Part shown: positions 1 through 64,000 of the stretch, piece after piece | Numbering within the stretch: the stretch's first letter is position 1 | Layout: each line of letters starts with the position of its first letter | Assembly (NCBI GenBank): GCA_030704615.1 | Contig: CM060733.1 | Location: 70,990,001 to 71,054,000 of the forward strand | Reading direction: 5' to 3' | DNA length: 64,000 bases | DNA from: Takakia lepidozioides | Taxonomy: Eukaryota; Plantae; Bryophyta | Notes under the pieces: generated by a model | Databases searched by the model: none | The model's input: the letters and a program-made list of their open reading frames with translations, nothing else | Told to the model about the DNA's origin: nothing | Program-made: the position numbers and the translations under genes

Positions 1-550
1 GCTCTTAATCTTAACCTAAGCACGCCGTTTAATGATCAAGCAAAACACCCGGCGCGCCTCCACCATGAAAGAAGCAGGACGAGTATCTGCCTATCCTCTC
101 AAGTGCTCTTCAAAACAACGCGGGGAGAACAATAGGAGCGTGCATGCACGCGAGAGGAGGATCTCAATGAGCAAACTGATAGAAAATCATACACACGTAT
201 CGCATTCAGACAGCTTTCCACATCTACATACACCAGAGTACATCAGCTGCCTGACACAAGGTCAGGCCGCCACTTTATACAAACCCTAGTCGCATGCCTT
301 CTTGACGCGTGGCGAGGCGTGTCAGGCTGAGCCCGCGGCGCCACATCAAAACCCTAGATCTATTGAACGGCCATGATGCAGCCACCAGCCATAACTAACC
401 CTGGCTATGATATCTTTGTAATGGTTCAACGGTATTTTAAGCCAAAAAATTATACTACGAATGAGTATCGCCGCTTTGGATGAATAAGGTGAATCTGTGA
501 TGAGGAAAGTTTGGGGCATCACAACACTGGTGGCTAACTAAGGTAGAAAC

Positions 551-1200
551 CAGTGTTGGACTGGAATGTCCATTTTTTAATACCAGACTGGTCCTGGTAT
601 GAAGGGTCCCACCCCTTTTTCATACCAGGCTGGTATAGGTATCTATACAGGTATGAGCAACTTGGGTATGAATCTGGTATGAGTAGTTGTACTTTGGGCT
701 GTATATGAGTATGGTACTGGTATTGCCCTTTCTCTGTAGTGATACTGGGGGGGTATGAGCACTGGTATGGTATTTCTACAGCTCACCATACATAGAAATA
801 AATGTCATTTAGCACATAGCTAATTTTAATCCAAGCCGTGAAACACTAGGCAAAGGTAACCCAAAGTAGCACGAAACAACAAATGAAGTCTAAATTGCAA
901 CATGGAGCCTTGAATTAACCAAATTGTAGTACAGGGTATAACTAGCTGCACTAACATATACTCATATCTACCTCCATTCGCCATGAACTCACCGCAATAC
1001 TGATATCGGAACCATGCTATTCTTCCATATACCCAGACTGGTATGGTATGTGTGCGGGGAATCCTAAAGCCATACTCCCCCAGTACATGTATCACATGGG
1101 TACACTGGTTCTTTCATACCCGACTGGTATGTTCTTCAATATATATATTCATATATGTATTCCATACCTAGATTAAACCAGGTATACCAGTCCAACACTG
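551..1200. mobile_element. Non-autonomous hAT-type element (MITE-like), 650 bp
   Basis: 14-bp TIR CAGTGTTGGACTGG (551-564) / CCAGTCCAACACTG (1187-1200); exact 8-bp TSD GTAGAAAC at 543-550 and 1201-1208; many GGTATG/CATACC subterminal motifs; no recognisable coding domain. Confidence 0.9.
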
Positions 1201-1378
1201 GTAGAAACACCTAAAATGGACCATTTAAAGAAATGTGTGTCGTTTCAGGTGTGCAGTGTCGTCATAAATATATTTATGATGTGGGCACAGAGAAATGAGA
1301 TTAATGCAAAAAATAAAAAATAATAATCCGAATTATTTTAAAATATTGGTGAATATCCAATGTGAAATCGTAGAATAA

Positions 1379-2557
1379 TGTCGCGGTGAGTCTTGGCCCA
1401 CCCACCACGGCCTCAATGGACCATGGTGAGTCCCAAGACTCCCCACGACTCCCACCACAAGGCCTCAACCTCATGGTGAGTCCTATGCCACCCCCACTAC
1501 GACTCCTTACGCTACCACCACCCCTCGTGGAGTCCCCCCACCGCAACCCAGTTTGCGGGGCTCCACCTAGTGAGCACCTCCGCCTCCCTGAGTGCCTTCG
1601 GCACTCAAGGGTGCTTCAGCCCCCTTTCATATTCGCTGCCGTTGCCCCCACCACAGGGACAGCCCCTCTTGTGTCCCGACCCCCCACCCTCAAGGCAAAG
1701 GCCCCCGACACACACCCCAACGAGGAGTCAATGTCCTCATCAACTTGTCCCTTTTTGTGGAAACTAACATCCAAGTTGTGGCGTCCCACATCAAGGAGTT
1801 TGTTTCCGTACCATGGCATCCCATAGCAAAGAACTAAACCCCCACTTGACTTTATTCCCCACTAGCTAGTTTGGCCGACTTCCTCCAAGTCACGGCCAAG
1901 GGTGGAGCTTCCCAAGCTCCACCCAGTGCACTCTTCTTGGCCTTCTTCATGCCCAAGGAACGGTTCTCTTCGAGGAGCAACATTGCTTGCGACCGCTCGT
2001 GTGCCGCTTTGCCATCACCTTGAGCATAAGTTCGCTTGAACCCCTTTGACTAGGAAGATAACCTTGAACCAACCATGCGCCCCAATCACTACAGTTGGGC
2101 CCGTTTTGAGATGTTGGCCTGAGGTACGGGAACACGCTGAAGCCGCACTAAGGCTTCATCCCGAGGTTACACGATTATAGTACGTGAACGGAAGCACGTA
2201 GCTTCCGCATTAGCCCGCACTACAAGACAACCCCCTCGGTAGCACGGTTATAGTACGCGCACCTGTCAAGTGTGCACTAGCATGTGAACTCCCAAAGAAG
2301 ACGCAAATTTTCTTGCTCCTTAGATGGGAGTCACCCGATTTCAGAACTACGCAATCACACGACTTGTCCAATTTACCTCTCCCTACTTTTGTAAGCTAGC
2401 ATGCATTGTGGCATACTTAGCCAACCAACCATGCATCACCATTCCAGACAAAACATGTAACAACACATTTGGAAATGGTTTCTTTATAAACAAAATTTGT
2501 ACAACACAAGTCTTTGCAATCGGATTCCTGAGCTAGCTAAGCCGGACTAAGCATGCA
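1379..2557 (-). repeat. 3' LTR of chromovirus copy 1, internally deleted
   Basis: Starts TG on minus at 2557, next to the PPT; matches about 7934-8562 and the reverse complement of the LTR starting at 51258; the terminus TGTCGCG at 1379 is fused to an internal LTR position. Confidence 0.8.
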
Positions 2558-5500
2558 TTTCCTCCCCCACGATCCAAGGTTGATGTCCCCATCGACGTTT
2601 CTTCCGCTTTTGAGGTCGCCCTTCGAAAGCTGCAACTGCTTCGGGTGCGTTTCCCATTTCTGAGGCACGCACCCAAGTTGCCTCCACTTGATGATAGCCC
2701 TTCCATTTCACGAGATACTCTGTTTCTCGATTCTTGAACGTCCTTGACTTAAGCACTGCCTCCACCTCATACTCAGGTTCATTTTCATGATCCAACAGCA
2801 CAGGTGGCGGACGCAACACTTGATGCCGATTCGGATTTTGAAGTAAGGCTTCAAAAGCAAAACATGGAATACGGGATGCACCTTGTTGTCCAGCGGCAGC
2901 TCCAACTCGTGCACATCCTCATTCATAACCTTCCGAATGCGAAAAGGCCCTGCATACGGAGGTATGAACTTCGGACTCACTTCCGGAGGTAGTCAAAAAT
3001 TCTTGATGTTCAACCATACCTCCGTGTCTGCCTCAAACTTGACTTCCCTCCGCTTCAGATTAGCCTGCAACTCATAACATTTCCTAGCCTTCGTAATGTT
3101 GTACTTTGCGAGCTCCAACAAACGCTCGCGTTCCTCCAACACCGTCGTTGCCGCCGGCTCCTCACCATCCTGGGCTACCCAACTTGTAGGCACCAGAGGT
3201 GCTTTTCCATAGACCAATACGAAAGAGGAAGCCCCCGTTGCGAACTGTTCTGTGTTATTATAACAGAACTCTGCCGCATCCAAGTGCTCCACCCAGTCCG
3301 ACTGGTCTGCGGACACATAATTCCGCAAGAGTTGTTTCACCACGGAATTCACCCTTTCTGTTTGGCCGTCCATTGTGGGTCGGAAGGCCATGCTCATCTT
3401 TAACCTCGTCCCCATTTTCTTCCAAAGTGCCCTCCAAAATTTACTTGTAAACTTTGGGTCGCGGTCCAAAATGATATCCTTCGGGAGTCCATGATGTTTG
3501 AAGACGTGGGCAAAGTAAAGTCGCCTCGTCTCCTGCGCCGTTGTCGTTTCTTTGGTGGGGATGAAATGGCCCATTTTGCTGAACCTATCCACCACCACCA
3601 TGATTGCATCAAATCCTTTTGGCAGCGGCAAGGCCATCATGAAATCCATTGAGACACTTTCCCAACACCCCTCTGGAATAGGCAAAGGCTATAACAGCCT
3701 CGCTTGCTTTTTGTACTCACTCCGGTTTTGCTAGCATGTGGTGCATGTCTTGACACACTCCTCGGCCTCCTCCCTCAGTTTGGGCCAGAAATACTTTTTC
3801 TTCAAGAGTGCCACGGTGCGCTTGGCCCCGCCGTGACCCGCAAACGGACCATCATGGCATTCCCTCAGGAGACTATCTCTGAGCCCTCCCTTCGGTACGT
3901 AGAGACGCTTTTGCTTGCACCGGAGCAATCCTTTGTGCAAGTGGAACTACGACTTAACCCCCAGCCTCAAGTCCCACAATACCGACTTTGCCAACTCATC
4001 CTTCCGATAGGTCTTCCGGATCTTCCTCTGCAACTCCGTCTCGCCCTTGTACACCAACATGAGTTGCTGCTTTCTACTCAGGGCATCGGCCACCACATTG
4101 TGATCCCGTCCCGGCTTGTATTGGATATCCACGTCAGACAATGCCGAAGTGTCTTGCCACCTAATTTGTTTTGGGGACAACTTAGGCTCTGTGGCAAAAT
4201 ACTTCACCGTGACATAGTCCGTGAACACCTTCACCGGGTTCGACCCAACATAGTGACGCCAAAGCTCAAGGCAATGCACCACCGCCTTCATTTCTTTCTC
4301 ATGCGTCGGCCACCGCCTCTCCACCTCATTCATTCATAAGCTACTGGACGCCCATCCTATATCAGCACACCCCCAATCGCGAAGTCCGACGCATCTGTAT
4401 GAATCTCAAACAGACGGTCGAACTCCAAAATCTTCAAGACTGGAGCCTATGCCATCCGCTGCTTCAATTCGGCAAATGCTTGGCCACAAAAAGTGTTCCA
4501 CACCCATACCTTGGATTTACACAAGAAGTCTGAGAGCAGCCCCACGATCTTGGCAAAATTCCTCACATACTTTCGGTAGTAGGAGGCGAGTCCCAGAAAG
4601 GATCGCACCCCCAGGACCGAAATCGGAGGCTCCCACTCCAAGATCGCCCTCACCTTTCTATCATCCATTTTGATCCTATCCTGTGTAATCACATGCCCTA
4701 GGAACTCCACTTTTGTAACCCCAAATTCGCACTTTGAAGCTTTGGCATAGAGAACACCCTTTTGAGGTGCTCCAGGTGCTCTTCCTTCATTTTTTAGTAC
4801 ACCAAGATGTCGTCGATGTACACGATCACAAAGTCATCTAACCACTCCTGAAAGAGGTAGTTCATCAAGGTACTAAAGGTTACTGGCGCGTTGGTGAGCC
4901 CAAAAGGCATCGCCAAAAATTCATACGAACCATACCTTGTCCTACATGTTGTCTTTTCCTCATCTACTTCGGCTATCTGGATCTGGTTGTAACCTGAGTG
5001 CAAATCGATCTGGCTGAAATACTTTGCTCCTACCAACCGATTGAAGAGGTCATCAATCCTTGGCAAAGGGTACCGGTTTTTGATAGTCACCTTATTCAGA
5101 GCCCTGTAATCGACACACATCCGTAGCGTCCCATCCTTCTTATCTGCAAATAGTACCGGGGCTCCGTAAGGTGACTAACTCGGCCGGATGTACCTTTCCT
5201 TGAGCTGTGCCTTCAGCTCAACCAAATCTCTATGGCTCAACCGGTAGGACGCCTTGGCAAGCGGCTCCGATCTCGGCATCGCCTCTATCTTGTGGTCAAC
5301 CCCTCTTCGCGGTGGCAAGCCGCTTGATAAATCCTCCGGCATCACATGCTGATATTTCTCCAGGATCCCCTTGATCCAATCTGGGCTCGGCTCCCTATCG
5401 ACTTCTCATTCCACTTGCCTCACATAAAGCAAAAACTTGGGCTCGTGTGGCTCCTCCACGGCCCACTCTCTTGTCGTTAGCAGGTTTATTCGCCCTCCCA

Positions 5501-7012
5501 CTTGGTTGGGCGTTTCCGATGCTTTTAAGACTTTGCTACCATTCCCACACGGCAGCGTGACTACCGGCCTCTTGTGGCCATCTATGACTACTCCAGATTT
5601 GCTCAAGAACGACATCCCCAAAATGAGATCCACTCCATCGATCTCGCAAATAATAAAGTTCTCACGCCCCTCCCAGCTCCCTAGCCGAAGAGAGACGTCG
5701 AACGCCACCCTCGTCGCTAGTTGTGGTTTTCCATCGGCAGAACGCACCTCAATAGAGGCCCCCACGTCACTTGTTGAGAGTCCCAGCTTCTGTGTTGTTG
5801 CCGGTGTCATGAAGGAGTGCGACGCTCCTGTGTCCACCAACAACGACACGTTAGTTCCGAAAATTACCCCCTCATGAACATCATCTGACTTCTTTTACGC
5901 AAAGCTCCCGTCTCCTGATATAACTCACAAGAGTAGTTGTTTACCTTGCAAGTCTTGGCGACCACCACCTCCACCAAGCGGCTAATGGAGTCTTCGGACA
6001 GCTCCGTGGTCGCCCCGGTCATGTTCAGCTGTCGGGGTTTTGCTGCAATTGAAACACGCACCATCAAAGGTCGTCTTCAGTTCGCCATGAGCCACCGCAC
6101 CTGATTTTTCTTTTGGAGCATTGGGTGTTGTTTTGACATGCAAAGACCCTCATTTTGATTTCCATGAGCCATTGTTGCCGCGTGGCTTATCCCACTTCTT
6201 TTCCGGTCGGAAGGAATCACCATCCCGTCGGACCTTCTTGTGGTTCAACTCCGTACGGCTCTGTCTTTCGCCCCTAGGGACATATGAGAAACATTCAGCC
6301 CTTTCAATTGCCTCATTTAAAGTCTTCGGTGGCCTCTCCTCCAACTTCCGCCTGGCCCATCCCGCAACAAAGTTGACGACCATCTCTGGTTCCACCATGT
6401 CCGCGACTTCGAGCAATAGCACATTGAAAGCCTGAACATAACCTCGAATGTCATCTGTTTTCAAGTTCCTCATCTTGTCTCGGGCGAGCCAGGACGCGTT
6501 GAGAGGCACAAACTGTTTTTTCCTGAGTTCCTTGAACCCACTCCAGCTCAAGGTCTCTCGGTTTGGCCCTTGGTCATGAAGGCATTTTTGCCACCATTGT
6601 TGAGCATACCCCCTCAAGTAGGTGGGTGCCACTTCCACCCGGTCCTCGTCACTCAACTTGGCCACCCGGAAGGCCTCGAAGGTGCCGGGTTCCTTAGGCT
6701 TCACCTTAAACTTAGCCTTTGTGGAAGTGGCGTTGGCCGCCTTCATTACGTCCTTTAGTGTCCCGCCAAACTGCGCCAAAAGCCCTTTCCAAAAACCTGT
6801 TGGTATTGGAGGCATTTGTTGGTCCATCGGAGTCTTCGGAAGGTCCTCAGGCTCGGACTTCCCAGACGTCTCTGGCTCCCGAGTGGCCTCACCTTCAGAA
6901 GCATAACTTGTCTCCTCAAGTTGCCGCTCCGGTGACGCGTCGGCCCCACCGGGCTCACTAGGTTCATCAGCTTTCGGGTCATTCCGCTTTCCTTAGCCCT
7001 GCCCGACCCCAT
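2547..7012 (-). pseudogene. gag-pol of chromovirus copy 1 (gag 6150-7012, protease 5406-5849, RT 4447-5350, RNase H 3947-4440, integrase 2993-3940, chromodomain 2600-2780)
   Basis: LVDTGASHSF; CVDYRALN and YIDDILVY; WESVSMDF, DRDPKF, DGQTERVN; GPF motif; YEVEAVL..YLVKWKGY..EATW. Confidence 0.93.
2558..2568 (-). promoter_or_regulatory. Polypurine tract
   Basis: GGGGGAGGAAA on minus, just after the chromodomain ORF and abutting the LTR TG. Confidence 0.8.
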
Positions 7013-7053
7013 GATGAGGCCAATCTCAAGGACGATTGCGTACTAAACTATGG

Positions 7054-7065
7054 GCTCTGATACCA
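7054..7065 (-). promoter_or_regulatory. Primer binding site (tRNA-Met)
   Basis: TGGTATCAGAGC on minus, 2 nt after the LTR end ...GCGCGACA. Confidence 0.9.
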
Positions 7066-7067
7066 AG

Positions 7068-8562
7068 TGTCGCGCACCTCAATTTGGTAACTCCCCCTTT
7101 GAGTCATAGTTACTCGCTTCGATGCGCGCGCCTAACTCCCAAACTGGCCGCCGGGCCAACTCGGAGCTTCGGCTACTCAACGGGGCATAACGGTCCCCCT
7201 TTGCTCCTCCGCAAGACCCTCGCACACTTTGGGCCTAATGGAAATGCCCTTTGGTTGTTGGCAGTCCGGAATAGCTCCCCATACCTTGGTCGTTTTCCGG
7301 CTCGCACACATACTCACGAGCTTTTGGTCACCAACGGGCTTGCACTGTTCTTGGGGTTACTACTCCCTATATATACTTCTGTAGGTGTCCGCGGGGGTTC
7401 CACAAACAGCAAGTCCAAATCTGGTGCACCACCACCTAGACCCTTGACTCCTTGTGATGAATCACGGTAAGTCTTGGCCCACTCACCACGGCCCCAATGG
7501 ACCGTGGTGAGTCCCAAGACTTCCCATGACTAAAACCACAAGGCCTCAGCCTCATGGTGAGTCCTATGCTACCCCCACTACGACTCCCTACGCTACCACC
7601 ACCCCTCGTGGAGTCCCCCCACCGCCACCCGGATTGTGGGGCTCCACCTAGTGAGCGCCTCTGCCTCCCTGAGTGCCTTCGGCCCTCAAGGGTGATTTTA
7701 CCCCCTTTCCTATTTGCTGTTGCTGCCCCCACCACAAGGGCGGCCCCTCTTGTGTCCCGACCCCCCGCCCTCAAGGCAAAAAGCCGCGACACTTTTGGTC
7801 GCTTAACGGGCTTGCACCGGTCTCGGGGTTACTACTCCCCTATATATACTTCTGTAGGTGTCGGCGGGGGTCTCACAAACAGCCAAGTCCTTTTATGGTG
7901 AACCACCACCAAGACCCTCGACTCCCTGTGAAGTCGCGGTGAGTCTTGGCCCACCCACCACGGCCCCAATGGACCGTGGTGAGCCCCAAGACTCCCCAAG
8001 ACTCCCCACGACACCACCACAAGGCCACAGCCCCATGGTGAGTCCTTTGCACCCCCACTACGACTCCCTAAGCTACCACCACCCCACGTGGAGCCCCCCC
8101 ATCGCAACCCGGTTTGTGGGGCTCCACCTAGTAAGCGTCTCCGCCTCCTTGAGTGCCTTCGGCACTCAAGGGTGCTTCAGCCCCATTTCCTACTTCCGGC
8201 CACTACCCCCACCACAGGGGCAGCCCCTCTTGTGTCCCGACCCCCTGCCCTCAAGGCAAAGGGCCGCGACACACACCCCTACCAGCAAGGAATCAATGTC
8301 CTCATCAACTTGTCACTTTTTGTGGAAACTAACATCCAAGTTGTGGCGTCCAACATCAAGGAGTTTGTTTCCGTGCCATGGCATCCCATGGCAAAGAACC
8401 AAAGCCCCACTTGACTCTCACTCCCCACTAGCTAGTTCGGCTGACTCCCCCAAGTCACGGTCAAGGGTGGAGCTTCCAAGCCCCACCAGTGCACTCTTCT
8501 TGGCCCACTTCATGGCCAAGGTACGATCCTACCCGAGGATCGAATCGCCTTACTACAACAAC
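7068..8562 (-). repeat. 5' LTR of chromovirus copy 1, with an internal ~470-bp tandem duplication, cut by a CACTA end
   Basis: Units about 7321-7791 and 7792-8270; similarity to the copy-2 LTR stops at 8562, where CACTACTACG begins. Confidence 0.85.
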
Positions 8563-9130
8563 CACTACTACGTTTAGGGGGGGTTAGCAATGTCGGGACC
8601 CCGGACGCGCCGGACGCGATGACCCTCCTGCGACTGCAGCGCCGCGCAAGCGCCCGGCCCAAAAATTGCGACGTCGGCCCATCGCTGCCGCGCCGCTCCG
8701 GTGACGCTTCGCCTGCTTGCAATTCCGCCACGTCGCTACTGTTGGGGATGACCCGCCAGCGAGCTGGGGGTTGCGACGCCCGGGCGTTGCACTTATCCTT
8801 TGCGACGTTCCTGCAAGGCTGCGACTGTCGGGAATCGCAACAACACCCCCTCACACTTAGGCGCGTGGGGAGGGTTGTGCTGGGTTTGCGACGTCCAGAC
8901 GTCGCCGAAATGCCACAATGGCGAGGTTGCGATTCCCCACATCGCATGCCTGCTGGGGCGACGCTCCTGCAGGGCCGCGACGTTGGGGAGTCGCAAGGAT
9001 GTCATTCCCCCTTGGCCGCCACGTGGCGAGGGCACGCCACCTCGGGGGGGGGGGGGTTGCGACTGCTAGAAGTCGCCCATCAGCGGTAATGCGATGGGCC
9101 TGCAACGTCCGGGAGTTGCAGAGAGGCCCT
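8563..9130. mobile_element. CACTA terminus with subterminal repeats
   Basis: CACTACTACG at 8563 interrupts the LTR and is followed by dense TGCGAC/GTCGCA motifs. Confidence 0.75.
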
Positions 9131-10326
9131 ATTTAGTGTCTCTTTGCAAAGGTCATGGCAGAGGTCAGGGTCAATTGATCCCCTTCTTCCAATCTTTATA
9201 GTGCTCCTTCTCTCTTGTTGTATAACAGGGCCAGAGTTCTTTCTACCACCATTGGTGCCGATCCCAGCAAACTTGACGGCCGCCACCACGTCCTCCTCTT
9301 CATCCCCTTAGGTGGGATGATGATTTTTTGCACATGCACATGATTTTATTTTATTCCGTTCCCAAGCCATATGCTTAATGACAGCGTTTGTAATGCGTGT
9401 GCAAATTTTGGGAGTGAACAAAAATCATTTGGACTGAAAACCATATTTTCTTCCCTCATTTGCACTCCCAAGTTGAGTTCTTTTCAACTTCAAGCACTCT
9501 CCATAGAAAGTTCCGCAATAGTGAGTGAAGGATTTTTATTTTATTTTTTTATTTTTTGGTCCAATTTTTTCCATGGATGTAGTGGTCTAGGGTTTGTATT
9601 CAAAAAACAAAATAGAGCTAAAACAAAAATCATTACGTAGGACAAATCCGCAATCATAGATATTGTAAATGCAGGGGGTTGCGACCTCCAGGGGTCGCCT
9701 TACGACGGCATTGCAATGCCCCAACAGGTCTGCGACGGCGGGGAATCGCAATATCGCCTTTTCTGTGTCTTTGCAAAGGTCATGGCAGAGGCCAAGCTGA
9801 ATGGATCCATTGTTGCAAATCTTTTTAGTCCTCCTTTTGTGCTACAATATAACATGTATATCCTGCATGTGGGAGACCGTGATCAACCCGGGCGGCCTTA
9901 TTGTTAAAGACAAAGGGCAGGAAGAGGGGGTGGGGACACTAGGAAAGGAAAAGGGAAGGGCCATGGGATTAGAGGGTTGAGGATAGATTGCTTTGGCAAT
10001 GGCTTTAGCAACATTGTTATCTTTCACACCAATTTCGAAGATTCTTTCTGTTGCATCGAGATCATGGTAACCAAATTGATTGAAGGGTTTCCAGGGGTAA
10101 GTCTTGGTCAGCACTTGTAGAACAAGAACCATGTCTTCCAACATTCTTGCCCTCGTACAAAAACTCAACAATCCTAGAGTCACTTTTTCGAGTCACAGCT
10201 TCACTACGCCACACCTACAAAGGATTTTTTTTCATGGATTTTTCATTAAGCAATCATAGAAATAAGCTACATGCATGTACATGTACAATCAATCGAAAGG
10301 ATGGGTACAATTCTGTGCGAGAATTA

Positions 10327-13040
10327 TTATGTAGCTTTGATTACGTGTCTAATCAACTTGAACATCATCATCCGGAGCTTCTTCATCCTCATCAAGCTGC
10401 AAATCTTCTTGCTCATCAGAGTCATTGTCATAAATGGCCTGGTCACCAAAATGCACATCTGAATCATCTTCCACCTCGGTTTCAATGACCATGTCTTCAT
10501 CTTCTTCTCCAACATCCGCATCTGATGGAGCCTCATCATATAGGGTCCGGGGCGTCATCATTATCTTGTACCCCCTCTATCCAACCTTGGCCAACATCAG
10601 CGTCATCATGACCAGTCTCTTCCTCCTCCGCATCTGCCTCGCCCCATGTAGATCCCCGACCCTGATAGATACGTCTTCCTCTTGGCTGAGCATGCACAAC
10701 CACTTTCCAATTTCCTGATCCGGAGAAGAAAACTTGCTCCATGTCTGAAGGCCATGAAAAAGGCTCATCGGAGGGACGATGAGTAGACTCTATCTGTATT
10801 GACGTGCATGAAACCACACTCGTCTTCCACTATTGTTGCGGATGGCCCCACAAGATGTGGCTGGAACCACCTTGCCTTGAAGATAAGAGGCTGGTGCCTT
10901 GTATACTGAAGTTGGAGTATGCTCTCAAGCTCTCCATAATAGTTGAGTGTGCTCATGGTAGGTCGTGTATCTCCCCTGCCCCACACGGAGTCTTGCCAAT
11001 ATGAGGCACACAAGCCAGAATCAAATGTTGTTTTGCGCTTCATGTCAAGAGCACGAATGCGGAAATGACAACCATGAACCCAAACAGCCGTATATGAGGT
11101 TGCAAATTGAGAGGGGCCCCTTGCAATGTCTTGCACCAAATTTGAAATCACCTCACCTTTCGCAATGCTATCCTCTACTTCAGTTTGAAGCCAATGACGG
11201 AATAAACTTAGAGGCTGCAATTCCATGGGCAATTTTTGTGAAGGCACATTCCTACGCCGGCCCCTTGCTCGCGGAGCGCGTGTAGTCGCCCTTGCATGGT
11301 TCCGCCTCCACGCAACCGTCTCCTCCTGTCGTTGCTGAACAAGGTTATTGTATCTTGCATCCCACTCATGTATGGATGGGGTGTTCAACAGTATGAACTC
11401 ATGCGCTTGGTTAATCACCATGATGGATAATTTTACCCTCTTTGAATTTTTGGGCAAAACAATGTCCTTGGTTCGTACATCCTCATCTTCCTTCCACATC
11501 GGAGGGGCTTCCTTATCCACCCTTGTCACTCCATGCAGTAGAACATAACCTCTTGCAATGTATAACCCTCTGCCATGCTACCCTCCTGGTGTGCCATTTG
11601 TCTTACATGTGCTTTCAAAGTCTTCATGTATCGCTCAAGGTAGTACATCCACCGAGAATGCACATGGCCGGCAATTGAAGCCTCTTCCACTAAGTGCACT
11701 ACCAAGTGCACTTGGATGTCAAAGAAGGAGGGAGGAAGGAGCATCTCCAACATACACATGACCACCGCCGCCTCCTTCTTCATGCGTGGAAAGTCTGCTT
11801 CCTCCAGCTCTTTGGAGCAAATCCACCGGAACAATGCTCCCAATCTATAGACTGTCTTGCAAACCTCAGGAGTAATGTCCCACGTAGTGCAATGGGCAAG
11901 ATGTCTTGCAATAGATTGTGATAGTCATGAGACTTCAAACCATGGACCCCGTCTTCGTTGAACTTCATACGGAGGGATGACCCATAATCAGTTGGTGTTC
12001 GGACAGCTCCTATGGTGGCTATCACTTTCTTGTATTCCTCATTTGTCCATTGCCAAGGTGCGCGCCTATACTTCCACCGTACAACACCCTTTGGGTCCAC
12101 ACCATTTTCTTCGGCCCATAGATGGGGCATGCGACCCTGCTTCTCAAGTTCCTTTCTAACACCGAGAGAATCTCATTTCGCAGCCACTCCCTTCTTTGCC
12201 GGCGTGCCATGAAGAACACGAAAAAGGGACGAGCAAACATTCTTCTCAATATGCATGGGATGACGAATCTTCAGGTCCTACACATATCCCCACCCACAAA
12301 TTCTTACACGTCTATTTTGTCGTGAAAGTGACAATGGATATCATACAAAACATGCAATATCACATGCATGCATAGCAATATTGATGGTGTTTTTGTGGAT
12401 TATGTACCGCCCAATATGACAACTCGTAGAAGATTGAAAGTCGCTTCATGCCGGGCACCTCCACTTCACCAGACCCCTCCGGATGGGCCTCCTTCCATCG
12501 GTCTTCCCAAAAGTGCCTGGATGGTGTCACAGGTGGGGGACGTAACTCCACTTTGTCATCAAACAAGTGTTTGTCTCTTCTTCTCCAATGATGGCTCATA
12601 GGAAGAAACTTGCGGTAGTTGGGATACACCATCTTGCAAAGATTGCTGGAGCTTTGTGCATCAAGTTCATCGCCACAATGCAGGCATGCGTGGTACCCTT
12701 TAGTGCTCAACCCCGAGCAAACAGTAAGTCCTGTAGACATTCCGCCACATTAGGAAAGACAAAAAGTTTCCATGTGCATCTACCCCACTACGGTGCAGAA
12801 GACTGTCGCCGCTACTTCAATCAATCCCAATCCTCATCAATATCCCTTGACAGGTAAATGTACACGGGTTTCTCGTGGGGAACATAATATACCTGGATAA
12901 TCATGCATTGTCCAAAGCAAGATGTCTCTCATCTGAAAAGATTGTCCGGCCATAGGGTCAAGTGAAGCATCCAATGTCGGGACCCCCCTCCATAGCGTCC
13001 TTCAGTTCATCAACTAGAGGTCGCAAGTACGTGTCCATGT
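10327..13040 (-). pseudogene. CACTA transposase 1, C-terminal part (TNP2 end, DUF4218, DUF4216, acidic tail)
   Basis: KDMDTYLRPL; GLSTKGYHACLHC; GLKSHDYH; PPSFFDIQVHLVVHL..RWMYYLERYMKTLK; YYGELESIL; EQVFFS; contains introns. Confidence 0.9.
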
Positions 13041-13133
13041 CTTTCACTTGTTTTTTCCCTATGAGACATTCACACCATTAATTGTTTCAATGCTCCACCA
13101 TGCTAATTATACTTCATAATGAATGACACATCT

Positions 13134-13154
13134 GGGGGCTGCTATTTCATGAGC
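13134..13154 (+). mobile_element. Mutator-like TIR end A
   Basis: GGGGGCTGCTATTTCATGAGC preceded by ACACATCT (13126-13133), the reverse complement of AGATGTGT found before end B. Confidence 0.65.
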
Positions 13155-13299
13155 GGCATGAGCATGAGCGGAAAAAAAAGAAGCATGAGCAGACCATTGT
13201 AAGTCCACGGAAATAGGGTTAGGAGGCACGGAAATAGGGTCATGTGAAGTTGGAATGTGGCACCAGTGGACTTGAAATGCAACATTTTATTGCATTTAC

Positions 13300-13834
13300 T
13301 TGCCGAAAATGGCTAAGTCCCAGATCTGACTGGGCCCGGAACTAGAAAAATGGCGCCGAATTTCCGATTTTGGTGCCAGTCAGATCTGGGACTTAGCCAT
13401 TTTAGGCCCCGAACTAGAAAAATGGCGTTTTTTTTTTTTTCGTTTTTTTTTTTCGGTGCCATTTTACCAGTTCGGGGCCGAAAATGGCTAAGGTCCCAGA
13501 TCTGACTGGGCCCGGAACTGGAAAAATGGCGCCGAATTTCCAATTTTGGCGCCAGCCACCCTAGGGACTTAGCCATTTTCGGCCCCAAACTGGAAAAATG
13601 GCGCCATTTTTCCAGTTCGGGCCCGAAAATGGCTAAGTCCTAGATCTGATAGGGCGCGGAACTGGAAAAATGGTGCCGAATTTCCAGTTGCGGTTCCAAC
13701 CATCGTAGGACTTAGCCATTTTCGGGGCCCGGAACTGGAAAAATGGCGCCATTTTTCCATTTCGGGGCCGAAAATGGCTAAGTCCCAGATCTGACTGGGC
13801 CCCGAACTGGAAAAATGCCGCCGAATTTCCGATT
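13300..13834. repeat. Palindromic repeat array
   Basis: GGAAAAATGGCGCCATTTTTCC and GCTAAGTCCCAGATCTG units; 13548-13834 is a near-identical reverse complement of 19608-19897. Confidence 0.9.
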
Positions 13835-14527
13835 TATTGCGGACTACATCCTTGCCCGACATTTGAAGCCGAGAATGCCACGATCAAGAAAAGAGGCAAG
13901 AGCAGCCTTGGATGCTGTGGGGATGGGCTATAAGATTTTTCATGCATGTCCATGTGATAGAACCCTGTACTACGGAGATGATGTGAAACTCACCAAGTGT
14001 CCAAAGTGCAACAAAGACCGATATCGGGATGATGTTCACGGGAAGAAATCTCCGCGCAAGGTATACCCGCGCCACAATACAATTGTATATTGCATTCTAC
14101 CTTTTTGCAACCGCTACAAGACGTAAGGTTTTACTTAGAGATATGAATGACACTGATTATGATATGGGGCCGACATGGGGATGGTGCCAGAAAATGCACT
14201 ACTTTCCAATCATCCCGCGACTGCAGGCACACTACCGAAGCCCCTCATTGGCACAACTGATGAGATGACACGCCTTGCATCGGAGCCCTCCGGGAAAGGT
14301 GTGCGGACCACAAGATTCACAAGCATGGAGGCATACAGAAGAGATGTGGCCTTTTCTCTTGGAGGACCCACGACATGTCCGCCTCGGCTTCTCCTCGGAT
14401 GGGGTCAACCCATACTCTGTCCACTCATGTAGTCATTCCACTTGGCCGGTGACCATGGTGAATTACAACATCCCTCCGTATCTTTCAATAAAAAAAGGCC
14501 ATATCATGTTGGCTGCCATTGTACCGG
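13831..14527 (+). pseudogene. CACTA transposase 1, middle exons (inverted relative to the rest of the gene)
   Basis: GYKIFHACPCDRTLY..CPKC; YFPIIPRL; DPRHVRLGFSSDGVNPY..STWPV..YNIPP..IVPG, then a GTGAG donor at 14528. Confidence 0.9.
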
Positions 14528-14642
14528 GTGAGTGTTCCCATTTCATGCTTATTATTTCTTTGGATTTTACATTAATCTTCTTCTCTTTGGCGCAATTCCG
14601 ATGGAAAATTGATGAGTGACGTAATCATGCAGTAAGATGTGT

Positions 14643-14663
14643 GAGGTTAGCTATTTCATGAGC
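14643..14663 (+). mobile_element. Mutator-like TIR end B
   Basis: GAGGTTAGCTATTTCATGAGC preceded by AGATGTGT (14635-14642). Confidence 0.65.
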
Positions 14664-15039
14664 ATAAGCGGCATGAGCGGCATGAGCGGAGTAGTAAGAC
14701 AATCGGTTTTCATGAGCAGAAGTACAAATATCAAAAATAAAAAAACAATAAAAAACATTAATTTAATGCAATGTGTCAGGAAAAACAAATATATTATTCG
14801 GCCCCATGAAGGGAAAATTGTAGTTTTGACAGTTGTGCTCATGATATTTCGTCTTCCGCTCATGCCAATTCCCAGCGACATGTGCAAATATGGCGCCGAA
14901 TTTCGCGGTAATAGGGTCCGTAACCTGAAAAAACGGCGACGTATTTCGCGGTAATAGGTCTCTCTGGCGAAAAATGGTGCCGAATTCCGCGGCTATAGGT
15001 CCCCTCATGACAGGTAATTCGGCGCCATTTTTGTTCCCC

Positions 15040-16243
15040 CTCGCCAATTTGTGACAATGGGAACCAACGTGTATGCAAGCTCGGGTGAGGTCAGGGAAAC
15101 GGTGCAACACATAGAACTGCTTGGCATTACAAACAGACATGCAGTGTGGTGGTTCTTTGCAATGCGCACACTTAAATGTGGAGTTTGGAACCTTCTCCTG
15201 AGCTCGAAATGGTTGATGAGCTGTGTCTATCCAATCGGTCTCGTTCCTGTGACCTCTGGATTTAAAGTGGAAGCAAGTTGAGGAGAAACACCGCAACGCG
15301 CCCGCACAAACAACGTAGCGCACCGGAAACCATCGAGCATCTTCATGCCGGTGGTTTTGGTAACGCACCAAGGATGACCGTCATGTTTTCTATCCATATC
15401 TGTCAACATTCCGGACGCCCTCGAGTAGTCCGCCCGAGGAGGGAACTCAAAGAAGATATTACCGTCGACGTCGGCGGGAAAGCATGTAACCGATTTAATT
15501 GCGAACTTGCTGTAGTCCAGCCCGGCCAGCTCCGACCGGTGTCCCTCCAGGTGAAGCCCTCGCAGAATTTCAAGAATAGATCGAACTGCGGTGCTCGTGC
15601 TGGGAATATGACTCCCTCCTCCACTAACGTCCATTGAGGACTTGCCTGATCTCCAGGACGATCTCGGAACTTCCATGACCTCGTCTGAGTCGGACAGGTT
15701 GTGAACAACCCGGTTCTCGCTCGTCTTCATGGATGGGTTCGGCTCTGGATTTACTTCGTTGCGGACTTCTCTCTTTGAGGTAGCCACTCTCTGATTCGCG
15801 GATTGTTTCGTGGAAGGCACCAGGATAGAAGGTGCATTTGGCGGGCAAATGAAGTCCCCAACAGCCCTATATATGACGCTGTCCGATGGTGGAACTCGCC
15901 ATTCCCTGCCATCGCCGAAATCATCGTGGAGCACAACAATACTCTCGACAACAAGGCCGTTTGAGTCCTTCTTTTCCTCCTCCAAAAAAACCGACCCCGG
16001 TTTTCAGGTGGTATCGAACGCACAGATATTTCTCCATCACCCGGTAGATGTCCCCTCTGCACGGAAATGAAGCTCTATGCTCGTGAGGAGGGCAGTACAC
16101 TGCAGCGCTCGGGTTTTCCGCCATGGGAGATGTGCACACAAGACTGCCAAGATGGCGTGCGGGGAAGCTCCCTGGTAGAAGGGGGATGCAGCGATGGGAA
16201 GGAATGCGGTGCCGATTTGTCCGAGCAACGAAGCCTGATCCAA
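15040..16243 (-). pseudogene. Frameshifted GCM/WRKY-like zinc-finger ORF, probably a Mutator transposase N-terminus
   Basis: DGHPW..RYVVCAGALRC...C..CAHC..C...C..FY..RACIHVGSHCH; lies next to TIR end B; no DDE core seen. Confidence 0.5.
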
Positions 16244-16399
16244 ATCCAGGGAGCCAACTATCTCAAAAATCCACAGTCAGAGTGTTAATGAACCTTGTCT
16301 CCGGAATGCGGCCCCTGATCTTTGCGCAATAACTGCCAACGGTATGCAGTCAGAAAGTGGGGGGCCGTCTGGATGATGTCGGCTGAAGGGGAGAAGCCG

Positions 16400-17990
16400 G
16401 CACCGTGCCGTCACATTACTACCCCCGAATGGAAATTCGGCACCCAATATCCAACAGGGGCCGCACGGATGAAGTTGTCTGGGGCAGAGATGCCGGCACC
16501 TGTCCGACAGAAAACATCCCCCGGATGGAAATTCAGCACCGAATTTCCATTCGGATCCACCCAAATGAAGTCTTGTCGGGGGGTCAGGCCGAAAACTGGC
16601 CGACATAAAAACCTCCGCGGATGGAAAAACAGCGCCGAATTTCCATCCGAGGCCATTCGGATGCCGTCGGCTCGGGGGAAAGGCCGTCATCTGGCCCTCA
16701 CATTACAACCCCCGGACGGAAATTCGGCACCGAATATACAACAGGGGAAGCCCGGATGAGGTCGCCTCGGGCGCAGAGGCCAGCGCGTGTGCGACAGTGA
16801 ATATCCCTTGGATGGAGATTCGGCGCCGAATTTCCATCCGGGCCCCCCCAAAGGAAGTCGTGTCGAGGGGTCAGGCCGAAAACTGGCCGGCATAAAAACA
16901 TCGCCAGATGGAAAAACGGCGTCGAATTTCCATCCGAGGCCTTTCGGATGCAGTCGGCTCGGGGGAAAAGCCGCCATCTGGCCCTCACATTGCAACCCCC
17001 GGACGGAAATTCGGCACCGAATATACAACAGGGGAAGCCCGGATGAAGTCGCCTCGGGCGAAGAGGCCGGCGCGTGTGCGACAGAGAATATCCCCTGGAT
17101 GGAGATTCGGCGCCGAATTTCCATCCGGGCCCCCCCAAAGGAAGTCGTGTCGGGGGGTCAGGCCGAAAACTGGCCGGCATAAAAACATCCCCAGATGGAA
17201 AAACGGCGCCGAATTTCCATCCGGGGCCATTCCAATGCAGTCGGGGAGGGGGCAGAGGCCGGCACCTGGCCGTCACATTTCAACCCCCGGACGGAAATTT
17301 GGCACCGAATATCCAACAGGGGACGCCCGGATGAAGTCGCCTCGGGTGTAGAGGCCGGCACGTGTTCGACAGAGAGCATCCCCTGGATTGAGATTCGGCG
17401 CCGAATTTCCATCCGGGCCCCCCCAAAGGAAGTCGTGTCGGGGGGTCAGACCGAAAACTGGTCGACATAAAAACCTCCCCAGATGGAAAAACGGCGCCGA
17501 ATTTCAATCCGGGGCCGTTCCAATGCAGTCGGGGAGGGGGGAGAGGCCGGCACCTGGCCGTCATATTTCAACCCCCGGACGGAAATTCGGCACCGAATAT
17601 CCAACAGAGCGGCGGAGAGGCCGGCACCTCTCCGATAGAGACCATCCCCCGGATGGAAATTCGGCGCTGAATTTCCATCGGGGCCCCCTCAAACGAAGTC
17701 GTAAAAACCTCCCCAGATGGAAAAACGGCGCCGAATTTCCATCCGGGGCCGTTCCAATGCAGTCGGGGAGGGGGGAGAGGCCAGCACCTGGCCGTCATAT
17801 TTCAACCCCCGGACGGAAATTCGGCACCGAAACAGAGCGGCGGAGAGGCCGGCACCTCTCCGACAGAGACCATCCCCCGGATGGAAATTCGGAAATTCGG
17901 CGCCGAATTTCCATTGGGGCCCCCTCAAAGGAAGTCGCAGAAACCTCCCAGAATGGAAAAACGGCGCCGAATTTCCGTCCGAGGCTGTTC
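16400..17990. repeat. Tandem array of ~287-bp GC-rich units
   Basis: CAACCCCCGGACGGAAATT recurs near 16707, 16994, 17281, 17568 and 17803; units contain close variants of the GAAATTCGGCGCCGAATTTC palindrome. Confidence 0.9.
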
Positions 17991-18049
17991 CGATTTGCCT
18001 CTAGCAGTGAAGGATTCCAAGAAAAATCCGAAAAATCAATCGGACACGC

Positions 18050-18579
18050 TCAGAATTACCTGCAGGAAGGTAATTCAGCGCTTCGAAATTCCTGGCGAAT
18101 GGAAATTCGGCGCCGAATATCCATACGCCAGCGATCCGACTTACCTGCTGGATGGAAATTCGGCGCCGGATTTCCATCCATCCGGGATTCAAGTTACCTG
18201 CAGGATGGAAATTCGGCGCCGGATCTCCATCCATCCGCTCTCCGACCAACCTTGCGGATGGAAATCCGACGCCGGATTTCCATCCATCCGCCTCCGAATT
18301 ACCTTCTTGAGGGAAATTTTGAGCGCCGACCTACCTGGCGGATGGAAATCCGGCGCCGGATTTCCATCCATCCGCTCTTCGAATTACCTGCATGATGGAA
18401 ATTTTGCGTGCCGACCTAGCTGGCGGATGGAAATCCAGCGCCGGATTTCCATCCATCCGCTCTTCGAATTACCTGCATGACTGGAAAAATGGCGCCGAAT
18501 TCCGATTTTGGTGCAAGTCAGATCTGGCACTTAGCCATTTTCGGCCCCGAAATGGAAAAACGGCGCCGAAAATAAAATT

Positions 18580-18620
<41 letters not shown>

Positions 18621-19140
18621 GCCATTTTTCCAGTTCAGGGCCGAAAACGGCTCAGTCCCAGATCTGACTGGCACCCAAAATCGGAAATTCGGCGCCATTT
18701 TTCCAGTCATGCAGGTAATTCGAAGAGCGGATCGATGGAAATCCGGTGCCGGATTTTCATCCATCCGCTCTTCGAATTACCTGCATGACGGAAATTTTGC
18801 GCGCCGACTTACCTGGCGGATGGAAATCCGGCGCTGGATTTCCATCCATCCGCTCTTCGAATTACCTGCATGACCGGAAAAATGGCGCCGAATTTCCGAT
18901 TTTGGTGCCAGTCAGATCTGGGACTTAGCCATTTTCGGCCCCGAAATGGAAAAATGGCGCCGAAAAAAAAAACCAACGAAAAAAAAAAAAAAAAAAAAAA
19001 AAAACGCCATTTGTCCAGTTCGGGGCCGAAAACGGCTAAGTCCCAGATCTGACTGGCACCCAAAATCGGAAATTCGGCGCCATTTTTCCATTTCTGGGCC
19101 CAGTCAGATCTGGGACTTAGCCATTTTCGGCCCCGAAATG

Positions 19141-19176
<36 letters not shown>

Positions 19177-19504
19177 AAACGCCAATTTTCGAGTTCGGGG
19201 CCGAAAACGGTTTAGTCCCAGATCTGACTGGCACCCAAAATCGGAAATTCGGCGCCATTTTTCCAGTTCTGGGCCCAGTCAGATCTGGGACTTAGCCATT
19301 TTAGGCCCCGAACTGGAAAAATGGGGCCGAAAAAAATAAATTTTAAGAAAAAAAACGCCATTTTTCCAGTTTGGGGTCGAAAACGGCTAAGTCCCAGATC
19401 TGACTGGCACCCAAAATCGGAAATTCGGCGCCATTTTTTCAGTTCGGGGCAAGTCAGATCTGGGACTTAGCCATTTCAGGCCCCGAACTGGAAAAATGGC
19501 GCCG

Positions 19505-19550
<46 letters not shown>

Positions 19551-19897
19551 GGCCATTTTTCCAGTTCGGGGCCGAAAACGGCTAAGTCCCAGATCTGGCT
19601 GGCACCCAAAATCGGAAATTCGGCGCCATTTTTCCAGTTCGGGGCCCAGTTCGATCTGGGACTTAGCCATTTTCGGCCCCGAAATGGAAAAATGGCGCCA
19701 TTTTTCGAGTTCTGGGCCCCGAAAATGGCTAAGTCCCTTCGATGGTTGGAACCGCAACTGGAAATTTGGCACCATTTTTCCAGTTCTGCGCCCTATCAGA
19801 TCTGGGACTTAGCCATTTTTGGCCCCGAACTGGAAAAATGGCGCCATTTTTCCAGTTCGGGGCCGAAAATGGCTAAGTCCCTAGGGTGGCTGGCACC
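18050..19897. repeat. Short palindromic and poly(A)-interspersed repeat arrays
   Basis: GGATGGAAATCCGGCGCCGGATTTCCATCC units (18090-18480, 18710-18870); CAGATCTG-centred hairpin units separated by long A tracts. Confidence 0.9.
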
Positions 19898-20260
19898 TCC
19901 GCATTATGGCGGACATACCCACATTACTTATGCCAAACCGGATTTGCAAATTCAGCAACAACAAGATGGTTGAAAAGTCTACTCACTTTGGCCTCTTTGT
20001 ATAAGGGAGTTTTGGCTTCTTTTTCCATGTCATTCAAAGAGTCTGTGTCCTCATCATCTGATGCATTAAGAGGTCCTCCATTGTTGCCACATCCTCATGC
20101 ATAATTCCATTGTCATTGTTGTCCTCATCATCGGAGACCGCCATTTCAGACGGGGTCAGGTCCCTTTGATACGCACCCCCCTCCGAAAGAACAAAATCCC
20201 GGTTCATGACAAGATCATAAACTTCATGAATTAACGTCGTGGGGTTGTGGCCGGCATCCT
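19898..20260 (-). pseudogene. CACTA transposase 1, N-terminal exon
   Basis: AKTPLYKEAKVSRL(fs)STILLLLNLQIRFGISNVGMSAIMR, then a GT donor at 19897; continues naturally into FIADYIL at 13832. Confidence 0.7.
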
Positions 20261-20572
20261 AAGATGCCAAAAACAACCATGTCATTATCAGTTTCCATAC
20301 ATGGCGTTGTTCATTATCATACAGGATAAAACCCAAAGTACACATTATACACACGAGGGGAATACATACATTGCTTCACCACATGAAGGAGACACTATAT
20401 AATTCAAAATACCCAAATTCACATATAACGTCCACCCAAACTCCCTTGAATATAGCATGAAAAACTGCATCCAAATATACATCAATGCCTATGTATATAT
20501 ATACACGGTGGAGGAAGCCACCTCAATGTACAAAATGTCTTCCTATGTCCATCTACACATGACGAAAGTCGG

Positions 20573-21030
20573 CTAACGCCTAAAGTCATACTTGGCAAAC
20601 AACTCCTCTCCAACCCTAATGGTCCTCCTTGCACATGTCATCACAAAAGTGGTGATGTTAGGGTCCAATCTACTATCCCCGTCTTTGCGCTCATCCCAAA
20701 ACACGTTGGCGGTGTGGCCCTGCGGTAAGGTAACTGAACTGTTGATGAGTCCAGCCACGTTGCCGTACACATCGAGGTTTCCGTCACAATAAATATGGGC
20801 TTTGCGGCCCAAATTTCTCGCCCTTACATCATTGTCGCTCACAACAAGGATGGATCAAGGACCCAAGGCCGTGTGTCTGCAATAATTGCCACTCCCGGTG
20901 GGTGTATCTCGGCCCAAAATAGGGGAACAAATCCACATAATCCTCTCCTCCCCCCAAAACTACATCCTCTATCAAAAAAAGTCCTCGACCCATACTAGGG
21001 TCCATTGCCTTCATCACGCAATACATGTGA
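20573..21030 (-). pseudogene. SET-domain (lysine methyltransferase-like) remnant
   Basis: GRGLF, PYFGP, YCDG..GNVAGLINSS and ARRTIRVGEELFAKY in SET order; one frameshift near 20850. Confidence 0.7.
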
Positions 21031-21403
21031 CCCCAAAAAGAAAGGGCTCACCCTCGAGAATTGGAACTGGACAAGGCACAAGACATTGGTAGAAATGGGG
21101 TTGGACTCACATCGTGAATAGCTCCCTAGCACCACGATGACGTATGGTGCCGTCATCAGGCCGGCGAAGGCGCGGACCAACCGTGCGAAACAACTTCGGT
21201 CTACCTCTCCTAGGGGGCGGCGCCCGTCCATCACTTCGGGAGTGGAGGCTGAAACCACTGTAGCGAATGTTGCGGACGTTGACCATTTTGAGGGAGAAGC
21301 AGGAAATGTGCTACGGGGCCAGATTGCCCGTGCAGTTCAGGATGCTTTTGAAATATCAGATTCCCTCAGGTAAAATCCCGCACGTGCCACAGATGGCCCG
21401 CAC

Positions 21404-23551
21404 TTGCACAATGCTGGTGGTGTTGAGAATGGCGCAAATCCCTCTAGATTTCAAGATGGGGAAAATATCGCAGGAGATGAAGCAGAAGCGCCAAATGATT
21501 TTCAACATGAAAAACTCATGCAAGAGTTTCAAATCCCCTTATACGATGGGTGCGCTCACAGCCGATTGACCGCCACATTGATGTTACTGAATTCGTGCGC
21601 CACTCACAGATGTACCCACGCATTTGTGGATGAGTTATTCTCATTGTTGAGGCTGGAGATTTTGCCCAAACAGAACAGTTTGCCCAAATTGCATTACGAG
21701 GCAAAAAAATGATATCCATGATGGGCCTAGGATACAAACAGATCCATGCCTGTGAAACTGTTTCGTGGAGAGCTCAAAAATGCAGCAATTTGCCCCAAGT
21801 GCCAGAGTCCCCGGTACAAAGACGGCCGTGGGAAGGTGTTGTGACACTTTCCGCTCATACCCAAATTGAAACGGATGTTTCGAGCTAAGTCGCTCGCACA
21901 GCTTATGAAGTGGCACAACAATCATAGAAGTGCGGATGGCTTGGTCTAACATGCTACAGACAGTAAGGCTTGGTGCCATATTGACAAGACATGGCCGGAG
22001 TTTGCATCAAATCCACGAAATCTGCGACTTGGTTTGGCGCTGGATGGGGTGAATCCTTATGGCACAAAATCCCAATCTTGGTCCACGTGGCCCATCATGG
22101 TGCTCAATTACCTCTACCTCCATGGTTGGCAACGAAGATTTTTTTTTTCATGTTAACACTCCTGATTCCTGGAAAGGAATCTGTGACAAGTGAGAATCTG
22201 GATGTTTACCTGCAACTACTAATGGAGGAGCTGACGACATTGTGGGTGGGAGTTCCAGCCTTGGATGTGGCAGCCAATGAAGGACATCGTGCATTTACTA
22301 TGCGAGCAATCCTCATGTGGTCGATACATGACTTCCCCGCCTATGGCTTGCTATTTGGTCAAGTTCACCAAGGGTACATTGCTTGTCCAGCATGTGGACC
22401 TTCTGTCGATTCCAGATATTCCCCAGCTTGCAAGAAATTGATATTCCAGGGGCATCGACGCTATCTTCCCCACAATCATGCCTATAGAAGATGCAGACTT
22501 TTTAATGGGGCGCGAGATATGAGACCTGCGCCACATACAGTGACATCCACCGAAATCAAGGAGCGTGCACAACATTACAAACAATGGATTGCTGATGGTG
22601 GGACTGCAGGCGCAGAGGACGATCCCTCCAAGCTCCATGGCGTAAAATGACTGTCCATTCTGTTCAACTTGCCTTACTGGGAGGTGCGAATATCACACCT
22701 GGCTTCTGGGGGTTGCAGTGCATTGGTTTCTTTCTATTGTAATTGTTTGTTTACAGAACTTGTACTATGAACAACATTAATGAAAGCACTTACATTAATG
22801 AATTTTGTGCCACGCCATGGTGCAGCATCTTCTCATCCGCCACACTGTGGACACCATGCATTGCGAAAAGAACGTGATGGAAAACATAATGAAGACCATT
22901 TTTGGAGAGAAGGACACCATGAAAGTTCGCCGTGATCTCGAATTGCAGGGCACTCGAAAGCCTCTATGGTTACAACGCCATCCCACCAGAGTGGATACTT
23001 TGGTAATGCCAGATGCGCCATATGTGCTCACAAAACCTGAACAGTGGGTATTGTTGGACATTATCACCAATCTGAAAGTGCCCATTGGCTATGCCTCTGC
23101 TTTCAAGAAGCATGTGGTGAAACAAAAGTTGAGCCAGTTAAAGTCACATGATTATCATGTGCTCATGCAGCAGATCCTCCCTCTTGCTTTACGTGGGTTA
23201 ATGGCGTCCGGGGTTCGCAATGCCATACTAAGAGTGTCTCATGTATTTCAGAAGTTTTGTGCAAGAGTAATTGATCCAACTGAGCATGAGGAATTGAAGA
23301 AGGAGGTGGCATTGACTCTTTGTATTCTGGAGAAAGAGTTTCCACCCTCTTTTTTTGATGTTATGACGCATTTACTCATCCACTTGGTTGATGAACTGGA
23401 TTTGTGTGGACCTGTAGCTTCTCGATGGATGTACCCGGTGGAGAGAGCAATGAAGGATTATAAAGGCTATGTTAGAAACTTGGCAAAACCAGAGGGCAGT
23501 ATGGCGGAGGGCTACGCGTTTGAGGAGGCATTGGGATTTTGTACAGAATAC
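21404..23551 (+). pseudogene. CACTA transposase 2 (TNP2 and DUF4218), truncated
   Basis: PLYDGC; LRLGLALDGVNPY; WSIHDFPAYG; DTMHCEKNV; LKSHDYH; FPPSFFDVMTHL; ends at EEALGFCTEY. Confidence 0.92.
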
Positions 23552-23702
23552 TGGTCTTGTCTTTTGTTGAGTAATAAGAGTGCATAATTTGGAAGGAGTT
23601 TATAAGGAGTGCTAGTATGTCCGGTGGAAGGGTTGGGCTTGGGTTAGCTTGAGGAGGGAGCGAGGTTTTTTGGAGGGGGTATCAGTCAAGTAGCGATCCA
23701 CA
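23552..23702 (-). pseudogene. Short non-LTR element fragment, probable continuation of 54250-55882
   Basis: VDRYLTDTPSKK..(fs)TLPPDILALLINSFQIMHSYYS; same C/A-rich sense strand; joins W-L-V at 55882 in frame. Confidence 0.5.
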
Positions 23703-24427
23703 TGTCAAGTTATTTTACCACTAGTGTGAAGTTAGCTAGAAAATAGCTAGCTTTTATATATTGACATTTGGGATTGACCCAAGTATCAATCCAGGGGCCA
23801 ATACATGTTTGGGCACCTGGTGTTGTTATCTTCACGGCAGATCGCGATGGGCTAATCTTTCTCGAGTTGAGCCTCACCGCGTCTAGTTATGGCGCCGTAG
23901 TGTGGATTCCCCATGGCGTGGGGTGCACTTGGCTCGACTTAATATATGAGTGATGTTTTCATGTGCAAGCATGTGAGTTTGAGAGAGCTTGTGTGCTTAT
24001 ATCACTCTTTTCTTTATCACTCGAGAAAGATCAGCTCGAGTCTCTGAGTGCCAGGTTCGAGTTAGTTGTAGCACTTGTGTTTTCAGATCATGAGAAGCCG
24101 TTCAGCCTAGAGTGCAGGGAGCCGTGCATGAGCCTATCCAAAGCGGATAGAGTGTAAAGGTGAACAGGTTACAGGTTTGCATGGATAGAGAGGCGGGTAG
24201 CCTATGTTGAAGAGCGGCGTTGCATAGCTCAATGCTATGGCAACCAAGTTTGGGCTTCTAGTGTGAAGCGGAGGAGATGTTGGCCACGAGTGGACGAACT
24301 GGTGGTCGTCTTCTTCAGCTGCAGGGCGAGTTAAGGAGCTGCAGAAATGTGGGCTGCGCATAGGAAACTAGCGTGTTGCAGGTTGGAGATGATATGATTA
24401 GCTCCAGGTATTTCTGCCACTACAACA
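23703..24427 (+). repeat. LTR-like repeat X
   Basis: Starts TGTCAAG; 23703-24020 recurs inverted at 56134-56451; the right boundary is tentative. Confidence 0.55.
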
Positions 24428-25009
24428 AATTGCAGCTTTTACGTCTCTGTGTTATGACTGCAAATGCAGTCATGGAAGCCATTTACGACTTCCTGACTCT
24501 GCAGACGTAAAGACCTAGTCAGTTGTGACATGGCAGATATGACTCTCCAGGCTGGTTGTCACGTGGCGCCAGAGCAGCTGTGGGGGTAGTCATACACGCT
24601 GGCATTACTGAATGACTGAACGGGTCCATGTCAGCCGCTGTGTAATAGAGACACGTGCTCTCTACAGAACACGCCACGTGTCAGACTGCGACGCCATCCG
24701 ACTGCAGAGGAGGGAATCAGACGTCAGCATGTGTCGCATTGTGATTTTGACACGTGGTTCCTCATGTCAATTGACACGCGTCGCTGTTGGGGGTTGTAGA
24801 TTTACTTTATTGTTATTATAATTACTAAAATAATTATTATAATTATTTGTTATTATAATTATTATTACTGACCAACATGGGGCAGTGGCACATTATTAAA
24901 TAACGAATTTTTGAAATTATATTCTTAGATAAAATATTTATTCGCTCAGATACCAAAACACACCCTTGCGGGGAAGGAGAGTTTGTCTTAGTGCCTGTGC
25001 TGAATTGCA

Positions 25010-27070
25010 TCTGCTACTGTTACCTGTTTATGGATACTTTTTTATTGTCACTTTGGCAGTATCATATCAAAGTCACTCCAAACTATCTACCATCTACCCA
25101 TGACCATCTACCCATGCAGGTTTCTTGTAGCTATCCTTCCACAGGGAATCATAGGTGATCTGGAACTTGAAATCTGGCTTTCTTGGATGATCTGGACCCA
25201 CACTCTATCCCTGCTCCTTCAGCTATCCATGCCTCTGCATAGATCATGCATATATCCTTGCATTGCTGTTAGCAGCTGACAATGACAGCCTACATTTGTT
25301 CCAGCAAACACCCAACTCAACTTACCACACTAGTTCCTATTCTCAATTGCATCTGTTACTCTCTGTAATCCAACAGGCATTTACCTTTTTGCCTCGGTTG
25401 TCCCACCATTGATTGGGGTCAGAAAAGTATTCATTCCACAGCTTCCCCTCATCTCCGTTAACTGTTTTTCGATACTTTCCTGTTGTCACATTGGCAATAT
25501 CATGTCAAAGACTCCAAACTAGATTCACTCAACCAGCTAACTTGCAGACATTGAAATTTAGGGCCGGTTCTGATAAGTGGGAAAAACAGGGTGAAATGTG
25601 TTGAAGAAGGTGCCTTTATTAGCAGTGCTTGATTTTATCAATTGTGCCGCTACTCCTGCGGCTTCCAGTTCACCATCTACCCATGCAGGTTTCTTATAGC
25701 TAAATCCACAGGTAATCATAGGTAATCATGTGCTTGAAATCTGGCCCTCTTGGATGAATCTGGACCCATACTCTATCCCTGCTCTTTCAGCTATCACTGC
25801 TTCTGCACAAATCATGCATACTTCCTTGCCTTGCAGCTGATAATGACAGCCTACATTTGTTCTAGGAAACACCCAACTCAGCTTATCACACTAGTTCCTA
25901 TGCTGAATTGCGTCTGCCCTCTATAATCTAACAGGCATTAACCTTTTTCCCTCGGTTGTCCCACCATTCCACAACTTCTCCTCGTCTCTGTGACCTGTTT
26001 CTGGATACTTTCCTGTTGTCACATTGGCATCATGTCAAAGTTCAGTATGCATCTCAAGGCCGAGTCTGATGAGAGGGCAAAACAGGCTGAAATAGGTCGA
26101 AGAAGAACCCATAGAGGATTTGACCGACCATCAACCCAAAATGACCTCTTGTGTGTGCTGCTTTTGTCTTGTAGTCAGTTAATGTCGGATTGGTCTGTGA
26201 GAACCAGCACGGTGCAGATGAGCAGGCAGAGATTGAAACACGGCCTGCTAAGACCAAGCTGACTCTCCCAAGAACCTTGAAACATCAGGAAGAATACCAA
26301 ATCATGGTACTAACAGGAGCCAACAGCCCACATTTGCAGGATGGACAAACTTCTTCACATCGTACATTAAGGAAAAGCCACACCTTGCCATTGCGGTTGT
26401 CGCACCATCGTGAAGGATCTTTAAAAATCTCATGCCAACTCTGCTCCGTGCTGCAAATGAAGGGCCGAGTCTGATGAGAGGGCAAAACAGGTTGAAATAG
26501 GTCGAAGAAGAAGGTGCCCTCACCACATTGTCCTCGACCTTGTGTCATGGCCCATGGAGGATTTGACTGACCATGAACCCAAGAGGACCTCTTCAGTGTG
26601 CTGCTTGTTTCTATAGTCAGGTAATGTCGGATTGGTCAATGAGAACCACCACGGTGCAGCTGAGTGGGCAGAGATTGAAACACGGCGTTCTAAGACCAAG
26701 CTAACTCTCCCAAGAACCTTGTAAACATCAGGAAGAATACCAAATCATGGTACTAATAGGAGCCAACAACCCACATTTGCAGGATGGACAAACTTCTTCA
26801 CATCGTACATTAAGAAAAAGCCACACCTTGCGATTGCGGTTGTCCCACCATCGTGAAGGATCTTTTAGAAACTCATGCCAGCTCTGCTCCGTGCTGTAAA
26901 ATCAGGGCCGAGCGGGTAGAGATTGAAACACGGCCTGCGAAGACGAAGCTGACTCTCCCAAGAACGGCGGGCTCCCAGCCGAAACCTCCTCGCACACATA
27001 CCGTAGCGTTTCTAGGGTTGCTTGCTCCAAATGCGAAGGTTGATCCAACTGCGGGCCTCCCATGCATGTT
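25010..27070 (-). pseudogene. Tandemly duplicated exon/intron fragments of an OSB-type PDF-motif gene
   Basis: SWHEFLKDPSRWWDNRNRK|GT (exon ends 26827; copy ends 26384) and AG|IHPRGPDFKH..LW..KKPAWV (starts 25759; copy near 25190). Confidence 0.65.
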
Positions 27071-27565
27071 TGCCCTCTCTCCCGCTCGCTCGCTCTAAGT
27101 CCCAACCCTCTCTCTCTCTCCCTCCCGCTCGCTCTAAGTCTGTTCACGCTACTGTGATGGGCAACTTTTTAAGCTTTTTAACCTTTTTGTAAACCCTAAA
27201 AGCCCCTCTTTGATTTTTTTTCTTTTTTTTCTTTTCTTAAAGGAAACCACAGGTCCTTGAGGAGGGGGGAAAATTCACCTGCCTTCATTTATGGGCCATA
27301 AGACGTACAGGACGATCAACGCCCAGACATACTGTCACGAACAATCCCACACACGGGATAAGGCAGCGGGTTTGAACCCCAAACCACCAGGGCGACACAC
27401 GGTGCACTTACCAGCCGATGTGTTTTTTTTTTTTTTAAATTGCATTTTGTTTTTAAAAAAAAATTGATTCTAGTGGTCAGAGTCTCCGTTTTTTCAAAAT
27501 ATAAATACTCATATATTATATATATAACCAGAAAAGCATGTGTTGACATGTGCAGTCATGTAGTG

Positions 27566-27825
27566 ATTCATCCATGTGATGATCTGGCAGAATGCATTAG
27601 AGTGAGAGTCATGAAGTCATATGTCTTTCTAGCAATATACACACGTCATTCTAGTGTAGCCATGACCGCGACTGGTAGTCATATCTGCCATGCCAATATT
27701 CGTGGTCAAACATGTTTGACCTGTGTTCCGCAGAGTTCGGAGCCATGCAGTCACATATACGCCTTCCCCAGACCTGCATTATGACTTCAAAAGCATTTTA
27801 CGACTGCAAATGGCATTTCTGCCAC
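27566..27825 (+). repeat. Dispersed direct repeat, second copy about 62706-62962
   Basis: TTCATCCATGTGATGATCTGGCAGAATGCATTA...CATTTCTGCCAC present at both sites. Confidence 0.8.
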
Positions 27826-28666
27826 AAATCTGTCATGACTGCGCACCCATGGGAGTCGTAAAAGCCGCAATCTGTTGTAGTGTGCCCGAAACTAGTTGTT
27901 GCGGGTAGATGAGGAGCAGCCGAATGGTGGAGCTGCAAGGGGATGCATCGCAGCCCATTGGGAGCTTCAGCTCCAAACTCATGAAGAGGTATGAGTGAAG
28001 AGAGGGGGCTGGTCCCTCTTGTGTGCAAATTAGTGCACTTGTGAAGCATGTGCTGAGTTGGAGTTTCAATCTGAAACTCAGAAGTGTAAGGGCTCTTGGA
28101 GTGGCAAGAGCGGGCTGGAAGGGCAGCAACGAGGCGCCCTAGAGCCAGGGGATATGCATGAGAAGTGCAGGTGCACCAAGTTTGTAAAGGTGTGTATTTT
28201 CAGACTCATTTTTGTGAGCTTCATGAAGAAAGGGAGCTTGTTGGGCAGCATATAGCTTGCTTGTTGAGTTGGGGGCGCTTCTAGTGGGCTGTGAGAGCTC
28301 AGGAGTGCAGGGCGACGGGGCTGATGGCTCCGCAGAAGCCATAGCTCGTCGGCAGCAAGTGCTGGAGCAAACCCCAGCTCGGGGAGAGCTCGGGAACACA
28401 TGGGAACTCGTTGGGAGTTCCAGAGAACGCAGGGAATAGTGGCCGTGATGGACCGTTGGGGCGGTATCACGAGATACCACGAGCCCAGGTTGTGATGGTT
28501 GACCGTGACCGTTGACCATGACCGTTGGAAGTCGTGGTGCGGACACAACGGGTGGGCACGGTGACCAGATCGTGGGGATGGCGGGCCGTGAAGGCTCGTG
28601 GGAGTAGGGCGGGCCATGAGGAGTAGTGGCGGTTAGAGCCACGGAAGGCCGCGAACAGGAAGAGTG

Positions 28667-28700
<34 letters not shown>

Positions 28701-29853
28701 TCACTCGTTTCGTGGGACCTTGATGGGGAGGCTGGGCTCTGAAGAACAACGGTTTTGAGCTAGCTGATCCGGCAGAAAAGTCGGAATTGCCTCCCTGTTG
28801 CGTTTTAACAAAGGGGATTACTTCCCTACAGGTAATCTTTTCGGGTTTTCAGTCCAGTACTTAACTATGGGGGAGATCAGCCTGCAGGTAATTCCTTTGG
28901 ACAAAATGTTGTTGGGGCCTATATGTACCTCTATTTGCTCCATTTTTTAACCTTCAGTGAATGACGTGGTTTCGTGAGGTGGTTCCATTATGAGGAATGG
29001 CGGGTGAACGTAAGGAGGCACTAGCAGACCCTGTGGAGGCTTGCATGGGGCCTTGGAGGCCAAGTTTCATGAGCTCGTGGAGGGCAGTTTGAGGAGTGTC
29101 TACAGGATGCTCTCATGGTCATGCAAGTGGGAGAAGAGAGGAAAAAAGAGGGTGTTGGGACGAGAGTGTGCTGGGGATAGGCATTGCTTTAGCTTCTCTT
29201 CCTCGTAGCTTCCACCTTCTCTGTAGGCCGAGACCTTTCCGTAGGTGGAGGCAAGAGTTAGTCCGGGTTTGGGCTGGGTTGCAGGAGCGACACTTTGGAG
29301 AGATTTTTGGTGTGGGGGAGTTGTTGTTTTCATTCTTGTGTTTGGATCCCCTCCACACCTGCATACTTGATTGTGCGCCATGCTAGTTTTGTGTGGGCGC
29401 TTGATTTTATAGGTGGTGGACTCGGGCTTGATCGCCAATCCCACCCTAGAGCATGCTGTCGATGGTGAGGTTGGGTTGATGACCAGTCAGACCATCTTTG
29501 TTTCTCCTGTGGTGAGGTTGGAGGTGATGACCAGCCAACCATAGGAGTGCCTGCGGTGGATGCAGGTGCAGGTGCAGGCTATATTAGGAACCTAGTATTC
29601 CAGACCATAAGCCGCATCAGGTTCTCTACCCGGTTACCTTGTGGAGAGGGGGTTAGAGACAGGTTCATGACCGGTTGAGTGCCAGTTTGGCAACATGGAG
29701 GTGCCACTAGTTGCTGGGGAAAGTGCCGGTACGAGCACTAGCGATACTAGCGGGTATACGAGACGAGGTGTGCAGTTTAGGCCACCTTCACCTCCTGTGT
29801 CTTCTGCGGAAGGTTCTGATTCGGATTGTGAATCAGGATGACTCACACCGGCG

Positions 29854-31204
29854 GTGCAAATTGTTTCCTTGCCATTGTTGTGGGACACGATGGAGGAGAT
29901 GTATAGAGCCACCAAGGGGCCACGAAGGTACACTGGGGCGGTGGGCACCATTGAGTTGGATGATTTTATCCAAGAATTTGATAGTTGGTGTGACTTGCAG
30001 CAAATGCGCAATCCACAATTGTTTACGCATTTTATGGCATGGAAGGGGCTGTTTCAGCACCTTGAGGGGCCGCCCATGGATGATTACCATGAGTTTAGGC
30101 GGGGGCACGATGCTGAGATCGAGGAGTGGAGGATGTACTGGTCACCCGACTATGTCTCCATCACTAGAGGCACAAGGGCAGCAGCCACACCGGCAGCAGC
30201 AGCTACAACAGCAGCTGCCACAAGTAGTAGTGGGACTAGTGGTACAACAACTACGACGTCCACCCAAGATACTGCTGCACCAGCACCAGTGGCGGTGCCT
30301 ACCTTCAACCCTATTGTGGAGTTCTTCGAAGAGTTGAGAAGGAACTACCAAGGGGTGAGGACAGAGAAGTTGAAGAGCTCGCAAGAGTTCCAACGGAAGC
30401 CTACTGAGAGCTTGAGGGAGGCTTTCACTTGCATGAGGCGCTTGATTAATGTAACCCAAGGGGTTACGGAGGCTCAGGCAGTCCAATTCTGGTATGGGAT
30501 ATTGGACAAGGAGCTGAGGAGAAGGGTGCGGGATGCAACTCTCCTACAAGCGGCCCAACCCACCTTAACAAATGTGTTTTTGCTGGCAGAGCGGATAGAG
30601 CTCAACATGGTGGAAGAACGAGTGGTCATGGTGGGATTTGCTAAGGAGGCACCACGGGGTAGTGGTGCTCCTAGCCAGCCACTACCTCAATGTGCTCAAG
30701 GCAACAAGGGGGCTCAGGTGAAGCCCAGGAAAGGGCAGAGAGGACCTCAGATGCAGGGGTCTCTCTCTTCATTTGCTGGCCAACAACGGGCGGATGTGGT
30801 GTGCTGGACATGTGGAGGACCCCATGTTAAGAAGGATTGCCCAGAGGGAGGCAATGGTTTAGCACCGGCACAGCCTACACAGTTGCAGTGTGGGCATTGT
30901 GGCAAGTACGGACATGGAGAAGCCCAGTGCTATGGTTTGCATCCTGAGTTGCGCCCAGGACAGTTCCAAGGGAACAATGGTGGCCGGGGGCGAGGTGGAG
31001 CAGCCCAGAGAGGACGAGGTGGCCAGGCACGAGGTGCAGGCCAAGGGCAAGCTCAACATGGTCGGAGGTCAGGGTGGTAACCAAGGTATGGCCAACCGGC
31101 TTCAGAAGCTAGAGCAGAGGCTCGCTGCCATGGCCACAGCTCAGGTGGTACCGGCTCTAAGGCCGGATGGTCCACCTCCTGCTCCTGAGGGAGGAGACAT
31201 GTGA
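29854..31204 (+). pseudogene. Gag of the DNMT-Gypsy element
   Basis: ELDDFIQEFDSWC; FQRKPTESLREAF; CWTCGGPHVKKDC; CGHCGKYGHGEAQC; RGG-rich tail. Confidence 0.85.
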
Positions 31205-31879
31205 GGCATGGGATTCATGTGCGGGGCAGCACTTCCACTAGTGAGGGGTGCCACTACCACTACCACTGTGGGTGTGGCACTACTACCACTAGTGCCGGGC
31301 AGCACTACCACTACCACTACCACTATGTGCGGGGCATGACTACCACTAGTGCAAGTGGAGTCAGCTGCGGCAGTGACTCGAGGAGCAGCACAAGTTCCTA
31401 AGCCACGGGGTGCGGAGGTGGAGTTGGATCCACAGCGTGGGGAGGCAAGCCGTCAGGCCAGGCTTCCTCAGTCATTCACATAGCACCTAGTTCTCGCCCG
31501 ACTGTTACCGAGGCGGAGGTTACTATGCCATTGGGGAGAGCTACACGGGCAGCACCACTACCTAGTGTTGCCAAGGCTACGGCAGCTAGTGTGCTGCTGG
31601 GGGCGGCCACAGCTGTGTGTCAGGCTCCATTGTTCTCGGCTACCATGATTGCGACGCTGGGGGTAAGACCAGCTGAGGTGTTCAGGCTGGCAGCTACACT
31701 TTATGAGAGTGGGGAGGTTATTTCATCTTCTGCGGAGATAGTGGGAGGTGTACTGCCGGAGGGATCCTTGGATGTGAGGGTCAAGACTGCCATGGCGGCG
31801 CCATGGCAAGCTGCAACTGCCAGGTTGATGGAGCTGCCAGCTAGACCAGCCATTGAGCGCGCCATGGTGACACCTGGAG

Positions 31880-32290
31880 TTGTCATGTTAGACAACCAGG
31901 ATGACATTTTCTGCTTGAATGGACCGGCAGGCAAGAGGTACCGGCCACTGCGGGTCTTATTAGACTCGGGAGCTCAGCCATTGATGTTGGGCAGAGCTGC
32001 TATTGCAGGCTTGGGCCTCACGGAGGCGGATATGGAGTCGTGCCCTTTCCAGATACAAACATCTCTGGGAGGATCAGAGCAGGCTCGGGGCATGACACGG
32101 CGTGAGTTGACTATCCGACTACAGCCGGATCATTCTACAGATAACTCAGTGATGAGAGCCAAGACCGTTGTGACAGACGCGGTCTCATACGATGTCCTTG
32201 TTGGTGGGGCAGTGTTGTATCCCATGGGCTTCACCCTGGATTTTTGGGAGGAGTCAGCTTCCTATAGGCCTGGATGGCAGTCAGGGGAGG
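31880..32290 (+). pseudogene. Aspartic protease domain
   Basis: RVLLDSGAQPL and YDVLVG. Confidence 0.8.
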
Positions 32291-32670
32291 GCTGGCGTGT
32301 GCAGCTCCCTATGACGTTCATAGGAAGAGTTGCGGTTGCCCAGCGAGCCAAGATGCCAACACTGGCAGCATTCACAGCTGCAGTGACTTGGCCTGGAGAA
32401 TTGTTGGATGACAACACTCATTCAGAGGATGTGTCACCTCCGGGAGAGCAGGATGACATGTATGGTATGGCGGAGTTGCCTGCCATGGTTGCTCACACTC
32501 CATTGTGGGGCTCGAGTAAGGATTTGCAGTGGGTTGCTGATTGGCGTGTGCAACAAGCCTGGGTAGAGGCTTTTGTACCGTCAGGAGAGGAGGATAGCGT
32601 AGGGATTGCACCAAGACCACCTCAGTTGTCACCATTGGACACCACACCGAACGTGTGGCAATGTCCGGAT

Positions 32671-33630
32671 GAAGGCATTTGCCTTCTGGACTTGTTTGGC
32701 GGGATCAGCACCGGGTTGGCTGCTGTTCTACAGGCAGGTGTACGAGTACGACGTTACTTGTATGCAGAGAGGGATGAGACTGCATGGCGCGTCTCACTCC
32801 GTCATGTTGCTCAGTTGGTGCAGCAGTACCCTGAGTTGTTGCCGGTGTCTGCGGTTCGTGGATATCAGCAGGCCTTGCCAGCAGACATTTCGTTGCTGGG
32901 GGCGTAGGATTTGGAGCGGGGTGGCTCCATTGATTTGGTAGTGGCAGGTTGGCCCTGCCAAGGGCATTCATCAGCCGGGCATGGCAATGGATTGCGAGAC
33001 TCGAGGTCGGGTCAGTTTTGGGAGATGGTGCGGGTTTTGCGCCACTTACAACTTCATCAGGCTGTATCTCCAGCATACATCTTGGAGAATGTGCCACTGA
33101 TGGGCGATTCTCGGGCCAGGGTGTTGGCCAGTGTGCATCAAGTCCGGTCGTGGCTTGGGTCAGCAGTGTTGCTGGATGCAGCTGCAGTGGGGTCACGGGC
33201 TCGTCGTCCACGGTTATGGTGGACTAATTTGATGCCACCCGCACTGCTTAAGCGTGCATTTGATGGGGTGCAGCGACCAGCACACCTCATAGTTGATAGC
33301 ATCTTGGACACAGGGAGGCAGTCTCAGCGTGTGAGACACGATGACCGTCTACCTTTGGCAGTGGTCAATAAGGTGGGTCGACCATGAGCAGCACTACCTA
33401 CACTGCTCAGCTTCCCAGGATAACATGCTTTCTGGGATAGTGGACCTGGCCTACTGTGGGATGCTTAGTTGCAACAATTAGTGGAGCCTAATGTCGACAA
33501 GCGAGAGCGGGCTATGGGTTTTTCCACTGGGACCACGGCGGTGCCTTCTCTTTCTGAGGCATCACGTCGTCAGGTGTTGGGGCAAGCGATGGATCTAAAT
33601 TGCTTTACCTGGATTATCAGCTTGGCTATG
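32671..33630 (+). pseudogene. C5 cytosine DNA methyltransferase domain
   Basis: Motif I LDLFGGIS (32686), II YAERD, III ADI, IV AGWPCQG (Cys codon 32956), VI ENV (33085), VIII RRPRLWWTN (33202), IX ERAMGF, X LGQAMD (33577); single frame with in-frame stops. Confidence 0.92.
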
Positions 33631-34049
33631 GCTGAGCAACGTAGAGTGCGGAGTGCACTTCCCTTGACGGTCTCTCTGCCTACGGAGACGGTACAGGCAG
33701 TGAATAGGGGCGAGCCGGTGAGGACCACGGGGTGTAGACATCCATGACACACGTGGGAGGTGCTCGAGGTTCAGAGGGAGCTGGCAGCCAAGGCGACTGT
33801 GATGGATGAGGTTGGGGAATCTTCTCGGGTTGAGGAGGTCCTCAAGGATGAGATGATGGGGCAGGATGAGGCCTTGTCATTGACTGAGCAGGCAGGGAGT
33901 ACTGCTCAAGAGGTTGCGGCATAGCAACCACGGGACGCGTCTCCTACCTCTAAGTCTGTTGGACTTAAGGTTGCAGTTACGGAGGACAATTGGGAGCCTG
34001 ACATTGGACCCATTGTCACTGGAGGAGAGAGACAACGTATACGACGGTT

Positions 34050-36727
34050 CCTGAGGGCTTACAAGAATTGCTTTGCCTTCAGTTTGAAGGATTTGGGAGC
34101 ACTGAAGGGTTAGGAGATTCGTATTGAGTTGGCCACGGACACGCCAATCTTTCGGAGACCCTATAGATACAGTGGCATGGAGAGGTTTTTGATTCAGATG
34201 AGGACTCAAGACTCTGGGAGGCTGGTTTGGTGGAGCTCTCTGTTGGAGAGTATGCTTTAGCCACGGTGATGTCAGCCAAGAAGGATGTCTATGGCAATTG
34301 GACGGAGAGATGTATGTGCGGTGATTACCGGCCTGTAAATCGTCAGACCAAGTCCGGTAGGTATGCCATGCCCACACCGGAGGAGATCTTTGATGCCATT
34401 GGGCATGCCAAGGTCTTTAGCACTTTGGACTTGCAGTCCGGATATCACCAGTTGCCGATCAAGGAGGCGGACAAGCAAAAGACGGCATTTTGGGGGATCA
34501 ATGAGCATGGGAAGGATTGCCTATATCAGTGGCGGTTCTTGCCATTCGGGTTTAAGAATGCTCCTGCAGAGTTCCAGAGAGTCATGGACAGGATTCTAGC
34601 AGGGGTGGACTTTGCTCGGTGCTACATAGATGACATCATCATCTTTAGTACTACGGTGGAGGAGCACGAGAGACACCTTCAAGTGGTGTTTGAGCGCTTG
34701 AGAGCGCACGGATTGAAATCACATCCAGGGAAGTGCAAGTTCTTCCACAACCAGATTGAGTATCTGGGCCACATAATATATCCTGGAGGATTGGGGGTGC
34801 AACAGACTAAGGTAGAGGCCATCGCACAGACTCCACGTCCCACGGATGTGAGCCGAGTTCGAGCTTTCATGGGGTTGGCAAACTACTATAGACGATTTGT
34901 CAAGGGATTTAGTGCTATTGCAAAGGCTCTAACCAAGCTGACCAATGTAAACCAGGAGTAGCAGTGGGAAGATGAGCAAGAACGAGCTTTTCAGGCGCTC
35001 AAGGCGAGGTTGACCTCGGCGCCCATCTTAAGACAACCTATCAGAGGGCGTCCCTTTCAGCTGCATACAGATTGGAGCATGTTGGGGCTTGGAGCGGTGC
35101 TCACACAGGTGGATGATGAGGGAAGAGAGTTTGTAGTGGCTTATGCTAGCCGCTTGAACAACACTGCAGAGTCTAAGTATAGCTCATATGAGGGGGAGTG
35201 CTTAGCTGCAGCGTGGGCCGTGGCACACTTCAGGTGCTATCTATACGACAATCTCTTCACCATTGTCACGGATCACCAGCCACTCAAGTGGTTGATGGAG
35301 TCAGACAAGCTTACGGGGAAGCTTGCACGGTGGGCACTTATATTCCAAGAGTATGATTTTCAGGTTGTGCATCGACCGGGTTTGGTCAATAGGGATGCAG
35401 ATGGATTGAGTCGCAATCCATTCACGAGCCAATAGGATGACACTGGAGCTCGGTGGCATGGTGAGACGGACGAGGAGATGGTGCCAGGATGACATGCATC
35501 TGCCTTTTGTGTATCTTGGCATCGGGAGGTCAGGTTGGACCTACAACAGGGATGACTGTAGACGGAGTGTCTAAGGACCCTGAGGCTAGTGATGAGCCAG
35601 GTGGTGCCAGAGATATACATGAGGATTCGGTTGTGTTGGACTACCTCCGCACTGGAGACACGACAGCTAGTGTGACTGCCAAGGAGAGGGATCGAATCCT
35701 GCAACGAGCCAAGAGGTTCAAGTGGGAGGGGATACACCTGCTTCGAGTGTGGGAGGATGGTTGGGTGAGGATCGTGCCTCACCCAACACAGCGTGCACGG
35801 TTAGTGCGGCATGCCCATGAGGAGTTGGGGCATTTTGGAGTGCGACGCACTCATAGTTTACTGCAGGGGCAGTATTGGTGGCGTGGTATGCACACAGAGA
35901 TGCAACAGTTCGTGGCTAGGTGCATGGTGTGTGACAGGGCGCGTGTTTCATTCAACGCCCCTACACCACAGTTGCATCCCTTACCCATCATGGGATTGGG
36001 CTATAGGTGGAGTCTTGACTTTGCAGGGCCTTTGCCACTGACGATGCGTCACCACAGATATGTGTTGGTGATGGTGGAGCACTTCTCCAAGTGGATTGAG
36101 TTGGTTCCATCGCCTGACAAGGCTAGTGAGGGGGTTGCATATGCATTCCTGGATCGTGTGCTTAGCCGATTCGGTGCTCCAGCTGAGGTACTCACGGACC
36201 AAAGGAGAGAGTTCTTGGGGGAGTTTCAGGCTTTGTGTGATAAAGCCTTGATAGACCACTGTACCACTTCTCGGGGTCATCCTGAGGCCGATGGCTTGGC
36301 AGAGAGAGTGGTTCAGACAGTGAAGAGGGGTTTGCGCAAGTATGGCTTGCAAAAGTGACACTTAGGAGATTGGGATCTTCAGGTACCTTGGTTAGCCATG
36401 GGCTACAGGTTTAGCAAGCAAGCATCACTTGCCTCCTTCTCACCATATTTCCTTCTTTTTGGCCGAGAGCCGGATTTGCCTGCATCTATTCGCAGGGAGA
36501 CTGCAGTAGTCCTCAACCTTGATGATCCGGATGTGTGGACACAAGCATGTGCCCAGTGGGCAGAGTTGTTCAAGAGAGTCATGCTTATGGCTTTTGAGAA
36601 TCTTGCTATTGCCCAACACCGAAACACATTGAGGTATGCCACTATACGTGGAGGGGGATATCGGCCAGGTATTCGGCGTTTCCACCCTGGGGACTATGTG
36701 TATCTGCAGCAGACAGCGCCTACGACC
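34050..36727 (+). pseudogene. RT, RNase H and integrase of the DNMT-Gypsy element
   Basis: ORF fragments 34227-34961, 35010-35435, 35489-36358 and 36398-36727 with canonical Gypsy motifs. Confidence 0.93.
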
Positions 36728-39700
36728 TTCACCCAGTGCCACTTCTGTAATATCGTGAACCACTCGTCGGGATCGAGGGTCCTTGTGAAGGACCACCTTC
36801 CAGTTCCCTCGTGAACTTTTTTCATCCGAGAAAAAAACTTGCTCCACCTGACTAGGGAATGTCCAGGGCTGCTCCATCCCAGGCAACATGCGACTGAAGT
36901 CAACCAAGAGAAATCCATAATCATCTCGTTTCATGGTGGCATTCCGGCCCACCATGTGTGACCTCACCCATGTACACAAGAACAGAATTGGGTGAAGAAT
37001 TCCGTAATCCAGTTGAATTATTTCTCTTACAACACCCACATATTCCAATTGGGATAACACTCGTCTGGACATACCTGCTCTGTTTTCGCTTTCCTGATGG
37101 AATACTTGAGCAACTCCAGAATCAAATGTCACCCTGTCTCTGGCGCCAGTCCCATCACTTATTGCTCGAAAGTGATTGCCGTAAGCATACATGGACTTGA
37201 AGCCCAATGACTGCTGTTGGTGGTATACATAAATGGCATATGTCCAAATCATAGGACTCACCTGAACTCACCTTGCGTTGGACAGCACCTTCAATCCATT
37301 CATGGAATGGAGCCAGTAAGCGCATATCTGTTGGGTATGGAATTTCTCCATTGTGGTGGTCTTGGTCTTGTCCACAAAGGTATGCTGTTCTGAACTTAGT
37401 GCGGGATGCTTCTATGAGTGCCATCTCCTCTTCATAGGCCCTGTCCAAATGAGAATTGCAAATTAGGATTACAGCTTATACCATTGGCAGAAATGAAACA
37501 CACAGGATATGCTAAGCAACATACTTACTCAAGGAATGGTTTCATGCAATCTGTGTTGTGCAAAATATACTCGTGTGCACTGTCTCGTTCTTGAATGGTG
37601 AGGACTCGTACAGTTCCCAATCCTTCAACCACCTCCCCACTAACTGAGTCTTCTTCATTGGAGTCCCACACCCTTCGGCTTGTAGCATGAAATTCAGCCA
37701 TATACTCAGTTAGAAACCCTAGGGCCTCATCCAAAGCATACCCTTCCGCCATGCTCCCTTCAGGTCGGCTCATATTCCTTACATAGCCTTTTAATGTCTT
37801 CATATACCGTTCCATAGGATACATCCAACGGCTAGACACGGGACCACACACCTCCAATTCGTCCACAAGGTGTACAAGCAAGTGAGTCATGATATCAAAA
37901 AATGACGGAGGGAATTCTTTCTCCAGCAGACACATAGTGATTGCAACATCTTCTTTTAAGGCCGGTACCTCAGCTGGATTAATGATCTTTGCACACACTT
38001 TTTGGAAGACTCGAGAAAGCCTCATAATTGCCATCCGTGGACCCTTTCCCAATACCCCTCGAATGCAAAGAGATAAAATCTGCTGCATCATTACATGGTA
38101 GTCATGGGTTTTCATTGTAGACAGTTTATTGTCAACCACATGTTTCTGGAATGTGGCAGCATAACCTGTGGGGGCCTTTACTGCAGCCAATGTTTCCAAA
38201 AACAGCACCTTCTCATCTTCAGTAAGAACATATGGGGCCAAAGGCTTGACCAACTTGTTTGGGTGAGAGGGATGGGGTCTCAACCACAAGTGTTTACGAA
38301 TGACATTGAGTTCAATATCCTTCCTAGATGTGGCTGTGTCCTTCTCCCCAAGAATGGTTCTCAGCACATTCTCACACAATTTTTTTTCACAATGCATCAC
38401 ATCCAGTGTGTATCAGATGAGTAAGTCTTTCCAGTATGGCAATTGGTTCAAAACAGTGACCCGTTTCATGCCATGTTCCTTTGAAGGGTCCAGTTTTCCC
38501 CCCTCAGCCCCTCCCATTGCGAGATACAACTCTCTGGTTGTAGCCCGGTCAAATTGCTCACTTGCAATGACCACCATAGGAGCTGCTCTATGTTCTACAT
38601 GTCCATTAAAGTGGGACGAGTTATTCCTATAGGGATGAATAGCAGGCAAGTATCTCCTATGACCAAGATACAAAACTTTTTTGCATGCCTTGGAGTACCT
38701 GGAATCAACATTAGGGCCGCAAGCTGGGCAGGCCTTGTATCCCCCGTGTGCGCATCCTGCTAGCAACCCATAAGCTGGAAAGTCGTGGATTGACCACATC
38801 AAGATGGCCCTCATGCGAAATGACTGTTGCCCCACTAGGCTACTTCCATCCAATGCCTCCACACCAACTTCCCACAACAATTTCAGCTCATCCACAAGGG
38901 GCTGCAAATAAACATCTGCATTGTCATTTCCCACAGATTGTGGTCCAGGAATCAATAAAGCCAACATCGTGAAAAATGGCTTAGTACACAGCCATGGTGG
39001 AAGATTATAGTTTACCAACATGACAGGCCAAGTTGACCATTTGTTTGATTTATCACTGTAAGGATTGACACCATCCCAAGCGAGACCCAATCGCAGATTT
39101 CTGGGGTCCGCTGCAAACTCAGGCCATTTTTGGTCAATGTGGGCCCAAGCCTTGCTGTCTGCTGGGTGCCTAACCAAGCCATCCAAACTTCGATTCTTAA
39201 AGTTCCATGACAATAACTCTGAGATGGATTTGGCTTTATACATTCGAAGCAGCCTTGGAATGATAGGGAAATGTCGAAGGACCTTACGAGGTACTGGTGT
39301 CTTCGTACCCACCACATAACGACATGCCTGACATTTTGGACAAACCTCCAAATTTTGAAGCTCCCTTCTGAACAACACACAACCTTTCGGACATGCATGT
39401 ATACTCTCGTAATGAAGCCCGAGTTCCATTATGAGTTGTTTTGCCTCATAGTGGGACTTTGGCAGGCAATCGTCTGCTGGCAATAGTTGTCTTCCTAACA
39501 ATGTAAGGAGTTCATCGACAAAGGTGTTTGACACACCATGGGTTTGACAAGCATTTAACAGCAGTAAGGTAGCAGACAATCGAGATGAAGAACTCCCTAC
39601 ATACAAAGCCCTGGATGCCTCCTGCTCAAAATGTAAGGCACTCGCTGCACCACGATCACCCTCGCTCTTCAGTCCACCATCAGTCTGCTCTGGCACTCCA

Positions 39701-40270
39701 TCTGTGTCCCATTGGCCCTGTGCTCCATCTCCCGGTTCCTCATGTGCATCACCAGTTTGCACCCCATTATCTGTAGTTGCGAATGTCTCCCGGAGCATTC
39801 TAAGCATGTCAAGATTACGATCCAAGGTATCAGGACCACCTGCAGGGCTGGTTTCCGTTCTAAACCCCTCATGTTCGTCTCCAGAGTTTTCCTGCTTATA
39901 AGCATATCAGTCCACATGTCAATCCACAATAAGATGGGGAGTTTAGGGTTGGAAATGGTGGATGTGGAACGTGCCATAATACAGGCACGTGGCAATAGGA
40001 AAACGGGCATGTACAATACTCTACACCTTACAACAATCCCGCTACCAGGAATTTGAACTGTTTCTTATAATTTCAAAGTATGCATCAGGGTTAAGGGAAG
40101 AGAATCCACAGATATGCACCGGGAGTTCTCGCAAGTTAGGATCTCGCAAGTTCAAAGCAGATGACGCTTAGCCCGGCCAATGGTTTGCCAGTTCCCACCA
40201 TGACAGGCATTGCATGGACATAGAATTTTCCGAAGACCCAGTCTTCTTGCTCGCGCTTCCTCTAGTTTCC
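36728..40270 (-). pseudogene. CACTA transposase 3 (transposase-associated domain, TNP2, DUF4218, DUF4216)
   Basis: RKILCPCNAC near 40200; IHACPKGC; LRLGLAWDGVNPY; MHCEKK; RWMYPMERYMK; EYVGVVREI; PSQVEQVFF. Confidence 0.93.
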
Positions 40271-41039
40271 ACAATCTGTCATCGTCATGTTATGCTTGTG
40301 TCCGCCTTTGCAATCGATGGGCAGTAGGAGGGATCATCTTGGCGACTGAGTGAGACTCGTCAGGAAATGGAGACAGACATAGAGTGTCCAGAAGTTACAC
40401 CAGGGCGCAAGCCTACAGCGAGGGAGGTAGAACGAGCAAAGCGTCAAGCGGAGAACAAGGCATTCTTTGCACGACTGAAGATCTACGACAATGCAAAGAG
40501 GTCCGAACTTGCGTTTTTTCATATGCCCTACCTAGCCCTAGCCATGAAACCGCATTAAAAGCTCCAAACCTGCAGAGAGGATATGTTAGGGTTTTGCTAC
40601 TGCTGACATTGTCTTTCTTCTTCTTCTTTGCAGCGTCGAAGCGAGATTGAGTTGCCCTAAACGCCTCGTTGAGGAAATCCTCAAACACACAGGTCCTCCT
40701 CGCCGAAGTCACAGAGTTCAACTCCTGCACTCTGCAATGTCACAACGGGAGAAAGAGGTAGAGCAATAGGAGGAAGCGCAGGTGGTAGCGGAGTCAGACA
40801 CAGAGGAGGCACGAGAGCAAGAATTGCAGCGAGACCAAGATTATGCCGCACATGAAGACTTGAATGAGACCAGCTCGGAGTCAGAGATGGAAATGATGAA
40901 AGAAGCCCCAACAAAGAGAAAGCGCGCAAAGCACCCTGCAAACTCCCCAACCCATCAGCAGGTTTGCGATCTGCACCAAAGTTCCGAGTTTCAAACACTA
41001 TATAACTTGTCCCAGTATAATTTAGGGTTCTGAGACCTA

Positions 41040-41990
41040 ACAAGCTGATTGATATCTTTACGGAGCTGGTAGTACCTCGCCCACAATTCTCTGTTGGTTT
41101 CCAAATTGCAGCACTCTTTATAGAGGGCTCGTCTCTCAGCTATCTTGAGTTTAATCTCATTGGTCCACCAATTAACAGCTCTAGCACAGACAATTAGTTT
41201 CATCCCAATGATCTTGTCAACCACGGAGGAAACGAAACTCTCCCAAGAGTCCCCTGCTCTTTCGACTTCATTTCTTGCGTTATCAGAGCGAGACTGAAGT
41301 TCTTGGAGCGATTGCATCGAGAGGGAGAGCCTCTTGCAAGGCCTGGACATACTCAACCTTGACCTCCTCATTATGAAGTTTTTCTATGCGCCACTTCCAA
41401 ATCGAATGTTTCACATATCTCTTGGTGTTGGGAAAACACCTTTTGATCTCATTCCAAACCAGGAACTGGTCAGAGGTAGTAATATCAGTTCTGTCGATCA
41501 ACACATTCGCACATTGGGGGAACAAATTTTTGTCCATTATGATATAATCCACAATGGAGCGTTCCCCAGTTTGGGATTTCTCACGAGTCCACTGCACTTG
41601 GTCACCTCTTGTCCTGATATTCAAGGTGAAAAGCTGAAGATCTTCTAGACAATTAATTAACTGTCTGCCATTAGAATGAGGGGCTCACTCCATTAGTAGG
41701 ACTTACCGTGTTATAAACATTAGTTCAGGCTTTCCAGATTCCTTTTAGAAAGCCCTTCACACGTTCATCATTTTGTTGTATGTGGACTACCAAGCAATGA
41801 GACCCCAACAGGGCCCACCGCTTTAGACTCAGCCTTGAGATATTGATAGTTGGTGAACAGAGGTGCAGGGACTATGTTCTTGATGGTCCTGAAGAGGGTC
41901 GCTCTTTGATGAGAATACCCCAGACTTGTATCACAAAATGGACATTGTCTTCAGGCCACCCACACCAGTGAGCATCGACAATCTCCCTTT
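41040..41990 (-). pseudogene. LINE ORF2 fragment (APE endonuclease end and linker)
   Basis: SIVDYII..TSDQFLV; WKWRIEKL; NWWTNEIKLKIAERRALY. Confidence 0.75.
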
Positions 41991-42417
41991 CCTCTCTCCA
42001 TCTGTTTATTGTTCAAAGGTAGACTCCCCATCCGGAGGTTAAATTTTCAGTCTAGTGCCAAGGGTAGGTCTGCCCTTCAGATCATCCTCAAAGTCCTCAC
42101 CCATGTCACAAACTGGAAACGAGTTCAGGGAAGTTTATGCCTAACATTGTTTTGTTCGGACATTCTTCATGCTTTTGACATGGCCTTAGACACTTCAGCC
42201 TCCACGTCAGATTCATCTAGCAGGGTGAGTTCTTCCTTCCTAATATTCAGGTATTTATCATAGGGTCGCTGGTATGAGGCATGCGATTCAGCTGACTGTA
42301 CCATAGGTCTGACTGACAGGGTCTTCTTGCATAGGCCTTTGGGCTTGGCTTACCCACGTGGTTTGCCATCCCTAGTAGTATGGTCGTATTGTTTCACATG
42401 TTTCTGTTGAGCAATGT

Positions 42418-45400
42418 GTGCAGAGTTCAGTAAAAAAAATGAAGGGAATTGCAGGGAAGGATGCGAACGAGCATAAGTCTCTTACTCCAGCAAAGTGTGC
42501 ACCAACTATTGCGCCAACTGCTGTGATGAGTGGCGCGGTTGTTTCCCCTTACGAAAAACCAGCCCCGCCCACTCCACAGACTGACGTTCCAGCTCCCTTG
42601 TATCCACCAGTATCGGCTCCTCCCTCGTATCCGCTTATGTACCCACAGTATCCTGCCATGTCAGGGTATAATCTGCATGGGCACATGCCGTATCCTCACT
42701 ATCAACCTCCAAACAATGATTCTCAGTGCCAGAATTACAATTATTTTGCTCCACCTGCAGGCGCTCCAATGCATGATCCTAGTCAAGGTGGGTATTCCAT
42801 TTACCACCATTATGGAATGCATCCCCATAGTATGTATCCTCCTCGGCCTATGTACAACCAACCTACTTCCTCCCTCTATCCTACCAGCCCTGCAAGACCA
42901 CACCAGGGGCAGGTCCAGTATGGTGGCCACCAACCTTCAGGATCCAACTACAGTGGAGTACAACTGCTGGCACCTTCGAGCTTCACTGCATCGCGGCCAC
43001 CTCTTTATCCAACATCTCCAGGTACACCTAATACCCTGAAAAGGAAAGGCATTCTGAAACAGACAGAGGATGCATTTGCTCCGCATCATCCTGTGGGGTG
43101 GGAGACAGCAGTCCAGCCCCAACAGAGTGAAGGTGGTAACATGCATGGTATTGCTGAAACCTTGCAGGATTCCAGCCTTAGTCCTGGGGGACATCAGGTG
43201 TGACTCCTATAGAACGCAAAAATGCTTTAAGGAGGGAAAGAAGGGCACTTGCAAAAAATCTGAGAGACCAGGCTGCTCAGAATGTGGCTGTAGGGAGGAG
43301 GAAATTTTTCATTTATTGTGATGAACTTGGAAACCCTGAAGGTCCTGCTCGGAACCAATGGATGACAGCTCTGCGAGGGCAGTGTCAACGTTTGTTGGAC
43401 TGGTCATTGTATGCTCAGGATCAACCATTACACTTAATTGAAAAGATCATGGAGATCCTGGCTTCAGATTGGGAATACGGACCTCCTGGTCTTAACATAA
43501 AGGCTATTACAAAAACAATTTGCGGGCAGCTCAAGTACCAACGAAATAAGTTGTTCAAAAATTACTATAGTGTGGGGCTGCCCAAACCCCATCATGTGCC
43601 AGATAAGACATGGGCACAACTAGTTGTTACTTGGGGTTCCACTGATTTCAAGAAATTTCAGGCAAATGGTGTCAAGGCGCGGGGATGTGTGAAGAATACA
43701 TCTCGATCAGGTCGTAGTGGAATCAGCGGTGTTGTAGCACGACTAGTATACTTCTCTTACAACATAGGAAGTTCCCACATTGTTTTGCATTGACAAACTT
43801 TATGTGTTGGGTTTTTTTGGCTGGAGCTCAGAGTCTATTCCTATCACCATTGAATTAGTACACATTGCTACTACTTGGGGGCCTTCTCAGAGTTGGGCGC
43901 CAGCAAGAAACTAAGCACTCTTATTGAGGGGGAGTCATTGACGCTATCCTAGATAATTCTTTACTGTTGGCAGTGTGCTATGCTAGTCATTAACACTTGC
44001 AAGTTTGTTGCAATCACAGGAGAAGGAGACTGGACGTACACCAAGTTTGCAGGAGATCGCTGGTAACGCCAGGAGTGACAAAGGCTACGGCTCGGGGTGT
44101 ACAGGCAGTGCAACCACAACGGTATATAAACTCAGTACCAATTTTGGTGTGAATTACATATTCGTGATTTCCATGCCATTGCTAGTTGCCGTTTGGTTCT
44201 GTTTTCTTACTAGTTCATCAGTCAGTGTAGTGAATTGTTACTTTGGAGGTGTTCTATGTGATGGGGCAGGGAATTGGTTCACTAGCAGCTCGCCTCGATG
44301 CTATGGAAAACAAACAAGTGCAGATGGAAGCCAGCTCCAAGGCAGCTTTGGAAGCAGTCCAAGGCCAACTGGAGGCAGCAGCTGCATTCAACATTGCGCT
44401 CGCAGCTAAACTTGGCATGAATGTGCCAGATTCGGAACCTACAGGTCCACCATGCACCACCTTTGCGCCACACACAACAAATGAGACTATTTCTCATGTT
44501 ATGGGCTCACCACTCAACCTGTTCAAGGCAGTTTCTTCACCGCCACCAAAGCCAAACACAATAGGCTCATTGTTTGGGCTTTCAGAAATGGAGGGGGATG
44601 ATGACATGGAGGGTTGGTCTGAAGGTGAACTCAATCCATCCCCCCATATTGTTGAGGCAACTGCAAAGTGTTCATCCGTTTTGTTGTCCCCTACACCAGT
44701 AGCACTTCCGACATATGTACTACCCTCTCAATATGCCTGTGTGGTCTCCATGAATTTGCAGAGTGCCCCACAGAAAGGTGTGTCTTTTGTACATGATAAT
44801 CATGTACAAGTTGTTGGTAATTGCCCTTCGGCAACTGAGAGGCAGAAACACATCCTTATACTTGACTTGAATGGATTGTTATGTGAGAGCAGACTACGAA
44901 CAAGGGAACACCTAGAGCCCACTGTCACCTCCAGACCTGGGTGTCAGGAGTTTCTGGACCGATGCCTTCAGATTTTTGATGTAGGTGTATGGTCTTCCAT
45001 GTCATTGAGTAATGTCCTTCCAGTTGTGATTGCATTGTTTCCTGGGAAGCAACCAAAGATGGTGCTTCACCAAGACTATTGTGACCAACCTGTGGGAATG
45101 GTGGACCCTCTCAATCCTTCTAAAACTATCATGTACAAGAACTTATGTAAGTTTTGGAAGGACTACAGCCATTACAATCCAACCAATACTTTGCTAGTGG
45201 ACGATTCCCCACTCACTTGCTTACCCAACCCTACAAATAATTGCATCTTCCCGTATCCATGGAAGTTGAGGGATCAGCCAAACTGCAAGAGGCTTATGAA
45301 AGAATTACTGCCTTGGTTAGAGGGTGTATCCAAGGCTGCACACATCCCTGAGTATGTGTCAGGGCACCCATACAGATATGGGCAGCCCAACTACTTGTTC

Positions 45401-46370
45401 AATACTGCAGCCATGGGTAGTGGATCACAACAATCTGCAAAGGCATCCGAACCAGGCTTCCTGCTGCCAGAGTTCCAACGACTTTGCCTCCCGATGCAAC
45501 AACAAAGCATAATCAAAGAAAGGTGAGAGCAAAAGATTCAATGCTTGGGCGCGCGGGTGGATTTGTATTGTTAATGCTACTTCACAATGTGTGTCATTCG
45601 TGCTATTCTCATTTTTTGATCATGTGTCATTCAATATGCAGATGGCGAAACCAGTGAAGCGTTCAATGGGCAGGGAAACTACAATATGTGCTATCAATCA
45701 GACTACAACCACAGTGGATGTAACTGAACCATTGGGTGACCAACAAAATCCGCACAGTGTAAGTACTTCCTTTGTCCTCTTTTGTTTCCTTGTCTGATGC
45801 TGGATCAATACACCCCCTATGTATCGCTGTGTAGCTGCAGGATTGACAACCTACAAAGGTAGTTTTGTGACATTGTCCTACCACATCCATGTTGACCATG
45901 CAGAACCTGCTATCAACTAGGTATGGCACCGTTCCACCTTTGATCATGTCAGCATGGAGTATAGAGACAGGCAAATGCAATTCAGAATTGGAAGTACTGC
46001 AATAGGTAGGGTTGGGGTGTTTGCTGGAAGAACGAGGATGCATTTTGCAGGAGTGCCAAGCTGTCAGTCTCTGTTCTCCAGGGTTCATTTCTGATATAGG
46101 AATCTGGTTTTTGTTCAGTTTCAGATCGGCGACAAGGTGTTCTTGTTTGATCCTTGTGCACCAAAAAGAAGGGCAGGTGTGGGATATATTGCTGGATTTC
46201 CGAAAGCAAATGTGCCAGACAACTATTACCGTATCCATGTGAAATCGGTCATGATTTCAGAGGTTGTGTTGCCGTACCCGGACTACTCTGTTACCCCTAA
46301 TCATACCACATTGGGTGACACGTAGGGAAGTGCCACCTTATGGTCTGAAAAGTTTATTAAACACGCGTGA
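42418..46370 (+). pseudogene. Multi-exon CACTA ORF2-like gene: Pro-rich region, Transposase_24-like domain, HAD/NIF phosphatase, TNP1-like C-terminus
   Basis: KPHHVPDKTWAQLVVTW..ARGCVKNTSRSGRSG (43200-43745); LILDLNGLL..RPG..DVGVWSS..KNL..TLLVDDSP (44850-45370); YYRIHV..LPYPD..TLGD..TLW (46130-46370). Confidence 0.65.
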
Positions 46371-46612
46371 TATTGAAGATGCTACAAGTTTAGTTTAGTT
46401 TTCTTTATGGATTGAAGGTTGCTGAGACAGGTGAACAAAACTGCTCTTCTGACATGAACAGTATTTTTTGAATTGATGCTCTTGCTATTCTCATGTATGA
46501 TCACAAGATCCCCTTGTTCAAAGGCAACTTCATTTTCCCACATCAAGCCAACGCATCAAAGCGAGTGACTATGACTTGAAGGGGAGCTTACCGAAGTGAG
46601 GTGCACGACACT

Positions 46613-46624
46613 TGGTATCAGAGC
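46613..46624 (+). promoter_or_regulatory. Primer binding site (tRNA-Met)
   Basis: TGGTATCAGAGC after ...GCACGACA-CT. Confidence 0.9.
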
Positions 46625-46666
46625 TTAGAGTTCAGTACGTGATCGTCCTTGGTATTGGCCTCATCA

Positions 46667-49600
46667 TGGGGTTGGGCAAGCCAAAGCCAAAGCGGAACGG
46701 CCCAAAAGATGATGATCCTGGTGAGGCCGATGGGGGCGATGTGTCACCGAGGCGGCCGTTTGAGGAAGCGATGCATGTTTCCAAAAACGAGGCCGCTCAA
46801 GAGCGGGAGGAATCCGAGGAGTCGGAGCCCGAGGAATCCCTGAGAGCTCCGACCGACCAACAGATGCCTCCCATGCCGGCAGCCTTTTGGGAAGGGTTGT
46901 TGGCGCAGTTTGGCGGGACGCTGAAAGACGTGTTGAAGGCGGCTAATGCCTCTTCCACTAAGGCAAAGTTTAAGGTGAAGCCTAAGGAACCCGACACCTT
47001 CGAAGGCGTCCGAAATCGGAAGGCACTCAACACCTGGCTCCTGGAGCTAGAACAGTACTTCCGAGCGGCCAAGTTGAGTGACGAGGATCGGGTGGAAGTG
47101 GCTCCCACCTATTTGAGGGGCTATGCTCAACAATGGTGGCAGAAACGCCTTCACGACCGAGGTCCAAGCCCGGAAACCTTGAACTGGAGTGGATTCAAGG
47201 AATTGATGAAGAGACAATTTGTGCCCCTCAACGCGTCCTAGTTTGCCCGGGACAAGATGAGGAATTTGAAGCAAATAGATGACATTCGGGGATATGTCCA
47301 GGCTTTCAATTTGCATTTGCTCGAAGTCGCGGACATGGCAGAACCAGAAATGGTCTTCAACTTTGTGGCGGGACTGACCCCATGGGCCAGACGGAAGTTA
47401 GAGGAGAAGCCACCTAAGACTTTGAACGAGGCAATTGAGAGGGCTGAATGTTTCTCGGATGTCCCTAGGGGTGAAAGACAAGGCCGTACGGAGCTGAACC
47501 ACAAGAAGACCCGGCGGGAAGGTGACTCCTTCCGACCGGAAAAGAAGTGGGATAGGCCACACGACGACAATGGCACGTGGAAATCGAAGGGAGGGCCTTC
47601 ACAAGTCAAGGCGGCACCCGGTGCTTCGAAAGGAAAAGCAGGTGGAGCGGCCTATGGCGGACAGAATGCAACCTTTGATGGAGTGTGTTTCAATTGCGGG
47701 GAGCCCGGGCACATGGCCAAGAAGTGCACGAAGCCCCGACAATTGAACATGACTCGGGCGACCACAGAGCTGTCGGAAGATACCATCAGTCGCTTGGTGG
47801 AAGCGGTGGTCGCCAGGACTTGCAAGGTAGGCAAATTTTCTTGTGAGTTGTATCAGGAAACTGGCGCCTTACGAAAAGGGAGTCAGTTATTGTTCGTGGA
47901 TGGGATAATATCCGGAACTAATGTGTCGTTGTTGGTGGACATAGGAGCGTCGCACTCCTTCATGACACCGGCAACGGCACAAAAGCTGGGACTCCCGACA
48001 AGTGACGTGGGGGCCTCTATTGAGGTGCGTTCTGCCAAAGGAGAACCGCAATTGGCGACAAGGTTGGCGTTTGATGTTCCTCTTCAACTGGGGAGTGGGA
48101 GGGACGTGAGAACTTCACCATCTGCGAGATTGATGGAGTGGATCTCATTTTGGGGATGACCTTTTTGAGCAAATCCGGAGCGGTCATAGATGGCCGCAAG
48201 AGAGTGGTCACGCTGCCATGTGGGAATGGTGGCGAGGTTTTAAGAGTGTCGGAAACGCCCAAATCTGTGGGAGGGCGAATAAACCTTCTGTCAGCAAAGG
48301 AGTGGGCCGTGGAGGAGGCACACGAGCCCCAGTTTTTGCTCTACATTAGAGAAGTGAAGGGAGAAGGCGATGGGGAGCCGAGCCCAGATTGGATCAAGGG
48401 GATTTTGGAGAAATACTAGGATGTGATGCCGGAGGATTTACCAAGCGGTTTGCCACCGCGAAGAGGAGTTGACCACAAGATTGAGGTGATACCGGGATCG
48501 GAACCGCCTGCCAAGGCGCCCTACCGGTTGAGCCACAGAGAGTTGGTCGAGCTGAAGACTCAGCTCAAAGATCTAATGTCAAAGGGGTACATCCGGCTGA
48601 GTAAGTCACCTTACGGAGCCCCGGTGCTATTTGCAGATAAAAAGGATGGGACGCTGCGGATGTGTGTCGATTACAGGGCTCTGAATAAGGTGACTATCAA
48701 AAACCGATACCCTTTGCCAAGGATCGACGACCTCTTCGATCGGTTGGCAGGAGCGAAGTATTTCAGCCAGATCGACTTGCGCTCCGGCTATCATCAAATT
48801 CGGGTGGCGGAAGGAGATGAGGAGAAGACCGCGTGCAGGACAAGGTATGGTTCATATGAGTTCTTGGTGATGCCTTTTGGGCTCACCAATGCACTAGCGA
48901 CATTTAGCACGCTGATGAACAGCCTTTTCCAGGAGTGGTTGGATGACTTTGTGATCGTGTACATCGACGACATCTTGGTGTACTCGAAAACAAAGGAGGA
49001 GCACTTGGAGCACCTGAAAAGGGTGTTCCAAAAATTGCGAGAAGGGAAGCTGTATGCCAAAGCTTCAAAGTGCGAATTCGGGGTCACAAAAGTGGAGTTC
49101 CTGGGGCATGTGATTACACAGGATGGGATCAGAATGGATGACAGGAAGGTGAGGGCAATCTTGGACTGGGAGCCTCCGACTTCGGTCCCGGGAGTGCGAT
49201 CCTTCCTAGGACTCGCCTCCTATTACCGAAAGTATGTGAGAAATTTTGCCAAGATCGCGGGGCCGCTGTCAGACCTTCTGTGTAAATCCAAAGTCTGGGC
49301 ATGGAACACCTTTTGTGGCCAAGCTTTTGCTGAATTGAAGCAGCGGATGGCGGAAGCTCCAGTCTTGAAAATCCCGGAGTTCGATCTTCCGTTCGAGATA
49401 CATACAGATGCGTCGGACTTCGCGATTGGGGGTGTACTGATGCAAGATGGACGTCCAGTGGCTTACGAAAGTAAGAAACTGAATGAAGTGGAGCGACGGT
49501 GGCCGACGCACGAGAAAGAGATGAAGGCGGTGGTGCACTGTCTTGAGCTTTGGCGCCACTATGTTGGTTCCAACCCAGTGAAGGTGTTCACGGACAATGT

Positions 49601-51223
49601 TACGGTGAAGTATTTTGCCACGCAGCCCAAGTTGTCCCCAAACAACTTAGGTGGCAAGATACTTTGGCGGTGTTCGACGTGGATATCCAGTACAAACCGG
49701 GACGAGACAACGTGGTGGCCGATGCTTTAAGTAGAAAGCAGCAGCTCTTGTTGGTGTACAAGGGCGAGACGGCGCTCCAAAGGAAGATCCGGAAGGCTTG
49801 CCGGAAGGATGAGCTGGCGAAGTCCGTGATGCAGGACTTGAGGATGGGGTTAAATCGCAGTTCCACTTGCAAAATGGACTGCTTCGGTATAAGCAAAAGC
49901 GTCTCTACGTGCCGAAGGGAGGGATCAGAGATAGCCTCTTGAGAGAATGCCATGATACCCGCTTGCGGGCCACGGCGGAGCCAAGCGCACTGCGGCACTC
50001 TTGAAGAAAGAGTATTTCTGGCCCAAACTGAGGGAGGAGGCAGAGGAGTATGTCAAGACATGCACCACATGCCAACAAAACCGGAGCGAGTACAAAAAGC
50101 AAGCGGGGCTGTTACAACCCTTGCCGATTCCAGAGGGACTTGGGAAAGCGTCTCGATGGATTTCATGACTGCTATGCCGCTGTCAAAAGGATTCGATGCA
50201 ATCATGGTGGTGGTGGATAGGTTCAGTAAAATGGGTCATTTCATCCCCACCAAGGAGACGGCAACGGCGCAAGAAACAGGGCGACTTTACTTCGCCCACG
50301 TCTTAAAGCATCATGGAGTCCCGAAGGATATTGTCTCGGACCGCGATCCAAAGTTTACGAGTAAATTTTGGAGGGCACTTTGGAAGAAGATGGGGACGAG
50401 GCTGAAGATGAGCACCGCCTTCCGACCTACGACCGACGGCCAAACAGAAAGAGTGAATTCCGTAGTGAAGCAGATCTTGCGGAATTACGTGTCGGCAGAC
50501 CAAACAGACTGGGTGGAACACTTAGACGCGGCAGAGTTCTGTTATAATAACACAGAACACTCCGCAACGGGAGTTTCCCCTTTCGTATTGGTCTATGGAA
50601 AAGCACCTCTGGTGCCGACAAGTTGGGCCGCCCAGGACGTTGAGGAACCGGCAGTAGCGGCGGTACTGGAAGAACGCGAGCGTTTGTTGAAGCTCGCAAA
50701 GTACAACATTGCCAAAGCTAGGAAACGGTATGAAAGGCAGGCGAATCGGAAGCGGAGGGAAGTGAAGTTTGAGGCAGGCACGGAGGTCTGGTTGAACATC
50801 AAGAATTTCCGACTACCTCCGGAAGTGAGTCCAAAGTTCGTACCTCCGTATGCGGGACCCTTTCGCATCCGGAAGGTTATGAATGAGGATGTGTATGAAT
50901 TGGAGCTGCCGGCAAACAGCAAGGTGCATCCAGTATTCCACGTCTCCCTTTTGAAGCCTTACTTCAAAGATGAAGCGCGTCCGAATCGGCATCAAGTGTT
51001 GCGTCCGCCACCTGTGCTGTTGGATCATGAAAATGAACCTGAGTACGAGGTGGAGGCAGTACTTAAGTCGAGGAGGTTCAAGAACCGAGAAACGGAGTAT
51101 CTCGTCAAATGGAAGGGCTATCATCATGTGGAGGCATCTTGGGTGCGTGCCTCAGAAATGGGAAACGCATCCGAGGCGGTTGCAGTTTTCGAAGGGCGAC
51201 CTCAAAAGCGGAAGAAGCGTTGA
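46667..51223 (+). pseudogene. gag-pol of chromovirus copy 2
   Basis: CFNCGEPGHMAKKC; LVDIGASH; YIDDIL; HTDASD; integrase core; chromodomain about 51040-51190; a few stops and frameshifts. Confidence 0.95.
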
Positions 51224-51257
51224 TGGGGACATCAACCTTGGAGCGTGGGGGAGGAAA

Positions 51258-52805
51258 TGCATGCTTAGCCCGGCTTAGCTAGCTCAGGAATCCGATTGCA
51301 AAAACTTGTATTGTACAAAAATTTGTTATAAAGGAAATGGGTTCCAAATGTTGTGCGTCCTATTTTGTTTGGAATGGTGATGCATGGTGTGGTTGGCTAG
51401 TGTGTAGAATGCATGCTAGCTTACAAAAGTGGGAGAGGTAAATTGGGTTAATCGTGTGTTTGCGCAGTGCCGAAATCGGGTGACTCCCATCCAAGGGGCA
51501 AGGAAACTTGCGCCTTCTTTGGGAGTTCACGTGCTAGTGCGCACCTGGCGCGTGCGCATACTATAACTGCGCTACCGAGGGGTTGCCTTGTAGTGCGGGC
51601 TAACGCGGAAGCTACGTGCTTCCGTTCACGTACTATAATCGTGTAGCCTCGGGACGAAGTCGTAGTGCGGCTTCGACGTGTTCCCGTACCTCAGGCCAGC
51701 ATTCCAAGCGGACCCAATTGTAGTGATTGGGGCGCACGGTTGGTTCAAGGTTATCTTCCTAGTCAAAGGGGGTTGAGGTGAACCCTTGCTCAAAGTGATG
51801 CCAAAAGCGGCATCATGAGCGATCGCAAGCAATGTTGTTGCAGTAAGGCGATTCGATCCTCGGGGAGGATCGTTCCTTGGCCTTGAAGTAGGCCAAGAAG
51901 AGTGCACTGGGAGGAGCTTGAGAGGCTCCACCCCTGGCCGGGACTTGGAGGAAGTCGGCCGAACTAGCTAGTGGAGAGTAGAGTCAAGTGTGGGGTTTGG
52001 TTCTTTGCCATGGGACGCCATGGTACGGAAACAAACTCCTTGATGTGGGACGCCACAACTTGGATGTTCGTTTCTACAAAATGGACAAGTCGATGAGGAC
52101 ATCGACTCCCTGTTGGTAGGGGTGTGTGTCGCGGCCCTTTGCCTTGAGGGCAGGGGGTCGGGACACATGAGGGGCTGCCCCTGTGGTGGGGGCAGCGGCA
52201 GCGATAGGTATGGGGGGCTGAAGCACCCTTGAGTGCCCAAGGCACTCAAGGAGGCGGAGGCGCTCACTAGGTGGAGCCCGCACACCGGGTTGCGGTGGGG
52301 GTGGCTCCACAAGTGGTGGTGGTAGCTTAGCGGGACTTAGTGGGGGTGGCATAGGACTCACCATGGGGCGGAGACCTCGTGGTGGGAGTCGTGGGGAGTC
52401 TTGGGACTCATCACGGTCCATAGGGGCCGTGGTGAGTGGGCCAAGACTCACCGCGACTCATCACCGGGAGTCGAGGGTTTTCGTGGTGGTTCGCCATAAA
52501 ATGGCATGGCTGGTTGTGAAACCCCCGCAGACAGCTACAGAAGTATATATAGGGAGTAGTAACCCCGAGAACGGTGCAAGCCCGTTGGTGACCAAAAACT
52601 AGTGAGTAAGCGAGCGAGCCGGAAAGCGACCAAAGAGTGGGGAGCTGTTTCGGACTGCCAACTACCAAAGGGAATTCCCGCTAGGCCGAAATCGGTGGAG
52701 GGTTCTTTGGGAGATCAAAGGGGGACCGTTATGCCCCGGTGAGCAGCCGAAGCTCCAAGTTGGCCCGGCGGCCAGGTTGGGAGTTAGGCGCGCGCGCGCG
52801 CGACA
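51258..52805 (+). repeat. 3' LTR of chromovirus copy 2
   Basis: TG after the PPT; TATA-like GTATATATAG near 52543; ends (CG)nACA. Confidence 0.85.
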
Positions 52806-53429
52806 TGACAAAGCTTCAAACAGTACACTAGAATGCACTGGTCCATAGACATGTGCCTGGCCAAGCACAGAACCACAAAATAAGTGGGGCAAGTGGAGAA
52901 GGTAAATTGGAAAGGCCATGCACTTTCAATTTCATTCTGTCACCAAGGTGTCCAGAGCCTGAATTTATACAGATCTGTGCATGTCATTCAGATCTGTAAT
53001 AGTGAGAGAAATGCCACGCCAGAGGCGACCGCATATCAGTTACACACCTCCAACACCCTGTGCAAATAGCACCCCCCCCCCCCCCCCCCCCCCGCCCACC
53101 CACCCACCCACCCCACCTCTTTCTGTCAGACTCGCATACCACACATTGTCATTCAAGAAGCCAACATTACATCTGCAATTTGCATGGGAGCATGGGAGTA
53201 TACTGGAGATAGAAATAGGCAGATGGCAGGAAATTGGTGCCTCATGCCAAGATTATATCTGCAATTTGCATGACAGGACCCTTCATATACTTGACATAGA
53301 AATAGGCATATGGCATGAAAGTGGTACCTCATGCCAGGTACTACTAGACGTCCACATCAACCAGCTCATCATCGCTAGATTCTGTATCTTCATCGCAACT
53401 GTCTGAAGTGGGGCATGGGTCTGCTTCCT

Positions 53430-54220
53430 CAGATCGCATGTCTCTGTAAAGTGAAGCAACCTCTTCAGGTGTCACTTGGATGGTCTGGCCCACCCTGTCA
53501 CCAGCAACATTCGTCTCTTCAATTTCATTGGGGCTAAGAGGCCTGACACACTTGTTATATCATCGTTGCAAATGCTGACATCACACACAACCCTACATGA
53601 CCTCGGGCTTTTTTCCAGCACCACATTCCACCTCGGTTCACTCACACAATCCGAGAAAAATACCTGCTCCACCTGTGATGGGAGCACAAATGGCTGTTCA
53701 AGTGGAGGCAACAAGTGGGAGAAATTCACCAACGTGAAGCCACAGTCATCCTGCGTCACTGACACAGGCTGGGAACCCACACGTCGTGCACGTACCCATG
53801 AACACAAAAGGACCGTGGTGTGTGTAGAGCCATAATCCAATTCAAGAATCTCCTTTATGACTCCAACATAACGTACGTTTTCCACCATCTGTGCACTTGA
53901 AAATACCAGTAGATTCATGCTGGAAAACAGTAGATACCCCTGAGTCATATATCACAAAGGGACAGTTCATACCATCTGAAGTAACCCTGAAGTGGTTTCC
54001 ATAAGTTGACATGCTTTTGTATGATGTTGCGATGAATGATGGGGGTTTGCACATGTCCAAAAATTCCTTGCAGTCTGAATCAGATGCATGGTTGGCATCA
54101 CTCGACACGTGCACACGCACAACCGTTACTAGCCATTCTGCAAAGTGAGGGAGAGCGCGGATCCTGTTCGGATTTGCAGCATTTGCATTGTCCACATGGG
54201 ATTTCTCCAACTCATATGAC
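53430..54220 (-). pseudogene. CACTA transposase DUF4216 fragment
   Basis: YKSMSTYGNHFRV; YVGVIKEILELDYG; PFVLPSQVEQVFF. Confidence 0.88.
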
Positions 54221-54249
54221 CCGCCAAGCACGCACCACCGCATGAGATT

Positions 54250-55882
54250 GTCCAGTGCAACCCCTGCAGCAAATGGAAGAACAACAGCATGCCCACCATT
54301 ACAAAGCATACTCCCCCAAACCACCCGCTCAAAACAGAATGGTGGCTACCTCACACGAACCCAAAAGCGGGAATGGACTTCCCATCTCAACACATACCAT
54401 ACCATACGTCGTGCCCTCACCATTATCCCCAACTTGCCCACCACCAACCAATTCAACAACTGGGTGAGTGACTGCCGTATATCATGCTTAAACTCCATCC
54501 CTACCTGTCAACCACTTCTACCCCCACCTGCTGACCGCACCCTAGGCACACAACTACAAGAAGCACTCAATGACCCCGGCCGACTAGGACTAATCTATAG
54601 GGGACTCCTTCAATTCCCAGCTACTAAGTATAATGGCTTTTACTCCCTGCCAACCCTTCATCCCCAATCCTGCCGCCATTCTCCCACCGCTAGAACTCTA
54701 TACATCTTACGCCAAATGAACATTAGCATACAAACCGATCTCCCTGGCTATCCTAACACCATCTCACCCCTTGAAATCGCCTGGCTTGACAGTCCATCTC
54801 TCCCTGAATTTGAGGAACTTCACCCCCGCCAAAAAACGCCCATACTTGCTTACTTTAAAATCAGACACATCACAACACTTACCCAACTCACCACAGCCTC
54901 TGGCTATAGACTATTCTCACCCCAAGAGTTCACTCTCAAATACTCCAGAGCCACCGTCAAAACATGTCGATACCTGTCCCTGCTTCGAACCCTTTTCTGC
55001 CACATGACTCCCTCGTGTTCTCTTGAGTGCGACCTACCATGCAAACTCTTTCCCCATAACAAACTAGACCTTCTTCCTCAATATAGAACATACCCAGCCC
55101 CATCTATTCTCAGTATGATGGCAGCACATAAAGCTCACCCTGACCCTTCAAGTTCTAACACCCCTCCCATGTCGCCTTGCCACTCTATGTCCCCCTCCCA
55201 AATGATCAGTTCAAACTTGACCATCCCTTCTGGCTCAACCACCCCCCACACCCCTATCCAAACCTCCTCTACCCCGCTTACCTCGACCAGCCCGCCCTCG
55301 CCCTCAACCCCGAGATATATTAACCCAAACAATCCGGAAGCCTTCATTATCGAAGCTATTCTAGGGATCAGAACTCAGACCACCACCGACGAATTTGGCG
55401 CCACATGCCTAGACACTTTCTACTTATGCAAATGGGCTGGGTACCCATCGAGAAATAACAACTGGCAAGCAGAGGACGACCTATTTGGGTCCCATGAGGA
55501 ATGTGACCTGGCCCACAACCTTGACCTCCTCACTGCATTTCATAAGTCCACTAATACCAACTACCTGGCCCATACCCACCAACAACACACTTCCCAAACC
55601 CAATCGATGGACGCCCGGTACGTCCATAACCCCCTAGTTGCCCCCGAGGTACATGTCTACATCACAAAATGCAATCTTGACAAAGACATCCTACACACCT
55701 CCCCTATAATACGCTCCAGCAAGCGTCTGTCCAAGTTATATGCCTCACATGGCGGCTTCATTGGTCTCATTCCTAATGACAGACTCACCTGGCTATGGCA
55801 CAGATTCTCAAATTCAAACCCGCCACCTAGCCAGCTCACGCCCACTAAACAAGACTTCGCTACTGAAGTTTGCTGGCTCGTG
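54250..55882 (+). pseudogene. Non-LTR retrotransposon ORF fragment (Dualen/RandI-like by recollection) with a chromodomain
   Basis: Open frame of over 500 codons, C/A-rich; LGTQLQEALNDPGRLG; FIIEAIL..YLCKWAGY..NNWQAEDDL (55343-55483); DKDI..GLIPNDRLTWLW; cut by an LTR at 55883. Confidence 0.55.
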
Positions 55883-56133
55883 TGTCGTGCGCATACATAT
55901 CGCTACACAACTACATCGCTATCCAAAACCACACAACATATGTGCATACCAAACACTAGTCTATAACTAGTCCACCACTAGTGCACCACTAGGCTGCCAC
56001 TAGACAACCACTAGTCACCACTAGTGCAGCCACTAGTCCACCACTAGGCTACCACTAGCCACCACTAGTGCAGCCACTAGTCCACCACTAGGCTGCCACT
56101 AGCCACCACTAGTGCAACCACTAGTCCACCACA
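55883..56133 (-). repeat. LTR A, copy 2
   Basis: TGTCGTGCGC...CCACCACA, matching 56454-56758; internal CCACTAG repeats. Confidence 0.8.
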
Positions 56134-56451
56134 ATGATAAGGAAAGGAATGATACAAGCACACAAGCTCTCTCAAACTCACATGCTTGCACATGAAAACA
56201 TCACTCATATATTAAGTCGAGCCAAGTGCACCCCATGCCATGGGGAATCCACACTACGGCGCCATAGCTAGATGCGGTGAGGCTCAACTCGAGAAAGATG
56301 AGCCTACCGCGATCTGCCGTGAAGATAACAACGTCAGGTGCCCAAATATGTATTGGCCCCTGGATTGACACTTGGGTCAATCCCAAATGTCAATATATAA
56401 AAGCTAGCTATTTCCTAACTAACTTTACACTAGTGGTAAAATAACTTGACA
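56134..56451 (-). repeat. Partial repeat X
   Basis: Near-identical reverse complement of 23703-24020. Confidence 0.85.
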
Positions 56452-56453
56452 GC

Positions 56454-56758
56454 TGTCGTGCGCATACATATTGCTACACAACTACATCGCTGTCCAAAAC
56501 CACACAACATATGTGCACACCAAACACTAGTCTATCACTAGTGCACCACTAGTGCACCACTAGGCTGCCACTAGACAACCATTAGTCACCACTAGTGCAA
56601 CCAATAGTCACCACTAGGCTGCCACTAGCCACCACTAGTGCAGCCACTAGTCCACCACTAGGCTGCCACTAGCCATCACTAGTGCAGCCACTAGTCCAAC
56701 CACTAGGCTGCCACTAGCCACCACTAGTTCATCAATAGGCTGCCACTAGTCCACCACA
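56454..56758 (-). repeat. LTR A, copy 1 (3' LTR of the PHD-bearing Gypsy end)
   Basis: TG...CA ends; purine tract AGGGGGG (within 56761-56770) just upstream on minus. Confidence 0.8.
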
Positions 56759-57027
56759 ATTGCCCCCCTAGCTGGCGCTTAGGTCCCTCTAAGTCCAGGT
56801 AGCCTCAAGATGTGATAGTGGCCATAGCCTCACAAAGTCCTCCACCACTATCCCTACTACACTCAAACTCGATAGATCAAGAGGCCGGGTACAAGAGTTG
56901 CCCCATCGTTAGTCGTCGTCTTGCAACCTGTGAACTTGAGCCTGCGATCTTGGGTATTGACTCCTATGAGCTTGGCCTCCTATGTCTTGTGAGCTGCCAC
57001 TAGTCATATCCACTGCCACTATCCCAA

Positions 57028-57312
57028 GCAGTGTGGACATAACCAATCTCCATCATGAACCCTCTAGAGGTGGTGTCAAGCATCCCATGTGCCAACCTCT
57101 TGAGCATCGATCACATACCAGCATAGTGGCCCACATAGCATGCAACGCAATCCTGCAGGTACCACTGCAAGGTTGGGATCTATCCTCCCATCCACATATG
57201 GAAGGTGACATGGCGCACAATTATGCACATGGTCCTTCCATACCATGCCATCTCGACCCTCCAGAATTAACACTCCTGAAGGCAACACTTCCCTGACCCT
57301 TAGAATCACACG
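57028..57312 (-). pseudogene. Gypsy integrase C-terminus with PHD finger
   Basis: RVILRVREVLPSGVLILEG..NCAPCHLP, then CMLC..(fs)MLVCDRCSRGWHMGCLTPPL..(fs)DWLCPHC, a C4HC3 pattern. Confidence 0.85.
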
Positions 57313-57397
57313 TCATTTATGTAGGCATGGTGCCTCCTGAAATTCCTCATAACATCATGACTAAGCTTGCTGTTTGTGTTCTTTTGAGTGAGGCAGA

Positions 57398-59114
57398 TGA
57401 ATTGGCCATTGCCAACTTGAATGCACCTGCAAGGCAGAGGCAAAATGGTAGAAGGCGGAGGCAAGCTCCACATGGGAGGTACCAAGCCAGTTGTGCTATG
57501 GTGTAGAGTTGGTTTCTGCTATTGCATGTACTTTTCCAGGGTTTAGACTTGATACAGCATGGTACGTTCCATGGGTGGGAGTGACTGAGCTGTTGGGGTG
57601 GGCAGAATTCTGACAAACACACTTTCATTTGTGACAGTGAACCCTAAACAGTCATGAAGCTATGGCATGAATACTTTTCTGACCCTAATCAATGGTGGCC
57701 CAATTGTGGGAAAAAGGTGAATGCATGTTGGATTATAGAGAGTAGCAGATGCAATTGAGCATAGGAACTAGTGTGAGAAGTTGAGTTGGGTGTTTCCTTG
57801 AACAAATGTAGGCTGTTATTGTCAGTTGCTACCAGCAAGACAAAGATGTATGCATGATTTGTGAGAGGCATGGATAGCTGAAGGAGCAGGGATAGAGTGT
57901 GGGTCCAGATTCATCCAAGAGGGCCACATTTCAAGCACAACATTGCCTATGATTCCTTGTGGAAGGATTGGTACAAGAAACCTGCATGGGTAGATGGTCA
58001 ACTGGAAGCCGCAGCAGCAACGGCACAATTGGTAAAATCAGGCGATGAGGGCACCTTCTTCAACACATTTCAGCCTGTTTTTCCCCCTTATCACAATCGG
58101 CCCTAAATTTCCATGTTGAATTATGCAAGTTAGCTGGTTGACTGAATCTTTGATAGATTGGAGTGACTTTGACATGATACTGCCAATGTGACAACAGGAA
58201 AGTATCCAGAAACAGGTACAAGAGATGAGGAGAAGGTGTGGAATGAATACTTTTCTGATTTGGACAAGTTTAGGGAGTGTTCAACACCATGGCTGAACAA
58301 GATGTGGTGTCGTGGAGCGCGATGCTTGCAGGATGTGCACAGCAGTGAAGTGGGATGGAGCCTTTGAATTGCTGAATTGGCCATTGCCAACTTGAATGCA
58401 CCTGCAAGGCAGAGGCGAAATGGTAGAAGGCGGAGGCAAGCTCCACATGGGAGATACCAAGCCAGTTGTGCTATGGTGTAGAGTTGGTTTCTGCTATTGC
58501 ATGTACTTTTCTACGGTTTATACTTGATACAACATGGTACCTTACATGGGTGGGAGTGACTGAGCTGTTGGGGTGGGCAGAATTTTGACAAACACACTTT
58601 CATTTGTGACAGTGAACCCTAAACAGTCATGAAGCTGTGGCATGAATACTTTTCTGACCCTAATCAATGGTGACCCAATTGTGGCAAAAAGGTGAATGTC
58701 TGTTGGATTACAGAGAGTAGCAGATGCAATTGAGCATAGGAACTAGTGTGAGAAGTTGAGTTGGGTGTTTCCTAGAACAAATGTAGGCTGTTATTGTCAG
58801 CTGCTACCAGCAAGGCAAGGATGTATGCATGATTTGTGAAGAGGCATGGATAGCTGAAGGAGCAGGGATAGAGTGTGGGTCCAGATTCATCGGTGAGGGC
58901 CACATTTCAAGCACAACATTGCCTATGATTCCTTGTGGGAGAATAGCTACAAGAAACCTGCATGGGTAGATGGTCAACTGGAAGCCGCAGCAGTAGCGAC
59001 ACAATTGGTAAAATCAGGCAATGAGGGCACCTTCTTCAACACATTTCACCCTGTTTTTCCCTCTTATTAGAATCGGCCCTAAATTTCCATGTTGAATTCT
59101 GCAAGTTAGCTGGT
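57398..59114 (+). repeat. Tandem duplication (period 975 bp) containing the OSB/PDF exon
   Basis: 57398-58138 matches 58373-59114; exons begin at 57909 and 58885; inverted relative to 25010-26040. Confidence 0.85.
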
Positions 59115-59470
59115 GGTGGACACATGTATAGCAAATGTGGGAGCACTGAGGATGCGTGTTCAACACTATGGCTGAACGAGGTTGTGCGTTTGCAGTGCGT
59201 GTGCAAGTCTGACAGCTTTGGATGCATCACCAAAGTTGGAATTGTAACAGATGCGATCCAAATGTGGGGAGCATCAAGGGTATGCCAAATGCCTTGTATG
59301 CCAAATGTGGGAGCATCAAGGGCAAACCTGGCAGCTCTGGAAAATGGGAAGAGGTCCATGGCTTCATTGTCAAAGCTGGAATTCTACCTGATGTGATTCT
59401 GAACAATGCCCTCGTGGACATGTATGCCAAATGTGGGAGCATCAAGGATGCGAAGGCAGTTTTCCAACAC
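59115..59470 (+). pseudogene. PLS-class PPR gene fragments
   Basis: EEVHGFIVKAGILPDVILNNALVDMYAKCGSIKDAKAVF plus several degenerate KCGS repeats. Confidence 0.8.
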
Positions 59471-60279
59471 TATGGCTCTTGGAGTGATTTTGACATGTAC
59501 CAGCGAAGGGGAGAAAGTGGGGCCCTCAGTAGACGAGTTGAAAAGCACTAGCTAAAAAGCACTGGCGCTTGATAGGGTGGGGCAAAATTCAGGCTGGGGT
59601 GATCATTGATATCCCGGACGCAATGTAAAAAAGACGGTTGTGAGTGAAGGACACCCGTAGCAAAAAAACCCTGCTGTCTCAAAAAAGGAGGCAGTCACAA
59701 AGAGCAAGGCACTTTGTCCAAGCTTCTCGAATCTAGCAACAATGTGGACAGGGATTGAGTCATTGGGAACAATTTATGTAAGGTGGCGAAGAAAACCTTG
59801 TCTGAGGATCACTGGATATTTCTCTAGTACGGTTGGACTAGTAGAGATTGAAATCCGTGCTCAGCTCAGCTTCAGACTGTCTCATTGTGAAGGGTCACGG
59901 TTGACTGGACAGAAATGGGATTGACATTGCCGGGCTCCCAAATCTCTGAGACGACATGTGGTAGTTTTATCTATAGCTTCTCAAAGCAATTGTTTTACAT
60001 TGTTCATTATAGTGTGACATTCTCATAACGATATTGTCGTCAGCTGCATGAGCAGTGCATCTTTTTGGATTGTGGGTCCCCATAACCCTAATAACCTTTT
60101 TGAACTTTTTAAATTCTCTAAACAAAAGTCTATGTGTTATGTCGTCCAGGGCATGTTGAATAGAGGTGGAAGTCATTTTATCCATCCATCTTCCACCTGG
60201 ATGGTCAATGGGCCAAGTCATATCCACCTTGATGGTCAATGTGCCACGCCATATAGTTGCCCCAAATTCCTGTAGGACA

Positions 60280-60527
60280 TCTGACACTCACCTCACACTC
60301 CATGACTCATTTGACACTCATGTCAAATGCCCCATATGAATTATCTTGGTCAACATCTGTTGACCGTATGGGTGTCATTCGAGTGTGAAATTTGTAACAC
60401 CATGTGGCTTTTCCTACAATGATCCAAATCACACCTTGCCTCGTCTCACATGGGTGTAAGAAGAGCCGTTCAAAGTGCCAGGTGTGAACTATGGGTGGTG
60501 TTGGAAAAACCGGTTTTTGTAGTAGTG
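60280..60527. mobile_element. CACTA right terminus with subterminal repeats
   Basis: Ends TTTTTGTAGTAGTG at 60527; TGACAC/TGTGA motifs upstream. Confidence 0.6.
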
Positions 60528-63500
60528 GTGGTTCTGTGCTTGGCCAGACATATGTCTATGGACCAGTGCATTGTAGTGTACTGTTTCAAGTTTGGTTCCA
60601 TATGACCATGTTAGGATTTTTCCCCACAACAGGCTCACAATTCCGGACATGATGTCGTATATGTTGTCTATGGCGTGTTTGCACCCTGCAATTTTTTGGT
60701 CATTATCTCAGTTATTCACATGAAATAACATGTGACTCAATTGTAGAGTCATGCATCGGCAAATGGCTCAAGGCGGATGCTGCCCATTATCATGTGATGC
60801 TGCTGCCCTGCAAGTGTTGCAGGTCTTGCACCACACTGTAATTCACGCCTGACATCATAGCGGCTGTTATAGATTGGGGCAGGTCACTGGGGATATGCTC
60901 ATGAGACAAAACAATGCAAGGTGTTATCCCCGTTGTTTTGCCATACAAGAAGAGAGGAGAGAGAGGTGGACGCGTTGCCGAAGCAAGCGTAACTTATGGT
61001 GTCACTTGACCCAGAAGGGCTACTGCCTTCCGGTAGGAAGGTGGACACCTTTGTAACAACCAACAGGGTGGTTTGAACCCACAACCACTCGTAAGAGGGT
61101 ATATGCCCTTACCACAATACAAGAAGATTAATTAATGGGCTGTCCCCCACTTAGACCAGCCCCCCATGGCAATGGCTTCGCATGTAATTGATTATTTGAA
61201 TACCAGACATCTATTAACTCTGTTGGATACCACAAATGCTCCAAAAGCTTAGAGCCTAATTTTTTTTTATCTCCAAATCCCAGACCCCATGTATGTCATA
61301 CAGGATTGACAAGAACAAAATGTAGCCTATGAGTCTCACTTTCGCAGTTTGCATTGACGCCGGACTGAGTACCTTCCCATTTGCTCACTTTCTGCGCATT
61401 TATGAAATCTGATGGTGCAATTCGTAGACCCTTGAATTTGCAGTTCATTCGTAGTTCCACTCTCTGTGCTTGCAACGTCCCGTTCCGTTGCCTGCATCTG
61501 AGGATGGCGGGAGTTTGGGGCATATATTTGCCCTTCCCTCCAATTCTCATACTCCAAACACACCGTGCGCTCCTCTATGCTTGTCTCTTCGCTTGCAGCG
61601 CTTTTTCCTGGCAATTCCATTGCTATGCATTCTAAGGGCGTGCTCATGCGCTGTCGACGTCAAACACTTCACACTGCTTCATGGCATCCGCATGGCTGAA
61701 ATTCAATGGAAGCACAAAATTTGGTTGAGGGAATAGGAAGCAGAAGCATTGCGCATCAGCAAGAGAGCGGAAGACGCTTGTGTAGTCGTGCTTCGTTGGC
61801 TGGGAGAGAGCGGGATCCATAGGAGGGAGGCAGTCCCTCACTTTTTCTATCTTTCCGCTTGCAGCAAGAGACTCGATGCGTGTGGGAAAAAGTACCCGCA
61901 TCTCTACGGTTATGTTGCTTGGTACCACCTCCTCAAGCTCCCATGTCCTATTGGTTTCAACCTAGTGATAATCGTGCATGTCACATTCACGTCGATTTAG
62001 TGTCTGTACTTGTCTGTGCAACCTCATTTGAATGCCATTAGTTGATTCGTAACCAATATTTCTCTTTTCAGCTGGGCCATGTTTTGGCGTGCGATTGGGT
62101 GGATCTGAAGAAAAGTATTCCTTGGCTTGTATTCCACTATGTGACCGCGTCGAGCACTGCAATTTTTGTCGGGACCCATCGTTGCACGGTGGCAATCATG
62201 TCAGACGGTGAGGGGTGAATAGTTGTAGGATCTATTTGGGCGATCTGTTTCCTACTCGATGGCGTGATTTATTACGATTGCGGTCCACTGAATTTCATCA
62301 TCTCCTCGGTGCCCTTCACTGGCAGATGGATTTGTTCTGTAATCTTCTGAAATCATAAGTGAATTGAATGTTTTGCATGATTGTGCCTATCCACTGAATG
62401 CATGCTGTGATCGTCTGTCGCTTCGCAGTATGAGCCTTGGTTTCGATGGTGACCGCAATGCCCAAACACTGTAATGCATGGCCACCATTTACACATATCC
62501 TCACATACAGAGTGCAGTGCACAATCGCCTCTCTAGCACGTTCGCCGTGTTCAATAGTTCTCCACACAACCCAAACGCCTTAGTAATATGGTTTGTATGC
62601 AGCCGTTACATTCACTTCCATCCCCTGCACCACAATTTCGCAAACTTTAACCAATAATATGTACACACGTCATCAGTTGTTCCCTGTCACGGACTCACCC
62701 TCTCGTTCATCCATGTGATGATCTGGCAGAATGCATTACAGTGAGAGTCATGAAGTCATATGTCTGTCTATCAATATGCACACGTCATTCCATTGTAGCC
62801 ATGACCGTGACTGGCAGTCATATCTGCCATGCCAATATTCATGGTCAAACATGTTTGACATGTGTTGAGCAAAGTCCGGAGTCATGCAGTCGCGTATACG
62901 CCTTCCCCATACCAGCTTTACGACTTGAACGACATTTACAACTGCAAACGACATTTCTGCCACTTTCCATTTTATTTTTCCCCCCCATGTGTAAGCCTCT
63001 TCATGCATGTTTTCTTGTATATGAAGAACTAATAAACGAGGATGGATGCCTAGGAGTTTTGGGAGATCCTCATTGCCGAGGAGACTGATGGCGAGAAGAA
63101 GCCGAAGTTTGCTCGGGGTCGTGAGGCAGCCACCCTCCGCCTAGAGAAGGGGGATTCCACGCACAAATTTGGCCCGGGAGGAGCCAAATCGTTTGCCACC
63201 CGCTTTGTAAGATCTTTATTCCCTATCGATTTTGTTTATTTGTTTTTTCTTCAAGTATGTCTTCGCTAATCTTCTCTATCTCTTTCTAATGCGAAATTTT
63301 TATTTGTTTATACTCTTGTGTAGACAAAAAGGTTTGGGAGACAACCCTCCGTTGAGGAGGTGGAGTATACCAAGATCCATGGGTATGCAGGCCTCATTAC
63401 ACGAATGAAGGCATGTAAGATGCTCAAGAACAGGAGGAGGAAGAAGAGGTTGTCCTCTAAGGTTCAGCCATGTACTGAGGGTGACGACGGGGAGAACCAC

Positions 63501-63789
63501 GATGATGAGAGTGAGGGTAGTGAGAGTGATGATAGTCATGTGAGTGAGACTGACACCGACTGTGATGGTGATGATGACGGTGTTGACGACAATGATGCAG
63601 CTCGTGAGGGATCTAGCCCTGGGAGTTTGGAGGGTCAGGGTGAGTAGTAGGGATGATGTACACCATTTGAGGTCGATTTTCATGTATATATATATATCCA
63701 CATGCGCATGATGTGGGGCTCTTGACAATCCCCAAATTCCCTAAACCTAAACCTAGCCCTAAACTCACAATCCTAATCCAGGCCTCAAA

Positions 63790-64000
63790 CCTTGGTGCTT
63801 GGGCATCGCAGATGGGGGCTGCCCTAAAATTCTATTTGAAAAAAAGCATCGTAGGTTTAATGCGACGCCCAGAGCATCGCAGATGGGGGCCACTACAATA
63901 TTATTTTTTAAAAACAAACCATCGCAAGTTTACTGCGATGCAAAGGGCGTCGTAGATGGGGCCCACCCTAAAATTCAGTTTGAAAAAAAACCGTCGCAGA
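63790..64000. repeat. Subterminal-type repeats, probably of a CACTA end beyond the window
   Basis: Repeated CATCGCAGATGGGG and CCTAAAATTC..TTTGAAAAAAA. Confidence 0.5.

Follow-up and report, generated by a model that had tools for sequence, protein, structure and literature searches.

The window, by which we mean the whole 64,000-nucleotide stretch of Takakia lepidozioides DNA that was analyzed, carries a decayed, 3'-truncated member of an abundant Gypsy retrotransposon family that encodes a C5 cytosine methyltransferase (DNMT) between its protease and its reverse transcriptase (RT). The features of the locus are the following:

27831..28704, plus strand: 5' terminal repeat A, starting with TGTCATG, the terminal motif common to the relatives; 3' end provisional
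29890..31400, plus strand: gag, with a CCHC knuckle at 30889; frame disrupted at about 31062 and 31400
31843..32300, plus strand: aspartic protease, LLDSGA at 31957; weak Pfam match to PF13650 (E 0.023, below the cut-off)
about 32650..33650, plus strand: DNMT3-like C5 cytosine methyltransferase with all catalytic motifs; in-frame stops at 32905, 33385, 33421 and 33466
33922..33930, plus strand: conserved in-frame stop TAG-CAA-CCA (CAR-YYA context), a predicted programmed readthrough site
33970..34958, plus strand: RT, YIDD at 34623; Pfam RVT_1, E 1e-32; stop at 34111 and frameshift near 34211
34962..35432, plus strand: RNase H; Pfam RT_RNaseH, E 5e-35
35600..36729, plus strand: DDE integrase; Pfam Integrase_H2C2 and rve; cut short of the PHD finger found at the C-terminus in relatives
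36730..39906, minus strand: CACTA/EnSpm-like transposase region, outside the element; Pfam Transposase_21, DUF4218 and DUF4216

The Pfam domains of the window copy follow the Ty3/Gypsy (Metaviridae) order of protease, RT, RNase H and integrase, the last being of the DDE type. Gag had no Pfam match; its identity to the N-terminal parts of Gag-protease-DNMT proteins from Marchantia and Sphagnum is 42 to 58%. The protease matches its counterpart in 41 of the 48 homologues at 31 to 79% identity. The initial annotation had given the element as 29854..36727; it is cut at 36729 and starts at 27831, not 29854. Terminal repeat A, whose 3' end was placed solely by the resemblance of TTTTCA/CTC to the relative L081, breaks into a repeat of which the other copy lies at 62706-62963; neither a second copy of repeat A nor an LTR pair was found within the window. 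At position 36729 the truncated integrase abuts the interior of the CACTA-like element, with no CACTA terminus found at this junction, and sister contigs have loose ends at 36727-36729. Best matches to the CACTA transposase were mostly 40 to 50% identical.

The frame running from protease to RT contains seven stops, at 32905, 33385, 33421, 33466, 33745, 33922 and 34111. The copy had been called inactive because of several in-frame stops and is indeed dead, but the stop at 33922 had to be taken off the list of lesions, since it is conserved across the family and thus does not represent decay.

Catalytic motifs had been noticed between protease and RT, in a frame shared by the protease and the open reading frames (ORFs) at 31525, 32911 and 33469. 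The three positions are all equal to 1 modulo 3, and in the window translation the same frame carries the protease, the DNMT motifs and then the RT N-terminus. We found a complete DNMT3-like C5 methyltransferase there, with LDLFGGISTG at 32686, YLYAE at 32755, AGWPCQG at about 32941-32964, YILENV at 33076, RARRPRLWW at 33196, ERAMGF at 33505 and LGQAMD at 33577. According to the motif numbering that we assume, motifs I to X are in the non-rearranged order typical of the DNMT3 type, and the catalytic PC, ENV and RxR are all present. The PF00145 profile, which had been proposed as a check, matched the DNMT translation with an E value of 1.8e-11 and a score of 44.5 bits, the cut-off being 22. In a sequence search of the PDB, all 29 matches were DNMT3A, DNMT3B or DNMT3C, and the same three proteins made up all of the matches listed by Foldseek (best E 7e-18) for an AlphaFold model with a pLDDT of 85.8, showing that the methyltransferase, as modeled, has a DNMT3 fold. 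A DNMT3-type affiliation, as opposed to DRM, MET1 or CMT, is suggested by these best sequence and fold matches, the outgroups of the tree being phage-type only. A viral sequence collection yielded only distant phage-type DNMTs (57 loci), with 24 to 54% identity over short segments.

The DNMT was found to be a trait of the family. In all 48 long homologues, defined as proteins of 640-2000 aa, a retroelement domain adjoins the DNMT: the protease precedes it in 41, RNase H precedes or integrase follows it in 4, and RT follows it in 3. The initial reading of the DNMT as an intrinsic polyprotein domain thus holds, and a chance nested insertion, or a recent capture of a host DNMT3 in one copy, can hardly be true. 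We found no evidence in favor of it, and the homologues already refute it by the identical DNMT position in 41 of the 48; moreover, a single sister contig of 2,173 nt runs from the end of the DNMT through RT and RNase H into the beginning of the integrase. Host plant DNMT3 carries the MTD at its N-terminus and DUF3444 at its C-terminus (PMC6453930), while Pfam detected no DUF3444 in the window protein P0002 and the DNMT has no introns. A host plant DNMT3 gene was ruled out, since DUF3444 is missing and the DNMT does not stand as a host gene. Neither sister copies without the DNMT nor a grouping of the domain with a host gene, with insertion boundaries of its own, was observed.

Persistence of the lineage in land plants, also proposed initially, is borne out by named proteins of Marchantia, Riccia, Calypogeia and Sphagnum. 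Named land-plant proteins account for 17 of the 48 long homologues, and among the matches listed for shorter homologues, 12 of 120 were named Calypogeia, Sphagnum, Marchantia or Riccia. Annotated proteins thus place the family in hosts that include liverworts and peat mosses. In a DNMT tree with an outgroup of only five phage-type viral loci and two similar metagenome loci, the window copy fell within a 19-row clade (SH-aLRT 99) together with named bryophyte proteins; the main groupings were the same in the RT-RNase H tree, both trees being built without host DNMT3 and KnitGypsy sequences. DNMT dN/dS was 0.14 for L075/L076 (pS 0.21) and 0.13 for L075/L079, and comparison of the window DNMT with peat-moss-type copies gave a pN of 0.18-0.19 and a pS of 0.71-0.73. 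These substitution patterns show that the DNMT of the relatives has evolved as expected under purifying selection. Close dead copies gave DNMT dN/dS values of 0.36-0.69, which are uninformative because those of the other domains are similar.

What the initial annotation overlooked is that the DNMT belongs to the Gag-protease frame and that a conserved stop of leaky context stands between it and RT; conservation of a supposedly inactivating stop is the new finding here. The stop, at 33922 in the window, occurs at the same DNMT-RT junction in 24 of 27 elements and is followed by CAR in 23, by YY in 24 and by the full CARYYA in 7. In comparison, CARYY was found at 1.2% of 5,246 codon positions and after 5 of 265 other in-frame stops. 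As the +2 codon encodes Pro, Leu or Ser, the YY pattern is not due to one amino acid. The 24 stop-bearing rows include the duplicates L068/L069, L080/L081 and L086/L088, the number of independent lineages among them being only about five or six. In 17 rows from the peat-moss-type set the stop is followed by CAA-CCC or CCT, hence without an A at +6. In L075, the junction stop is the sole internal stop of a 7.2-kb frame, and no variants of it were found among the sister contigs listed. In many of the family's database entries, the protein terminates 93-163 residues past motif X; the window stop lies 114 residues past it. DNMT and RT/RNase H thus lie in the same frame, not in one uninterrupted ORF, except that the deeper-branching P0348, P0353 and L090-L092 have no stop at the junction. 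No RNA stem was predicted 3' of the stop in the window (z of -0.04, mononucleotide shuffles); z fell below -3 in 3 of 7 elements, against mononucleotide shuffles only, and conservation of a stem is unsupported.

Judging from this context, readthrough of the junction stop appears probable. According to the text available from two sources, CAR-YYA is a sufficient signal for readthrough in tobacco mosaic virus (TMV), at about 10:1, while Tca2 has a similar-looking gag stop that was not read through in a yeast reporter and a promoter at the junction (PMC2754532, PMC2194720). The Tca2 promoter would fit a true stop, with RT, RNase H and integrase made separately, either from an mRNA that is spliced (TAG serving as acceptor) or internally started or by re-initiation, the DNMT still being made at Gag level. 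We consider this unlikely. Most of the peat-moss-type set has an ATG as the third codon past the stop, where re-initiation would be possible, whereas the first Met lies at codon 85 in the window, and L075 and L100 have none in the first 100 codons. Similarly, a T-rich stretch precedes the TAG in L059 and L086 (pyrimidine fraction, 0.57-0.60), but in the window this fraction reaches no more than 0.37. In 5 of the 24 rows the stop is TAA, which keeps the stop and loses the acceptor, although the TAA copies form no clade and may reflect post-insertion changes. Finally, neither splicing or internal initiation nor re-initiation would explain the conserved CAR-YY and the common frame.

The explanation of the whole that we favor, and find fairly probable, is that of a decayed Gypsy copy encoding Gag-protease-DNMT and a leaky stop, with packaging of the DNMT at near-Gag amounts and likely CG methylation of the element's own DNA. 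Ribosomes would read the Gag-protease-DNMT frame and mostly end at the conserved stop, making Gag-protease-DNMT the likely major product, and low-frequency readthrough would extend it by RT, RNase H and a PHD-tipped integrase. With such a major product, the DNMT would likely enter particles at Gag-like levels, provided that readthrough holds, and the packaged enzyme would likely methylate CG sites in the newly made DNA of the element. Catalytic activity is probable, whereas we are evenly divided on whether the substrate is indeed the cDNA or the integration site.

Readthrough might also hold with a different role for the plentiful DNMT: acting chiefly outside the particle, with host chromatin or rival elements as its targets, or serving DNA binding instead of catalysis. 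We regard this as quite unlikely. Fusion to Gag is expected to confine a domain to the particle, and should hold the DNMT there; PCQ, ENV and RxR are retained in distant intact family members, arguing against a purely binding role. On the other hand, an excess of DNMT over RT and integrase would fit a role in trans or a structural one, and, in the available text of de Mendoza et al. (PMC5890265), the isolated KnitGypsy DNMT from Klebsormidium was inactive in yeast, which its authors judged inconclusive, and the role of the DNMT was left open. In favor of the main reading, CpG at codon positions 3/1 was 0.28 of the expected in the element versus 0.80 and 0.72 for two chromovirus copies of the window that have no DNMT, a control consisting of one family; CACTA copies in the window are CpG poor as well (0.42), so that host methylation can explain the depletion.

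Relatives supply the parts that the window copy has lost. Their integrase runs on into a C-terminal PHD finger, and, instead of two ordinary full-length LTRs, they have split repeats of the form A-coding-B-A-B, complete in L081, L090 and L091 and partial in L065; the window copy has no 3' end. Relatives have TG...CA termini, of which the window copy keeps the 5' TG, and 4-bp target duplications, present at three of the five loci with both ends (L081, L073 and L094), L090 being mismatched and L091 ambiguous. Troyka, with CG...CG termini, a 3-bp duplication and metazoan hosts, was ruled out by these ends and duplications. In two distant relatives the beginning of the transcribed repeat pairs with the primer site in a duplex; no such self-priming duplex was found in the window copy (8 nt versus a null mean of 7.35). 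A bolder scenario, possible if doubtful, is that in bryophyte-grade plants an old, high-copy, self-priming, split-repeat Gypsy uses a TMV-type stop to load an active DNMT3 at capsid-like amounts, which would pre-methylate the cDNA at CG before PHD-guided integration and so seed genomic CG methylation independently of host de novo enzymes.

The question raised in 2018, what use a DNMT is to a retrotransposon, can now be tested in the genetic model Marchantia, where gene models of the family, e.g., Mp4g09160 and Mp8g17980, are already annotated. The leaky stop offers a quantitative clue: the element's demand for DNMT seems to exceed by far that for RT or integrase, as would suit an enzyme having to coat the whole cDNA. 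Family gene models may also inflate the DNMT counts of bryophyte genomes, and the conserved stop is liable to be mis-annotated as decay or spanned by false introns.

Elements of this kind are already known and have been described in a streptophyte, the A-coding-B-A-B repeats of the relatives being the layout published for KnitGypsy-Dnmt3. This Klebsormidium nitens element (de Mendoza et al. 2018, PMC5890265), rightly chosen for comparison in the initial annotation, shares with the family, as far as its available description goes, the Gypsy domains, an intronless, non-rearranged Dnmt3-type DNMT within the polyprotein, purifying selection and DIRS-like split repeats (here in L081, L090 and L091), the features that mark KnitGypsy-Dnmt3, or Gypsy-DNMT3. 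Compared by description only, it comes from one alga and has its DNMT in the ORF of RT and RNase H, in text that makes no mention of PHD, readthrough or self-priming where available, whereas the hosts of the present family are liverworts and mosses, and its DNMT and RT are parted by a conserved stop. The available part of a preprint (bioRxiv 10.64898/2026.05.21.726589) lists "streptophytes (Gypsy-DNMT3)" as previously described. Its EpiLTRs and SymbioDIRS-Dnmt3 (PMC5890265) resemble the present family as retroelements with a DNA methyltransferase and a chromatin reader; EpiLTRs differ in having DNMT4-related DNMTs with DAM and a chromodomain, and DIRS elements differ in using a tyrosine recombinase. 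SymbioDIRS-Dnmt3 is reported to confer de novo CG methylation in yeast (PMC5890265). The self-priming Gypsy elements Tcn1 and Tf1/sushi (Neumann et al. 2019, PMC6317226) likewise have no tRNA primer site, the duplex being found here in two distant relatives, but Tcn1 elements are chromoviruses with ordinary LTRs; PHD, Marchantia and Klebsormidium are absent from the main text of that classification, in the part available. Finally, the TMV-type UAG-CAR-YYA and the in-frame stops of MuLV, Tca2 and SIRE1, as presented in the accessible text of PMC2754532 and PMC2194720, have in common with the junction stop the following CAR-YY(A) and the two products, an abundant short one and a rare long one, but here the stop follows protease and DNMT rather than gag, placing an epigenetic enzyme on the abundant side.

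The initial annotation had placed the protease and the DNA methyltransferase (DNMT) of the decayed Gypsy element in one frame, directly upstream of the reverse transcriptase (RT), and this was borne out: the LLDSGA protease motif at 31957, the DNMT motifs (32686-33594) and the RT start share a common reading frame, with position modulo 3 equal to 1 throughout. Translated with X at each stop, the domain matched the PF00145 profile above the cut-off (E = 1.8e-11). All 29 matches to sequences of solved structures were DNMT3A, 3B or 3C, and motifs I, II, IV, VI, VIII and IX-X aligned between the window domain and the DNMT3 structures. Every Foldseek match listed for the predicted model of the domain (pLDDT 85.8) was a DNMT3, with a best E of 7e-18 and a TM of about 0.65 by query, 0.8 by target. 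Downstream of the DNMT lie RT, RNase H and integrase. The start proposed at 29854 had to be moved to 27831, where the TGTCATG start of the element exactly breaks a repeat whose second copy lies at 62706-62963. At its other end (36729) the element runs into the interior of a CACTA-like region and has thereby lost its integrase C-terminus and 3' repeats.

A retroelement domain adjoined the DNMT in all 48 homologues of 640-2000 aa, a length window that favours fusions: 41 of them read protease-DNMT, 4 RNase H-DNMT or DNMT-integrase, and 3 DNMT-RT. Seventeen were named land-plant proteins (15 Marchantia polymorpha, 1 Calypogeia fissa, 1 Sphagnum fallax), and at least 12 shorter homologues carried the names Calypogeia, Sphagnum troendelagicum, Marchantia or Riccia sorocarpa among the 120 of 137 matches listed. 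No vascular plant, Physcomitrium or Klebsormidium was named among the homologues, about 8,000 candidates having been scored per search. In the DNMT tree (quick search), the window fell within a 19-row clade with liverwort and Sphagnum sequences (SH-aLRT 99), outside a 15-row liverwort/Sphagnum subclade; the RT-RNase H tree agreed in its broad groups and gave less support (86/95) to the group bearing the stop described below. The named relatives nearest to the element make a bryophyte-grade land plant its likely host. DUF3444, a C-terminal feature of host plant DNMT3s (PMC6453930), was absent here. On this evidence, neither of the two outcomes that the initial annotation had named as refuting it was seen, namely sister copies lacking the DNMT at this position, or a domain that groups with a host gene and has its own insertion boundaries; its reading as part of the polyprotein, not a nested insertion, stands. 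The DNMT was under purifying selection between intact relatives (dN/dS 0.14 for L075/L076 and 0.13 for L075/L079). From sequencing run X1, which may be the window's source sample, 75,105 contigs mapped to 27500-37200, filling 30 of 30 bins, and a single 2,173-nt contig of run X12 runs from the end of the DNMT through RT and RNase H into the start of the integrase. The arrangement is real and family-wide, and the family is a land-plant branch of the known Gypsy-DNMT3 elements.

The short Riccia sorocarpa DNMT (P0126) grouped with Sphagnum copies (SH-aLRT 99), not with Marchantia, possibly reflecting transfer or paralogous lineages. In a GC-richer related clade (L093, L095-L099, L101, L103-L109; P0045, P0046, P0048, P0049), the DNMT lies between RNase H and integrase, indicating that the domain changed position within a related lineage; a PHD finger was present where the integrase end was seen.

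We surveyed the DNMT-RT junction in the 27 rows having both the DNMT end and the RT start (26 metagenome loci and the window). An in-frame stop occupied the same junction in 24 rows (19 TAG, 5 TAA), which represent only about five or six lineages; the three rows lacking it (L090-L092) form one divergent family. The stop was followed by CAR in 23 of the 24 and by YY at +4/+5 in all 24, with the full CARYYA in 7. In the same domains CARYY was found at 1.2% of 5,246 codon positions, and of 265 other in-frame stops 5 were followed by it. Between the pairs compared, synonymous sites had reached saturation or come close to it; the linker was poorly conserved, and the second residue after the stop was Pro, Leu or Ser. 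In L075, whose 7.2-kb frame runs from gag to PHD, the junction stop is the sole internal stop and no Met follows within 100 codons. At the window stops at 33421, 33745 and 34111, sister contigs differed over nearly all depth; no variant fell within the junction stop context (33922-33930) among the rows listed for them (all but 28), which included 33918 (depth 895,600). Some sisters, at the least, lack the frameshift near 34211: this holds for all depth in runs X5, X6 and X12, and for about a tenth of it in X1. Clusters of single-ORF relatives (2,240 and 2,300 aa; Gag-PR-DNMT-RT-RH-IN-PHD) branched outside the stop-bearing clade when rooted on distant phage-type enzymes, and the stop therefore looks derived.

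Tobacco mosaic virus uses CAR-YYA as its readthrough signal and makes about 10 times as much of the short product as of the long one (PMC2754532, PMC2194720). By its sequence context, the junction stop is probably read through: most ribosomes would stop there, yielding Gag-protease-DNMT, and a minority would continue, adding RT, RNase H and the PHD-integrase. With the DNMT on the major product, it would enter particles at near-Gag amounts and there meet new double-stranded cDNA. Counting against readthrough, the peat-moss-type set lacks the +6 A and has a nearby ATG, and a stop of similar look in Tca2 is non-leaky (PMC2754532, PMC2194720). The most economical function for the DNMT, to which we give about an even chance, would be CG methylation of the cDNA or of the integration site. 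The analogy is with SymbioDIRS-Dnmt3, an enzyme that methylates CG in yeast; against this function, the Klebsormidium domain was negative in yeast, in an inconclusive test (PMC5890265). CpG at codon positions 3|1 of the window element was depleted (39 observed, 137.6 expected), less so in two chromovirus copies (ratios 0.80 and 0.72); since CACTA copies were likewise depleted (0.42), this is compatible with methylation of the element, not diagnostic of it.

Of the 80 metagenome loci gathered, 61 were mapped. The relatives' integrases terminate in a PHD finger, and their termini read TGTCAYG...CAYGACA, with 4-base target duplications clear in 3 of the 5 loci having both ends. Their split terminal repeats, A and B, followed the order A-coding-B-A-B in L081, L090 and L091. 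At six loci the internal B/A junction joins the right and left integrase ends through two bases, and may template both cDNA ends. No tRNA primer site was found after repeat A. In L081 and L091, sequence just 3' of A is complementary to a site within A that follows a TATA-like box by about 25-30 nt, suggesting that two distant subfamilies prime themselves in the Tf1 manner. Of 7 peat-moss-type copies, 2 had a perfect 17-nt duplex and 5 had one of 10 nt or more; no such duplex was seen in the window copy.

Junction and priming features of the relatives
Internal B/A junction, near-palindrome CAYGAYA-GY-TGTCAYG: L065:12618, L075:8653, L079:8232, L081:10344, L090:12464, L091:12471
L081, 1837-1858 with 2017-2038: Tf1-like self-priming duplex, 22 nt, 95%
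L091, 2834-2851 with 2964-2981: Tf1-like self-priming duplex, 18 nt, 94%

Elsewhere in the window, none of the frames tested gave a clear host gene. The two chromovirus-type copies are about 77-93% alike, by segment; the NIF-like phosphatase frame is possibly a transposon accessory gene; and the 72-nt type repeats, inverted around the 96-nt array, resemble subterminal repeats of a DNA transposon.

Other features of the window
1380-8400, minus: chromovirus-type Gypsy, copy 1; no DNMT detected
46600-52800, plus: chromovirus-type Gypsy, copy 2; no DNMT detected; TGGTATCAGA primer site after 46610
44234-45526, plus: 430-codon frame, NIF-like phosphatase domain (E = 9e-17), adjoining CACTA-like ORFs
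54149-55966, plus: 605-codon frame, chromodomain (E = 3e-6)
55951-56742: short tandem repeats after the chromodomain frame
13287-13892, 16318-17994, 18013-19897: arrays of about 72-73-nt and 96-nt repeats
10765-11577 (by eye only), 21985-23587, 36730-39906, 53472-54345: CACTA-like fragments (Transposase_21, DUF4218, DUF4216)

Such elements are cited as reported in streptophytes and dinoflagellates in a 2025 paper (PMC12344493), and a 2026 preprint names "streptophytes (Gypsy-DNMT3)" (bioRxiv 10.64898/2026.05.21.726589). The accessible text on these elements makes no mention of bryophyte copies, of a PHD finger in the Gypsy-DNMT3 family or of readthrough, and supplementary trees may already include bryophyte sequences. 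The accessible portion of 10.1101/2021.11.30.470311 holds nothing specific on them; PHD fingers in algal Gypsy elements were already known (10.1101/2022.06.16.496473). Six Marchantia gene identifiers of the family did not occur in the literature searched. KnitGypsy-Dnmt3 of Klebsormidium nitens combines DIRS-like repeats, Gypsy domains and an intronless Dnmt3 (de Mendoza et al. 2018, PMC5890265), and the same combination of split repeats, Gypsy domains and DNMT is found in L081, L090 and L091. What sets the land-plant branch apart from the described Gypsy-DNMT3 elements is a conserved stop in a leaky context, which would place the DNMT on the abundant product.

Follow-up and report, generated by a model that had tools for sequence, protein, structure and literature searches.

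The locus and its element

The window analyzed here, a 64,000-nucleotide stretch of the Takakia lepidozioides genome, contains a Ty3/gypsy-DNMT3 copy that is dead, with many stop codons. On the plus strand, from 29842 to 36729, lie a gag-like region, a protease (PR) motif, a C5 methyltransferase (DNMT), a reverse transcriptase (RT), an RNase H (RH) and an integrase (IN) that ends abruptly at 36729, while the remainder of the body, including a PHD finger and a polypurine tract (PPT), lies on the minus strand. The order in the element is A1–gag–PR–DNMT–(stop)–RT–RH–IN–PHD–PPT–B1–A2–B2, where A and B are repeats treated further below. The body consists of the following:

29842–31400, plus strand: gag-like region, interrupted by stop codons and sharing 45–60% identity with the gag position in most related loci
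31950–32280, plus strand: aspartic protease with an LDSGA motif
32677–33640, plus strand: DNMT3-type C5 cytosine methyltransferase (PF00145, E 1e-11)
33922–33930, plus strand: conserved TAG separating DNMT and RT in frame, its context CAR-YYA, a predicted readthrough stop
34206–35432, plus strand: reverse transcriptase and RNase H (PF00078, PF17917, PF17919)
35570–36729, plus strand: integrase with H2C2, rve core and the start of the C-terminal part (PF17921, PF00665), cut at the left inversion breakpoint
57145–57314, minus strand: remainder of the C-terminal domain of the integrase (SH3-like beta)
57028–57144, minus strand: C4HC3 PHD finger with frameshifts near 57130 and 57061 (PF00628 match)
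56763–56769, minus strand: G-rich polypurine tract, conserved in relatives

The gag-like region has no Pfam match between 29842 and 31400 and is only 22–24% identical to its counterparts in the related loci L015 and L021, in which the Asp_protease matches also fall below the cut-off. The methyltransferase, whose closest solved relatives are DNMT3A/B, displays motifs I, IV (PC), VI (ENV), VIII, IX and X, and is interrupted by four premature stops (32905, 33385, 33421 and 33466).

A Ty3/gypsy affiliation is indicated by the PR–RT–RH–IN order with a DDE integrase and by the TG…CA ends, the PPT and the 4–5 bp target duplication; moreover, the best solved relative of the homologous protein P0059 is the Ty3 Gag-Pol. 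The canonical LTR form is not seen, i.e., two full identical LTRs at the ends are absent, and the ends instead take the form A…B or A…B-A-B. A tyrosine-recombinase (DIRS/PAT/Ngaro) element was rejected, given the rve integrase and the absence of any recombinase family in the ORFs scanned. A chromovirus was likewise rejected: the integrase C-terminus has no chromodomain, the PHD being followed by a stop. The RTs of the DNMT/PHD family group apart from those of the window's own chromodomain elements (99/96) in a tree for which 32 rows were selected among the loci and proteins, and in which the long branches of P0087–P0089 are unsure.

The window also holds two copies of such ordinary chromodomain-bearing Ty3/gypsy elements, at about 1380–7800 (minus strand) and about 46550–52800 (plus strand), which are 84% identical; the second of these matches gag, PR, RT, RH, IN, SH3 and Chromo. 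The observed/expected CpG ratio is 0.51 in the DNMT element (29700–36729) versus 0.79–0.88 in the two chromovirus copies, a depletion that either age or longer methylation could explain. Just upstream of the second chromovirus copy, an ORF at 44234–45526 (plus strand) codes for an NLI-interacting-factor-like phosphatase domain (PF03031, E 9e-17), which may represent a transposon-captured gene. Complex tandem arrays with units of about 73 and 96 nt and poly(A) runs, partly inverted, occupy 13287–13900, 16318–17994 and 18000–19900.

A PHD finger at the integrase tail

On the minus strand, the integrase C-terminal segment is recognizable from 57312 and is followed by all eight zinc ligands of a PHD finger at 57144→57028, in the pattern C-x2-C … C-x2-C-x4-H-x2-C … C-x2-C, with a stop codon at 57021→57019. 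The initial annotation had recognized a C4HC3 finger here from the sequence and proposed a PF00628 search. Both proved sound: the eight ligands are in place, although spread over three frames by two frameshifts that had escaped notice, and the middle piece alone scores above the PF00628 cut-off (24.9 versus 24 bits, E 2e-5). The Cys4-His-Cys3 ligands and the PHD fold place the finger in this family, and the PHDs of its relatives also score above the cut-off. The predicted model of one such relative, P0004, overlays the ATXR5 PHD at 0.9 Å over 48 columns with a pLDDT of about 80 in that part, the model being poor outside the tail (pLDDT 54.5 overall). The surmise that few codons were missing between the two integrase halves also stands, as 14 nt are absent from the window and matches to homologs resume five residues later.

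The DNMT and the PHD as constant companions

The comparison across the family draws on protein homologs, run contigs and metagenome loci. Among the 86 homologs of the integrase end, whose named members come from Marchantia, Calypogeia, Sphagnum and Riccia, PF00628 is listed in 52. One natural protein, P0059, unites DNMT, RT, RH, IN and PHD, and its DNMT region retrieved three other long proteins, all of which have a PHD as well. Among 80 metagenome loci, picked by an integrase-tail/PHD query such that PHD presence is by selection, and several of them repeated assemblies of one site, the DNMT is present in 26/26 of the related loci with a protease, and the PHD in 33 of the 34 loci with a DNMT, the sole exception ending before the PHD position. 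The claim that one element carries both a reader and a writer is thus upheld by the intact relatives. A separate PHD-only element was rejected, no locus with a protease being without a DNMT.

The methyltransferase of the family is of the DNMT3 type, lies inside the polyprotein and has intact motifs, with PC kept in 22–23 and ENV in 21–24 of 24. Between L015 and L021, pN/pS is 0.23 for the DNMT and 0.10 for the PHD, pointing to purifying selection; the medians over representative pairs are 0.45 (DNMT, 14 pairs), 0.44 (PHD, 33 pairs) and 0.30 (RT, 43 pairs), all values being uncorrected, with synonymous sites near saturation. The position of the DNMT differs by lineage, i.e., before the RT in the window subfamily and between RNase H and integrase in P0087–P0089, whereas the PHD follows the integrase in every lineage compared.

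In P0087, P0088, P0089 and P0079, the last of which starts at the DNMT, the PHD after the integrase is itself followed by a C-terminal DP(F/W)xG stretch, reminiscent of the cofactor motif of adenine methyltransferases. These distant relatives are possible EpiLTR-like elements (see below) with a PHD. Two Marchantia gene models, P0006 and P0016, are annotated as "PHD-type" hypothetical genes, lie on decayed family copies and have DNMT-region matches; such models may inflate the PHD gene counts of liverworts.

A conserved stop between the DNMT and the RT

In L015, the coding capacity is divided into two ORFs, Gag-PR-DNMT (1,369 aa) and RT-RH-IN-PHD (1,047 aa), which are split by a single in-frame stop only. 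A TA[GA]CARYY stop, a motif that was relaxed after seeing the data (last base freed, TAG/TAA only), occurs in 35 of 43 sequences, the window (at 33922) among them, where chance would give 0.02 per search span; the strict CARYYA is found in 13/43, ten of these in frame, and the commonest context is TAG-CAA-CCC (18/35). In plant viruses, CARYYA is known to signal readthrough (PMC4132726), and the conserved stop of the window subfamily is predicted to be of this kind. P0059, in contrast, has no such stop, and its DNMT and RT share one ORF. A leaky stop would yield much Gag-PR-DNMT and little RT-RH-IN-PHD, such that the methyltransferase would be a bulk component of the particle, with the PHD reader traveling with the integrase.

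Predicted roles of the finger and of the methyltransferase

The solved structures that best match the family PHD are PHF12, Lid/KDM5 PHD1, CHD4, DPF3, ATXR5, BHC80 and BAZ2. The equivalents of KDM5A L309, P331, W335 and D312 are kept: across the loci, the H3A1 pocket and the R2-binding Asp after Cys3 recur with L in 72/74, D in 71/74, W in all 69 aligned and P in 52/74, the window copy having His at the Pro position. Such conservation is not shared by the acidic residues. The cluster before Cys1 that is seen in readers of unmodified H3K4 is absent, with L-R/K-C standing there in most loci, and the alignment has no equivalents of KDM5A E305, D306, D292 and D315 in the family PHD. A reader of H3K4me3 was rejected: PHDs of this class have an aromatic cage with an invariant Trp (PMC3241642), the alignment shows no aromatic residue at the cage positions, and no ING, BPTF or TAF3 appears among the best 60 of 65 solved matches. 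With the A1/R2 pocket kept and both the cage and the K4 acids absent, the finger would read the free H3 N-terminus as a weak anchor rather than as a K4me3 reader, and in active copies would tether the integration complex to histone H3 tails; with the acidic residues gone, however, H3 may be bound weakly or not at all. Because the DNMT and the PHD are some 1,100 residues apart, with a conserved stop of the readthrough type in between, the finger likely targets integration rather than switching on the methyltransferase.

The initial annotation had instead likened the pair to the ADD-plus-catalytic arrangement of DNMT3. This analogy is not supported, as those 1,100 or so residues are occupied by RT, RNase H and integrase, with the in-frame stop in addition, and in L015 the reader does not adjoin the catalytic domain in one mature chain. 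Cooperation in the manner of DNMT3 on H3K4-unmethylated chromatin, with the finger bringing or activating the methyltransferase, e.g., on the new copy or its flanks, appears unlikely, even though both domains are under purifying selection in one element and the finger is closest to the readers of unmodified H3, a class that includes DNMT3A/3L. A readthrough product would hold both domains in one chain, as P0059 and P0087–P0089 do, and in the latter three the DNMT directly precedes the integrase-PHD; however, it is the DNMT that changes position while the PHD stays on the integrase, and in the window subfamily the distance and the stop intervene. Gypsy Pol polyproteins are processed by the protease, which further weakens the case for a shared chain. 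The ADD is distinguished by an extra zinc knuckle before its PHD, whereas the family has a single canonical PHD with no such knuckle, and the acids that read K4 are absent. For Gypsy-DNMT3, methylation of the element's own cDNA has been proposed (PMC5890265), and a DNMT made with Gag upstream of the predicted leaky stop would perform this as a separate job.

That the finger has become a structural or protein-interaction appendage of the integrase, no longer reading histones, is quite unlikely. It would account for the missing acidic residue before Cys1 and the missing equivalents of the four KDM5A acids, but not for the near-invariance of the residues of the A1 pocket and of the Asp that binds R2, none of which would be required if the finger bound zinc only.

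Split LTRs, with proposed self-priming and opening of circles

The ends of the element are made up of two repeats:

23699–23702, plus strand: target-site duplication, left, 4 bp; 3/4 bases match the right copy, with a transition at CpG
55879–55882, minus strand: target-site duplication, right, 4 bp
23703–24019, plus strand: repeat A1, at the element's 5′ end, beginning with TGTC and finishing with CA; 300/317 bases identical to A2
23855–23867, plus strand: predicted self-primer in A1, likely transcript 5′ end; perfect 13-nt complement of the A1 3′ boundary bases
24019–24031, plus strand: predicted self-priming primer-binding site directly after A1
56454–56758, minus strand: repeat B1, TG…CA, after the PPT; the LTR of the initial annotation
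56448–56457, minus strand: B1/A2 junction palindrome, perfect 10 bp (CA, 2 nt, TG); predicted integrase cleavage site
56135–56451, minus strand: repeat A2
55883–56133, minus strand: repeat B2, 3′ end of the element; 241/251 aligned bases identical to B1

A PPT followed by an LTR had been described behind the finger, with the caveat that no copy of that LTR was found upstream of gag. The G-rich PPT and a TG…CA repeat are indeed present, but the repeat is half of a split LTR, which is why a 5′ LTR seemed to be missing; the caveat holds for repeat B, and A1 stands upstream of gag in its place, no 5′ LTR being lost.

The A1…B1-A2-B2 layout, matching the DIRS-like split repeats of Gypsy-DNMT3, is common to the window, L023, L052 and L078/L079, while L003, L005, L007 and L013 exhibit a second form, A…B alone. 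Both forms start with TGTC and end at the terminal CA of B, and the 4-bp duplication at the A-start and B-end is perfect in 6/7 of the related loci checked. None of the loci tested has a repeat B upstream of the body, the B pair is absent in 29 of the 58 loci with enough downstream sequence, and no end repeats were found in L015. The B/A junction matches at least seven of the eight palindrome bases in 22/23 loci, against a background of 0.7% in random windows; these 23 come from 29 loci with a B pair, after dropping L024, L058, L061 and L066, whose 69–72% repeats have no relation to B, as well as L069 and L072, whose alignments do not reach the B end. Rearranged ends are seen in L014 (3361–3878), L017 (1412–1929), L033 and L048, where either an inverted half of A comes after A2, or the PHD is directly joined to A's second half plus B.

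In six of nine elements, the bases after A1 are a perfect complement, 11–17 nt long, of a site in the middle of A1, with sequences that differ between subfamilies; at 2,280 control positions, the self-complement reaches at most 9 nt. Self-priming has been delimited by a complement of at least 10 bp within 0–5 bp of the 5′ repeat (PMC6317226), and the self-complement after A1 falls within these bounds. A TGG tRNA-type site was not found directly after A1 in the window.

Taken together, the A…B and A…B-A-B ends, the B/A palindrome and the self-priming site suggest the internal opening of LTR circles. Reverse transcription would be self-primed from A, with the plus strand starting at the PPT, and the true LTR would be B+A; the integrase would then open one- or two-LTR circular cDNA at the B/A palindrome, the two bases in its center being lost, which would account for both forms seen, A…B and A…B-A-B. 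Recombination between B1 and B2 could just as well produce A…B.

The inversion and the unity of the copy

One rearrangement accounts for the placement of the two parts:

36730–57314, no strand assigned: inverted segment of 20.6 kb, marked by reciprocal loose ends and one shared contig

This segment is inverted: reciprocal junctions are seen in contigs. Loose ends behind 36729 continue into the 57314 segment in 43, 29, 8 and 3 contigs of runs X1, X2, X3 and X5, respectively (X1–X3 being one sample and the four runs two samples), and mirror-image loose ends are seen at 57314. A 531-nt X5 contig captures the reciprocal junction, its first 111 letters lying on 57427→57317 and letters 121–271 on 36729→36879. 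The losses are small: at one junction the gypsy is short of 14 nt, and at the other a CACTA-like element is short of 9 nt. None of the contigs listed bridges the window's own junction; thus, a misassembly is formally still conceivable. Of the 86 homologs that the integrase end of the DNMT element has, 58 match the 57312 segment too, with up to 85% identity, and in many the match to the DNMT element stops at 36730 and restarts at 57312 five residues on. When the inversion is undone, the flanking CACTA halves become collinear and the two ends of the element acquire matching 4-bp flanks (3/4 bases, one CpG transition); A1 and A2 are 95%, and B1 and B2 96%, identical.

The PHD tail, which had been assigned with some reserve to the DNMT element, almost certainly belongs to it, and even to the same copy, in light of the reciprocal junctions, the five-residue gap in homologs and the flanks. 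That the two parts are pieces of different copies or that the break is an assembly artefact is very improbable, for while the pieces lie 20.6 kb apart on opposite strands in a family that is high-copy by contig depth, and the target duplication has one mismatch, the junctions are reciprocal with small losses at both, the CACTA halves are collinear and the A and B repeats match, and the pairing of DNMT and PHD at the family level would hold even if it were true.

The surroundings of the copy are themselves composed of mobile elements. Two halves of one CACTA-like transposase (Transposase_21 and DUF4218 in one, DUF4216 in the other) lie at 21388–23551 (plus strand) and 54189→53574 (minus strand), and the Ty3/gypsy-DNMT3 copy is nested between them. 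A second CACTA-like element, at 36730–39906 (minus strand), was cut by the inversion and continues from 57317 onward, within a tandem duplication of about 975 bp (57398–58138 and 58373–59114). The B2 end is inserted into an ORF at 54149–55882 (plus strand) that codes for a chromodomain (PF00385, E 3e-6) together with a linker rich in Ser/Pro/Thr and may derive from another retroelement, and for which no longer homolog was found among 2,213 candidates (query 54890–55882). Because this flanking ORF has no such homolog, it is the outer CACTA halves and the 4-bp duplication that speak for continuity across the insertion.

A synthesis and its implications

The findings are best joined in a reading to which we assign a probability of roughly 0.7 from sequence comparison: the integrase-borne PHD would tether the complex to H3, the DNMT would separately methylate the cDNA, the 3′ end of this copy was displaced by an inversion, and the ends would be self-primed and opened from circles. 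More tentatively, with the odds somewhat against it, the family may be a widespread green-plant lineage that combines self-priming, LTR-internal opening of circles, a lack of paired LTRs, a leaky-stop DNMT3 made in Gag amounts that methylates the cDNA within the particle, and PHD-guided landing.

Transposon-borne DNMT3s are known from algae, while the window family is represented in liverwort and moss proteins; being also high-copy in this host, it offers a land-plant case that is tractable. From where the stop lies, the methyltransferase is predicted to be a bulk protein of the particle, and this renders the published idea of self-methylation of cDNA directly testable. The circle route through an LTR-internal palindrome, if true, would be a new one for a DDE integrase and would explain the DIRS-like ends noted in Klebsormidium; LTR finders would miss these elements, and annotation based on LTR pairs would undercount them.

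Comparison with known systems

The nearest known system is KnitGypsy-Dnmt3, or "Gypsy-DNMT3", of streptophytes, described from Klebsormidium nitens (de Mendoza et al. 2018, PMC5890265) and named again in a preprint (10.64898/2026.05.21.726589). It shares with the window family a DNMT3-type domain in a gypsy polyprotein, with catalytic motifs kept under purifying selection, and "DIRS-like" repeats with gypsy domains (Fig. 4c legend, PMC5890265). The differences are that its DNMT shares an ORF with the RT (review file of PMC5890265), as is also true of P0059, whereas the window subfamily has a conserved stop between them, and that it belongs to Klebsormidium, whereas the window family has homologs in the land plants Marchantia, Calypogeia, Sphagnum and Riccia. 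The text of PMC5890265 and its supplements, as distinct from the figure, contains no mention of a PHD, and the portions of the article available offer no end mechanism; no protein named from K. nitens appears among the homologs of the integrase end or of the P0059 DNMT region.

Fusions of PHDs with retrotransposons are common (10.1101/2021.11.30.470311). In Chlamydomonas, gypsies such as Gypsy-7a_cRei (PMC9940879) and REM1 (via citing papers) carry, like the window family, a PHD as an accessory domain, which is proposed to limit harmful insertions (PMC9940879); unlike in the window family, no DNMT is reported for them in the portions of these sources available, and Gypsy-7a has LTRs at both ends. 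EpiLTRs, which combine a chromodomain, a DNMT and DAM in LTR retrotransposons (10.64898/2026.05.21.726589), likewise bring together, within a single element, a reader of histones and a cytosine methyltransferase, though with a chromodomain, a DAM adenine methyltransferase and a DNMT of the DNMT4-sister type in place of the PHD and DNMT3 type without DAM. With each part published, and a chromodomain–DNMT pairing in the 2026 preprint, the PHD–DNMT pairing is less surprising, and the interest of the family lies less in it than in the predicted leaky stop and in the ends with their split LTRs. A literature search, with figures, Repbase and most subscription papers lying outside it, yielded no description, for this family, of the PHD–DNMT3 combination, the stop, self-priming, the junction palindrome or its cleavage, and the portions of PMC12344493, PMC11982613 and PMC8557442 available hold nothing on the family.

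Chromoviruses, including the self-priming Tcn1/Tf1 (PMC6317226, PMC6673714), also bear a chromatin reader at the integrase C-terminus, and the primer site of Tcn1/Tf1 self-priming has its like in the window family, which differs in having a PHD for the chromodomain, RTs that group apart (99/96) and split rather than paired LTRs. By this analogy, an anchor on the H3 tail borne by the integrase, the role that chromodomains play in chromoviruses (PMC6673714), is the best reading of the PHD. The NCGN target preference of the Phygy clade (PMC6317226) is not shared by the loci checked, a central CG being seen in 0/6 perfect duplications.

The A1–body–B1–A2–B2 arrangement of the ends parallels that of the split-direct-repeat tyrosine-recombinase elements (A…BAB in the review file of PMC5890265), from which the window family is set apart by its DDE integrase, TG…CA ends, PPT, 4-bp duplications, common A…B form and lack of a tyrosine recombinase. 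For the cleavage proposed here, the foamy-virus integrase, which cleaves the palindrome of 2-LTR circles (PMC1180852), provides a precedent in which a DDE integrase cuts circular DNA at a junction formed by a CA…TG palindrome; the foamy cut at the LTR–LTR junction restores normal ends, whereas the site predicted in the window, being inside the LTR, would permute it. The split-direct-repeat tyrosine-recombinase families include PAT, TOC1 and Ngaro.
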